Assembly: GCA_036785375.1 (NCBI GenBank) | Contig: JAWMAR010000159.1 | Coordinates: forward strand, 3,162,001-3,226,000 | DNA: 64,000 nucleotides | Direction of reading: 5' to 3' | From: Leucoraja ocellata | Lineage: Eukaryota | In this document: one piece after another, positions 1-64,000 of the stretch | Layout: each line of letters starts with the position of its first letter | How positions within the stretch are numbered: the first letter of the stretch is position 1 | Notes under the pieces: generated by a model | The model's database searches: none | The model's input: only the letters and a program-made list of their open reading frames with translations | What the model was told of the DNA's origin: nothing | Made by a program: the position numbers and the translations under genes

Positions 1-243
1 GAGATGTTACCAAATCTTTGAGTGGTAACAGTGGGAAATGACTGCCAAGGCTTAGTGAAGATGATGTTATTTTTGACAAGGGTGAAAACTGGCAGCATTA
101 ACAACCATCTGTCCAAGGCCTGTTATGTTCATGCGTTTGTAAGAGGCAGCTGGTGTTAAAAGCTTTGCGGATAGTTGGTTGAGAGAATGTATGTAGAGAA
201 CAGGATGCTGAAGTACTCTGCCTTACCAAATGGGTTTTCAGTG

Positions 244-462
244 TAAAGATAGACACAAACTGCTAGAGTAACCCAGCGGGTCAGGTAGCACCTCTGGACA
301 GAATGGATAGGTAACATTTTAGGTCAGGACTCTTCTTCAGATTGAAGAAAGATCCTGACCCGAAGCATCACCTGTCCGTTTCGTCCAGAGATGCTGCTTG
401 ACCTGCTGTGTTACTCCATCATTGGGCATATATCATTGGTATAAACCAGCATCTGTAGTACT
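244..462. mobile_element. Penelope-like pLTR fold-back relic (two inverted copies of the pLTR end)
   Basis: Left arm aagatagacacaaactgctagagtaacccagcgggtcagg...cttcttcag mirrors right arm tgaagaaagatcctgacccg...gttactccatc; same module flanks the GIY-YIG ORF at 34485-35383. Confidence 0.8.
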
Positions 463-943
463 TTGTTATTAAATTGGGTCTTTCAGTGTAGTCCTGTTTG
501 TGAGAAGTTGCCTGTGCAGAGCACCTGACCAAACTTCAAAAGTAAGTATGCATTTGAAAGAATAATAACAAACTTTGCTTGCTTATTTTTTCATAGTCAT
601 TGAAAAGTCAATATGTAGGTTATTTTCCTCCAGATGAAGTAAAGGTCCTGAGAACCTAGACTGGAGGTGATTATAGAATATGTGTTATCCATCCTTTCAA
701 CCCATTTGTTTTAATTCAGAATTTTGCAATGGCAGTCAAAAAAATAATATCTGAAGTTTGCAATCAGATTTAATTGTGGAGCAAAGAATCACTTGTACTC
801 TGCTCTCAGATCAAGCAGAAGGGTATTAATTTTTATGAATCTTCCACCGCGGGAGTGAGAGGGCCCTGTTCAACTGACGAGCCTTGAACCTCACATCTCT
901 CCTTGAGTGGTATCCTTAGATATGTTTGGAGAGAAAGTGCAGC

Positions 944-1098
944 ACCTAATTTGAGGAAGGACATTCTTGCTATTGAGGGAGTGCAGCATAGGTTCACGAG
1001 GTTAATTCCCGGCATGGCGGGACTGTCATATGATGTAAGAATGGAGCGATGGGCTTGTATTCACTGGAATTTATGAGAGGGGATCTTATAGAAACATA
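944..1098 (+). mobile_element. CR1/HER1-type LINE ORF2 fragment
   Basis: cctaatttgaggaaggacattcttgctattgagggagtgcag = PNLRKDILAIEGVQ, as in 62735-63652. Confidence 0.85.
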
Positions 1099-1384
1099 GA
1101 AACATAGAAAATAGGTGCAGGAGGAGGCCATTCGGCCCTTCGAGCCAGCACCGCCATTCATTGTGATCATGGCGGATCATCCCCAATCAATAACCCGTGC
1201 CTGCCTTCTCCCCATATCTCTTGATTCCACTAGCCCCTAGAGCTCTATTAAACTCTTTCTTAAATCCATCCAGTGACTTGGCCTCCACTAGCCCTCTGTG
1301 GCAGGGAATTTCACAAATTCACAACTCTCTGGGTGAAAAAGTTTTTTCTCCCCTCCGTCTTAAATGGCTTCCCCTTTATTCTAA
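1088..1384 (-). mobile_element. CR1/HER1-type LINE 3' end with (TTTCTATG)n tail
   Basis: tagaaacatagaaacatagaaaataggtgcaggaggaggccattcggccc, matching the end of the 62635-64000 copy. Confidence 0.9.
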
Positions 1385-1660
1385 TGGCCCTGCCTCACGG
1401 TGCAAGTCCACCCACGAATGATCCCGAGTGAAAGAAAAAATCAAACTCATGGTTGTCTATGAGATTCCAAGTTTATGTTCACGAGTTTAAAAGAGTTCCC
1501 ACGTGTATGTCTAAGTTTGCCGTTTAATTCTCATTTCTGCGATGTACCAAGTTCCTCTCCCGAGTTACTCTTGAGCCAACAACGACTACCGACGTGTGGA
1601 AAAATCATCACATGGTAAAAATGATGTCATGCAGTTTTTTTTTACACTATAAAAAGACCC
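1385..1660. mobile_element. PIF/Harbinger-like MITE, one end only
   Basis: Starts tggccctgcctcacggtgcaagt immediately after TAA; homologous to start of 32798 (tggccctgtcccacgatgcgagt) incl. aaaaaatcaaactc. Confidence 0.6.
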
Positions 1661-1662
1661 GG

Positions 1663-1787
1663 CCTGAAGAATAATCTCGACCCGAAACATCACCTATTTC
1701 TTTTCTCCAGAGATGCTGCCTGACCAGCTGAGTTAGTCCATCATTTTGTGTCTATCTTTGGTTTAAACTAGTATCTGTAATTCCTTC
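1663..1787 (+). mobile_element. Penelope-like pLTR end with degenerate hammerhead motif
   Basis: ctgaagaataatctcgacccgaaacatcacc...ctccagagatgctgcctgacc. Confidence 0.8.
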
Positions 1788-1865
1788 AAACTTTTAGAGC
1801 AGTTTGTTTCAAGAAACAATCCTTCCAAAATTGCATTCAAAAGTCCATTTGAACTGCATTTGTTC

Positions 1866-2358
1866 CAGGTCATATCTCAGTCCTGCCATCCTGCGAATTA
1901 GCCTGGTGAATTTACGCTGCACTCCCTCAATAGCAAGAATGTCCTACCTTAAATTAGGAGACCAAAATTGCACACAATAATCCAGGTACGGTCTCACCAA
2001 AGCCCTGTACAAGTGCAGTAGGACCTAAACTCAAATCCTCTCGCAATGAAAGCCAACATGCCATTAGCTTTCTTCACTGCCTGCTGTACCTGCATGCTTA
2101 CTTTCAGTGACTGATGTACAAGCACACCCATGTCTCTTGCATCTCCCCTTTTCCTAATCTGACATCATTTAGATAATAATCTGTCTTCTTGTTCTTACCA
2201 TCAAAGTGGACAACCTCATATTTATCCACATTATACTGCATCTCCTATGCATCTGCCCACTCACCCAACCTATCCAAGTCACCCTGCAGCCTCATAGCAT
2301 TCTCCTCGCAGCTCACACTGCAACCCAGCTTTGTGTCATCCGCAAACTTGGAGATGTT
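1866..2358 (-). mobile_element. CR1-type LINE RT/C-terminal fragment
   Basis: Reverse complement encodes [11 protein letters not shown] and CVQFWSPNLR. Confidence 0.9.
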
Positions 2359-2382
2359 AAATTTTAAAATCTATCCGCCCTT

Positions 2383-2517
2383 GGATAGGACTGGTTTGGA
2401 GGGATATGGACCAAACACAGGCAGGTGGGACTAGTGTAGCTGCGACATGTTGACCAGTGTGGGCAAGTTGGGCCAAAGGGTCTGTTTCCACACTGTATTA
2501 CTCTGACTCTATGACTT
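2383..2517 (+). mobile_element. 3' end of second CR1-type family (tail shared with HE1-type SINE)
   Basis: gggatatggaccaaacacaggcaggtgggactagtg...gggtctgtttccacactgta; repeated at 36149, 55860. Confidence 0.8.
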
Positions 2518-2981
2518 CCCACCTCACTCAACCTCTACCATCCTGCATTGGACCCTGAAAGAGAACATGGGATTTGTGTTCTCCCGATGGTTTGGTATCT
2601 CTCTGTGATAATGGGACTACTTGTGAGGCAGACATGCTCCGTCGTCTTACTGGATGTATTATTAGTCAGCCTTGAGAGGGCTTATGCTTTGCACGATCCA
2701 CTGTTCCTGGCAGCTAATCCGGTGCTCGCACAATTTAGGTTATTCTTCTGCTGTTCATCTGGTTGCTTTGGAAATAACCCTGTCTGCAGCTTCTTTATCT
2801 TTCTTTGTCGTTAGAGAAGCACAGTGTTTCAGGCCTCCAAGACTGGCATGGATATGCAAGGTCTACTGTTGAGTACATTGTTGTTCATCTTGTACAAACA
2901 ATTCCTGTTAATTCATTCCCCACCTCTGCAAAATAAAAAAAAACCCAGCAGGTTTATATTGCTGTCATTAACCCTTAATGT

Positions 2982-3411
2982 GGGCAGGTGCTGTAGACCT
3001 GCAAGGGAAGGTAGACGCTCCCGCCCCGACGAGTCTTGGGCAGATGGGGCTCATCGGCCTGGGAAGGCAGTCCATCTAGGAAAGAGAAAACTCTGATTTA
3101 AAACCTCCACTGCCTTGGGGCCATATCCAGTCATGGAAAAGGCTCCAGGAGTAAACCTCAAGAAAATCCGGAGTCGGAGTCAGAGCCCCTAAGGCAATTT
3201 GTCATTGTCTACAACCTCTCTCTGGCAGCTCCTGCAACGGCGCTGGTGCCAAACTGTAACGGCCCTGCTATTCCTTTGGATCGATCAGCGACGTGGAGAG
3301 GGGGGACATGCTGCAGGGGCCACAACCTGTCCTCCATATGACATCGCCAAGGCTTGCATCCGACCAGGATGCATCAGCCATGGTCAGTCATGACCGAGAG
3401 GGGCCTTCAAC
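2982..3411 (+). mobile_element. Non-autonomous RTE-derived retroposon
   Basis: gggaaggcagtccatctaggaaagagaaaactctgatttaaaacctccactgcc resembles RTE 5'-region signature (recalled); imperfect 13-bp TSD taacccttaatgt 2969-2981 / taaccctcattgt 3412-3424. Confidence 0.6.
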
Positions 3412-3549
3412 TAACCCTCATTGTTTCAATTTTCCTTCTTCAAGTTGAAACCCAGAGATGAAACAAGTGCTTTAACCAACTGCGAAACAGAACCACAATA
3501 TCCCAGAGTGACCTTTTCTTTAATAGAAAATTTAATTTAGAAAGGTTTT

Positions 3550-3930
3550 ACAAACTTGGGTTGTTTTCTCTAGAATGCTATAGAAAATGATGAGTGGCGT
3601 CAACAGGGTCGACAGTCAGAACTAATTACCAAGGGTGGAAATGCCAAAGTCTAGAAGGCAGAGATTTAAGGTGAGAAGGGTAACATTTAAAATTTAGGGG
3701 GACAAGTTTTATTTACACAGGTGTTGAGTGGCTTGAACAAACTACCAGGGGTGGTGGTGGAGTCAAATACAAAGTTGCATTTGAGGATTTTAGATAGGCA
3801 CGTGGATATGCTGGGATTGGAGGAATGTGGATCTGTTGTAGGCAGATAAGATTAGTTTATCTTGGCATTATATTTGGCACAGATGTTCTAGGTTGAGCGC
3901 CTGTTCCTGTGCTCTACTGATCTATGGTCA
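3550..3930 (+). mobile_element. Old CR1-type 3' fragment
   Basis: Degenerate agatttaaggtgaga...tttagataggcacgtggatatg...cctgttcctgtgct. Confidence 0.65.
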
Positions 3931-4446
3931 CATAGAAAACTGCTCACTTTATTGTCTTTTTTGGGATGTAATGATTGTGGATTTGGCATATTGAATCATA
4001 CTTAAGAATGCCAGCTTCTATTAAGGTGGCATGTCTATTTTCTTTATTACCAAACTATTATAAAAATATCTCCTATTCTAAAAGCAAACTGCCTGCTACT
4101 AAATTTGGTCAACATTTGTATTCTGGAGACAATCATTCACTGTGGACTAGTTATTTCTTTACTTGCACAAGACTACACACAATAATACTATTCCCACCAG
4201 AGCTCCTTTTACCCAAGAAGAACTACTATGATTGCTGCTCTTCACAAAACCAACACATATCTCTCTGTCTGGATAGTACATCCACTAACTCTTGCTTATC
4301 AATCGAGTGCTTGTCTCAGCTCATCAAACACGTTCTCTTTGAGGGTCAGCATTCATGAGTTACAGTCATACACACCGTAGATGCTGGAATTTGGTGCAAA
4401 AGGATAAACTGCTGGAGGAACTTGGCAGGTTGTGCAGGATCTGTGG

Positions 4447-4750
4447 GGGTGACACTGTGGCGCAGCGGTCAATTTGCAGCCTTGTAGTTGAGACCCGGGT
4501 TTGATCCTAACTACGGGTGCTGTTTGTACGGAGTTTTTACATTCTCCTTATGACTGCATAGGTTACTCTTCTATGGTTACCTTGGTTTCCTCCCACACTC
4601 TAAAGACATACAGGTTTGTAGGCTAATTGACGTGACAAAATTGTAAATTGTGCCTGGTGTGTATAGGATAGTGCTAGTGTATGGGGTAATTGCTGGTCGG
4701 CGCAGACTTGGTGGGTCGTAGACCTGTTTCCATGCTGCATCTCTAAAGTC
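4447..4750 (+). mobile_element. tRNA-derived HE1/V-SINE-type SINE
   Basis: A-box-like tggcgcagcgg, B-box-like ggtttgatcc, central ggtttcctcccacactctaaagac, LINE-derived tail cctgtttccatgctgcatctctaaa. Confidence 0.85.
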
Positions 4751-5185
4751 GAAAGAATAGTCGATGTTTCAGGTTGAGACCAGTGTTAGGACTGAGAATG
4801 GAGATAGCAAGTATAAAGAGGAGGGGGAGGGGGGGGGGGGGGGGGGGGGGGGGGAGGCAGAGACCATTGGGTAATAAATAGGCAGAGGAGCAGTGAAGGC
4901 TGATGGAGACGTCAGGTGGTGAAGGGGAGGCATGGAGTTGGGAGACAGAGGCTGGTGGGTGGAAGCAGACAAGGGGAATGAAAGGCAGATGGATGTTGGG
5001 AAGAGAAGAGGATGGAGGGGGAGATCTATCAGAGGATGATGAGGAAGGACACAAAGGCTACCAAGTGCATATGCACCTCCACCAACTTTGTCTGCTGCAT
5101 TCAGTGCTCCCAATATGTTCTTCTCTACGTCAGCAAGACCAAACGCAGTTTGTAGTATACCTTTGGTCTGTCTGCAATCCATCCA
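4751..5185. mobile_element. Rearranged Penelope-like fragment (minus 3' region with G-run, then plus GIY-YIG piece)
   Basis: 5070-5150 reads CTSTNFVCCIQCSQYVLLYVSKTKR on +, homologous to NLIYCIRCSRCQLLYIGETK at 34727-35302. Confidence 0.65.
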
Positions 5186-5714
5186 GAGATAGAACATAGA
5201 ACCGTACAGTACAGGAACAGGCCTTCGGCCCACAAAGTTCTTGCCAAACATGATGCCAAGTTAAACTGGTTCCATCTACCAGAACAATCCATATCCCCCT
5301 ATTCCCTGCACTTCAATGTGTCTATCTAAAAGCCTCTTGAACACCATGATCGGTAACGGCACTACCTCCACCACCATGCCTGGAAATATGTTCCAGGACC
5401 CAACTATCCTGTACGACAAAATACTTGCCCCACACATCTCCATTAAAATTTCCCCTTCTCATCTTCTAGCTATACCCTCTAATGTTGGACATTTCCACCC
5501 TGAGCATCCAGAACAAATCCGTGTGGTAACAGGGAGGACATGCATACTCCACATAGACAGCCGGGTCTCTGGTACTGTGAGGCAGCGCCTCTAACAGCTG
5601 CGTCACTGTGTGCCACTTTACTGCCATTTATGATACAATGCTTCTACTTTATCTGTAGTTTTTTGTAAACATACTTATTATCCATGTCTCTTTGAATCTT
5701 GTTGGAGAATCAAA

Positions 5715-6510
5715 TCAGATTAGATCTTACTATATGCAATCAAGCCAAACACAAGTACCCATATGTGGAGCAAAGGGGAAGGTAGAGTGCAGATTATAGT
5801 TCTCAGCATTGTAGTGCATCAGTTCTATAGACAAAGTTCAATGTCAGCAATGAGGTAGAGGTGAATTGGTCAGTACCTTAGCTGACGGAAGGACTGTTCA
5901 GTAGGCTGATAACAGTGGAATAAGCTGATTCTGCATTTGGTGGTGTGTACTTTTGAGCTTCTGTACCTTCTGCCCAAAGGGAGTGGGGTGAACAAGGAAT
6001 GACAAATGGGCCGTCTTTGATTATGTTGTCTGTTTTCTGAGGCATAGTGAAGTCTAGATGGAGTCAATGGTGGGACGTCTGTTCTGTGTAGTGGACTGGG
6101 GAACATCCACCACTCTGCAATTCCTTGCAGTCTTGAGCAGAGCTGTTCCCAAGCCAAGCTGTGATGCTTTCTCTGGAGCATCTGGAGAAGTTTATAAAAG
6201 TAATTGAAGACATGCCGAATTTCCTCAGTCTCCTGAGTACATAGAGGCTTTGATGTGCCTTCTTGGCTGTTGCTTCAAAGTGGTTGGTCCATGACAGATT
6301 GTTACTAATATTCACACCAAGGAATATGAATATCTCAACAATTTCCACTTCACCACCATTGATGTTGATTGGGGAAAGTATTCAACCCCACTTTCTGAAG
6401 TCAGTAACTAGTTCCTTCATCTTACTGACATTGAGGGGGAGGTTGCTGTCCTGACATCTTGCCACTAAATTCTTTATCTCCTTCCTGTACGTCATCTCAT
6501 CGTTGTTTGT
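5715..6510 (-). mobile_element. Rex1/Babar-type LINE 3' fragment (RT C-terminus), frameshifted
   Basis: FLGVNISNNLSW..KKAHQSLYVLRRLRKFG and PLPLGRRYRS in ORFs 6064-6348 and 5870-6181. Confidence 0.85.
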
Positions 6511-6744
6511 AATTTTATCTTGTGGATGTATTTGTTTCCCTTCATAATTGTTTTGCTGGATGAAATTATTATTTGAATTAATTGGTTATGGGTGTAAAAG
6601 GCAGTGTGTCTGTCTCACGGAGGCAACAACATGGATTTCATCTTGATTTTTGGTGCTGTTAGTGTGGGGTTTGCACCTTCTCTCTGTGACCATGTGGGTT
6701 TCTCCTGGGTGCTCCATGTCTCAAAGCCACGTTGGTTGTTCGGT

Positions 6745-7225
6745 TCAAGGTTTCAAGGTCAGTTTATTGTCACATGTATCAATTAACGTGCAGTGAAATT
6801 TGAGTTACCATACAGCCATGCTAAGTGATAGGCAACACTTGTCGGGATGGTTCAAACTCTCCATGGCTTGGAGTTCCCAAATCGGTCTCTAACCAGGGAC
6901 CGCGGGCTCCATGATGTTAAAGTCCACAGGCTCGTGGTTGGAGCTCTCCACAGTCGATCCTAGGCAATGAGAGCACAAGCTCAACGATGGTAAGTCCGTG
7001 CCGCGCCCACGGTTGAAGCAATGGGTCGGTCTCCAGGAAAGGCTGCGCCACTCCATGATGTTAGGCCGCAGTGGGGACGGAGATATACAATACAGAAATA
7101 AATCGCATCTCCGTCGAGGTAAGAGATTGAAAAACATTTCCCCCGCACCCCCCCCCCTCCCCCCCCCCTCCCCCCCACATCAAACAAACCAAGGAACTAA
7201 AACATACTCTTTAACACACACATAA
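6745..7225 (-). mobile_element. GC-rich non-coding retroposon, internally deleted
   Basis: G-run leader, hairpin 7076-7115, ggcctaacatc motif and tgacaataaa plus short-repeat tail, as in 19803-20434. Confidence 0.7.
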
Positions 7226-9379
7226 ACCAGGGAACACATACACATAAACTCATCATTTTTGCTACACTTAGCACTGGGCTTCACCCATAATCCTGGTTTT
7301 GTCAATTAATTTTAAGAGATTAGTGAGGAGATGTATAAAACAGTGTGGGTTTTACAAACAAAGTTCAAACTGTTGAAGTAATTGTGCTAATTACTTTTAA
7401 AATTACCAGCTTTTAAGCAAATTAAATTACTTTGAAGTGAGTTAACATTGTATGCTTGTGATAAAGCAGGCAGGCAAATTATTTCTGAGACTTATTAACC
7501 TCTATTAATTTTAGCTGAATGAACTGCTGCCTGTTCATGTAAAATCCATACTGCGAATAATAGAATGCTTTTGTTGTGCATGTGTGCAATGCAGTGTTAT
7601 CAATCTTTGACCCTTGTAATATTTATCTTTTGACTGACTGAAAGATATTGTCATTAGATAAAAAATACCTTTGGAAACCTTTGAGCTCCTGATAACTAAT
7701 GCTTGTGTTTTCTAATTTTGGAGTTTTTAATTGAATTAACTCCATGATTTATAAAAGACAAATAGTTGGTTTCCGTAGCAACAACTTTTAATTTGCATGT
7801 TATTGGCCCTACGGGAATATTTGTAAGTAGATTTGAAGAAAAAAAACAAGAGCATATGAATTATGTTAAGCACTAATTAAGCACTAACTTCAATGGAATT
7901 GAATTTAGTGGTGAAAGTATATGAATGATGCATACTCTTGTATGTAAACTAGTGCAAGTTTAACAGTGTACACAACTGGTCACATATAGATCTTCAGTGA
8001 ATTCCTGACAGTCTATTGAATTCAATATGAAATGGACTAGTGCACCAGGACATTTTATGTAAAAATGTTGGTGGCTCTGAATAAGTGGAAAATTTACTAA
8101 CTTGGTTACTAAGGTTCTTTAGTAACTTGTCAGTTTCTTTGTTGAACTAAATTAAGGCACATGTTGCAATCAAAAGCGCTTGAACAATTGGTTGGGAAGA
8201 AAGCCAAACTGTAAGAAAGATGACTGCGCCTCCTTTTCAAGAGCAGCCAGCTCTTGCACGGTCGGTGCCAAAGCATCAACATGACCCTTAAACGTGCTAC
8301 CTCCCGTTGCTACCTTTCTGTCCATAACCTACTTTATCATCAAACTCATCCACTGGAATTTTTAGGTCAGGTTGAATCTTAAACATTTTTAATATGATAT
8401 CAAGTGAAGGTACATGGTGTCATATTCAACAAATCATGCTGAAGGAACTATTTATGATTAGAAATTATCTAGTTTTGGCCATAAAGACTTTTGAGGAACT
8501 GTGATATTTAGAACTTTGAAACTTGAAGAACACCTTGCACAAATTATGTTGAAAATTGATTTTCAGAAAAGAATGTGCTAAATAATTAGACTTCCAAATA
8601 GAAACCATTCGAGCCCCTATTTCATGTGAATTGAAATGAGTCACATTGATCCTTATAGCTGTAATGTTTTTCAGTGATATTGTTGCTGACCTCTGGGCTA
8701 GCTCCATTGCCCCTTTCTCTTAATACATCTGGTTAACAAAACAACATAAATCTCAGATTTAAATTTAAAATGAATTATTGACATAATTCTACTTAAATGT
8801 GTGCATTTGTTCCAAGGCTCTACTCCTTGTACAGGAGTATTACCTAGCTCAAGAATTTCCAAATGTCAGCTGAAATTGTGAAAAGCTAGAAATAGTGAAG
8901 TTAAATGAATTGGAGATGGAGGTACATATATTGAGATGTTATCGGTGTTTTTATTAAAAATAATCAAGCAGGTAATAGAGTACTGGCCTTTTCACCCAGA
9001 TGAATGGAATACAAGGGTATGGTACAATTTACAAAGCAATGGTTAATTGACATCTCAAATATTGCAAGCTGTTCTGGGCACCACATTTCAGTACAAATAT
9101 GCAATAACCTGATAGGGATTAACTCAAATCATACTGACAGCAGAGTAATATTACGATGATCAGACTTAAATAAATTAGATTGCATTCCCCAATATATATA
9201 TTATTTGGCAATGATTTGATGTGATTTCTATATTCTCGCACTTGTGCTGTCCTGGCCAGCACAACGTTTTCTCCAAACTTATTCTGGTTCCCTTAATATT
9301 AATTAATTTAAAGTCATTTGATTGAAAATCCACAGGGTTATGATAGCAACTAAATTTAACTTCCCCAATATTCATAAAT

Positions 9380-11212
9380 TTATGTTCATAAATTGTAGAA
9401 GCAGAATTAGGCCCATCGTCTACTCTGCCGTTTAATCATTGGTGGTCTATCTTTTCCTCTCAACCCCTTCTCCTGCCTTATCCCCATAACCCCGTTGCCC
9501 TTACTAATCAAGAAACTATCCATATCCACCTTAAAATATTATCTGGCACTTTTTCAGTGCAAGAAGCTGAGATGGGGCAGAACTTATGAGGTGCTACCAA
9601 GAGGGTTTCCTGAAACTGTATGTGGATAGCCCAATTAGGGGAGGGATTATACGGGCCTTGTATTGGGAAACAAGCCTGGCCAGGTGACTGGTGATTTGGG
9701 AAAGCATTTTGGGTACAGTGATCACATTCCTTAATCATTATGAATAAGGGTAAGTCTAGATCTTAGCAGAAAGGATTAAATTAGGTAAGGGCAATTTACA
9801 AATTTATTTGGCTGGAGGTGGGGAGACTAAATTGCGAGCAGCCAATATTTTGTAGTCCACGTTTGATATGTGGGAGGCATTTAAAGACCAGCTGATTAAA
9901 ATCTAGAATCAGCATGTCCCATTGAGCAGGGACAAAGATGGCAAGATGAAGAAACTATGGATGATAAGATAGGTTGCAAATTTGGTTTAAAAGGGAAAAT
10001 AAGCACGTTTAGTTTTAGCAACATGAAATTAGTCAGGACACTTTGCGTATTATAAAGAAAGCAGGAAAGAACTTAACCAGTTCAGTGTCAGTTCAGTTTA
10101 GTATATTGTCGTGTGTACAGAGGTGCAGTGAAAAGATTTTGTTGCATGCTATCTAGTCAGCGGAAAGTCAATACATGATTACAATTGAGCCATTGATTAC
10201 AATTGAGTGTGGATATATGATAAGGGAATAGTGTTTAGTGGAAGGTAAAGCCAGCAAAGTCTGATCAAGGATAGTCCGAGAGTCAGGGAATGAACAGGGA
10301 ATTAGAAGGCCCCAAAGGAGCCATGAAATGTTCTTGGCAACTCAGATTTTAAAAATATCCCAAGGAATTTTCTAATACTTTGAAAATAAGAGGGTAACTA
10401 GGGAAAGGGTAGGACCACGAGGATAAAGAACAGAAGTTATGTTTGGAGTCAGACCATGAAAGCAACAAATCTAACAAGTTTTTTGCATCTATATTCACCA
10501 AGGAGAAGAACATCAAGGACAGTGAGATCAGTGTAGAGTATACTAATATGCTGGGAATTTTGAGATCAAGAAGGTGGTGGTGTTGGGTCTCTTGAGGCAC
10601 ATTAAGGTGGACAAATCCCCAGGGCCTGATGGAATCTATTCTAAGTTATTGAAAGAGGCAAGAGAGGTGATTGCAGGGCACTTGACGAAGAGCCTTGTAC
10701 TCTCTCTGGCCACAGGCGAGGTCTATGAGAAATGGAGAGTGGCTGAAATTGTTCCTTTGGTTAAAAAAGAAAATAAGGATAATGGAGGATTTTATTGTCT
10801 GATGACCGTCACATCAATGGCAAGCAAGGCACTGGAGAGGATACTGAGGGATAGCATTTACTCACTTTTGTAAGAGAATTGGCTAATTTAGAAGCCATCA
10901 CCATGGCTTTGTGCAGGGCACGTCATATCTTACAAAATTGATTGAGTATTTGACTAAGGTTGGTCAATGGATGTTGTCTACAACACTTTTGTAAAGTGTT
11001 TTCTTCAGAGTAGTGGGTGCCAGGAAGGCACTGCCGGAGTTAGTGGTGGAAACAGTGGCATTTAAGAAGCTTATAAATAGGCACATAGATATACAAGGAA
11101 GGAGGGATATGAAGCCCATACAGGCAGAAGGGATTACTTTGATTTGGCCTCATGTTCAGCACAGAGATTTTTGTACTGAAGATGATTTTCCTGTGCACTG
11201 TTCTATGTTCTA
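9380..11212. mobile_element. Cluster of old CR1 fragments (minus 3' end 9380-9540; plus APE/RT remnants) with a Rex1-type 3' end at about 10080-10285
   Basis: IKVDKSPGPDGIYSKLLKE..WRVAEIVPL in ORF 10574-10873. Confidence 0.75.
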
Positions 11213-12139
11213 AGTTGCCTTGACCTGCATAATTTCCATCTTTTCACCATTTCAGCTGACATTTGGAGTACTTGAATGAACTTCACCATTTGAGCTCAGC
11301 TGTGAGAGGGAGGAAATGACAACATCTACAGTTGATGGTCAATTCTTATTGTGAGCCAGTAAATTAACCAAGCTGTGCAGTTCTCAGTGCTTGTGAAAGC
11401 ACTGTGCACTGACCCATTCCATCCTCCTCATATGGTGGTGAAAATGACAGTCATGTTGCTACGGGAACTTCTTTCAGATTTGTAATGAGGTAGAAACTGT
11501 TCTATTCAGATAAAGAACTCATTCATCATCGAAATGAAATTGTTCCCCTGTTTTCCTGGGCCAATTGTTCACTAACCTTAAACATTGACAACATAATGTA
11601 TACGTGATAAAGCATGCAGAAGTTTGATATCTGCGGTTAAAAAATAAGGCAGTTGCTCATAGTAAAAAATTCTATGACTATAACAATATCTACAATCACG
11701 ATGCAATTCTAACTTTAAGTGTTTGGAGTTCCTTTGAAAATATAGGTGAAAGATTCTGAGATTTTTTTTGGCAGATTTGAAGCTTGATTGCAACTGAAAG
11801 CATTGTGTGAAATGACAACATTTATCACAAGGGCTACGAAAAACTGGCACAGAAAAGAATTTTAAGTCCACAACATCAAACACGATCATATTGAATGGTG
11901 GGGCAGGCTTAAGAGGCCAGGTGGCGTATCCATGCTCCTATTGTGTAGTCTTTTTTTTTTTACCAGTTGAAATATATAGCCTTAAAAAGTATAAAGTTCA
12001 TGTACAGAGTACTGTGTGAAAGGAGGGTGGCTTTTCTGCCTGTTATATGTGGAAAAAGGTACATTATCAGCAAAATCGACGGTTAGATAACCAGTCTGGC
12101 ATTCCAAAAATGAAAAACACAATTGATTAATTGTGGAAA

Positions 12140-12342
12140 CAAAGTACTGAATATGCTGGTGTATGCCAAAGATAGACACAAAGTGCTGGAGTAACTCAGC
12201 ATGTCAGGCAGCATCTTTGGAGAAAAAAGATGGGTGACATTTTGGGTCGTGAATGAAGAGTCCCAACCCGAAACATCATCTCTCCTTTTTCTCCAGAAAT
12301 GGGCCTAACCCACTACGTTACTCCAGCACGTTATGTCTACAA
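12140..12342. mobile_element. Penelope-like pLTR fold-back relic
   Basis: tagacacaaagtgctggagtaac ... gttactccagcacgttatgtcta inverted arms. Confidence 0.8.
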
Positions 12343-13163
12343 TTGATTCATTCTTATCCATGTCCAACTCTGACATGAAGATGTAGAATTTTCGTATGTG
12401 CAGGTATTGAGATTTTACCGAACATTAATGATAATCATTGCTCAGAAGCTCAGTTGCCGATTTATACTATTCCTTTCCCCATTTGGTGAACTATAATGTA
12501 GGTTAGTGATAGGGCATGGAAACAAACCATTTGGCCCACCGATGGTGGAGCAGACTTGATGGGCACAATGGCCTAAATCTGCTCCTATGTCATGATCTTC
12601 TGATCTTAGAACATTGGCACCATCCAATGCAAAAATGGCATATCTAAAGTTTGAAATCTGTTTATCTTGAGAATTTAGTCAGATCTCTATGATCGCATTG
12701 AATTGCAAAACAAGCTTTAATGACTGAATCACCTCTTGTTTCGATGCCTTCCACAAGTTAGATGCAGAGCCCTGTGTTCAGGAGAGAAACCAACAGCATG
12801 ATTCATGCAAGGACACAAGCCAGTTTGGCTTCCAGGAAGTACATGTGTTTGTGTATGCTTGATGCGCATTTGTGTGAGTGAGTGCTAGGTAAGGATTAAA
12901 ATCAGACTGATCTGTGATGTCTCATGGTTCAATTACTTTGCTTCACACTCAAAATGAACAGCTATTCAAATGGGATATTGAAAAACTGCTGGGGGGTTTT
13001 TAAACATAAGCCAGCATAAACTGACAGCCCGGCAATATGCCAGAGCAGTCTTCCAGTAGGAAGCTGGTACCATCTTTTGTCAATGTCTAGCGCAGTGCTT
13101 GGCCTGTTTGATTGAAATTGACAGGCTCCATCTCCAGCCCATAATGACCCTCCACAGGCATTA

Positions 13164-13380
13164 CCAGTCAAAGACAAAGACAAAGAAGCCTTTATTGTCA
13201 TTTCGAAATGTTGTTGCCTTGCAGTCATACATATAATAAAAATGATAAAAACACACAATAAACAAAAAATTAACATCCACCACAGTGAGTTCACCAGGCA
13301 CCTCCTCACTGTGATGGAAGGCAAAAATCTTAAAATCCTTGTCTCTTCCCACCCTGTTCTCCCTCTGCTCTGAGGCGACC
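13164..13380 (-). mobile_element. GC-rich retroposon 3' fragment
   Basis: Near-identical to 28370-28570; hairpin 13276-13318. Confidence 0.85.
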
Positions 13381-13732
13381 TGTGAGCTCCTCAATCCTAT
13401 CAAGGACTTTGAATGTTTGTCCAAATCATTGCATGTACACACATTCAAAATCTATTAAAAATTGAAATAACATTAACATTCTTCACGTAATATAGATTTT
13501 ATTAAATGAAAGAATGAAAAGCTTAAAAATTGAAGTAGGAGTTAAATAAATATATTTCAATTCAAATACTTAATCTTAATGCACTGAAGTTCTTTCAAAT
13601 TAGCCCAATTAAGTTAATTAATGGAAACAAACTATTTTTGTTTACAGATATTTCTTCCATTTATATTTAATGGGACTAGTAGACTTTTCCTCCAGATTTT
13701 CCAGCAGTACTAGCACACATGTGTTGGAATAT

Positions 13733-15695
13733 GGAACATAGAATAGTACAGCACCAGAACAGGCCCTTCAGCCCACAATGTTTGTGCCAAACATGCCAAG
13801 TTAAACTGCCCTCATCTGCCTGTACATGATCCATATCCCTCTATTCCCTGCATTTCCATGTGCCTATCTAAAAGCCTTATAGACACCACTATCGTATCTG
13901 CCTCCACAACCACCCCTGGCAACATATTCCAGGACTCTACCACTCTATGTATAAAGAAAACTTGCCCTGCGCATTTCCCTTAAACTTTCTCCCTCTCATG
14001 TTATAGATATTATAGTTGGACATTTCCACCCTGGGGAAAAAGGTTCTGACTGTCAACGCTCTCTGTGCCTCTTATAATTTTACATCGTTCTACCAGGTCT
14101 CCCGTCAACCAGTGGCGTTCCAGAGAAAACAATCCAAGTTTCTACTCCTCCTGTTGGACTGAGTTATATCAAGAATCTGCAGGTGTATTGACTTTTCATT
14201 GGAAAATTCAAGACTACTTCGGATCTTAAATCAATTTTGTTAGTACTGTTTACTTCTTACAGCGTTGTTGCAGGCCCATGCTTGTTCTGAGAAGAGTAAT
14301 CCCATTGTTAAATTCCCCCTCCTTAAATCAGAGGGTGGTGAACCTGGGGAATTTATTGCCACAGACGGCTGTGGAGGCCAAGTCACTGGGTATTTTTAAA
14401 GCAAAGAGTGACAAGTTCTTGATTAGCAAGTGTGTCAAAGGTTATAGGGAGAAGGCAGGAGAATGGGGTTGAGAGGGAAAGATAGATCAGCCATGATTGA
14501 ATGGCAGAGCAGACTCATGGGCCGAATGGCCTAATTCTGCTCCAATGTCTTTTGAACTTATGAACGTATTTCTCAATATCCCTGCCACCTATTATTGTTA
14601 TTTTTACTAATAAGTGTACATATGTGTCAATGGTTGTCGTGTTTGTATTTTTTAACCGGAGGAGATGCAATGGAATTTCGTTGAACAGTATTGTGCAATG
14701 ACAATAAACGCATTCATTCACCTATTCTCTCGCATGCTTACCACTTCAGCTTTCAATCTTTCGCTGTTTATCAACATTAAATGGTAGGTTACAGCAGCCA
14801 ATTAACCTACTAGAACACCTCTGAGATATTAGAGGAAACCAGAGAACTCAGCAGAAACACATTTGGTCACAGGGAAAATGTGCCTCTCCACACAGCAACT
14901 GAAGTCACACCTCCAGAACCAGAAATGACAACTCAATTTGTCTGTTACATATGTGATGCAACATTCCATGCTGTTTTTCAGTTGTATCTCTTGGCCTGCA
15001 TGTTTTGATAAAAGTTTAATGTAGCCACTGATAAATAGTTTTTATAACCATGCAGATAAAATACAGAAGGAAAGTATATTTCTGTTAAGCTTGTACATTT
15101 AAACCATAAGACATTAGACATAGGAACAGATTTAAGCCATTCGGCCCATCGGGTCTACTCGCCATTCGATCATGGCTGATCTATCTTTCCCTCTCAAACA
15201 TATTCTCTTACCTTCTCCCCATAACCTTCGTAGCCGTTAATAATCAAGAACCTATCAAACTCTGCTTTAAAAACACTCAATGACTTCGCCTCCACCGCTG
15301 CCTATGGCAATGAATTCCACGGATTCAACAGTCTGGCTAATGAAATTCCTCTTAATTTCCATTCTAAAGGTGTGTCCTTTTATTCTGAGGCTATATCCTC
15401 TTGCCCTGCACTCTCTCACTACTGGATATATCCTTTTCACATACACTCTCTCCAGGTCTAACATTATTCGATAGGTTTCAATGAGATCCCCCCTCACCCA
15501 TCTGAATTCCAGGGTGTGCTGGCCAAGAGCATTCAAATGCTCATCGTACATTAACCCAATCAACCCTGGGATCATTCTTGTAATCCTTCTCTGGATCCTC
15601 TCCAATGTCAACACATCCTTCCTCAGATATGTGGCCCACAACTGCTCACAATATTCCAAATGTGGCCTCACCTGTGCCTTATAGAGCCTCAGCAT
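13733..15695. mobile_element. Cluster of CR1 3' fragments (minus 13733-14145, plus 14322-14565, minus 15105-15695), Rex1-type tail 14566-14720, old SINE 14740-14910
   Basis: VRPHLEYCEQLWATYLRKD in ORF 15267-15713; CR1 3' UTR motifs. Confidence 0.8.
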
Positions 15696-16344
15696 GCTTG
15701 TATACGCATGCAATGATTAATAGATTGGGGACAAACACTAACTAAGTTGCAGTCATTCTCTCAATCAATAATTGTTATCCAACTCTTTTGTCATTAAATC
15801 CGAATTCACACACAGCCGAATAAGCTATACAATAAAGTGTGGCAAACTGTGACTTGTATCTCTATTTCCTGTTACAAAAGAAAGGCAGGCTAGGTCTTGC
15901 TTTGTATGGATCCCTGTCTTTCAACAGTGTCTGAGGTTCTCCGAAGAATGAATGAAACATTCTCATCTCAAACTAAAGGGATTATTCTACTGAGGTTTCT
16001 TATTTCTGTGACCAACATCATTCTAAAAAGTGTGATTCAATGGAAGTAAAATGAATAAATATATATACAACGACTTAACCCTGGTTCTATCATCTAGATA
16101 CTTTTACAGATATTGTTCTTCAATGTGGCATAACACAATGTACTGAAGGAACTCAGTGGATCAGGCAGCAACCGTGGAGGGAATGGCCAGGTGACATTCC
16201 GGGCTGGGACCCTTCTTTTGCCTACAATGTGGCACCACAACATAGGAGAGTCCAAATGTCATTTGCTGTAGTAATTCCTAACTTGCTTGGATCCCACCCG
16301 ATCCACTTCCCACACACCCCACTGACAATCCTGAATTAGAATCA

Positions 16345-16575
16345 AATAGGGCGGTGAAACTGTGGAATTCTTTGTGACCGAAGGCTGTGGAGGCCAAGCC
16401 AATGGGTGTTTTTATGGCACAGAGGTAGATAGATTCTCGATTAGTACGGGTGTCAGGGGTTATGGGGAGAAGGCAGAGAATGCGGTCAGGAGAGAGAGAT
16501 AGATCTGCCATGATTGACTGGGGAGTAGACTTCATGGGCCGAATGGCCTAATTCTGCTCCTATCACTCATGAAAT
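16345..16575 (+). mobile_element. CR1-type 3' end
   Basis: ggttatggggagaaggcagagaatg...gggccgaatggcctaattctgctcc. Confidence 0.85.
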
Positions 16576-17409
16576 AACATTAGTATATAACATACTAAGA
16601 AAATAAGGAAAAAGTAGACCCACAATAAGATTAGGACAGAATTTTTGTGTATATTTTCCTTCCATGTTGTATCCCCCTTAATTATGAAAACTATTTATTT
16701 GAATAAAGATCCATAAGTGGATAAATATTATACCAGCCACAAATTAAAATGTGACACCAAGTGCTGGAGTATCTTAGCGGGTCAGGCAGCATTGCTGAAG
16801 CACATAGAGAAATAACATGTCAGATTGGGACCCTTATTCATAATTGTATCTCTTGGCAATTGCAAGTCATGCATAACACACTTTCCCCAATAGAGATCAT
16901 GTTGTTAGCCATGGCTGACTAAATGCCGTGGCAGGTGCATTAGTAAGAGAATTGCTGCCAATAGAGGAAGTTACACGCATCATCATTCCATCAATGAATA
17001 TCCTTCTTCCAAATAGTCCTGTCCTTCCAAAATGTGTTTGTCCCTCAGTAAATGGGGACTGAACAGTATTATTTTTAAACAGTGTCAAATCCAAAGTAGA
17101 GGATACTGGCAAATAGATACGCATTGTAAGTCAAACAAATGGCAGGAGAAATACAAATGTTTGCTTGATTTTAGATACTTGAACAGTGTAGAAACAAGAG
17201 ACTTACCAGATCAAGCAGTTTCACAATTCTGAGATCCACAGAAAAGGAATAGAGTGTTGTACAAACCATTTGATGAGTATTCATTTCAATTTAGTGGAAG
17301 GACATCATGACCCTAAAATAGTGGTCACTGCGGGTTACATTTTGTGGAAAATTAACAAAAGTTCTTTCTCACCAACCAAATTCAATATTTAATAATTTTT
17401 GGTTGTAAA

Positions 17410-17950
17410 TGTTTTACACATTGGGTGTATGGAACGAGCTGCCGGAGGAAGTAGTTAAGACGGGTACGATCGCAATTTTCAAGAAATATTTTGACAGATA
17501 CGTGGATAGGATAGGTTTTAGAGGAATATGGGCCAAAAACGTGTGGGTAAGTTGTGCCGAAGGATCTGTTTCCACGCTATAGGACTCTATGGCTCTATGA
17601 CGATAGCCATATATTTCCAACCAAACTAATTTCTAAGATCCTTGACGTAACACTTAGCATTCCCTTCTGCAACTTTATCCTTGACTTCCTGACCCACAAT
17701 TATTCGGATAGGGACAACACCTCCTCCACAATCTTTTCCAACACCAGTGCCCCACAAGGATGCCAAGCAGCCCCTGACTATACTCACTATGCACTCACAA
17801 CGGCATGGCCAAATTCTACTTTTAACTCCATTTACAAGTTTGCAGATGGTATCACTGCATTTCACCATTTGTTATCACCTCGTGATCACATTGAATGGTG
17901 GTGCTGGCTTGAAGGGCCATATGGCCTACTCCTGCACCTATTGTCTATTG
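17410..17950 (+). mobile_element. CR1 3' ends flanking a Rex1-type RT fragment (17600-17860)
   Basis: CNFILDFLT..NTSAPQGC..IYKFADG in ORF 17554-17970. Confidence 0.7.
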
Positions 17951-18104
17951 TCGTCCCCAGCCAAAAATGAACCATTGAGAACTCTACCTTTCCTGAGTCA
18001 TCGATGCAGGCTCTGCTTTGTTCTGTACCTTGCCATACCTCTTGTTTCTCCTTCCCTGACTTTCAGTCTGATGAAGTGTGTTGACCTGAAATGACACCTT
18101 TATT

Positions 18105-19145
18105 TAGCAATGTTACAAAATTTTGAGATTTAAAAAATCAAGTCTGCAATTTATCCCATCAGATAAAGCATAACAATAAGTTTAATTTGACACCTAATTC
18201 ACTTTCATATCTCAAGTAATAAAAAAGTTATGGCCATTTTCACACTCGGAAATTAGCATCTTGCTCCCTATTGATTTTCTATGGATATAACAAAAAAGCT
18301 GTGATCGTGGACAGTCAAAAGCCCATGACCTTCTTAAAAATTAAGAGAACTGAATGAAATTTTCAGTTATCATAGATTGAACCATTCTGAAACAAATATA
18401 AAATAATCTTACTTGGATGACCTGAAATTAAAGCATATAATTAGTTAGTTACCCAATTGTAGCTAATTTCAAACTTCAATTACTAGATCTAAACATCTAT
18501 CCATTTCTTAATAAATTATTAACATTTTTAAATAGCCCAAGTGTCCAAATAATATTCACAAATAATTCACAATAAAACATGATTTTTAAATCTCATTTAC
18601 ATCAATTTATAGGCCAAATGGAAGGAATTTAGTGTTCAATTGCTGTAAATTAAAGTCAATTTAAATCAGCTTTCTAGTGGGTTCCTGTGAACGCGCTGGT
18701 TTAGAACGTTCACGTTGCGCTGGATTTGTGCCCTCAAGTGCCCAGAAAAATACTGTGGGATATAAAGAGCCCAAAATGAACTACTCGCTATAGAAAACTT
18801 TAACGACAGGGTTATATTACAAGCCCCATTTAATGTAAAAATAAGGTACATACCTTTAATTGTTTGCTTTATAAAACCCTGGGGCTGCGAGAGGTTGCTG
18901 GTTGAGAGAGTGATTTTTAAACTACTATAACTATTATACAAGGCCGTAAAAACTAATAATACCTTTTGCGACGGGGTCTTTCAGCGATTTTCCGTTAATG
19001 ATTTACTAGGCTGAACATTTTCGATTGCAACAACCTAGTAAAAATCGCGTTTTAAACCCGCCCCCTCTAAACAGCGCCAAAATCGCGCACACGGGGTAGG
19101 GCAGATGCTCAGCCACGATTCAGGTAGGTTTTGTAACATACCTAC
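18105..19145. mobile_element. Unclassified about 1.04-kb non-autonomous DNA element inserted in a Penelope pLTR
   Basis: 11-bp perfect inverted repeats atgttacaaaa 18110-18120 / ttttgtaacat 19129-19139; flanked by tttatt direct repeats; pLTR resumes exactly at 19146. Confidence 0.75.
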
Positions 19146-19802
19146 TTTATTCCTTTTCTTCGGAGATGCTGCCTGTCTAGCTGAGTTACTCCAGCATTGT
19201 GTGTCATCTTCAGTGTAAACCAGCATCTGCAGTTCCTTCATATATATATGTTAGTTTCAATCCAGATTCGTGCAGGGAAAGTCCACAACGTTAAACTTTG
19301 AATTTGCAAACACCATTAGGTTGAACTTGGAATTCACAAACACCATTATTCTAACCTGAAAAACTGTTTTAAGGGCAAAATATAACAACATGGAGCAGTT
19401 TCTATGCCTATATTCAAACCAAGGGGACCAAAATTCAGACCATTAACAGTCCAGCAGACTAATTATTAAATCCATGAACTGATTTTTGCGGATTTAAGTG
19501 AATACCTTGGGACACCAGATAAACATTGGGATCCCTGCTAGCTTTAACTCCACATGCTATGTAATGAAACTGCTATCTCACTGCATTTTTAATTGAGTTG
19601 AGCCTCTTCCTGAAATGTGTGCAGCAGAAGGATGGTTTGAACTTTGAGGTGTTACGGACACTTCCACTTAAAATTAGATGAAACTATGACAAAAAAAGAA
19701 CATCACCAGAAATAAAAATACAAATTACTGGAACCACACAGCGGGTCATTTACTGTTGATTTTCATTTACCACAGGAAGGTCCATGTGTATTAATGAGCT
19801 GA

Positions 19803-20434
19803 GGAGGGGGCGCTGCAATGACGGCAGCCCTGTCAGCAGCGCGTTAGTTTTTTCAACTTTTTTAATTTGTTTTAGTATGTTTTAAAGTATGTTTTTAATG
19901 TTTCTTTGTGTGTCTTGTGTGGGGGGTGGTGTGGGGGGGTAAGGGGGAAACCGTTTTGGCCGCCTCCTCCATGGAGAGGCGACTTTTTCCAGGTCGCCTC
20001 CGCCGTGGCCTAACATCAAGGATCGGCGCGGCCTTTCCCGGAGATGCGCCCGGGGCTTCAGCGGCGGGTGCAGCCTGGACTCTCGGCGTGGAGCGGGTGA
20101 GCCCTCGCTGGGGCTCGCTGGAGGGGAGTGCTCCGTTTCGCTGGTCCGGGGCAGCCGGCAGCCTGAAGCTGCGCGCGGTCTGCACAGCTCCTTTTACCAT
20201 CTGGACGCCCGCAGCAACGGCTACGGAGGGTTGAAGTCCCAACCACGGGGGAAAATGGAGGAGGACTGGCCAAATTGTGTGCCTTCCACCACAGTGATGA
20301 ATGCTGTGGTGGATGTTTATGTTAAATGTTTGTGTTTTTGTGTGTGTTCTTTATCATTGTACCGCTGCTGACATATTCATTTCACTTGCACTTTATGTGC
20401 AATGTGACAAATAAACCATATTGTATTGTATTGT
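19803..20434 (+). mobile_element. GC-rich non-coding retroposon, near full length
   Basis: T-rich then G-run leader, CpG-rich core, 3' hairpins, tgacaaataaa, (ATTGT)n tail. Confidence 0.8.
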
Positions 20435-21775
20435 AGGAAAAGAGAAACCTTGCTGTACTAGCAAGTGGAAATAAAGTGAAGATTTTAATATCGCTCATGG
20501 TGCAAAACAAATGAAGCGAGACAAATTTTTTGAACTGGTTTATTCATTCATCCGGATTGTTACCAACAGAACTCAGCAAAGAAACTCCATGCAATCTATG
20601 CAAGTATAAATGGACCAACTTTTTGTCTTATCTTCGGTTTTAACCAGCATCTGCAGTTCCTCACTACACTATAAATAGATCAAGTTGGATTTAATGATTG
20701 GTGGAAGTGCATCTGTGCAGCTTCCTTGACTTTTCCTTCTGACTGCTCCAACCAAGGTCTGTTTTTTGAAAAAGTCAAAATTCTACCATTCATTATAGAA
20801 CGTAGAACAATACAACACAGGAATAGGCCCTTTAGCCCCCAATGTCCATGCCAAACATGATGCCAATTTAAATTAATCTCTTCTGCTGCACATGATCCCC
20901 ATTCTGCCAATCCCTGGCTATCCACATGTCTATCCAAAAGTCTCTAAAATGCCATTTTGCACCTGCCTCCATCACCCCCAATGGCAGCGTGTTTCGGCAG
21001 ACACCCACTACTACTTCCTGTGTTAGAAAACATTTGACGCACATCTCCTTTAAACTTGAGATTAAAGCTATGCCTTTGAGCCTTTGACATTTCTACGCTT
21101 GTAAAATGATCTAATTTTAAGGTCAGTCTTAAACTTAAATGTTATACTTCTTGAAACTATGCCATGAAGTGCTGTCTATTTCTATCTATTTCTATTTAAT
21201 AATAGAACTTCCTACCACCTAATTATTTAAATTGACCCATGGCTGAATATGTAGTATCAGCAATTCCTCCTGCTCTTAGAACCTGATTTTTGCGAACGTC
21301 TTGATAATATCTAAACACACCCCTGCCAATTATCTTATACTATAATGGGCTCAAATTCATGACTGCTATTAATTCATTTCCATTTATTTTGTTTTAATGT
21401 ACCCTTTCTTCCATAATTGCTATGTTTGCAGGTGAAGAAACTCACATCTTATAGGTCTTCTGTCTCTAGTGAACAACAGAGCAGCTTCCTTCCTGGGGAT
21501 GAAATGTCATGTAAAGGTCTCTTGATTAAACAATGAAAAGCCTTCTGATTGTTGCTCAGCAATGTATCCGCATTTACATTGTATAAATGTGCTTCTGTCA
21601 AAAACAACACAGATCCCATGTTTAATCTTCTTCCTGAGAGCAAACTCTCTTAACATATTTTCTAACATATTCCCAATTGGTTTGTAATTATTGAGGGAGA
21701 TCCATTTTATACTAGCATTAAATGTAACAGTGCTTTAGTGCACAAGCCTAGTGTAAGGGCCAATTTCGATAATTT

Positions 21776-22660
21776 CATAGAAATAGAAAATAGGTGCAAG
21801 AGGAGGCCATTTGACCCTTCGAGCCAGCACCGACATTCATTGTGATCATGGCTGATCGTCCCCAATCAATAACCCGTGCCTGCCTTCTCCCCATATCTGT
21901 TGATTCCACTTGCCCCTTGAGCTCTATCTAACTCTCTCTTAAATCCATCCAGTGATTTGGCCTCCACTGCCCTGTGGCGGGGAATTCCACAAATTCACAA
22001 CTCTCTGGGTGAAAAAGTTTTTTCTCACATCAGTCCTAAATGGCCTCCCCTTTAATCTAAGACTGTAGCCCCTGGTTCTGGACTCGCCCAACATTCGGAA
22101 CATTCTTCCTGCATCTAGGCTTGTCCAGTCCTTTTATAATTTTATATGTTTCTGTAAGAGGACCCCTCATCCGTCTAAACTCCAGTGAATACAAACCTAG
22201 TCTTTTCAATCTTTCCTCATATGACAGTCCCGCCCTCCCAGGGATCAATCTCAGCTTTGTGTCATCTGCAAACTTGCTCGTGTTGCTCCTAATTCCCTCT
22301 TCCAAATCATTAATATACATGGTAAACAGTTGCAGCCCCAACACCGAGCCTTGCGACACTCCACTCGCAACTGCCTGCCATTCTGAAAAGGACCCGTTCA
22401 CTCCTACTCTTTGTTTCCTGTCTGCCAACCAATTTTCGTGGATTCATATACAATATTTTTAATTCCTTCTGCATCTCACCTTTCACATCGATCCCTATTA
22501 CACTTGGCCATACTCTCCTATCCCTTTGTGAGCTTCCTTTCCCGTTAATTCTGGGGTCATTAACTATCCCTTTACTCCCTTTCCCTTTAACTCCATCCTT
22601 GACTGTCCCATTTGACACCCCCCCCCCCCCCCCCTTATTTAGTTTAAAACCACCTGTGTG
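21776..22660 (-). mobile_element. Internally deleted CR1 (ORF1/ORF2 junction fused to RT and 3' end)
   Basis: [22 protein letters not shown] fused to RLIPG; 22500-22660 matches 42630-42700 in reverse. Confidence 0.85.
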
Positions 22661-23358
22661 GTTTTCTTCTTATCATTAGCCTTATCAGCATTTTTTTCTC
22701 TGTTCCTTATTGAGATTTCTGTCAAATGCATTCTTGTTATTTGTCACAACTATTCCTTGTGGCAAGTCTTTCCAAAGTCCCCGGCACACAATTATTGGAT
22801 GTGTCACAATTATTGGATGTGTCACATGGATTATTCTCATTTGTGAACTTGTTTGAACCCTTTTTTAAACTTAAAGACCCTTGTTAGGCTGCCCTTCACC
22901 CAACTTTTTAAAGATAAAATGGCCTGATTTGCTACACTTATTGAGAAATCACGAAGACAAACTGTAAAGCCTACAATCGTCCTCCAGCTCCCCCTCCTTC
23001 CGCCATCTACGATCCCCTCATTCTAGGTCTGCAAAATAATCTTGCATTCCAAATTGTAAAGATGGGTTTGCTCTTCTAGGGGCTGGTGTGATCCTGCTGG
23101 GCCAAATGTCGTCCTCTTGGAGAACAGCACAGTGGCACAGCAGTAGAGTTGTTGCCTTACAGCGCCAGAGACCCACATTCAATCTGACTATGGGTGCTGT
23201 CTGTACGGAGTTTGTCCGTTCTACTTGCGACCATATGGGTATTCTCCAAGTCCTCCTATTTCCTCCCACACTCCAAAGATATACAGGCTTGAGGTTAAGT
23301 AGCTTCGGTAAGTAGTTAAATTGTCGTCAGTATGTTGGTGTACGGCAGGGTGATCACT

Positions 23359-23497
23359 TCTTCTTCTTGCGTATGGCGTGCACAGCCTAAAGTTGTAGGA
23401 CAACTTGTTCTTTTTGTTCTTATTTGATTGTGCACGCCAGGTTGGTTGCATTCGTCGAAACAGGGCAGACCACGTAAAGGTTGCAACCTCCCAACCC
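23359..23497 (-). mobile_element. 139-bp ribozyme-headed SINE-like retroposon with (AAG)n tail
   Basis: 9-bp TSD gtgatcact at 23350-23358 and 23500-23508; minus-strand tail gcaagaagaaga; 11-bp hairpin 23374-23384/23429-23439. Confidence 0.85.
23444..23497 (-). ncRNA. Minimal HDV/CPEB3-like self-cleaving ribozyme fold (predicted)
   Basis: GGGUUGG(P1) GA GGUUGCA(P2) ACC(P3) UUUACGU(L3) GGU(P3') CUGCCCU(P1') G UUUCGA CGAA(J4/2) UGCAACC(P2'); G1-U wobble, catalytic-C position 23454. Confidence 0.75.
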
Positions 23498-24309
23498 TAG
23501 TGATCACTAGCCAGTGCGGACTTGGTGGGCAAAAGGGCCTGTTTCTGCACTGTATCTCTGAAGTCTTAAGTATAGTGAGTTGCGATGCCTCTAAATCATT
23601 TTAATGATGGAGCCAAGACATGTTCACAATATAGCCTGATCAATACATGTTGAACATCACCAATATAGTTTAAATTGATTTAATTTGTATTTGTCAAAAA
23701 ATTAATTATCACATTCTTCAGAAATTCTTTAGAAAAACTGCGAAAAGAAAATTTGTCATTCCCATTAGCTCGCTGAAGAAAAAATACAAAAATACAAAAT
23801 TCAAAAGGGACATGGGGCTGCAGTCTATTTTTCTACATTAATAATAGAGCACAGTTGGCAGCCAAGATATGGAACAGAAAATTCCATTTGTACATTGACT
23901 AATATTTATATTAAAACTGACAGAAGGAATTTTCTTCCAATACTACAAGGCTCATCAAAAACAATAAGAATCAAGGGTGAACAATGTTTCATTACAAAGC
24001 AAGAAAACACTGTTTAGCTCCCCGGGCTTATTCCAGGTCTACCTAAATAATCCAGCATCCCAAACAGTCACTGAGGGACCAGAGATTACAGATGCTGAAA
24101 AAGCAATCTGTTGGAGGAACTCAGAGGGTCAAACATCATCTGTGGAAGGGAATGGACAAATTATGTCTTGGATGTAGAGCCTTCTTCAGACTCTAAATGA
24201 TCTGTTAACTCCAACATGGCCTTCCTCCTAATGGATAAATCAGACCAATTCATAACGAGTTGGTCTCCATTTGCCATCTTTGTGGAATCATATGGTGCAA
24301 CACAATTGT

Positions 24310-24660
24310 AAAAGCTAACTGTTTCAGGACTGGACGAGGGATGGTCAAGATTATAAACACTGATCTCCTTACCTTTTTTTAATTAAATTTTTTTTTTTTT
24401 TTAATGTCATATTCTCTTTTTTCTATTTTCTTTTCCTCAACTTTCTTCACTCATTTGTCTTTTTTTTTTTCTTCACACACTATATCTCACGCCTTTCTAT
24501 CCTTTACTATCTAATTGATTTTTCTTATTCTCATCTTTCTTTATAATAACAAAAAAAATAAGAAGCTGTACATAAAATGTATTATGAAAATATATATTAG
24601 GCACTTTGGTGCCATATGATTGTACTTCTAATAAAGTAAAATATAAAAAATTAAAAAAAA
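24310..24660 (+). mobile_element. L1-type 3' UTR with AATAAA and A-rich tail
   Basis: Pyrimidine-rich tract then gaagctgta motif (as 38970) and ctaataaagtaaaatataaaaaattaaaaaaaa. Confidence 0.6.
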
Positions 24661-25362
24661 CTCCAACATGGCCAGAAAATCACCACATTTAATAAAGACC
24701 TTGATTGTAATAGATGGCACTAGTAGATCAAGACCATTGCAATTATTGATTTGTTGTTTGACCCTTGCGAGGGAAGATATAGGGACTGATGAGGTAGATT
24801 CACTGTGGATTGAGTTGAGGAATTGCAAAGGGCAGAAATTTCTACCCTATATTGTAGGATAAAAAATTCCCACCTCTGGAACCATTAATCCACAGCTTTG
24901 GATAGAACATGAAAAAGACAAAGCTTGTTTTTTTGTGACAAATTTAAGCACCAGCCCATCTATTTTTCTCATCTGCAAGATTACCATCTCATTTTATTCT
25001 TATAGCCGTGCTGAAGGAAGTACTACTGACGATCAGGATAGCGAATGTCCCTTAAACTGATGAAATATCTCATTTTCAGGCATTTGTATTGGCTACAGGT
25101 CAATTTCCACCAACCCTGATATAAATTTAAAAAGCTGTGCACGCTCTCACAAAGAGTTGCCTAATCTTGCAACTCCCGTTTAAAATTTGTGAGCTAAACA
25201 CAAAGTGCTGGAGGAACTCAGCAGAATTCAGTATGGAAAAGAGTCGAGAAAGTCACAGCATGCTTTAATGGAAGTTCTTGCTGCATTTATGTCCAAGTCT
25301 AATTGCCTTTCTCGGACTTGCCGCCTGCAACCACTGCTGTGGCTCCAATTGAACTAAAGCAA

Positions 25363-25525
25363 TAAATAAAGTGCTAGAGGAACTCAGCAGGTCAGCCTGA
25401 AGAAGGGTCCTGACCCAAAACATCATCTATCCATTCCCTTCTCAGATGCTCCTAGACCCACTGATTTCCCCCAGCACTTTGTGTTTTGTTGATGATTCCA
25501 GGTATCTGCAGTCTCTTGTGTCTCA
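25363..25525. mobile_element. Penelope-like pLTR fold-back relic with hammerhead-like motif
   Basis: aaagtgctagaggaactcagcaggtc / gacccactgatttcccccagcacttt; ctgaagaagggtcctgacccaaaac. Confidence 0.75.
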
Positions 25526-26143
25526 AGGTTAGAGAGCTGCTGTGAACAGTGAGCATAGTTCTGTCTCACCTGGAGGATGGTGCAGTTAATGAATAGGAAG
25601 CGGTGCAAGACTCCTGACCAACATGGCAAGAATACATGTTTGTCCACTTACCTGCAACAGTATATAAAAGCTCATGAAACTATCATTCTGAAGAATAGTG
25701 CAGTGAGGTAAAATAATTTTCCAGTGAGGTTTGGCAAGAAATTCAATAATGCATTGTCCAAATTGCAAAAGGGAAGGTGCTGGAAGGCTTAAAGAATATT
25801 GAGGTAGATAAATTGCTGGGGCATCACCAAATGCAACCTTGGACATTGTAGGCAGCTAGGGAAGAAATTACTGAGGCCTGGCAGAAATATTTGCATCATC
25901 TGTAGCTGTGGAGGAAGTAGCAGAATACCCAGTATAAATAATATACCAATGCCAGGAGCTGGGGTGTGCCACAGGAATCTTTGCTGGGTCCACTGTTGTT
26001 TGTCATCTGGTGTGCATTTAGATGCCAATATAGTTAACATGGTAAGTAAATTTGCAGATGACACTAAAATTAATGTTATAGTTCACAGTGAGAAAGACTG
26101 TCAAAGTTTACAAATAGATATGAATAAAATAGGTCATCGTAAT

Positions 26144-27370
26144 TAATTTATTAGCCAAGTATGCAAAAACATACAAGGAATCTAATTTGCCATAGTCATA
26201 CCAAAAAAGCAATGACAAACAACTACATTAACACCAATTACATTAACAAAGATTAACATAAACATCCACCACAGTGCACTGCGATGGAAGGCAATAGTTG
26301 GCGGCGCGACTCACCCGTTGCAGCGGCCCCTACAGCCTGTCTGTCTTTTTTTTATTTTTTGTCTAGTTAAATGTAGTGTTTGGTGTTTTTTAATAGTGTT
26401 TTTAAATGTGTATATGTGGGGGGCGGGGGGGGAGGGGGAAACTGTTTAAATCTCTTCCCTGTCCGGGAGACCCGACCTTTTCCCTGTCGGGTCTCGGTTG
26501 TCGTTGGGGCCTAGCACCGTGGAGCGGCCTCCAACCTGAATGACCCGGGGGCTCAGGAGACTGCGGAGCTGCGGACTACTCACCATCGTGGGGCTGGCCG
26601 GCCTCGGAGCGTGGGGAGCGGTGGTAACTCGCTGCTGCAACGCGACTCCTGGGGCTCGGAGGCTCCAGCAACGCAGCCGCAGGTCCGGTGAACTGGGACA
26701 TCGGGAGCTCGCGGGTCCGGGGGAGAGACCGCTTCCCGGAGCTCCCGCAACGCCACTTCTCCAGCCCGTATCGCGGGGTTGGAACAACCCGGACCGGGAC
26801 CGTACATCACCTGGCGCGGCTTCATGGCCGTGGGACTCACCATCGCCCGTGGGGGTTCCAACCTTGTACTTTCAGACCGGGAGCGGGGCCATAAATCGCC
26901 CCGCGCGGCCTAAAATGGCCCAATGACTTATCATCACCCGCCTGGGGCTTGGACATCGGGAGAGAAATTGAGAACAGGGGAGAGAAAAGACTTTGCCTTC
27001 CATCACAGTGGCTTCACTGTGATGGATGTTTGTGTGAATTTAATTGTGTGTATGTCTGTAGGACATTGTCTTTGTTTGTATGGCTGTGGAAACAACATTT
27101 CGGTTGAGTCTCACTGGGGCTCAAATGACAATAAATTTGTATTGTATAACATATTGACTACTTCCCTCCTTTCCCCCCACGATCGGGGCAGTCGAACCAT
27201 CCGCAGTCGGGTGATCGGGGCGATTGAAGCTCCTGCATTGGGGCGATCGAAGCTCCTGCGATCGGGACGGTCAAAGCTCCCGAAGTCGGTCCCCAACCAA
27301 GGGAACGCAAGCTCCACAATGTTAAGTCTACAGGATCTCGCGGTGTTGAAGCTTCCGAAGTCGATCCCTG
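26144..27370 (-). mobile_element. GC-rich retroposon (minus) split by an opposite-strand relative
   Basis: catccaccacagtgcactgcgatggaaggcaa at 26263-26294 continues as cttccctcc after 27150; degenerate about 24-bp repeats gatcggggcgatcgaagctcctgc. Confidence 0.65.
26298..27150 (+). mobile_element. GC-rich non-coding retroposon, full length
   Basis: Same leader and 3' modules as 19803; hairpins 26467-26495 and 26999-27026; tgacaataaa plus (TTGTA)n. Confidence 0.8.
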
Positions 27371-27373
27371 ACA

Positions 27374-27470
27374 AAGAAGGGTCTCGATCCGAAACGTCAC
27401 CCATAGGTATCTGAAGAAGGGTCTAGACTCAAAATGTCACCCATTCCTTCTCTCCAGAGATGCTGCCCAT
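27374..27470 (+). mobile_element. Penelope pLTR fragment with tandemly duplicated hammerhead-like core
   Basis: aagaagggtctcgatccgaaacgtcaccc followed by ctgaagaagggtctagactcaaaatgtcaccc. Confidence 0.7.
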
Positions 27471-28330
27471 CCCGTAGACTGTCTACCTTATCTATGCCTC
27501 TCATAATTGTATACAATTCTATCAGGTCCCCTCTTACCCTCTGACGTTCCAGAGAAACCAATCCAAGTCTGGGCAACTTTTCCCCAAAACTAGTACTTTC
27601 TCATCTAGGCAGCATTCTGGTAAACTTCATCTGCACTCTCCTCCAAAGCCTTCACATCCTTCCTGTAATGGGGCAACAGAACTACACACAATACTCAAAA
27701 TCTGCCCCAAATTATACACCAGTTAGCCTGACATGGTGGGGAAAATATTGCAGTCAATAATAAAATATGAAACAGCGGAACATTTGGATAGCAGTAGCAG
27801 GATCGGTCCGAGTCAGCATGGATTTACGAAGGGGAAATCATGCTTGACTAATCTTCTGGAATTTTTTGAGGATGCAACCAGGATAATGGGCAAGGGAGAG
27901 CCAGTGGATGTAGTGTACATGGACTTTCAGGAAGCATTTGATAAGGTTCCACATCGGAGATTAGTGGGCACAATTAAAGCACATGGTATTGGGGGTAGGG
28001 TGCGGACATGGATACAAAATTGGTTGGCAGTCAGAAAATAAAGGGCAGGATTTAATGGGTACCTTACAGAATGGCAGGCAGTGACTAGTGGGGTATGGTA
28101 AGGCTCGGTGCTGGGACCGCAGCTATTTACAATATAAATGAATGATTTAGATGAAGGGATTAAAAATAACATTAGAAAATTTGCAGATGACACAAAGCAG
28201 GGTGGCAGTGTGAACTGTTAGGAGGATGCTATGAGAATGCAGGGTGAGTTAGACAGGTTGGGTGAGTGGGCAGATGCATTTTATTGTGGATAAATGTGAG
28301 GTTATCCACTTTGGTGGCAAAACAGGAAGA

Positions 28331-29113
28331 TTTTGATTTTGATTTTGATTTTGATTTGATTTGATTCCTTTATTGTCATCCAGACCTTTCGGTCTGAACA
28401 AAATGTCGTTGCCTGCAGTAATACACAATAATAATAAATAACAAAACATACAATAAACACAAATTAACATCCACCGTAGTGAGTTCACCAAGCACCTCCT
28501 CACTGTGATGGAGGCAAAAGTCTTAGTCTCTGTCTCTTCCCTCCTTGTTCTCCCTCTGCGCTGAAGCGACCCAGGCTGAAGATGCCGCCCTCCAGTCCAG
28601 CGGACCTCCGTGGTGATGTCGCCGCTGCCTCAGCTCCGAGTCCCGCTGCCTCAGCGAGTCGGGCCACTGCTGCATCAGCTCCGAGTCCCGCTGCCTCAGC
28701 TCCGAGTCCCACTGCCTCAGCTCCGAGTCCCGCAGCCTCAGCATCGGGCCGCTGCCGAAAGCTGGAACGCCGCTTCAGCGAGTCGGGCCACCGCTTCTTC
28801 GGCCCCGAAGATGGCCAGCCTCACGTTGGTGAGTCCTGGCTGGCTCTGCCTCCAGAGCCTCGAGGTCGGTCACAGGTTGGAGACCGCCAGCTCTGCCATT
28901 AGGCCTCAGCGCAGACGGAGGCAGAGAAGGGGGATACGACAAGAAAGTCGAATTCCCCTGAAGGAAGAGACAAAAAAACATTTCACCGCCCCCCCCCCCC
29001 CCTATAACACAACCTAATAAACTAAAATTTAGCTAAAACAAGACAAAAAAAACACAAAAAAAACAGACAGACTGCAGGCGAGCCAGAGCTGTTTAACAGC
29101 ACTGCCACTTCCG
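28331..29113 (-). mobile_element. GC-rich non-coding retroposon, full length
   Basis: Minus start ccggaagtggcagtgc; tail of aatca/aaatca repeats; GNRA hairpin cagaccGAAAggtctg 28381-28396. Confidence 0.85.
28622..28742. repeat. 21-bp GC-rich minisatellite (gctgcctcagctccgagtccc)n
   Basis: About 5 imperfect units seen directly. Confidence 0.9.
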
Positions 29114-30521
29114 GAGTTTTACCTAAATGGTGTGAAGTTGTGAAAATTTTATCTAAAAGGCAGATTATTATCTAAGTGGTGTGAAGTTGTGAAAAGGGGA
29201 AGTACAATGGGATCTGGAGGGGTCCTTGTTCATCAGCCACTGAAAGTAAGCATGCAGATACAGCAGGCAGTGAAGAAAGCTGCCGAAAGCTGGAACCTGG
29301 AAGGCGTGTTGGCCTTCGTAACAAGAGGAGTTGGGTATAGAAGCAAAGAGGTCCTTGTGCAGTTGTACAGGGCCCTAGTGAGACCACACCTGGAGTATTG
29401 TGTGCAGTTTTGGTCTTCAAACTTGAGGAAGGACATTCTTGCAAATTGAGGGAGTGCAGTGTAGGTTCAAAAGGTTAATTCCCAGGATGGTGGGACACCT
29501 ATGTTGATAGATTGGAGCGGCTGGGCTTGTATACACTCTAGAATTTAGAAGGATGGGAGGGGATCTTATTGAAACATATAAGATTAATACGGTTTGGATA
29601 CGCTAGAGGCAGGAAACATGTTCCCAATGTTGGGGGAGTCCAGAACCAGGGGCCATAGTTTAAGAATAAGTGGTAAGCCATTTAGAACGGAGATGAGGAA
29701 AAACTTTTTCACACAGAGAGATGTGAGTCTGTGGAATTCTCTGCCTCAGAGGGCAGTGGAGGCTGGTTCTCTGGATGCTTTCAAGAGAGAGTTAGATAGA
29801 GCTCTTAGAGATAGCGGAGTTAAGGGATATGGAGAGAAGGCAGGAACGGGGTAATGATTGTGGACGATCAGACATTACCACATTGAATGGTGGTGCTGAC
29901 TCAAAGGGCCAAATGGCGTACTCCTGCACCTATTGTCTATTGTTCATTGTCTAAAGCTACAACATGACGACTTTTATACTAAATTTAAAATTTGAGTTTT
30001 TCGAAGTGGAAGTCAATGTAGGTTGTTTTGCAAGAAAAGCCATTGTAATCCTGGATGATCATCAATAAAGCAGCATTTGGCACACCAGGATTTTACTTTT
30101 GAGGCACAGTATCTTTGAATCATTGGAATCATCAGAAAATAGTGATAAGAGAGGGGCAATGCAGATTTTCTTGGAATAAAGAAGATTAAATTTAGTATAA
30201 TCCATCCGTTTTAAAAATAATTTAAATTATGAAAAGTATCTGGAAACTATAGATTTCAGGGAGAGGACAATTACAGATTTAATCAGCCTGAGGCAAAATT
30301 GATGACCAGAGTTCCCACATATTTCATGCTCCATGTATTTTAGGTAGCCAAACAAACGACACAAAAACAGGTACGTTTGTATTCACAGGAACTATTTAGC
30401 CACAGTTTAGACTATAATTTCTTAGCATGCACACAGTATACTTTGCTTCTTGTGCTGCTGGGACTAAAGACATTTCAATCACAGAAGTTGTGTTTAAAAT
30501 AATCGACCTTAATACCTTGAT

Positions 30522-30795
30522 TGGGCAGCAGTGTGGTGCAGCTGGTATAGCTGCTGCCTCTCAGCCACCAGAGACCTGTGTTTGATTTCCGTCCTTGGCT
30601 GCTGCATGTGTGAACTTTGCACTTTCTCCATGTGACCACGTGGGTTTCCTCTGGGTGCTCTGGCTTCCTTCCACATCTAAATAGCCCCAGTGTGTACTGA
30701 AGCAAAAGTGGTTAAACATAGAACTAATGTGAACTAGTGTGGTCAGTATAAACATGGTGGGTCAAAGGGCCTGTTTCTAAGCTGTATCTTTCATT
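30522..30795 (+). mobile_element. HE1/V-SINE-type SINE (older)
   Basis: gtggtgcagctggtatagctgctgcctc...gtgaccacgtgggtttcctctgggtgctctggcttcc...gggcctgtttct. Confidence 0.8.
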
Positions 30796-31839
30796 CAAAA
30801 CCTAGTTTAAAAATGATGAAGATCTATCGACTGCATACCAAGAACAGGATTTTTTTTTCTTAAGGAGATTAGATAGTTGAGATATATTATTGTTGGTGTT
30901 GACAATATGAGAACTATTGAGGCTTTGTGGGTTTGTTCTCACTTGGTTCATTTTGAACCTGTGATCAAAACTAAATTAAGATTTAAAGTAAAAACACTAT
31001 AACGTAGGGCATATTTCCCTCTACCAAATTGCAAGATTTGCAGAATGCAATGAGCACAGAGGAGCCAAGTGAACCAGGTACATTCTGCCAGTTTAGGGTG
31101 TCCAGTATAAATCTGTTGTTGTAGGATAACATCAAATCAGGAGGGTTTTTATGCAGGTCTGGTTACCTCTAGCACAGGACAGCAAAATGAGACTCGCTTG
31201 TAATTCTGCACACAATAGAAAGGTTGCCAGAATGGAAACAGCTGGTGCCTTTGTGAGGAGCTATTTAGTACTTGTCGGCGATGGTTGCAGCAATGTAATT
31301 GTAATTTGATTTTTGTCAGAAGCATTGTGAAAACATTGATTGTAGAATGAATTAAGATGTTGGCAGAAACAATTAGCATTGTGAAAGAAAGGTATCCTTT
31401 TTACATATGAAAATTAAAATTAGGAAAACAAACAAATTTCACACGATTGCCAAGACTGATTTTTTTTCCCTTTAATAGGGAAATCTAACATTGTTAAAAT
31501 TAATGGGAAACATATTTCTCCGAGATGTTTTCCGGCTTAATTATTTACTCCTTAAATCAAACAGAATAATACAGCATTGAGAACAGCATCTTCGCAGGGA
31601 CATTCATCACAGTTTACATTACCTTCTTGGTCTTTTATTGAGACAAGTCTAATAGTTCTGTGACATTAAATGAATCTCACTCATATATAATGGATCAATT
31701 CATGCAGCAAAGTGTATTCATCCAAACGCTGTGCCCTTCCTTCTTGTTTTACACATTTGAATACCAGTGTTTATGCCATCTAAAGTACAAGGAGAACTTG
31801 AAATTACATATGAGTGATAACAGGGCTACCTAGCTGCTT

Positions 31840-31990
31840 CTTGAGTACGATCAAGTTCTGTGACTTCTGGGTTGACTGATGAGGCCAATGTCAGAACTGT
31901 AGGGTTTCCCACAGATGGGGCCAGAGGTGCTCGTGGGGATAGTGAGGTGGGGAGTTTAAGAGGTTGTACTCCTTGCTTGGTTCATTTGGT
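31840..31990 (-). mobile_element. Decayed RTE LINE 3' end
   Basis: Minus strand reads PICGKPYSSDIGLISQPRSH, like the RTE C-terminal C-x2-C...IGL.SH.R.H motif. Confidence 0.55.
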
Positions 31991-32049
31991 AATCTCTTCC
32001 TTTGAAAGACTTTGTAACAACACAATTGTTAAAATAAAATATCAAATAT

Positions 32050-32395
32050 CATAGCACCTCATATTCTGCTTGGGTTACATAACCCGACGGTGTGAACTAG
32101 GAATTTCTAGAATTCTTCAATTTTAGGTAACTTACAACTCCTCCCTCCTCTTCCCTATGCCCCACCTGGACTGGCCCACACATCTGCCTATCCAAACCGC
32201 CCCCTCATCTGTATCCACCCTATCACTTGACTGGCTTGTTCCTGCCCCTCCTCTTTTCCAGCTTTCTTACCCCCCCTTCACCTCCCCCCATGATAATCAG
32301 TTTGAAAAAGGGTTTGAAGCCGAAATGTCACCTATCCATGTTCTCCAGAGATGTTGCCTGACCCACCGAGTTACTCCAGCACTTTGTGCCTTTAT
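32050..32395 (+). mobile_element. Penelope-like 3' end/pLTR
   Basis: agcacctcatattctgcttggg (QHLIF.LG) ... gccgaaatgtcacc...gagttactccagcac. Confidence 0.75.
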
Positions 32396-32797
32396 TGCCT
32401 GACTCAGGTTCTAGTATCAGGCTTGAGGGCAATTTGCCTTGCCAGTCGGAGCTGGCTCTATGTAATTGGATGCTCAACACTAGAGAAGTTGCTGATTTTG
32501 ATTCACTCGGTCTGTCAGTGGATGTGTATAAGATCAGGAGAGAAATAGATTGAGAGAAATGCCTCTCAAAACTCAGAGGCACTTTGAGTGGTATCATTCC
32601 AATGCCAGCAAATGCCAGATATAGGTGATTTTTGACTCAGTAGATCGAAGGTCAATGATGCTTAGTAGCCCAAGAAGCCTTTGGCAGGTGTGATGTCTTG
32701 ATCTTCAAATACATCTAACCTTTTCTTCAGAGAGCCAAAGGATGTGCTCTGAAGGTGATGGTGAATTTCAACCTCAGTGCCCGTATTCATTGACTCA

Positions 32798-33083
32798 TGG
32801 CCCTGTCCCACGATGCGAGTTCATTCAAGAACTCTCCCGAGTTTAAAAAAAAAATCAAACTCGTGGTAAGCACGGAGAATGAACGTAGCGGGTACGTCGG
32901 AGCTCGGTGACGTCTACTAGTGGTTCGTAACGCTAATGGCAGGTACTCGGGAAGACTCGCTAACGGCAGGTAAGCTCGGGAAGACTCGTGAAGTCCACGA
33001 GAGCCCCGAGTACCGACGAGCGGCCATTACCGTAAATCCCCGAGTTCGAATCAGGCTAAACTCGGGAGAATACTTGGAATGAA
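32798..33083. mobile_element. PIF/Harbinger-like MITE, right TIR truncated
   Basis: tggccctgtcccac start; ttcattcaagaactctcccgagttt mirrored by aaactcgggagaatacttggaatgaa. Confidence 0.7.
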
Positions 33084-34167
33084 GAGGACAGGTTGGGTGA
33101 GTGGGCAGATGCTTGGCAAATGCAGTACAGTAGATAAATGTGAGGTTAACCACTTTGGTGACAAGAATGGGAACGCAGATTATTATCTGAATGGTGTCAG
33201 GTTGGGAAAAGGGGAAGTACAACGAGACCTGGGTGTCCTTGTACATCAGTCACTGAAAGTAAGCATGCAGGTACAACAGGCAGAGAAGAAAGCTTATGGC
33301 ATGTTGGCCTACATAATGAGAGGAGTTGAGTATAGGAGCAAAGAGGTCCTTCTGCAGTTGTACAGGGCCCTGGAGTATTGTGTGCAGTTTTGGGCTCCTA
33401 ATTTGAGGGACATTCTTCCTATTGAGGGAGTGTGGCATAGGTTCACAAGGTTAAGTCCAGGCATGGCGGGTCTGTCATCTGATGAACGAATGGAGCGACT
33501 GAGCTTTTATTCACTAGAATTTAGAAGGATGAGAGTGGAACTTATAGAAACATATGAAATTATTAAGGGATTGGACACGCTAGATGCAGGAAGCATGTTC
33601 CCGATGTTGGGGGAGTCCAGAACCAGGGACCACAGTTTAAGAATAAGGAATAGGCCATTTTGAACCGTGAGGAAAAACTTTTTCACACAGAGAGTTGTGA
33701 ATTTGTGGAATTCTCTGCCTCAGAAGGCAGTTGAGGCTGATTCACTAGATGCATTCAAAAGCGAGTTAAGCCCCTGTCCCACTTAGGAAACCTGGACGGA
33801 AACCTCTGGAGACTTTGATCCCCACCCAAGGTTTCTGTGCGGTTCCTGGAGGTTGCAGGTGGTTGCCGGAGGTTGCAGGTAGAGGAAGCAGGTAGGGAGA
33901 CTGACAAAAACCTCCAGGAACCTCCGGGAACCTCCGGGAACCGCATGGAAACCTTGGGTGGGGCGCAAAGTATAGAGAGGTTTCCGTTCAGGTTTCCTAA
34001 GTGGGACAGGGGCATAAGATAGAACTCTTAGGGCTAGCGGAATCAAGGGGGATGGGGAGAAAGCAGGAACGGAGTACTGATTGTGGATGATCAGCCATTA
34101 TAACATTGAATAGCGATGCTGGCTCGAAGGGCCGAATGACCTACTAATGCACCAGTTGTCTATGTAT
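33084..34167 (+). mobile_element. CR1 ORF2 C-terminus and 3' UTR
   Basis: ORF 33079-33663 RDLGVLVHQSLKVS..LYRALEYCVQFW. Confidence 0.92.
33769..34014. mobile_element. Complete PIF/Harbinger-like MITE
   Basis: About 85-bp imperfect TIRs beginning gcccctgtcccacttaggaaacctg; flanked by TTA/TAA; CR1 host resumes exactly. Confidence 0.88.
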
Positions 34168-34416
34168 CTACGTAAGACGCACAGAGTCTCTTGCCAGAGT
34201 ATGTGAATCGAGGACCAGAGCACATAGGTTTAAGGTGAAAGGGAAAAGATTTAATAGGAATCTGAGGGGTAACCTTTTCAGACAATGGGTGGTGGGTGTA
34301 TGGAACAAGCTGCCAGCGGAGGTAGTTGAGGCAGGAACTATCCCAACATTTAAAAAGTAGTTAGACAGGTACAAGGATAGTACGGGCTTGGAAGGATATG
34401 GACCAAATCCTGGCAT

Positions 34417-36148
34417 CTCTGTGGATAAATGTGAGGTTATCCATTTTGGTGGGATGAACAGGATGGCATATTATTATCTGAATGATAGACATAAAATCCT
34501 GGAGTACCTCAGCAGGTGAGGCAGTATCTCTGGAGAGAAGGAATGGGCGATGTTCGGGTCGAGACCCTTCTTCTGACTGATGTCAGGGGAGGAGGCGGGA
34601 CAAAGATAGAATGTAGTCGGAGACAGTAAGACTAGTGTGGGAACTGGGAAGGGGAAGAGGATGGAGAGAGAAAGCAAGGGCTATCTGAAGTTAGGGAAGT
34701 CAATGTTCATACTGCTAGGGTGTAAACTACCCAAGCGAAATATGAGGTGCTGTCTCCAATTTGTGTTGGGCCTCACTCTGACAATGGAGGAGGCCCAGGA
34801 CAGAAAGGTCAAATTGGGAATGGGAGGGGGAGTTGAAGTGCTGAGCCACCGGCAGATCAGGTAGGTTAAGACGGACTGAGCGGAGATGTTCAGTGAAACG
34901 ATCACCGAGCCTGCACTTGGTCTCGCCGATGTAGAGAAGTTGACACCTGGAACAGCGGATACAGTAGATGAGGTTGAAGGAGGCGTAAGTGAACCTCTGC
35001 CTCACCTGGAAAGATTGTTTGGGTCCTTGGATGGAGTTGAGGGGGGAGTTAAAAGCCTGCAGTTGCAGGGAAAAGTACCTGGGGAGAGGGTGGTTTGGGT
35101 GGGAAGGGACGAGTTGACCAGGCAGTTTCAGAGGGAACAGTCTCTGCGGAAAGCAGAAATGGGTGGAGGTGGGAAGATGTGGCCAGTAATGGGATCCTGT
35201 TGGAGGTGGCGAAAATGTATGGGGATTATATGCTGTATGTGGCGGCTGATGGGATGGAAGGTGAGGAAAAGGGGAACCCCGTTTCCGAAAGAATGAAGGC
35301 ATCTCCGATGCTCTGGTATGGAATACATCATCCTGGGCGCAGATGCGGCGTAGTTGGAGGAATTGGGAGTAGGGGACAGAACCATTATCTGAATGGTGTC
35401 AGATTAGGAAAGGGAGCAGTGCAATGAGACCTGGGTGTGCTTGTACATCAGTCACTGAAAGTCTGCATGCATGTGCAGCAGGCAATGATGAAACCTCTTG
35501 GCATGTTGGCCTTCATTGCGAGAGGATTTGAGTTTAGGAGCAAGGAGGACCTACTGCAGTTGTTTTGGGCCCTGGTGAAACCGCACCTGGAGTATTGTGT
35601 GTAATTTCGGTCTCCTAATTTGAGGAAGGACATTATTACTATTGAAGGAGTGCAGCGTAGGTTCACCAGGTTAATTCCCGGTCTGGTGGGACTGACGCAT
35701 GATGATGGAATAGATCGACTGGGCTTGTATTCACTGGAATTTAGGATGAGAGGGATTTTTACAGAAACATAAAATTCTTAAAGGATTGGACAGGCGAGAT
35801 GCAGGAAAAATGTTCCTGATGATGGGGGAAGTCCAGAACCAGGGGCCACAGTTTAAGAATAAGGGGTAGGCCATTTAGAACTTGGTGAGGAAAAAGTTCT
35901 TCACCCAGAGAGTTGTGATTCTGTGGAATTCTCTTCCACAGAAGGCTGTGGAGTCCAATTCACTGCATGTTTTCAAGAGAGCGTTAGATTTAGCTCTCAG
36001 GGCTAAAGGGATCAAGGGATATGGAGAAAAAGCAGGAACCTGGCACTGATTCTAGATGATCAGCCATGATCATATTGAATAGTGGTGCTGGCTCGAAGGG
36101 CCAAATGGCCTACTCCTGCACTTATTTTTCTATGTTTCTTTGTTTCTA
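34417..36148 (+). mobile_element. CR1 3' portion split by Penelope insertion
   Basis: gtggataaatgtgaggttatcc... resumes at 35384 and ends ttttctatgtttct. Confidence 0.88.
34485..35383 (-). mobile_element. Penelope-like element 3' part with GIY-YIG endonuclease remnant and pLTR
   Basis: NLIYCIRCSRCQLLYIGETKCRLGDRFTEHLRSV in ORF 34727-35302; 12-bp TSD attatctgaatg 34473-34484/35384-35395. Confidence 0.92.
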
Positions 36149-36896
36149 GGTGGGATTGGTGTAACTGGGACATGTTGGTGGGTGTGGGTAATTTGGGCCG
36201 AAGGGCCTGTTTCCACACTGTATGACTCTATGACTCATGGACCTTTATTGTCAGAGGAGCAGCAAAGTGAAGAGTAGCAGATGTATGGACATTACCCTTG
36301 GGTGTGATATACATAATGAATTAGGTTTACGTTGGCTAGGCTGGGCAAGCTCTGACAGGTGATCAGTGACAGACAGTTATGGGAAATCTGGGAGAGCCAA
36401 ATCAGAAGTAATTTTTTTAAACTGCTCTTCCTTGTGGCAGGGGATGTAGACATTGCAGTATGTGGGAGCCAAGGTAGCTCTGAGTCAGTGCCATATATTT
36501 TTGTAAAGCCAGAAGGTGCTTCCAAAATAACCTTGCCACAGTGGTTGTTGTTTGTTGCAATTAGACGTTTTAATTGTTTTTGGAGCAGCTCTCGGTGATA
36601 AATTTTATATGGATTAAGCCTGTCTGCATACAGTCATGTTTGAGGTAAAATTATATTTATGTATATATCTTCCCACATTCCCATTTTTCAATTTGAATGG
36701 GCAGAGGATACTGTAGGTGAAAATCATCTCTTCTGTCCCTGGTGAAAGCTTTTTATGATTTATTATTTTATCAGTGCTTGGTCATTGGTGGAAGGGTCAG
36801 CATTCATTGCCCATCCTTAATAACCCTTGAGAGGATGTTGGAGAACCACCTGCCTGAATCAATTCACTGCTTCCGATTTGAGTTTTTTTTTTTTTT

Positions 36897-37095
36897 TTAA
36901 TTTAGTTTTAGAGATATACGGCGAATAACAGGCCCTTCAACCCACCGAGTCCGCACCAACCAGAGATCCCCACACATTTACACTATCCTACACTCACTAG
37001 GGACAATTTTACATTCATGCCAAGGCAATTAACCTGCAAACCCGTATGTCTTTGGAGTGTGGGAGGAAACCGAAGATCTCGGAGAAAAACCGCGG
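36897..37095 (-). mobile_element. HE1-type SINE 3' part
   Basis: tttagttttagagata...ctttggagtgtgggaggaaaccgaagatctcggagaaaa. Confidence 0.8.
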
Positions 37096-37344
37096 ATAAT
37101 CTCAGCTCAGTAGAGAAGTTACCGCGTTTATACAATGGTCAATGAATGAAAGACTGCATTCTTGAGTAAATTAATTGACATAATCAATTATTTCCTAATA
37201 CATTTGTTCACTGATAGGTGACTGATTCTGGATGACAGATTCATCCACAGATATCACAGATGTTTCCACTTCGGATTCCTGTCCATTGGTCAGAGTTTCA
37301 CACCCAACCTTTCTGAGCTATTTTCTTTCAACTTTCTAGTTTCC

Positions 37345-39050
37345 ACCATTAATTACTAAATTAAATGCCCTTATTCAATTTTGGAAAACACTTCCTTATA
37401 GGTAGAGCAAATGCTATAAAGATGATGTTCCTTCCACACCTCCTGTACCTATTTCAATCAATACCGATTTATCTCCCTAAAAGCTTTTTAAAAAGACTTG
37501 ACTGTGATTACAAACTTTATCTGGGATTATAAAACCCATAGAATTAATAAATGACATTTATGTAAACCTAAAGAAATTGGTGGACTGGTTCCCCCCAATT
37601 TTCTTATCTATTACTGGGCAACTAATATTAAAAAATTAATCTACTGGATGGATGATACATGTCAACAAGTAAACTGGTTAAAAATGTTCACCTTTCAATA
37701 TAGGCGCGATTCTTCTTTCTCCAATACATCTGAATAAATCAATGAGAAAAATCGAAAATTCATAGCACCCTGCGCATTTGGAAACAGTTGAAATCAACTC
37801 TCAATTTGAGAAATTCCTCTCTTTTACCAATCGCCAACAATCCCTCGTTTAAACCATCTACTTTAGACAAGGCATTTGTACAATGGGAAAATCTAGGAAT
37901 TAAAACGCTGGGAAATCTTTGCGAGAAGGGGATCTTCTCGTTTCAAGAATTACAGGAGAAATATCATTTGAAAGCTAGTAATTTTTTCAGATATCTTCAA
38001 ATCCGAGACTATGTGAAAACACACACGCAAGACTGTCATTCTATGTGCCCAGATATATTAGACGAATGCATGAATAGAAAGGCGGATACAAGTAAGTTAA
38101 TAACCTATATTTATAATACTCTTTTAACTGCACATATCCCACCTTCCGAAATGATTAGGCGAGCATGGGAAGATGAATTGGGCTTATCAATCTCAAAGGA
38201 GTGTTGGGAGGAAAGCCTTTTATACACACATTACTGCTGTCTTAATGTTAGGCACAGCCTGATACGATTTAAAATACTGCACAGACTTTATTACTCAAAG
38301 TCTAAATTGAACAAGATCTTCCCAAATTTGTGATAAATGTCTCCTCCAAGAAGCGACTACAACTCATTCTTTTGCTTCCTGCACAAAGTTACAAAACTTC
38401 TGGAGGAGAATATTTGATACGTTTTCCAAAATACTTAAAACTAAATTGGACCCAGATAAAAAACTGATCATATTAGGTTTGTCAGAGGCCTGTTCTAAGC
38501 TAACAATATTTCAAAGACGTTTCCTCAACTACGGCCTAATAATGGCGAAAAAAGTAATACTTAAATTTTGGAAACAGATAACATTCCCACAGTGAAGATG
38601 TGGATTACAGATATGTCCGAGACACTACACTTGGAAAACATTAGGCTTATCTTGGCGGAAAAACCAGATCAATTTCTTGAGACATGGATAACCTTTACGG
38701 AATTTTTACAACAATAGTATGGTGAAACACAAATTTAAATTTAAATCCGATGCTACGACGATGGGTGAGGGGGGGGGGGGGGGGTGGGGGGCAAAGTATA
38801 TCTCCATCGTTTCTTATTCCTCTTTCTCTCTGCTGCACTGCTTTGGTAGCTTAGGGGTATTTTTCTCGTTCTTTTCTATTTTATCTCTTCATTTTTTCCT
38901 TTCTTCTTTTCTTGCTTTCCCTTTGTTTCCTTTTTTCTAATTTAAGTTATAAGGTTAAAAATAAAAATGAAGCTGTATAACAATTGTATAATTGTAGATG
39001 CCGAATGTTTTATCCTTGTACAAAAAAAACCCAGAACAAAAAAAAAAAGT
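37345..39050 (+). mobile_element. 5'-truncated L1-clade LINE (ORF2 C-terminal half, 3' UTR, A tail), frameshifted
   Basis: GRANAIKMMFLPHLLYLFQSIP, FQELQEKY..FFRYLQIR, FKILHRLYY, CDKC..THSF zinc-knuckle-like motif. Confidence 0.85.
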
Positions 39051-39469
39051 TCCAGTTTTTCTCCGAATCAATTCGATAGAGGTTTTGGTTTCTAACTGAT
39101 ATTTAACATAAAGGAGATGAAGAGGAATTTCTGTAGTCAGCGGGTGGTGGATCTGTGGTATTCATTGGCACAAAAGGCTGCGGAGGCCATGTCAATGGAT
39201 ATTTTTAAGGTGGAGATTGACAGATACTTGATTAGTACAGGTGTCAGGGGTTATTGGGATAAGGCAGGAGATTGGGAATTAGAGGGTAGATCAGCCATGA
39301 TTGAATGTTAATGTAGACTTGATGGGCCGACTGACCTAATTCTGCTCCTATAACTTAAGAACTTATTTCTCAGCGTGCATTAAATTGACCAATCTTGACA
39401 TGTCAACTAAACCTGTAATCACTCTGCTCAATAATTCAAAGGGTTAACAATTTATTCCAAAAATTAACA

Positions 39470-40500
39470 TGTGTAAAAAGGAATTGCAGATGCTGGTTTA
39501 AACCGAAGTTAGACCTAAAGAGCTGGGGTAACTCAGCAGGTCAGACAGCATCTCTGTAGAAAGGGAGAAACCCCGAAAATACATTTCAGGGTTGAGACCT
39601 TTCTTCAGATTGAGAGTCAGGGGAAAGGGAAACATGAGATATGGATGGTGATGTAGAGAGATATAGAACAAATGAATGAAAAATATGCAAAAAAGTAACA
39701 ATGATAAAGGAAACGGGCGATTGTTAGCTGTGTGCTAGGTGAAAACGAATTACAGACAATGAGACTCAACAAGACGGCTTTGAAGCTGGTACGACTATGG
39801 TCAGGAGGCTTGGTGAGAGCGGAGATTATTGAAGTTAGGGAAATCAATATTCATACCACTGGGTTGTAAGGTGCCCAAGCGAAATATGAGATGTTGTTCC
39901 TCCAATTTGCCTTTGACCTCACTCTGACAATGGAGCAGACCGAGGACAGAAAGGTCAGTGTGGAACCGGGAGATCAGGTAGGTCCGTGTGGACTGAGCAA
40001 AGGTATTCACCTTTGTCTCGCCGATGTACTAGAGTACTCATCTTGAATAACGGATACAGTAGATGAGGTTGGAGGAGGTGCAAGTGAACCTCTGCCAAAC
40101 CTGAAAGGACTGTTGGGGTCCCTGGACAGAGTCGAGGAAGGGGGTAGATGGACAGGTGTTACATCTACTACGGTCGCTGGGGAAGGTAACTGTGGAGGGG
40201 GTGGGAAGGGTGGGAAGGGTTGCTTTAATCTGAAGTGAACGGTCTCTGCGGAAGGTGGAAAGAGGTGTAGATAGGAAGGTGTGACTAATGTCAGGATCCC
40301 ATTGGAGGTGGTGAAAATGTCAGAGGATTTGGTGTTGTATGCGACGGCTGATGGGGTGAAAGGTAAGGACTAAGGGAACTCGGTCCCTGTTGCGACTCAG
40401 GGGAGGGGGAGCTGAAGCAGAGCTGTGGGGTACCGAGGAGACATGTGTGAGGGCTTCATCTATGATGGAAGTAGGGAACCACCATTCCCTCAAGAATGAA
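39470..40500 (-). mobile_element. Penelope-like element 3' part, degenerate
   Basis: RVPLVLTFHP, DLSVLGLLHC..EEQHLIFRLGTLQPSGMNIDF, pLTR. Confidence 0.9.
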
Positions 40501-40549
40501 TTAACCACGCACACAGATAACGTGCAAAAGCATCCAAATTTGATAGATT

Positions 40550-42140
40550 TTGACTTTTAAACGTAGCATTTATTTCTCTCCCTTCGTTCATTAATAAAAA
40601 TGTTGAATTGTTTCCAAGAGATTTAAAATCGGAAGGTTGGAGATTTGAAATAAAGGTGGGATATCACTGAGGATTAACTATGCATAAAAGAGCAGCAGAT
40701 TAGAATTGAACTCCTAATGTTTGAAAAGAAGCAACAAAATCAGCTAGAAAGAATTAATAAAAGGTCAGTGAAGATTAAGAAAACAATGGTACATAATAGC
40801 CTTTAGAAAGATCAATCGATGTAATAGCAAAATGTATGGTATTCAAATTACTGAAAGTACAATAAAAAACATTTTTTAAGCATTTAAAAAGTTCCAGAGC
40901 GTGAAAAGCAATTATCCATTGAACTATTTCCTGACACCTTCATTAACTTTTAATGGTATTTGATCAAAAGCAAAGGCATTGAATGCTTTCAAAAAAGCAG
41001 TAAACCGGACAATAATTAAAAAAACAGAATTAGCAAAAAAGGGCAAAATTGCGGAAAAGAAAAAGGAAGCACAATATGAAAGTAAATGAGTGGGAGATGT
41101 AAAAGCAGACTAATAAAGATTCCATACAAATGCAATAAGAAAATTAGCTGAATTTAATTTGGGCACTTATAGACTGGGAGAGGAGAAATTATAGTAGGAA
41201 TGAAAAAATAGCGAAAGGTTAAACAAGTATTTGTATCTGTGAACAACATGTCCTGAGTGAATGTGGAGAAGAATTACAACAAATGAAAAATAAATTAATG
41301 AAAGTGATAGTCAGGTAACCACAGAGCCTGGACACTGCATCAGGAAGTTATGTTGTAGCTTTAGAAAATTTGGTTTTGCTGCATTTATAGGGTATTCTGC
41401 AGTTCTGGTCACCCCATTACTGGTAGCATGTGGAGGCTTTGGAGAAGTTGTCGGCAAGGGAGGGTTGTTTTCATCCCCAACTCCCCCCTCTCCCACCCTG
41501 CTTCCTTTGGTCAACACTCAACTCTTTTGAGTTGCCGACATTAAGGGTTTGGTTATTGTTCTGACACCATGACCCAAGTTTCCCAATTTTCTTTCCTGTA
41601 TTCATTCTCAACATTGTTGTTATTTTGGGCCAACAACAGTGGTGTCATCAGCAAATTTAAAGATCAAGTTGGCTTTATGCTTGGCCAAAGTTGTGGGTAT
41701 GCAGGGAATAGAGTAGTGGATTGAAAACACCACCCTGGGAAGCATCGGTGTTGAAGGTTAGATGGAGGAAATATTATGGAACATAGAACAGTTCAGCACA
41801 AGAACAGGCCCTTCGATCCACAATGCCCATGCCGAACATGATGCCAACCATCTCTTATCCATGTTGTCTCTGCCAATTCCACTATTATTTTAAATGCCTT
41901 ATCATTCATTGCCCTGCACATAATCCATATCCCTCCTTTCCCTGCATATCCCTATACCTATCAATAGTCTCTAAAGTGCCATCAACAGCCACCCCAGGTT
42001 GCACGATCCAGGCACTCACCACCCTGTGTGTCAAAACAACTTGCCCCACACATCTTCTTTAAACTTTGCCCCTCTCACCTTAAAGCTGTGCCCTCTAATA
42101 TTTGATTTTTGCATCTCCCTTTGCCAATTCTAACTGACTG
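40550..42140. mobile_element. Cluster of highly decayed CR1 and Rex1 fragments
   Basis: gtattctgcagttctggtcacccc (41390); tcatcagcaaatt (minus FADD, 41645); CR1 minus tail 41778-42110. Confidence 0.55.
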
Positions 42141-42309
42141 AAGTCTAAGGATGTAATGAGAGGGCATTTAAATAATAATGGAATTGGCAGAGACAACATG
42201 GATTTATGAAAGTGAAGTTCTATTTGGAAGGTTTTTGACAAGCGGAATGGTTGAGAACAAACCAGGTGACTTTCAGGTCCTAACATATGATGTCAGCACT
42301 GGGCCTGTA

Positions 42310-44607
42310 CACGCTGGAGTTTTGAAGGATGAGGAGGTTGAAACTTACAGAACAAGAAAGGCCTTTAGAGAGCTCGGAAAAATGCTGAAAAGCAGGACCT
42401 CCAGGGTTGTTATCTCCGGTTTCCTTCCAGTTCCTCATGCTGGCGAGAACAGGAACAGGGAGATACGGGACCTGAACGTGTGGCTGAGGAACTGGTGCAC
42501 GGGGCAGGGATTTAGATTCTTAGATCACTGGGATCTGTTTTGGGGTAAGGGGGAACTGTACAAAAGGGACTGATTGCATCTTAACAGGTGTGGGACCAGC
42601 ATTCTGGCAGGCAGGTTTGCCACTGCTACACGGGTGGTTTTAAACTGAATAAGGGGGGTGGGGTGTCGAATGGGATAGTGGAGGATGGAGTTAAAGGGAA
42701 AGGGTTTCTTAAATGTGTGAGCGTAGAGACAGAGGGGTGTGAAATGAGGGTAGAAGCAATAGGTAGCAAGTTGAAAAGTAAAAGTGGCAGGCCGGCAAAT
42801 CCAGGGCAAAAATCAAAAAGGGCCACTTTTCAGCATAATAGTATAAGGGGTAAGAGTGTTGTAAAAACAAGCCTGAAGGCTTTGTGTCTCAATGCAAGGA
42901 GCATTCGTAATAAGGTGGATGAGTTGAATGTGCAGATAGCTATTAATGACTATGATATAGTTGGGATCACGGAGACATGGCTCTAGGGTGACCAAGGCTG
43001 GGAGCTGAACATCCATGGATATTCAATATTGAGGAGGGATAGACAGAAAGGGAAAGGAGGTGGGGTAGCGTTGCTGGTTAGAGAGCAGATTAACGCAATA
43101 GAAAGGAAGGACATTAGCTTTGAGGATGTGGAATTGATATGGGTAGAGCTGCGAAACACTAAGGGGCAGAAAACGCTAGTGGGAGTTGTGTACAGGCCAC
43201 CTAACAGTAGTAGTGGAGTTGGGGATGGCATCAAACAGGAAATTAGAAATGCGTGCAACAAAGGTAAAACAGTTATAATGGGTGACTTCAATCTACATAT
43301 AGATTGGGTGAATCAAATTGGCAAGGGTGCTGAGGAAGAGGATTTCTTGGAATGTATGCGGGATAGTTTTCTAAACCAACATGTAGAGGAACCAACGAGA
43401 GAGCAGGCTATTCTAGACTGGGTATTGAGTAATGAGGAAGGGTTAGTTAGCAGTCTTGTTGTGTGAGGCCCCTTGGGCAAGAGTGACCATAATATGGTTG
43501 AGTTCTTCATTAGGATGGAGAGTGACATCGTTAATTCAGAAACAAGGGTCCTGAACTTAAAGAAAGGTAACTTTGAGGGTATGAGACGTGAATTGGCCAT
43601 CATTAATGCCAGTCTGCAAATGATGGGCTTCATTTTTTTTTAACATAAACAAAACAGCCTTTCTGTTTTTCCATTAATTTTTACTAATTTAGCCTCACGC
43701 TGGCAATAATATCATCCTTGCAGTGGAGTCAAACCGCGTTGTTAATTCAGAAACAAGGGTTCTGAACTTGAGGGTATGAGACGTGAATTAGCCAAGATTG
43801 ACTGGCAATTGATTCTTAAAGGGTTGACGGTGGATATGAAATGGAAGGCATTTAAAGACTGCATGGATGAACTACAACAATTGTTCATCCCAGTCTGGCA
43901 AAAGAATAAATCGGTGAAGGTAGTGCATCCGTGGATAACAAGGGAAATCATGGGATAGTATCAAAACAAAAGATGAAGCGTACAAACTAGCCAGAAAAAG
44001 CAGCCTACCAGAGGACTGGGAGAAATTCAGTACAGCAGAGGAGGACAAAGGGCTTAATTAGGAAAGGGAAAATAGATTATGAAAGAAAACTGGCAGGGAA
44101 CATAAAAACTAACTGCAAAAGTTTTTATAGATATGTGAAGAGAAAGAGATTAGTTAAAACAAATGTAGGTCCCTTGCAGTCAGAAAGAGGTGAATTGATC
44201 ATGGGGAACAAGGACATGGCAGACCAATTGAATAACTACTTTGGTTCCGTCTTCACTAAGGAAGACATAAATAATCTGCCGGAAATAGCAGGGGACCGGG
44301 GGTCAAATGAGATGGGGGAACTGAGTGAAATCCAGGTTAGCCAGGAAGTGGTGTTAGGTAAATTGAATGGATTAAAGGCCGATAAATCCCCAGGGCCAGA
44401 TAGGCTGCATCCCAGAGTACTTAAGGAAGTAGCCCCAGAAATAGTGGATGCATTAGTGATAATTTTTCGAAACCCTTTAGATTCTGGAGTAGTTCCTGAG
44501 GATTGGAGGGTAGCTAATGTAACCCCACTTTTTAAAAAGGGAGGGAGAGAGAAAACGGGGAATTACAGATCAGTTAGTCTAACATTGGTAGTGGGGAAAC
44601 TGCTAGA
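42310..44607 (+). mobile_element. CR1 LINE 5'/central part: SGNH-hydrolase ORF1 end, APE endonuclease and start of RT (pseudogene)
   Basis: VVISGFLP..LNVWL..RD*LHLN; CLNARSI..GITETWL, VYRPPN, MGDFN, SDHN; KSPGPDRLHPRVLKE..GNYRSVSL; in-frame stops. Confidence 0.93.
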
Positions 44608-45138
44608 ATGGAGCCACCATGGTGAGAAGCAAGAATTCTCGTGCCGTTGATGGGTCGCTAGGAGGTCCTAGTGAGTTGCCAGGAGGTCAAAGGTTCTCCT
44701 AGGTTCTCATAGGTTGTAGCTGGTGCTGACCTGTGAATTTCTTTGGTTCAATGGGAAAAAAAACGTAATCAGTAGTTTTCAGAACCAAGGATAACCGACT
44801 GGTAATGTTAAATGTCCGCCGAGCTTCACAGCCGTGTATCTCTGGCTTCTTAAACGTTTTCTCCACACCTTCTCCTTCCTTCTCCCCCCCTCGCCCCCCT
44901 CTTTTAAATGACTTACCGCACACTTTGTTTTAGCAGTCTTAATTACAGTGCCAACCTTTCTATTCATCGCGGTATCACCTTGGCTTTGATCCGTGTGAAT
45001 TTCACTGCATAACAAGCTTGTGAAGGAAACAATGTGTGTGTGTGCTCCACTCTAACAGTCACCTTTCCAGTTGCCGGTTTTACAGGCGACTGCCGGCAAC
45101 TTGACAGCCTGAAAAATCACCTAAGTGAGACTGGACCA
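44608..45138. mobile_element. PIF/Harbinger-like non-autonomous element, left end lost
   Basis: Ends aaaaatcacctaagtgagactggacca + TTA; internal similarity to 57321-58041. Confidence 0.65.
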
Positions 45139-46109
45139 TTAGAAAGGAGATGAGGAGGAATTTCATTAATCAGAAAGTGATGAATCGGTTGAATTCATTG
45201 CTACAGAAGTCTGTGAGGTTTGTCAATGGATATTTTTAAAGTAGAGATTAACAGATTCCTGATTCGTACAGGTGTCGGAGGTTTTGAGGAGAATGTGGTT
45301 GAGAGGGAAAGATAGATCAGCCACGATTGAATAGTGGAGTAGATTTGGTCGGCCGAATTGCCTAATTCTACTCCTAGAACTTATGAACTTATGAAGTCCT
45401 CTGGTGTTGGGGGGGTTATTAAGTAGTATAAGAACATAGCATTGGGAGCAACAAACTGGCATGATTGAGGCATGGTTCATGGACAACAACAGAAAATAGA
45501 AACAAAGAGGCCATTTTCTGATTAGGGGACTTTGACGAGGCAAGAATTGATGCTGATGCCTCCACTGTTCACAATTTGTATCACTAATTTGGACAGGGGG
45601 ATCAAGAATAATATGTAGTAATTGCTGATTATACAAAGTTGGCTGGCAATGTAGGTGGTGAAAGAATATAGAATGTCTTCAGGGAGTTATAGACAGGCTA
45701 ATTGAGTGATTAATGGAATTAAATGTGGAAAATACAATGTTATTTATTGGCAGCAAAAAAAAACAAGAGACAGGTGGAGTTTAGAAGAATGAGAGATTGT
45801 CGTATTGAAACATACTAAATCATTGATGACATAGATGCAGGTTTGCTGCTTTCCCCAGTTGAGCAGTCCAGAACAAGGGATCATAATTATGTGATCATAC
45901 TGAAATTATATATGGGAATGAGGAAAGGATTCAGCTATTTGGATCAGAGAATTTGTAAAAAAAAAATAACCCAGAGTTTCATGAAACTTTGATTTTTTCC
46001 ACTCAAGAAGGTGAAGAATTGTTCATGGCTGAATAAGCAATAGATTTATAGATATTAAGAAAATCAAGGGTTAGATTGATATTCAGGTGAAAGATAATAT
46101 TGAAATGTG

Positions 46110-46682
46110 GTGACACTAGAGATTGTCGATGCTGGAATTTTGAGCAAAACACAAAGTGCTGGAGGAACTCAACGGGTCAGGCAGCATCTGGGGAAAGAAT
46201 GTGTAGGACGGAACCGCAGATGCTGGTTTAAACCAAAGATAGACACAAAAAGCTGGAGTAATTCAGCAGGTCAGACAGCATCTCTGGAGAAAAGGAATAT
46301 GTGACATTTCAGGTCGAGACTCTTCTTCAGACTGAGTCAGGGGAAAGGGAAACGAGAGAGAGAGAAGGTAAAAAAATGACGATGATAAAGGAAACAGGCC
46401 ATTGTTAGGTGAGGACGACTTTGAAGCTGGTACGACGGGAGGGGGAGGGATGGAGGGAGAGGGAATGCGGGAGTTACTTGAAGTTAGATAAATCAATTTT
46501 CATAGCACTGGGTTGTAAGCTGCCCAAGCAAAATATGAGATGCTGTTCCTCCCACTCGAGATGTTACCTATTCCTTTTCTCCAGAGATGCTGTCTGACCC
46601 GCTGAGTTACTACAACTTTTTTTGTCTATCTGGGGAGGAAATGGACAGACGAACATTCGGGTGGGAGCCCTTATTCAGACAG
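46110..46682. mobile_element. Penelope-like fragment with inverted pLTR nested in an older pLTR relic
   Basis: 46230-46310 mirrored by 46560-46630; host relic 46110-46195 resumes at 46632. Confidence 0.8.
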
Positions 46683-47651
46683 AAAGATTATATTGAAAGA
46701 TGGAGCAGGCTTGAGAGTCTGAATAGTCCACTCTTGCTTCTGTTTCTTGTTTTATTATAGCTCTTCTACCTTTGGAAAAAAAACCTCAATGTTACAAACA
46801 TCCACAAAGCACTAAATATTGAGTTGGTTTAAAATCCAGAGTTAACCTTTACTGTGCACTATCTATTCATCTGCTCGTATAACCTGGAGGCAAAACAATG
46901 AAATCCCTTGCTGTGCTGTTTTCTATTTTCTGGTGGTGACTAAAAGATATTTGAAAGCCAATTACAAACCAAAATGCTAATTTATATACAATTAGCTGAT
47001 TGAAAATACATTTAACGTAAATTTTAATCTATTTCATAACATTCATAATGTTAGTGAATTCTAAGTTAACTCATAGAAATTTCAATATATTACCAAACCT
47101 TATCATCCAAATCTGATTTGGTTTTATGAAATGCTAGTCTGGAGAAGCTCAATTTGCATTTCTTGATTATATATTCTGAAGATTTAATCATTTATGAACT
47201 TTAGTAATTAGCAGCGATATCTTAATATAAATTACCTAGATTTTTTTGTAGGTTTACTAGGCAAAATTCTCAAAGGGCTACAATTAGGCCTGGGCCTAAT
47301 ATGCTCGTTCAGAGACCTCACTCACCTCATTGAAGGTTGATCCTGCAGTTTGGGTAATTGCAATGATCACAGTTTCCAAAGACACATCAATGACTCCATG
47401 CTGCTCTTTCCTCCTCCAGCAGTATGTGCTTGGATGTTTTTCAAAATTCTTCCTACAAAATATGTGGAATTAAATTTTAAAGCATTATTGAAATATCTCT
47501 TTTAAATTAAATTCAGATCTAAGTGTTGTAAAGAAAGATTGTTAACTGGATTTGCCTTGTAAATTGTAGATTCTTACACACAATTTAAAGGAAGTATGGA
47601 CTGTTGAATTGTCATTAATCTATTTTGCCCAGTACATAAGTTATAATGTAT

Positions 47652-47805
47652 CAAAGATAGACACAAAATGCTGGAGTAACTCAACGGGTCAGGCAGCATC
47701 TCTGGCGAAAATGGAGAAATTAGAAACTCATCCAGAGATGCTGCCTGAGTTACTCCAGCATTTTGTGTCTATTTTTTGGTATTAACCAGCATATGCAGTT
47801 CCCTT
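47652..47805. mobile_element. Penelope-like pLTR fold-back relic
   Basis: atagacacaaaatgctggagtaactca / tgagttactccagcattttgtgtctat perfect inverted arms. Confidence 0.88.
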
Positions 47806-48186
47806 TTATAACATGTTAGTTATTATGTAAGACTGTGTAAGGTATTATTTCATGTTGATATTGTGTATGATGAAATTCTGTTGATTTTACAACTAAATAT
47901 TTAAATAACACCTTTTACTTCAGAGAATAGATTCAGCTGAACAGATGAATGTCTTCTCATTGGTCATCTTTCATATTTTACGTGAAATGAAAATAATGAC
48001 AAGAACTTTTGAATCTTCCATGTGAAACTGAAGCACTATGTATTTCTACAGCCATAGGTTGTTGAGAATACTTACAGACTTTTTTGATCATGATACATGT
48101 GAGACCTTTTTCCTTATGTTTTTCTGTCATTATGAACCAAAAACTGCATATCCTCCAATTTACCAAGAGCAACACTAGAGAAGAGA

Positions 48187-48855
48187 AGAAAGCAAATGGC
48201 ATATTGGCGTTCAAGAAAGCAAATGGCATGTTAGCGTTCATAGCGAGAGGATTTGAGTATAGGAACAAGGAGGTTCTACTGCAGTTGTACAGGGCCCTGG
48301 TGAGACTATACCTGGAGTATTGTGTGCAGTTTTGGTCTCCTAATTTGAGGAAGGACATTCTTGCTATTGAGGGAGTGCAGCGTAGGTTTGCCAGGTTAAT
48401 TCCTGGGATGGTGGGACTGACATATGATGAAAGAATGGATCGACTGGCTTATATTCACTGGAATTTAGAAGGATGAGAGGAGATCATCGAGAAACATATA
48501 AAATTCTTAAGGAATTGGACAGGCTAGATGCAGGAAAAATGTTCCCTATGTTGGGGGAGTCCTGAACCAAGGGTCACAATTTAAGAATATGGGGTTGGCC
48601 ATTTATGACTGAGATAAAGGAAAATCGTTTCCACACACCAAGTTGTGAATCTGTGGAATTCTGTGCCACTGGAGGCCAATTCACAAGATGTTTTCAAGAG
48701 AGAGTTATAGCTCTTCGGGCTAATGGAATCAAGGGATGTGGGAAAAAGCAGGATCGGGGTACAGATTTTGGATGATCAGCCATGATCATATTGAATGGCG
48801 GTGCTGGCTTGAAAGGCTGAATGCCCTACTCCTGCTCCTATTTTCTATGTTTCTT
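48187..48855 (+). mobile_element. 5'-truncated CR1 3' fragment
   Basis: KKANGMLAFIARGFEYRNKEVLLQLYRALVR..; ttttctatgtttct tail. Confidence 0.9.
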
Positions 48856-49784
48856 AGAGCATACAAAATAGCAGGAGTAGCCTGTTCAGCCTTTGAGACT
48901 GCTCTAACATTCAACATGAGCATTGCTAATCTTTGACCTCAACGCCATTCTTCTGTTCTGTTTGCGATAAGGCAGAAATTCAATTGCTATCCACTGATTT
49001 TCCTATAATTTAGTTTCCCAATCTTACATAACCAATTGTGCAATCATACGAACCATATCTAAAGCTATCATATTATGGTTACTTTGCTCTGAGGACCTTG
49101 TTTCAACAAAACTATTAAATCGGCCTTTCCCTTTGTATTGTGCCTGATCTCTTGTAGGTTTCTCAACACACTGATCTAGAATATTTCAGAAATTCATCCT
49201 TGAGACTTTTAGTACGTATTTGATTTGTCGAGTCTGTATAAAGATTACGATCTCACTGATTATGGCATTACTGTACCCTTGTTATAGACATTTCAAATTA
49301 ATTTATAGCATACACCACACTACCCCACAACTATTATTAGATGCCTATCCACCGATTTATGTTTCTCATAATTGTGTATACTTCTATCATGTCACTACAC
49401 AGCCTCTGTTGCACCAGAGAAAATGGACCCAGCCTATCTAATCTCTTCCTATAACTCCAGTTTTCTGACCAAGGCAGCATCCTTGTGAATTTTTTCTGCA
49501 CCTTCTCTTGCGTAATGACATTGTTCATGCAGTGGGACACCCATACCTGCACACAATATTCCAAGTGTGAGGTAACTCGCATTTCCAAACTTCATAACAG
49601 GATGTACGCCATGTCGCAGGTGATGAGATGCCTTCTTCATCTCCCTATCTGTCTGTGGTTGACACAAATATGTGACTATTTGTGCCATTAGTTTGGTCAC
49701 ATTGATGCAAATGTGAGATGCATTTAGTTTTAAAAAATGTAAAAAAACAACTTGATAGGCATCGATTTTTAGGATTCTTGCGTC

Positions 49785-50073
49785 ATGGTTGTGCAGCAGT
49801 AGAGTTCCTGCCTTACAGCGCCAGTGTCCTGGGTTCGATCCTGAATGCAGGTGCTGTCTGTAGGGAGTTTGTCTGTTCTCCCTGGGACCGGGTGGGTTTT
49901 CCCCGGGTGCTTTAGTTTCCTCCCACACGCCAACGACATTTAGGTTTGTAGGTTAATTGGCTTTGGTAAAGATTGTAAATCGCCCCATGTGTGTAGGATA
50001 GTGCTAGTGTAGTCGGCACAGACTTGGTGGGGCGAAGGGCTGTTTCTGTGCTGTATCTGTAAACTAAACTAAA
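49785..50073 (+). mobile_element. HE1/V-SINE-type SINE
   Basis: B-box ggttcgatcc; central domain; (TAAAC)n tail. Confidence 0.88.
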
Positions 50074-51521
50074 TACTCAAAAACACTTGAGCGCTCTTAT
50101 ATTTTAAAGTCAGCATTAATAACCACTGTTTCCAGCCGCTATTTCAACAGAAACAACCTTCAAATAGCCCACTGAGCTGCACCTTTTTTGCAATTGCAGG
50201 AAGAGAGTTTGACATTTCCAGTTCATTTGAATGAGATTATCAAAGTGTCTTGCAAATGGGAACCAAATAAAATTGAACCTATTGTAAAGTAATTTATCGT
50301 TGCTTCTTAATTACCTTATACTTCTGCTGGTAACTAGAAGTTAATATACACATTTTACGCTGCTCTGAGTCAGGTTAAACTGGTCTTCTTTAATGAAGTG
50401 ACAATAACCTTCCTCAATTCAATCAATGTCATTTCAACTTTAATTTTAACTGTCATTATTATTGTTTCTTCTCATTTTATTGAGTGTAGAATATGTAATA
50501 AAAAATCTTGGAGAAATACTTGCAGGGCTGTACTTTAATCTTGGCATTTTGATAAGATCCGTAAACCTCCCAGGCTTCACTTTCATGGGCAATGCTGTCT
50601 GGATCTCTGCTGTAAATTTATGTCAATTGTATTCAAAATGAATTCCAAATTATGTGTAAAAATTCTTAGTTTCATTTCTTTCCTTTGGAATTAGTTTTGT
50701 TATTTTTTGACTTTTCTATATTCTGTTGTTTTTATTTAATCATTATTCATAATACGGAGTAATCCAAATTCCTTTCAGTGCGCTGGCACCTACCTTATGA
50801 GTGTTTCTAGAGCCATAGCACTGCAAGCAGCATAAAAGAACAAGGTACAACCAGTGGATGATGCACGTTGTCAGATTTTGAGAAATCTATCAACTGAAAC
50901 TAGTAGTCCAAATTTATGTTGCTGCCATACAGAAAACCAGAAATAATGAGGAAAGTAAATCCCAAGCACAACATTTGAAATCTTATGCATGATCAATCTC
51001 TCACATAATGCACGGAGGTTTATGATTCAATTATATAAATTTATTTCTCAACTCAAGATCTTATGTCCATTGTTCTCTTTAATGAAGTTCTGAAGTCCAG
51101 AAGAACCTGGCAGAGTTTCATGTGAATGTGTGGAGAATCCCATGTAAAGATGATCAGTTTTTAGCAAACTTAATGATGACTGCATTGCTGCCTTCTATTT
51201 ATGAACTTCACTGGAAATGCTTTGTGCGATTCATCAGCAATAATTTCCTGAGGTTTGAGGATGATCTTCTTTCACTGCAACTCAGTGGGTCCTGAAGTGC
51301 TTGAAGCAGGTACAGAACACCATTTAAGACATTTTAACATGCACATGAATAGGAAAGGTTTAAAGGGATATTGGTCAAACAAAGGCAAATAGGTCTAGAG
51401 TAGATGAGTTGGGCCAAAGGGCCTATTGCTGTACTTTATGCATCTCTGCCCATTGTCGGAGCGATTACCACTACAAATGTATTTATGATTATTGTTTCCA
51501 ATGAGATCAGGAGATTACATT

Positions 51522-51940
51522 CAAAGATACAAAGTGCTGGAGAAACTCAGTGGGTCAGGCAACATCTCTGTAGAAGATGGAAAGGTGATACCTCAGGTTG
51601 GAATCCTTCTTCAGACTGATTGTAGGGTTGGGGGAAAAAAGCTGGAAATGATGAGGGCATAACAGCCTGGTAGATAATACGTTGATACCGGTGAGGAGGG
51701 CTTTTTGATTGGCAATTGGTTGGACTAAGGGCAGAGATGAAAAAACAAAAGGAACGAAGAGTTGTGAATTGTGAAGTTAGAGGAAGGAACACAGGTATAA
51801 TAGGGAAGGGGAGAAATAGGTGTAAGTGCAGGTGGGACACAGAGAGGGTGGTGGGGAAAGAATGGAGGGTATATGGGGGGAGAGGGAGAGTTATGTAGTT
51901 ACCTAACATTGGAGAATTCAATGTTCATTCCATTGGGTTG
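51522..51940 (-). mobile_element. Penelope-like 3' end
   Basis: LQPNGMNIEFSN plus pLTR. Confidence 0.8.
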
Positions 51941-52478
51941 GAGGCAATGGCTGTGTCGGCGATCTGGAGGCGGCCTGACTTCGGGGCTGTGGCGGCGTTC
52001 CGGTGGTGGCAACCCGACTTCGGAGGCTCGGCTGCGGGCCCAGTGGATGACATCATCGGGAGCTCGCAGGTCACAGGTTGGTGACCTGTTTTTTCGGAGC
52101 TCCCGCGACAACGGCTTCGTCTGCTGGACAGGAGGGCGGCAGCTTTGGCAGCTTCGACCACCCTGGGCCGCAGAGTTTGAACCAGCCTGTTCGCGGAGCT
52201 CGGATTCAGCTGCGGGACTGACTTACTTACCATCACCCGGCAGGGTCACAACATCGGAAACCTGGATCGCCTCAGCGCACAGGGAGAACAAGGAGGGAAG
52301 AGACAAGAACTTTAAGACTTTTGCCTTCCATCACAGTGAGGTGGACTCACTGTGGTGGATGTTAAATCTGTGTTTATTGTGTGTTTTTTGTTATTTTATT
52401 CTATGTTATGACTGCAAAGCACGAAATTTCGTTCAGACTGAAAGGACTGAATGACAATAACAGATACTTACTTTTACT
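51941..52478 (+). mobile_element. GC-rich retroposon, 5'-truncated
   Basis: 3' module near-identical to reverse complement of 28370-28570; hairpin 52327-52359. Confidence 0.85.
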
Positions 52479-53256
52479 TAGGAGACTTTACAAATTAATA
52501 TTATAAAATAAGAATAAAGTGCGTAATTCCTGGCTAGTTCTCCTCACCTAACTAAAGGAAACTGAGACCATTTGCAGTCCCTACACCTCTGCTCTCTTAA
52601 TTATTTTTAAAAAACTGCTACAGTGAGTGAGCCACATCATCACATGTTAGGAATAGACCTGAGCATTCCTGGTCTGTGCCTTGTGGGGAAACTGTTCTGC
52701 ACAAGACTACATCACACAAAACTCCATCTATATTTCACATTGCTTCAGGAAAGCAGCCAATATAATAAGGAACCATACATGATTCATGCCTCAGTCACCC
52801 TGTCTTCTCCCAGCTCCTGTCGGGAAGAAGATACAAAAACTTGAAATCACACGCCACCAGATTCAAAAAAGCTTCCTCCACGCAGTTATTCTTGAACGTA
52901 TCTCTCATATGCTCGGGATGAATACCTAATCTTCCAATATACCTCGAGGCAGCCTTTGCATCTTTTTCCCTGTCCTTTCTCTGTAGCTATAACGATGTAT
53001 TCTGCACTCGCTGTATTTTCTTTGTTGCACTACCTTGATGTATTCATGCATGATGTACAACACGAACAGTACAGCACAGCACAAGAACCATGTCTGTGCC
53101 GAACATGATTCACAAACCATCTCTTATCTATCTGCACATAACTATTCCCTGCATATCCCTGCATATCCATATGCCCTTTCCAAAAGTCTCTTCAATGTCA
53201 CAATCACATCAATGTCACTATCACAACCACCATCCCTGGTATCTCGTTCCAGGCAC

Positions 53257-54082
53257 TCAAGAGTCAAGTCAAGAGTGTTTTATTGTCATATGTCCCGGGC
53301 GGGACAATGAAATTCTTACTTGCTGCAATGTAAACATTGTATATAACGGGAAAAAAAGAAATAGTTCAATAAATAACAAACATAGTGCAAATAACAAATA
53401 ATAATATAGTCTTTTGCAGTTCAGAGCTCATAGCTTATTTGTTGTGTTTAATAGCCTGATGGCTGTGGGGAAGAAGCTGTTCCTGAACATGGACGTTACA
53501 GTCTTCAGGCTCCTGTACCTTCTTCCTGATGGCAGTGGTGAGATGAATGTGTGGCCAGGATGGTGTGGGTCTTTGATGATTTTGGCTGCCTTTTTGAGGC
53601 AGTGACTACGATAGACCCCTTCGACGGTGGGGAGGTCAAAGCCGGTGATGGACTGGGCAGTGGTCACAACTTTTTGTAGTCTTTTTCGCTCCTGGACGTT
53701 CAAGTTGCCAAACCAGACCATGATGCAACCAGTCAGAATGCTCTCTACTGTGCACCTATAGAAATTATGGAGAATCCTCTTCGATATTCCGAATCTCCGT
53801 AATCTTCTCAGGAAGTAGAGTCGCTGATGTGCCTTCGTTACAATTGCATCGGTGTGCTGGGTCCAGGAAAGATATTCTGATATATGCACGCCCAGGAATT
53901 TGAAGTTATTGACCCTTTCCACCATCATCCCGTTGATATAAACAGGATTGTGGGTCCTCATCCTTCCCCTACTAAGGTCCACAATCAGTGCTTTGGTCTT
54001 ACTGATGTTGAGAGCCAGGTTGTTGTGCTGGCACCATTTGGTCAGTCGGTCCATCTCACTTCTATACTCTGACTCGCCCCCA
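53257..54082 (-). mobile_element. Rex1/Babar-type LINE 3' fragment with open RT C-terminal ORF, nested in a CR1 tail
   Basis: ORF 53428-54129: WCQHNNLALNISKTK..FKFLGVHI..KAHQRLYFLRRLRRF..FYRCTVESILT..HPGH..LPSGRRYRS..SFFPTAIRLLN; hairpin + tgacaataaa + repeat tail. Confidence 0.92.
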
Positions 54083-55649
54083 ACTGTATTCGTCCAACCA
54101 CCCTCTGTGTAAAAAAAATGTTGCCCCATACAACTTCACCCTTCTCATCTTACAGTTATGCCCTCGTATTTAATTTTTTTCCATCCTGAAAACTATGATT
54201 TGCCTGGATGGCACATAAAACAATATTTGTCATTTTATCTTGGTACCAGTGACAATAATAAACAGTTCAGAGGTTGCATTAAATACACTAAAGTTTCTTT
54301 CCTAATCCAGTATTTTTCTTGTGGTCTGTTTTCAGATGATAAATATGGTGATTTTATCTGATGTTTGGGACAGATTGGATTGATGGCAATGTTGTGAATG
54401 TTGGCAAAGCTCCTAACATTTTGCACATTGTGTACCTGTTAAAATTCATAACCATCTGACTCATGAAAAGACTGTGCATTTCGATACTTTTAATTTTCCT
54501 CTTTTCCTTTCACTTTCTCCTCCTTAGTCCCATTATTTATTTTCTACCTCCACATCTAAACATTTTAATGGAGTAATAAACTGTCAAGACAAGTTTTGTT
54601 GCAGACAGCAGTAATTTCTGCCCTGCTTGAGTACAATGGGTTTAGCCTGAAAAAGCAATTACCACCGGAGTGTGAATTCCATTAGGTGTACATTGTGGCT
54701 CAATAGTGATTTACAGATTTAACCCTTTGTATTCAATGATAAGCAAAATAAATTTAACAAACTCCTATTTCTAAGTAAAAGTACCAGACTAAATTCTATG
54801 TTTCAAGAGTAAAATGGATTCCATCAGTCTTGGATATAATAGAAAACTTCCAACAGTATAATGATATCAAATGGCTAATAACATGAACAAACTGATGCAG
54901 CCCAAGAGCATTCCTAAAATTGTGACCTTCAAGTGTGTAATGGGTTTTGGTGAGACGTTGGTACTTTTGTATAAGAAATGATGTGGCTGCAAGATGAGTA
55001 TTGCCATGAATTCTATTTTGGATTATTTAAATCCAGATTTAGCTATGTGATATTTTGTACAATGCACTTTACTTTAGAAATCTATTATAATGCTATAGTA
55101 TATTTCTCTAAAATTACAGTGCCACTTATGTTTTCATTAGTACCTGCAGAAAGAACATTGTTTCACAGCACTCTGATTGTCAGCAAAGAGCTTTGTGTTG
55201 TTCATTTGTTTTCCAATTTGAGGCATTGTTAACAGGGTTGGCATTTATTGTTTCTCTCTTGTTTCTCATGAGTGCCTGACTAAGCTGCTCTGAATGACAA
55301 TTAGAAGTCACATAGTGTGGTTAAGGACAGAAGGTTTTCCTTTCTAATGAACATGTCTGTTTTCTAGCAATGTGAGAGTTTCCTGGTCACCATTAGTAAG
55401 CCCAGATTGCTTTATTTCCAGACATTGGAAGTTGAATTTAAATACTTAATCCATCATTTTGTTTCCTGGATTACTCAACCATGTCACAGACCTCCAAAGC
55501 TGATAATATAACCACAGGAAACCATGCCTTGAACCTTGTTTCAACACATTAACGTGCATCCACTTAACACGTATAGCATACAGATAACATTGTGAGGCGT
55601 TTCTTAGAAGCCTTATCAAATAAAATGTAATCAAACAAAATGTTCAAAA

Positions 55650-55990
55650 TCATGGTGTACAAAATCATGAGAGGAATAGATCGGGTAGAGGCACAGAGTC
55701 TCTTGCCCAGAGTAGGGGAATCAAGAACCAGAGGACATAGGTTTAAAGTGAGGGGGGAAGATTTAATGGGATAAGGTGGTGGGTGCATGGAACAAGCTGC
55801 TAGAGGACGTAGTTGAGGCAGTACTATCGCAATGTTTAAGAAACATTTAGACAGGTACATGGATAGAATAGGTTTAGAGGGATATGGGCCAAACACAGGG
55901 GGGTGGGACTAGTGTAGATGGAATATGTTGGTTGGTGTGGGCATGTTGTACCGAAGGGCCTGTTTCCACGCTGTAAGACTCTATGACTCT
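55650..55990 (+). mobile_element. CR1-type 3' end (second family)
   Basis: aaaatcatgagaggaatagatcgg...gaagggcctgtttccacgctgtaagactctatgactcta. Confidence 0.85.
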
Positions 55991-56439
55991 AAACCGCTCA
56001 AGGGCCATCAGGGCAGCTGAACAAAAATTCAAAGAGTTAGCTGATATCTGGTCCAAAAAGTGGCATAAAGTTGTGCACAGTCTGGTTCAACAATGATTTT
56101 TTTAATCTAGTACAACAATTGCTATGCTGCTTTCTATTTAGAGGAAAAAGAAAGAGGAGAAGAGGCGTTTAGGGAAAGTAATCCAGATTTTAGGACTTTG
56201 GTAACTGGGGTGGTTATTAACAAAGGAAGAAAATAACAATTTAGGAATGATCAAGAGGTCAGAATGAGAGCAACATAGGGATGGAGGATTTAGGGAGTGT
56301 GAATCAGGAGGGGTTTGTTAGAAATTAGATATAGATTAGCAGGGAAAGGAGATGAAAAGTGAATGGGGAAAATCATGAGAATAGCATGGCAGTGGAGTTT
56401 TCGATTATCTCATGTTTGCAGTGGTTAGAAAAAGAGAGG

Positions 56440-56580
56440 CATGTGCCGGGGTGATGCCCGTTTGGTCGCGAGTAGTCGTACCTTTTTCTGGTCACCGCAG
56501 TATTTTCAACATTTTGAAAATATTCGGCGACCTGCAGCGACTATGACGGGTGACGGCAAGTCACGGAAAAAATCACCCTA
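56440..56580. mobile_element. Fragment of Harbinger-like MITE
   Basis: CpG-rich, internal palindrome attttcaacattttgaaaat, ends gaaaaaatcacc like 45113. Confidence 0.5.
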
Positions 56581-57320
56581 AAAGGTTACGGGATAGATGA
56601 TTGGAAGTTGGCAGAGAGGAAGATTCAAAGCAAATTTGAATGTGTGAAGAAAACAGTGAAGAAATTGAGCTTGGAATGATAGCAGGATGAATGAGGCATT
56701 CAATGTTGTTTAAACTGGGGCAGGTGGATACAGAGATGGGTGAATGTGATGCACCGCATGTGAGATATGAAGCTCAGCCAAATGTTGAAAGGAATGAGGT
56801 AGCAAAACAATACAGAAGTGACTAAAGTTGGAGGTCATATAATAATTTTAAGTACTCTGGAAAGTTATTAACTATGTCTATGATGTTTCAGTATTCAGAT
56901 TGTGGCTTATTTCCAAGAGAAAGAATGCACACAAGTTTACCATTTGTAGTTTGTATCTAGATAACTGCTAGATAAATATGAATATATAGACAATCTCTAG
57001 CTAGTGCCAAAAGAGTCCCTAAAGCACTCTCATGTTTATAGATATTGTACCTACCTCTGTGTCAATAGATTAAAATAGTTGCTCAGTGCGACCATGTTTT
57101 ATTTGACGTATTGTTCCACAGTATTAATGTACTGCTCTCAAATCCATTGAGATCACCTGTAGATAGGCTAAATATGTATCAAGCCAAAGCATTAATGATA
57201 CAAGGTAATGAAAAAGAGAATGCCTGTGCAAAAATAAGATATTGTTGCAAAATAAAACAAAAACAAGTCAGTGGTCATCTAAGATGTGGTCCTTAATGTT
57301 CTGTTCCTATGGTAGAATTA

Positions 57321-57876
57321 AGGGGCGACCTAATCTGCGAGTTTAGAAGAGTGTCTTCGACCTTCAAACTCGCAGCATGGTCGACACAAGGTCCTATGAG
57401 GTCGCTGGAACTCTCCTTCATGCTCGAGGGAAGTTCCCGAATACTCGTGGCCTTAGCTAGGTCGCGGAAAACCTTTTAGCATGTTGAAAATCTTTCCGCG
57501 AGTAAAATTTGGTCGGCATGGGTCTTTTTAACATAGTGCAGTGGAGTGGGGTCGCTATTTGGTTACAGGCAGCTGGAGGCAATCTCCTTCGCTGACCGGG
57601 CATTTTGATTGGCTCATTGGAGTTTTCAGGACCAAGGAAAACCAACCGGAAGTTTAAATGCCTGCTAAACTTTATTATACCTCTTAAAGGTGTCTCCACT
57701 CCTTCTCCCCCCTTCTCTCCCCCTTCTCTCTCCTTCTCTCCACCCCCCCACCCCCCCCCCCCCCCCCCCCCCGCGCTCTCTAAAGGACTTACTGTGCAGC
57801 CGTTTACCTTCCTCTTCATCGCGGGTGTGAATTTTAGACAGCACACCCCCGTTTTCCCTGGCCCCCGCCTTTGCAA

Positions 57877-57916
<40 letters not shown>

Positions 57917-58041
57917 GTCGGTCGATCCAGCTAGCGGTTTCAACGCGGACGGTCGATCCAGCTCGAGGCTTTCCAGGCGAGTGCCCTCGAGCTTGAAGGT
58001 CGAAGACACTCTTCTTAACTCGCAGATTAGGTCACCCAAGT
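57321..58041. mobile_element. PIF/Harbinger-like non-autonomous element with about 50-bp TIRs, C-run and (GT)n
   Basis: ggcgacctaatctgcgagtttagaagagtgtcttcgaccttcaaactcg / cgagcttgaaggtcgaagacactcttcttaactcgcagattaggtcacc; preceded by TTA. Confidence 0.8.
57883..57912. repeat. (TG)n microsatellite
   Basis: Direct observation. Confidence 0.95.
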
Positions 58042-58059
58042 AGGTGACCTAATTTAGGG

Positions 58060-60445
58060 TGATGCAGTCATGCCCATGCCAACCAAAATACCCTATCTTT
58101 GCTGGTCCCATCTGTCTGGTTTGACCCATGTCCCTCTAAACCTTTCATATTCATGTACTTGTTCAAATGTCTTTGAACTGTAATAGTATCTGCCTCAACA
58201 TGGTGCGTAGTGATAAAGCTACTGCCTTACAGTGCCAGAGACCCAGGTTTGATCCGGACTATGGGTGCTTGTCTGTCCGGAGTTTGTACATTCTCCCCAT
58301 GACCTGCATGGGTTTTCTCTGAGATCCTTGGTTTCCTCCCACACTCCAAAGACATACAGGTTTGTAGGTTAATTGGCTTGGTGTAAATGTAAAATAAATA
58401 TTGTCCCTAGAGCGAGTTGAGTAGTGCGGGGATCGCGGGTTGGTGCGGACTTGGAGGTCCGAAGGGCCCATTTCCGTGCTGTATCCCTAAACTAAACTAC
58501 CTCCTCTGGCAGCTTGTCTCATATACCCTCCACCCACGATGTGAAAAAATTGATGTCTATTAAATCTTTCCCTTCTCACCTTAAACCTATATCCTCTGGT
58601 TCTTGATTTCCCTACACTGGGTAAAAGACTGCATTCACTCTATTTATTCCCCTCTTATTTTTTTATTCCTCTGTAAAATCCCCCCCGTGGCCTCCTGGAA
58701 TTAAATTCTAACCTGCCCAACCTCTTCCTATAGCTCAGGCTCTCGAGTCCTGGCAACATCTTTGCAAATCTTCTCTGCACTCTTTCCAGCTTCATCACAT
58801 CCTTTCTATAAGGTGACCAAAACTGAACACAGTACAACAGTGCAACTAATGTGGCCAATGTACTGAAAGACTTTATGACCACCCTATCTACTTATGACAC
58901 CACTTTCAAGGAACTGTGCTCTTGCACTTCTCAATTCCTCTACTCGACAAAGGTCAATTCTTAGTGCTCTTCAGTGCTCAATTCACTGTGAAGGTCCTGC
59001 CCTGATTTGCTTTCCCACCAGGTAACACCTCGCACTTATCTGCATTAGATTTTATTCCTCCGCCCACTTGACCAACTGATCCAGCTGTAATTTTTGATAA
59101 GATCGTCACCATTTGCGACACTACAGGTTTTACTTCCACCTTCAAAATTATAAATCATGCCTTGTACATTCTCATCCAAATTGTTGAAATGAACTGCAAA
59201 CATCAATGAGTCTAGAAGCGATCCCTGAGGCACACCACTTGCCTCTGAAAAATAATGGAATGGAATACTTTGTCACATGTGACTAGGCACAGTAAATGTC
59301 TGTAAATTGCCCCCAGTGTGTAGAGGACAAAACTAGTGATAGCTGTGAACAACATGCACCCAATAATCTTCCACCATCACCCTCTCCTTCCTTCCATGAA
59401 GCCAATTGTCTATTGGGTCAGCTCGCTCTTCCTGGGACCTAACCTTCCAGAGCAGCCTACCATGCAGAATCGTATCAACGGCTTTGCTGCAGTCCATATA
59501 AACAATGTCTACAACTGTGCCTACATCAAGCTTTTTGGTTACTTCAAAAAAACTCAATTAGATTCTTAAGACGTGATCTCCATTGTACAAAATCAAGCTG
59601 ACTTTCCCAAATCGGTCATGTCTATCCAATAGATATATCTTATCCATAATCCTCTCCAGTAACTTGCCTACCGTAGATGTTAAGTTTATGGTCTACATCT
59701 CCCAGGCTTTTCCTTGCTGCCCTTCTTGAATAGAGGCACAACATGAGCCACCCTCCAGTCTTCAGGCACCTCACCCATGCTTAATGATGATACATATATC
59801 ATATATCATAGCCAGTGCTCTTCCAATTTTATCCTTGGCTTCACATGGAGTCTGATGACATATCTAATCAGGCCTCAGAAATGTATCTACTTCAGGACGT
59901 CCAGCACCTCCTCGACTATAATACGAACTGTCTGCAAGACCTCTCCATTAACTGTCCCAAGTTCCTTAATCTCAATAAGTTTCTCCATGGTAAAAACAGA
60001 GGAGGAATGCTCATTGAGGAACATGCCCCTCTTCAGCTGCTCCTCACAGAGATGATCATTTTGGTTTTTGATGGCCCCTAGTTACCCTCTTTCCCTTAAA
60101 CTTCCCTACATAAAATGTCTCTGTATTATCTTTGATATTATCTGCCACGGGTATCTCCTGCAGTTCCTTCCTACATATGCATACCTAGAACTCTTGTCAA
60201 CCCTTTAAATGCATCCCACATTCCGGACGTCCTTTTGCCCGCAAACAACCTGTTTTGAGTCAACCTTGCCAAGTTCCTGTTTAATACCATCTAAGTTGGC
60301 CTTGCCCCAATTCAGAACTTTAATATGTGGGCCTGCTCTTTCTTTATCCATAACCAGTTTAAACCTAATGGAACTGTGGTTGGTGGTCCCAAAAGATTCT
60401 GCCACTGACACTTCAGTCACTTGCCCTTCCCAATTCTTCAGTGTA
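58060..60445 (-). mobile_element. Old CR1 ORF2 remnant containing an HE1-type SINE (58198-58500, plus)
   Basis: YCVQFWSPYRKD..LERVQRR, PQGSLL, VDIVYMDCSKA, KVLNWGKAN. Confidence 0.82.
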
Positions 60446-60454
60446 GACTCAAGA

Positions 60455-61690
60455 GCCTGATAGTTGAAGAAAATTAACTGTTCGTGAATCTGTTGTTATG
60501 GAAATCCAGGTCTCTGTACTGAGTCGCGACAGAGAGAAGAGGATATGGCCCAGATGGTGGGAACCCCAGATGATAGATGCCACCTTTTTGAGGCAGATCT
60601 CATGTAGATGCTTTCAATGATGGGGAAGGCTATGCCTGTGATGGACTGAGTTGCGTTCACCACTCTCTGCTGCCTTGTGCATTTTTGCCAGACTAGGTCC
60701 TGATTCAACCAGTCAGGATGCTTTCTACAGTGCACCTACAGAAGTTAGATTAATTATTCGGTGACATGCCAAGTTTCTTTAAACTTCTAAGAAAATAAAC
60801 ACACTGGCACACCTTCTTCATGATTACATCCATGTGCCGGGCTCAGGACAGGTCATCCAAGATGTTAACACCCAGAAATATGAAGCTGCTAACTATCATC
60901 TTAGCAGACCCAACAGTGAATACTGGCATGTTGTCCCAGGTTTCCTCTTTCCAAAATCAGCAATCAGTTCCTTGGTATCAGTGACGTTGAGCAAGAGGTT
61001 GTTGTTCCGACACCACTCAGCCAGATGTTCTATCGCTCTCCGCTGTGCTGACTTTAGAGATACAGTGTGGAAACAGACCCACTGAGTCGGCAATGACCAA
61101 CCATTGCCTCCGAACACCAGTACTATCCTACACATGAGGGACAATTTACAATTTGTACTGAAGCCAATTCACCAACAAACCTGTGTAGAAATGAACTGCC
61201 GATGCTGGTTTAAAACCGAAGATAGACACAAATGCATGAGTAACTCAGTGGGACAGGCGGCATCTCTGGAGAGAAGGAATTGGTGACATTTCAGGTCTGA
61301 AGAAGGGTTTCAACTCGAAACATCACCCATTCCATCTCTCCAGAGATGCTGCCTGTCCCGGGGTTACTCCAGCATTTTGTGTCTACCTTCAACCTACCAA
61401 ACCTGTACATCTTTGGAGTGTGGGATGAAACCGGAGGAAACCCACATGGTCGCAGGGAGAACGTACATACTCCATACAGCTAGCACCAGTAGTCTGGATT
61501 GATCCCAGGTCTCTGGCGCTGTGAGGCTGCAACTCTACAGCCGCACCATTGTGCTGTCCCTGGAATTCACCCATTTGTCACCACCTGCAATTCGGTCAGC
61601 AACACTGGTGTCATCAGCACATTTGTAGATGTCGTCAGAGATGTGCATAGCCACACAGTCAAGGAAAGAGCGTTCACGTCACTGCCCTGT
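60455..61690 (-). mobile_element. Rex1-type RT remnant split by an HE1 SINE (61050-61558, minus), itself split by a Penelope fold-back (61182-61392)
   Basis: WCRNNNLLLNVTDTKELIADF; SINE and pLTR motifs; imperfect duplication of acaaacctgt around the fold-back. Confidence 0.8.
61294..61327 (+). ncRNA. Degenerate minimal hammerhead ribozyme motif (Penelope pLTR)
   Basis: GGU CUGAAGA A GGGU-UUCA-ACUC GAAA CAUC ACC; window consensus CTGAAGAAGGGTCTCGACCCGAAACGTCACC. Confidence 0.55.
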
Positions 61691-62634
61691 TTCCACCAAT
61701 CTTTCCACCACCATGCACAAGAAGCCCAAGAAACAACAAGACAGACACCATTGTATGCAAAAGCCGAGAAGTGTGTTCAGCTCTGGCTGAACAGCTTCTA
61801 ATTTTGTGTGTGGACTCGATAAGAAGAAGATGGCTGTAACATTGCAGCAAATTACATCTCTGCATAACCCATTAAAATCTTTGTTAAGTTAAAGCGTGGC
61901 CAACAGTGATTGCACTTCAAAAATGCTTTATTGCCTGGAAAGTCATTTATTTGGGGCTATCAGCCTGTTCCTTTGGCAGTATATTAAGAGTAGATCAGGA
62001 GCTACACTGCGTGTCCTTTGGTCATTTATCTTATGTTCATTATCTTATTCAACTAAATATTCATTCAGCAGGCTAATTGCTGGATTTATAGATTCAAACG
62101 GATAAATGCAAAATCTAACGTTAGCAAAGGAGGCAGCTTCATTTTCTGGCAGGTGTACTGAGGCTATTTTGCTTAGTGTACTATCAATGAGCATGATTAG
62201 TATTTTCAAGATTTGTATGGTTTTCAACAACCACTTGACAGTTAAATTCACATTGTTTTCTTGAGTCGCACTACCTTTTCATGTATTTGTTACATTGCTG
62301 AGAGTTGGAATATGTTGCTAGAAACATCAATAAGTCTCAGAAGTTATTAATCCTGGCACTTAACTAACCTAATAAACACAGCATACATTATTGATTGTAC
62401 TACTTTTTAAGTTTAATGATTTGTTACCAAATGTTCCATAATTATTTGTGATTATTCTGTGACAACATGCTCCAATCTTAGATACAGACATGTTGCTCGG
62501 CGAAAAGACCAGTCAATTAGATGAGAGAACTGAATGGAATAAAAACACCAGATCCGAATGTTACAGAAAACTGGCACAAAGTGCTGGGCAACTCAGCAGA
62601 TCAGGCAGCCACCCTGGAGAACTTGGATAGATGA

Positions 62635-64000
62635 TAGAAACATAGAAACATAGAAATTAGGTGCAGGAGTAGGCCATTCGGACCTTCGATCCTGCACCGC
62701 CATTCAATATGATCATGGCTGATCATCCAACTCATTATCCTGTACCTGCCTTCTCTCCATATCCCCTGATCCCCTTAGCCACAAGGGCCACATCTAACTC
62801 CCTCTTAAATATAGCCAATGAACTGGCATCAACTACCCTCTGTGGCAGAGAGTTCCAGAGATTTACCACTCTCTGTGTGAAAAAAGTTCTTCTCATCTCG
62901 GTTTTAAAGGATTTCCCCCTTATCCTTAAGCTGTGACCCCTTGTCCTGGACTTCCCTAACATCGCGAACAATCTTCCTGCATCTAGCCTGTCCAACCCCT
63001 TAAGAATTTTGTAAGTTTCTATAAGATCCCCTCTCAATCTCCTAAATTCTAGAGAGTATAAACCAAGTCTATCCAGTCTTTCTTCATAAGACAGTCCTGA
63101 CATCCCAGGAATCAGTCTGGTGAACCGTCTCTGCACTCCCTCTATGGCAATAATGTCCTTCCTCAGATTTGGAGACCAAAACTGTACGCAATACTCCAGG
63201 TGTGGTGTCACCAAGACCCTGTACAACTGCAGTAGAACCTCCCTGCTCCTATACTCAAATCCTTTTGCAATGAAAGCTAACATACCATTCGCTTTCTTCA
63301 CTGCCTGCTGCACCTGCATGCCTACTTTCAATGACTGGTGTACCATGACACCCAGGTCTCGCTGCATCTCCCCCTTTCCCAATCGGCCACCATTTAGATA
63401 ATTGTCTGCTTTCCCGTTTTTGCCATCAAAATGGATAACCTCACATTTATCCACATTATACTGCATCTGCCCACTCACCCAGCCTATCCAAGTCACCTTG
63501 CAGCCTCCTAGCATCCTCCTCACAGCTAACACTGCCCCCCAGCTTAGTGTCATCCGCAAACTTGGAGATATTGCCTTCAATTCCCTCATCCAGATCATTA
63601 ATATATATTGTAAATAGCTGGGGTCCCAGCACTGAGCCTTGCGGTACCCCACTAGTCACTGCCTGCCATTGTGAAAAGGACCCGTTTACTCCTACTCTTT
63701 GCTTCCTGTTTGCCAGCCAGTTCTCTATCCACATCAATACTGAACCCCCAATGCCGTGTGCTTTAAGTTTGTATACTAATCTCTTGTGTGGGACCTTGTC
63801 GAAAGCCTTCTGGAAGTCCAGATACACCACATCCACTGGTTCTCCCCTATCCACGCTACTAGTTACATCCTCGAAAAATTCTATAAGATTCGTCAGACAT
63901 GATTTACCTTTCGTAAATCCATGCTGACTTTGTCCAATGATTTCACCACTTTCCAAATGTGCTGCTATCGCATCTTTAATAACTGACTCTAGCAGTTTCC
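62635..64000 (-). mobile_element. Young CR1/HER1-type LINE, RT domain to 3' tail, one frameshift; continues beyond window
   Basis: ORFs 63456-63956 ([27 protein letters not shown]) and 62735-63652; (TTTCTATG)n tail. Confidence 0.96.

Follow-up and report, generated by a model that had tools for sequence, protein, structure and literature searches.

Tens of thousands of non-coding mobile repeats in a skate genome keep four predicted hairpins despite sequence drift

Several described groups of non-coding retroposons share features with the elements analysed here. Bipartite non-autonomous LINEs (RIME, NARTc, Bov-A, RTE-N and Vingi derivatives) are non-coding, with a LINE-like 5' start and a LINE 3' end; their transcription by polymerase II is presumed and, according to the 2018 Repbase survey, their makers are RTE, Ingi and R2 only (PMC5786205). 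The CORE, V, Deu and Meta SINEs have a central module shared by diverged subfamilies and several LINE tail partners (PMC5786205; PMC11481361). Bird SINEs on bipartite RTE have a GC-rich non-tRNA sequence and a uniform structure, their transcription being undemonstrated (cited in PMC5786205, PMC7245038). Sadhu elements of Arabidopsis are non-coding, about 900 bp long, without a small-RNA head, and form diverged subfamilies in which a pyrimidine tract comes after the conserved motif at the 5' end; they have a poly(A) tail, target-site duplications of 7-16 bp and about 20 full copies (PMC2848041). Finally, some SINEs with small-RNA heads (tRNA or 5S) are mobilised through a Rex1 3' end, as in the pair SINE2-5_NV and Rex1-24_NV (PMC3747384).

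We analysed a window of 64,000 nucleotides from Leucoraja ocellata (contig JAWMAR010000159.1, positions 3,162,001 to 3,226,000), which carries a retroposon with predicted hairpins named H0 to H3 from the 5' end. Compared with bipartite non-autonomous LINEs, its tails come from two LINE types, Rex1 and L2, its start may be of these types too and it consists mostly of a structured middle for which no LINE source was found. It is likened to CORE, V, Deu and Meta SINEs by layout, but is longer, lacks a tRNA, 5S or 7SL head and evident polymerase III boxes, and its shared modules (H2, and also H1) are covarying hairpins. Whereas the bird SINEs comprise two families, linked to RTE and with GC-rich heads, the skate retroposon has dozens of subfamilies, Rex1- or L2-type tails and an internal GC-rich part. 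The likeness to Sadhu is one of description, with no sequence link expected, and the skate retroposon differs by its microsatellite tails and by the absence of duplications (0 of 72 loci). The small-RNA heads of SINEs with Rex1 tails are also lacking. It is an abundant, partly young family of the type with GC-rich non-tRNA parts, whose transcription was left open in 2018 (PMC5786205), found on Rex1- and L2-type partners and alongside a young open-frame Rex1-type LINE.

An earlier note, made from this sequence alone, had attributed one ordered architecture to seven copies in the window (Table 1). The observation was confirmed, but only three of them are full length (19803+, 26297+ and 28331-): 6745- lacks H0 and H2, 13164- and 51941+ are 5'-truncated and 26144- has another tail. 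The seven stems named at the time were all recovered in place and all fold. In the three full copies, z-scores range from -1.2 to -5.1 over H1, H2 and H3, and the terminal segment of 6745- folds no better than shuffles (z +0.28). The cores had been called unalignable: those of the three full copies indeed do not align, but 216 out of 552 ordered core pairs from 24 subfamilies do. That description also lacked H0, the LINE-like start at the 5' end and the L2-type tails borne by part of the subfamilies. Family A is the youngest, its best 30 copies being 97-98% identical. From reading the sequence, 26144- appears to belong to a copy that was interrupted when the family A copy at 26297+ inserted into it. 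TGACAATAAA is present at 6763, 13191, 27126 and 28369, with variants at 20405 and 52452. The LINE fragment at 53260- exemplifies the partner LINEs that the retroposons imitate at their 3' end.

Table 1. Retroposon copies and related features in the 64-kb window (window coordinates)
Feature	Position	Strand	Details
Full copy, family A	26297..27147	+	family length about 853 nt
Family A copy, 5' part	26300-26441	+	H0 26300-26328; T-tract to about 26415; G-run ends GGGGGAAA 26441
Family A copy, middle	26467-27026	+	H1 26467-26495; GGGGCCTA 26506-26513; then GC-rich core; H2 26999-27026
Family A copy, 3' end	27098-27135	+	Rex1-type H3 and TGACAATAAA; (TTGTA)n tail
Family C copy	19803..20436	+	about 290 nt deleted internally; family length about 930
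Family C copy, 5' part	19807-20012	+	H0 19807-19831; G-run to 19950; H1 19976-20000; GTGGCCTA 20005-20012
Family C copy, 3' part	20285-20415	+	H2 20285-20313; H3 and TGACAAATAAA 20380-20415; (TTGTA)n tail
Full copy, family B	28331..29115	-	about 790 nt; 82-89% to relatives
Family B copy, 5' part		-	ETS-like start CCGGAAGTG; H0 about 29077-29105; H1 28927-28959; GAGGCCTA 28900-28907
Family B copy, middle		-	21-nt tandem units in the core; H2 about 28469-28512
Family B copy, 3' end	28369-28403	-	H3 and TGACAATAAA; (AAATC)n tail
Decayed copy	6745..7250	-	partial T-tract; short core; without H0, H2
Decayed copy, modules		-	G-run 7137-7176; H1 7076-7115; GCGGCCTA 7062-7069; Rex1-type tail 6763-6798
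5'-truncated B-type copy	13164..13380	-	H2 13274-13322; H3 stem deleted; TGACAATAAA 13191-13200
5'-truncated B-type copy	51941..52480	+	core; H2 52327-52359; H3 52427-52461
3' piece of another subfamily	26144..26295	-	H2 26263-26292; CATACTTGGCTAATAAA tail 26147-26163
Likely upstream core of the 26144 copy	27148..27375	-	by eye; separated by the family A insertion
Rex1-type LINE 3' fragment	53260..54084	-	reading-frame end with PF09004, 3' UTR
Rex1-type LINE fragment, terminus	53279-53310	-	TTTCA-stem-TGACAATAAA; (CTTGA)n tail

In the 3.44-Gb genome, one H2 arm has 40,282 exact matches (control 2) and a head pattern 16,513 (control 58). Tens of thousands of non-coding mobile repeats keep four predicted hairpins despite sequence drift. 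Among the sampled loci, 32 head clusters have one common layout, i.e. H0, T-tract, G-run, H1, GGCCTA, GC-rich core, H2 and LINE tail. The dispersed copies of families A, B and C have a common 5' end and a microsatellite tail; the elements are uniform, with a LINE-derived tail and no coding frame, and no direct repeats of at least 8 bases were found as target-site duplications in 72 loci. A literature search found no description of such a family, which may account for part of the unclassified repeats in ray and skate genomes. These elements likely form a polymerase II retroposon superfamily that uses LINE enzymes and is devoid of the tRNA promoter of ordinary SINEs. An ordinary polymerase III SINE, with a head derived from an unrecognised small RNA, would share the SINE-like size, the fixed 5' ends, the common central domain and the LINE tails. 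Such an origin is nevertheless highly improbable: a tRNA search of the elements found none, no Rfam family reached its gathering score, and B-box-like words are not enriched in the 24 cores (5 vs. a shuffle mean of 2.9 and maximum of 5), in agreement with the non-tRNA nature proposed earlier. Moreover, the T-runs inside the first 130 nt (TTTTT in 79 out of 80 A, B and C loci) would terminate polymerase III, and the element start resembles LINE starts. Two other readings of the cores were rejected: antisense splice donors number 20 (shuffle mean 14.0, maximum 20; sense donors, 14 vs. 16.0), and no profile matched above shuffles for decayed LINE N-terminal coding sequence.

The hairpins were then compared across clusters in sequence-only alignments. 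H1 is 84% paired, with both sides changed at 10 of 13 pairs, H2 98% (5 of 12) and H0, the fourth hairpin at the extreme 5' end, 93% (4 of 8), these counts ignoring kinship and relating to structures read from the very sequences counted. G-U pairs outnumber A-C pairs (40:22 in H1, 52:2 in H2, 15:1 in H0; 107:25 in total), which points to the sense RNA as the folding strand. The proposal of one non-coding, structured retroposon superfamily is borne out: H0, H1 and H2 show compensatory changes on the sense strand, with five covarying pairs in H2 instead of the single one reported. By contrast, conservation in structure rather than in sequence does not describe these modules, which align at 57-66% mean column identity. 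Less specific approaches gave weaker signals: the wider segment from the G-run to GGCCTA has a z-score below -2 in only 11 of 20 clusters, unsupervised RNAalifold recovered five inner H1 pairs and two other small helices, a result weaker than the named structure, and the H1 pairs were not top-ranked by mutual information. The hairpins could also be by-products, one arm having been copied by template switching or repair to leave inverted repeats without RNA selection. H3 stems, often perfect and wholly different between subfamilies, would fit this explanation, as would the family A stems, which are no better kept than the rest (0.0113 vs. 0.0103 non-CpG changes per base in 30 copies). However, arm copying predicts perfect Watson-Crick stems, at odds with the G-U excess, and the place, bulge and flanks of the stems are constant across 17-31 clusters, so that we regard it as very unlikely. 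Selection for the fold, as claimed earlier, agrees with the compensatory changes between clusters but not with inserted copies, whose stems show no extra conservation; this suggests that selection acts on source copies.

The Rex1-type LINEs of this genome end in H3 followed by TGACAATAAA; this module is not peculiar to the retroposons, of which it had been taken as a family feature. The sequence TTTCR-stem-TGACA(A)TAAA is the terminus of at least five Rex1-type families, and sequences resembling the less frequent tail types also occur at the ends of Rex1-type LINEs (L389, L402). The possibility raised in the earlier note that the copies are fragments of LINE UTRs thus holds for the H3/tail module, because this module is a Rex1-type LINE 3' end; the middle had no match in 12 LINE 5' regions. 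In some subfamilies the tail is of the L2 type; in L067 and L129, the TGTAAAGCACTTTG tail comes after L2-type coding ends. On a tree built from heads alone, the L2 label requires two changes, forced by starred branches. Tails have been exchanged between LINE types. No LINE was found with a tail identical to that of A, B or C. One Rex1-type family has copies 97-98% identical and open frames of up to 1,345 codons and, judging from these sequences, could be an enzyme source. The Rex1 and L2 names are based on RVT_1 and PF09004 in one frame, on the tails and, for L2-type partners, on a C-terminal motif that we presume to be typical of L2. They also rely on published traits (PMC13343379, PMC6274825).

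At the other end, autonomous Rex1- and L2-type copies start with a YY1-like motif and an H0-like hairpin, like several retroposon subfamilies. A search pattern for this combination, which itself forces likeness over the first 25 bases, gave 241 matches (control 0), the first 30 being 5 Rex1-type LINE starts, 10 L2-type starts, 10 retroposon starts and 5 others. In L334, an L2 identified solely through protein search, 19 of 20 H0 bases are identical to an L2-tailed head (E 0.006 for one query out of 24; the best shuffle reached 0.077). Head profiles reach only 4-5 bits on LINE 5' ends vs. 2.8-3.8 for shuffles, and a YY1-like start was seen in just 6 of the 60 heads sampled; families A and C lack it. 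Fifteen of 25 B copies have an ETS-like start, a motif name that we assume, and we take the varied starts to be mostly promoter-type motifs, presuming their names likewise. With both ends LINE-like, the elements might be plain internal deletions of an unsampled LINE with the G-run, H1, core and H2 already in a long 5' or 3' UTR. A simple 5'-plus-3' Rex1-type deletion copy does exist (L398), and only some LINE families were traced to their 5' ends, which were not reached for the abundant Rex1 family whose TTTCACT tail is the closest nor, in 20 loci, for a fourth Rex1-type family. We nevertheless consider this origin unlikely: in 12 LINE 5' regions, representing a subset of LINE families, H1, core and H2 gave no match above shuffles, none of the 60 sampled heads continues into a LINE frame of its own, the Rex1 coding end runs directly into H2 in 0 of 30 H2 loci, and one parent does not explain both Rex1- and L2-type tails. 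BLAST gave no match to A, B or C in the 5' regions of the two most frequent Rex1-type families, and an origin there was rejected.

Fixed 5' ends, LINE-type tails and their exchange between LINE types, the lack of target-site duplications and of a coding frame, and covarying H0, H1 and H2 are established. The most probable explanation as a whole combines two LINE-derived ends, a middle without LINE source, source copies that keep the fold and partner enzymes. The ancestor would have retained the first few dozen bases of a LINE (YY1-like motif, H0 and T-rich stretch) and its last 70 or so bases, as in bipartite non-autonomous LINEs, with the G-run, H1, GC-rich core and H2, for which no LINE source was found, between them. 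The core probably serves as a CpG-rich promoter body, and H1 and H2 probably aid RNA survival or loading onto the LINE protein, irrespective of the tail. If only fold-keeping sources multiply, compensatory changes would build up between subfamilies while inserted copies decay evenly. More tentatively, the elements might represent a distinct vertebrate class of polymerase II 'SINEs'. The H1/H2 scaffold would then serve CR1-group LINE proteins generally as a signal for loading or stability, exchange of the two ends would let one non-coding lineage pass between Rex1 and L2 partners, and its spread would have seeded a cartilaginous fish genome with tens of thousands of promoter-like, CpG-rich sites. 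The role of the conserved retroposon 'body' is a long-standing gap, and these natural compensatory variants allow tests of it and of what the Rex1 protein recognises at both RNA ends.

The elements could instead be promoterless and copied from read-through host transcripts, with a 5' end fixed by hairpins that signal processing or priming. Subfamilies do differ in their 5' motifs, and L075, a tRNA-like SINE, has retained 45 bases from the 5' end of a Rex1-type LINE; although a promoter should already be present in its own head, the Rex1 5' hairpin is still kept, which suggests a role of the hairpin at the RNA level. We give read-through little credence, however, as the cores are CpG-rich (14-56 CpG per 220-760 nt in 24 subfamily cores), the starts, though varied, are mostly motifs that we presume to be of promoter type, and no Rfam ribozyme matched the elements (8 loci, searched to E 5). 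On this basis a ribozyme of an Rfam-listed fold in the head was rejected, and by-eye readings as HDV-like or twister-like misfit across subfamilies as well. Data from two organisms, comprising a contig set and three raw RNA runs, gave reads on all modules, and no transcription start site was found in the reads examined. The two stranded libraries disagree over H1: the read peak is sense in X21, if the first mate is opposite to the RNA, and antisense in the single-cell reads of X22, as read-through would allow; it is absent in X24. The antisense peak in X22 could come from internal oligo-dT priming on an A-rich antisense tract.

An earlier note, made from the sequence alone, had proposed seven window copies of a GC-rich element family with a common architecture. 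All seven stems that it named are in place and fold. Three of the copies (families A, B and C) are full length, while the remaining four are truncated or decayed, and one of these four appears to have been split by the insertion of A. The family observed is real, and its extent is larger than was stated. In the 3.44 Gb genome, 4,983, 6,575 and 5,732 candidate matches were identified for A, B and C, respectively, of which 40 per family were scored; 30, 25 and 25 loci were fetched. These dispersed copies carry LINE-type tails: most of the fetched loci have a fixed 5' end in common and terminate in TGACAA(A)TAAA and a microsatellite. No flanking direct repeats of at least 8 bases were found in the 72 A, B and C loci with a scorable tail. 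The head pattern GGGGGAAA-N50-80-GNGGCCTA has 16,513 exact matches in the genome vs. 58 for the control (3 of the first 30 matches are unrelated sequence), and a 17-base arm of hairpin H2 has 40,282 vs. 2. The 136 heads in the fetched loci fall into 32 clusters, and 144 H2 copies into 41. The window lacks tRNA genes, and a search for Rfam families gave nothing at gathering score.

Retroelement features of the window
Feature	Position	Strand	Remarks
Family A copy	26297-27147	+	full length
Family B copy	28331-29115	-	full length
Family C copy	19803-20436	+	full-length layout minus ~290 nt
LINE fragment	53260-54084		PF09004; ends TTTCA-stem-TGACAATAAA-(CTTGA)n
Lone Rex1-type tail	14670-14720	+	no head upstream
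Other retroelement remains	42172-44650 (+), 34727-35398 (-), 37746-38333 (+)		CR1-like esterase and endonuclease frames, GIY-YIG fragment, frame without Pfam match

The elements present, in order, hairpin H0, a T-tract, a G-run, a CCT motif, hairpin H1, GNGGCCTA, a GC-rich core, H2, a T-rich spacer and the tail. The core holds several related CT(T)A(A/C)CATC words (18 vs. a shuffle mean of 0.7), GGCCTA being the first of them. With B left out, the 24 cores compared give alignments at E 0.001 for 216 of 552 ordered pairs; the A and C cores fail to align. Of 60 heads sampled with the pattern, 49 are followed within 900 nt by an H2-like match, though 3 of these matches proved spurious on reading. 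The 11 others are deleted, interrupted or gapped, and none continues into its own LINE frame.

The stems covary. Alignments were built from sequence alone, and pairs were named after the sequences had been read. For H1 (31 rows: 30 of the 32 clusters, two with large indels being dropped, and the window copy at 6745), 84% of cells are paired and 10 of 13 pairs changed on both sides; the covariation score exceeds all 500 shuffles, which ignore kinship, and slid registers reach 29-54%. H2 (31 of 41 clusters, near-duplicate and truncated ones excluded) is 98% paired, with 5 of 12 pairs changed on both sides and 0 of 500 shuffles as high, kinship again ignored. H0 (17 of 22 rows, one per cluster) is 93% paired, with 4 of 8 pairs changed on both sides; 3 of 500 shuffles reached its score and 55 of 500 its pair count (kinship ignored). 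Moreover, G-U exceeds A-C in all three stems (40:22 in H1, 52:2 in H2, 15:1 in H0), a bias that points to the sense RNA rather than to DNA or the antisense strand. Weighing against these structures, RNAalifold recovered only the inner pairs of H1, mutual information did not single out the H1 pairs, and a wider head segment gave z below -2 in only 11 of 20 clusters. After insertion, decay is even: in 30 family A copies, picked for nearness to the query, stems differ outside CpG as often as the remainder (0.0113 vs. 0.0103), so no selection is visible at this stage.

Full-length relatives of the window LINE fragment have a single frame with RVT_1 and PF09004. We call these LINEs Rex1-type, a provisional label given from this architecture, the published lack of ORF1 (PMC13343379) and a conserved 3' UTR with oligonucleotide tail (PMC6274825). 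The closest named relatives of the Rex1-type protein include shark and ray proteins (53-60% identity), and in a 2026 survey rays rank with the vertebrates that have most Rex1 (PMC13343379), so that the genome is likely that of a skate or ray. In at least five Rex1-type families the terminal stem varies while its flanks are kept, as in the element subfamilies. H3, presented earlier as a feature of the element itself, is therefore a borrowed signal. One Rex1-type family is young (97-98% identity, frames up to 1,345 codons); its single frame begins inside the 5' motif (L167, L168; G000:C2743, C41), and a long variable repeat-coded stretch precedes the endonuclease (L167, L168). Tails have been exchanged: the 49 sampled heads with H2 carry 27 Rex1-type, 8 CATACTTGG, 1 GGGATTAATAAAG, 6 L2-type and 7 other tails. 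No partner LINE was seen for the CATACTTGG tail. The L2-type tail stands after L2-like coding ends at two loci (L067, L129), whose LINEs we take to be L2 from a C-terminal motif. On a tree of 39 heads (out of 43 requested), built without the tails and without B, the L2 tail needs two changes, one for a group of 7 rows and one for a lone copy within the C lineage; the mislabelling of two rows among Rex subtypes leaves this count unaffected.

The first two Rex1-type families begin with AAGATGGCG or AAAATGGCGG, which we take to be YY1 sites, and their starts match neither A, B nor C. Accurate L1 initiation reportedly requires YY1 (PMC8535693). An L2-type LINE found via its endonuclease opens with a YY1-like motif followed by a hairpin in which 19 of 20 bases agree with that of an L2-tailed head. 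The YY1-plus-H0 pattern has 241 genome matches (control 0); of the first 30, 5 stand at the start of Rex1-type LINEs, 10 at that of L2-type LINEs, 10 at that of the elements and 5 are other sequence, and 7 of the 10 L2-type starts have an endonuclease match within 1.5 kb. The stretch after the start is T-rich in both LINEs (40-46% T), where it often codes a hydrophobic N-terminus, and elements (42-66%). The resemblance between LINE and head starts spans few bases, is in part imposed by the search pattern and gives marginal profile scores; cores, H1 and H2 found no match in 12 LINE 5' regions. Subfamilies that begin with YY1 are spread over A-like, B-like and other lineages, so that the YY1 start is likely ancestral. 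Separately, several element starts (L003 at ~900, L184, L239, L267) resemble a CTCF core motif, one of them closely.

Early T-runs occur in 79 of 80 A, B and C loci and in 57 of 60 sampled heads and speak against polymerase III. All modules are covered by RNA reads from related organisms, which show no start site and whose strands disagree. Polymerase II transcription might be driven by the 5' motif and the CpG-rich core. The partner LINE protein would recognise H3, in the manner known from stringent LINEs (PMC3747384), and H1 and H2 would have a putative role in RNA survival or loading.

The family is a new and real variant of LINE-dependent retroposon. It lies between bipartite non-autonomous LINEs and conserved-domain SINE superfamilies and fits neither definition. 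No such family in cartilaginous fish is described in the literature searched (mostly open-access, with no comparison with Repbase or Dfam), and repeat libraries of skate and ray genomes may contain unnamed models of it.

Other composite elements were observed in the fetched loci. SINEs with a tRNA-like head (by eye) were each seen in one copy: that at L075:2011-2280 carries ~45 bases from the very start of the young Rex1-type family together with this family's 3' end, and that at L124:3393-3600 an L2-type tail. LINE 5' parts in SINEs are reported from RTE and Vingi only (PMC5786205). The Rex1-type family at L389 has a plain bipartite derivative, a short element (L398:212-360, one copy) that consists solely of 70 bases from the family's 5' end and of its 3' tail. 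In addition, a CPEB3/HDV-like ribozyme core, unrelated to the elements, lies in flanking DNA at L032:359-416 (+). It scores 26 bits (E 0.0057) against Rfam RF00622, under the gathering score of 35; P1, P2, P3 and the loop can be made out by eye, with P4 almost missing. A similar core occurs at L285 (minus strand, near oriented position 3652), and this second copy in 1.59 Mb of examined loci suggests that the core likely lies within a repeat.
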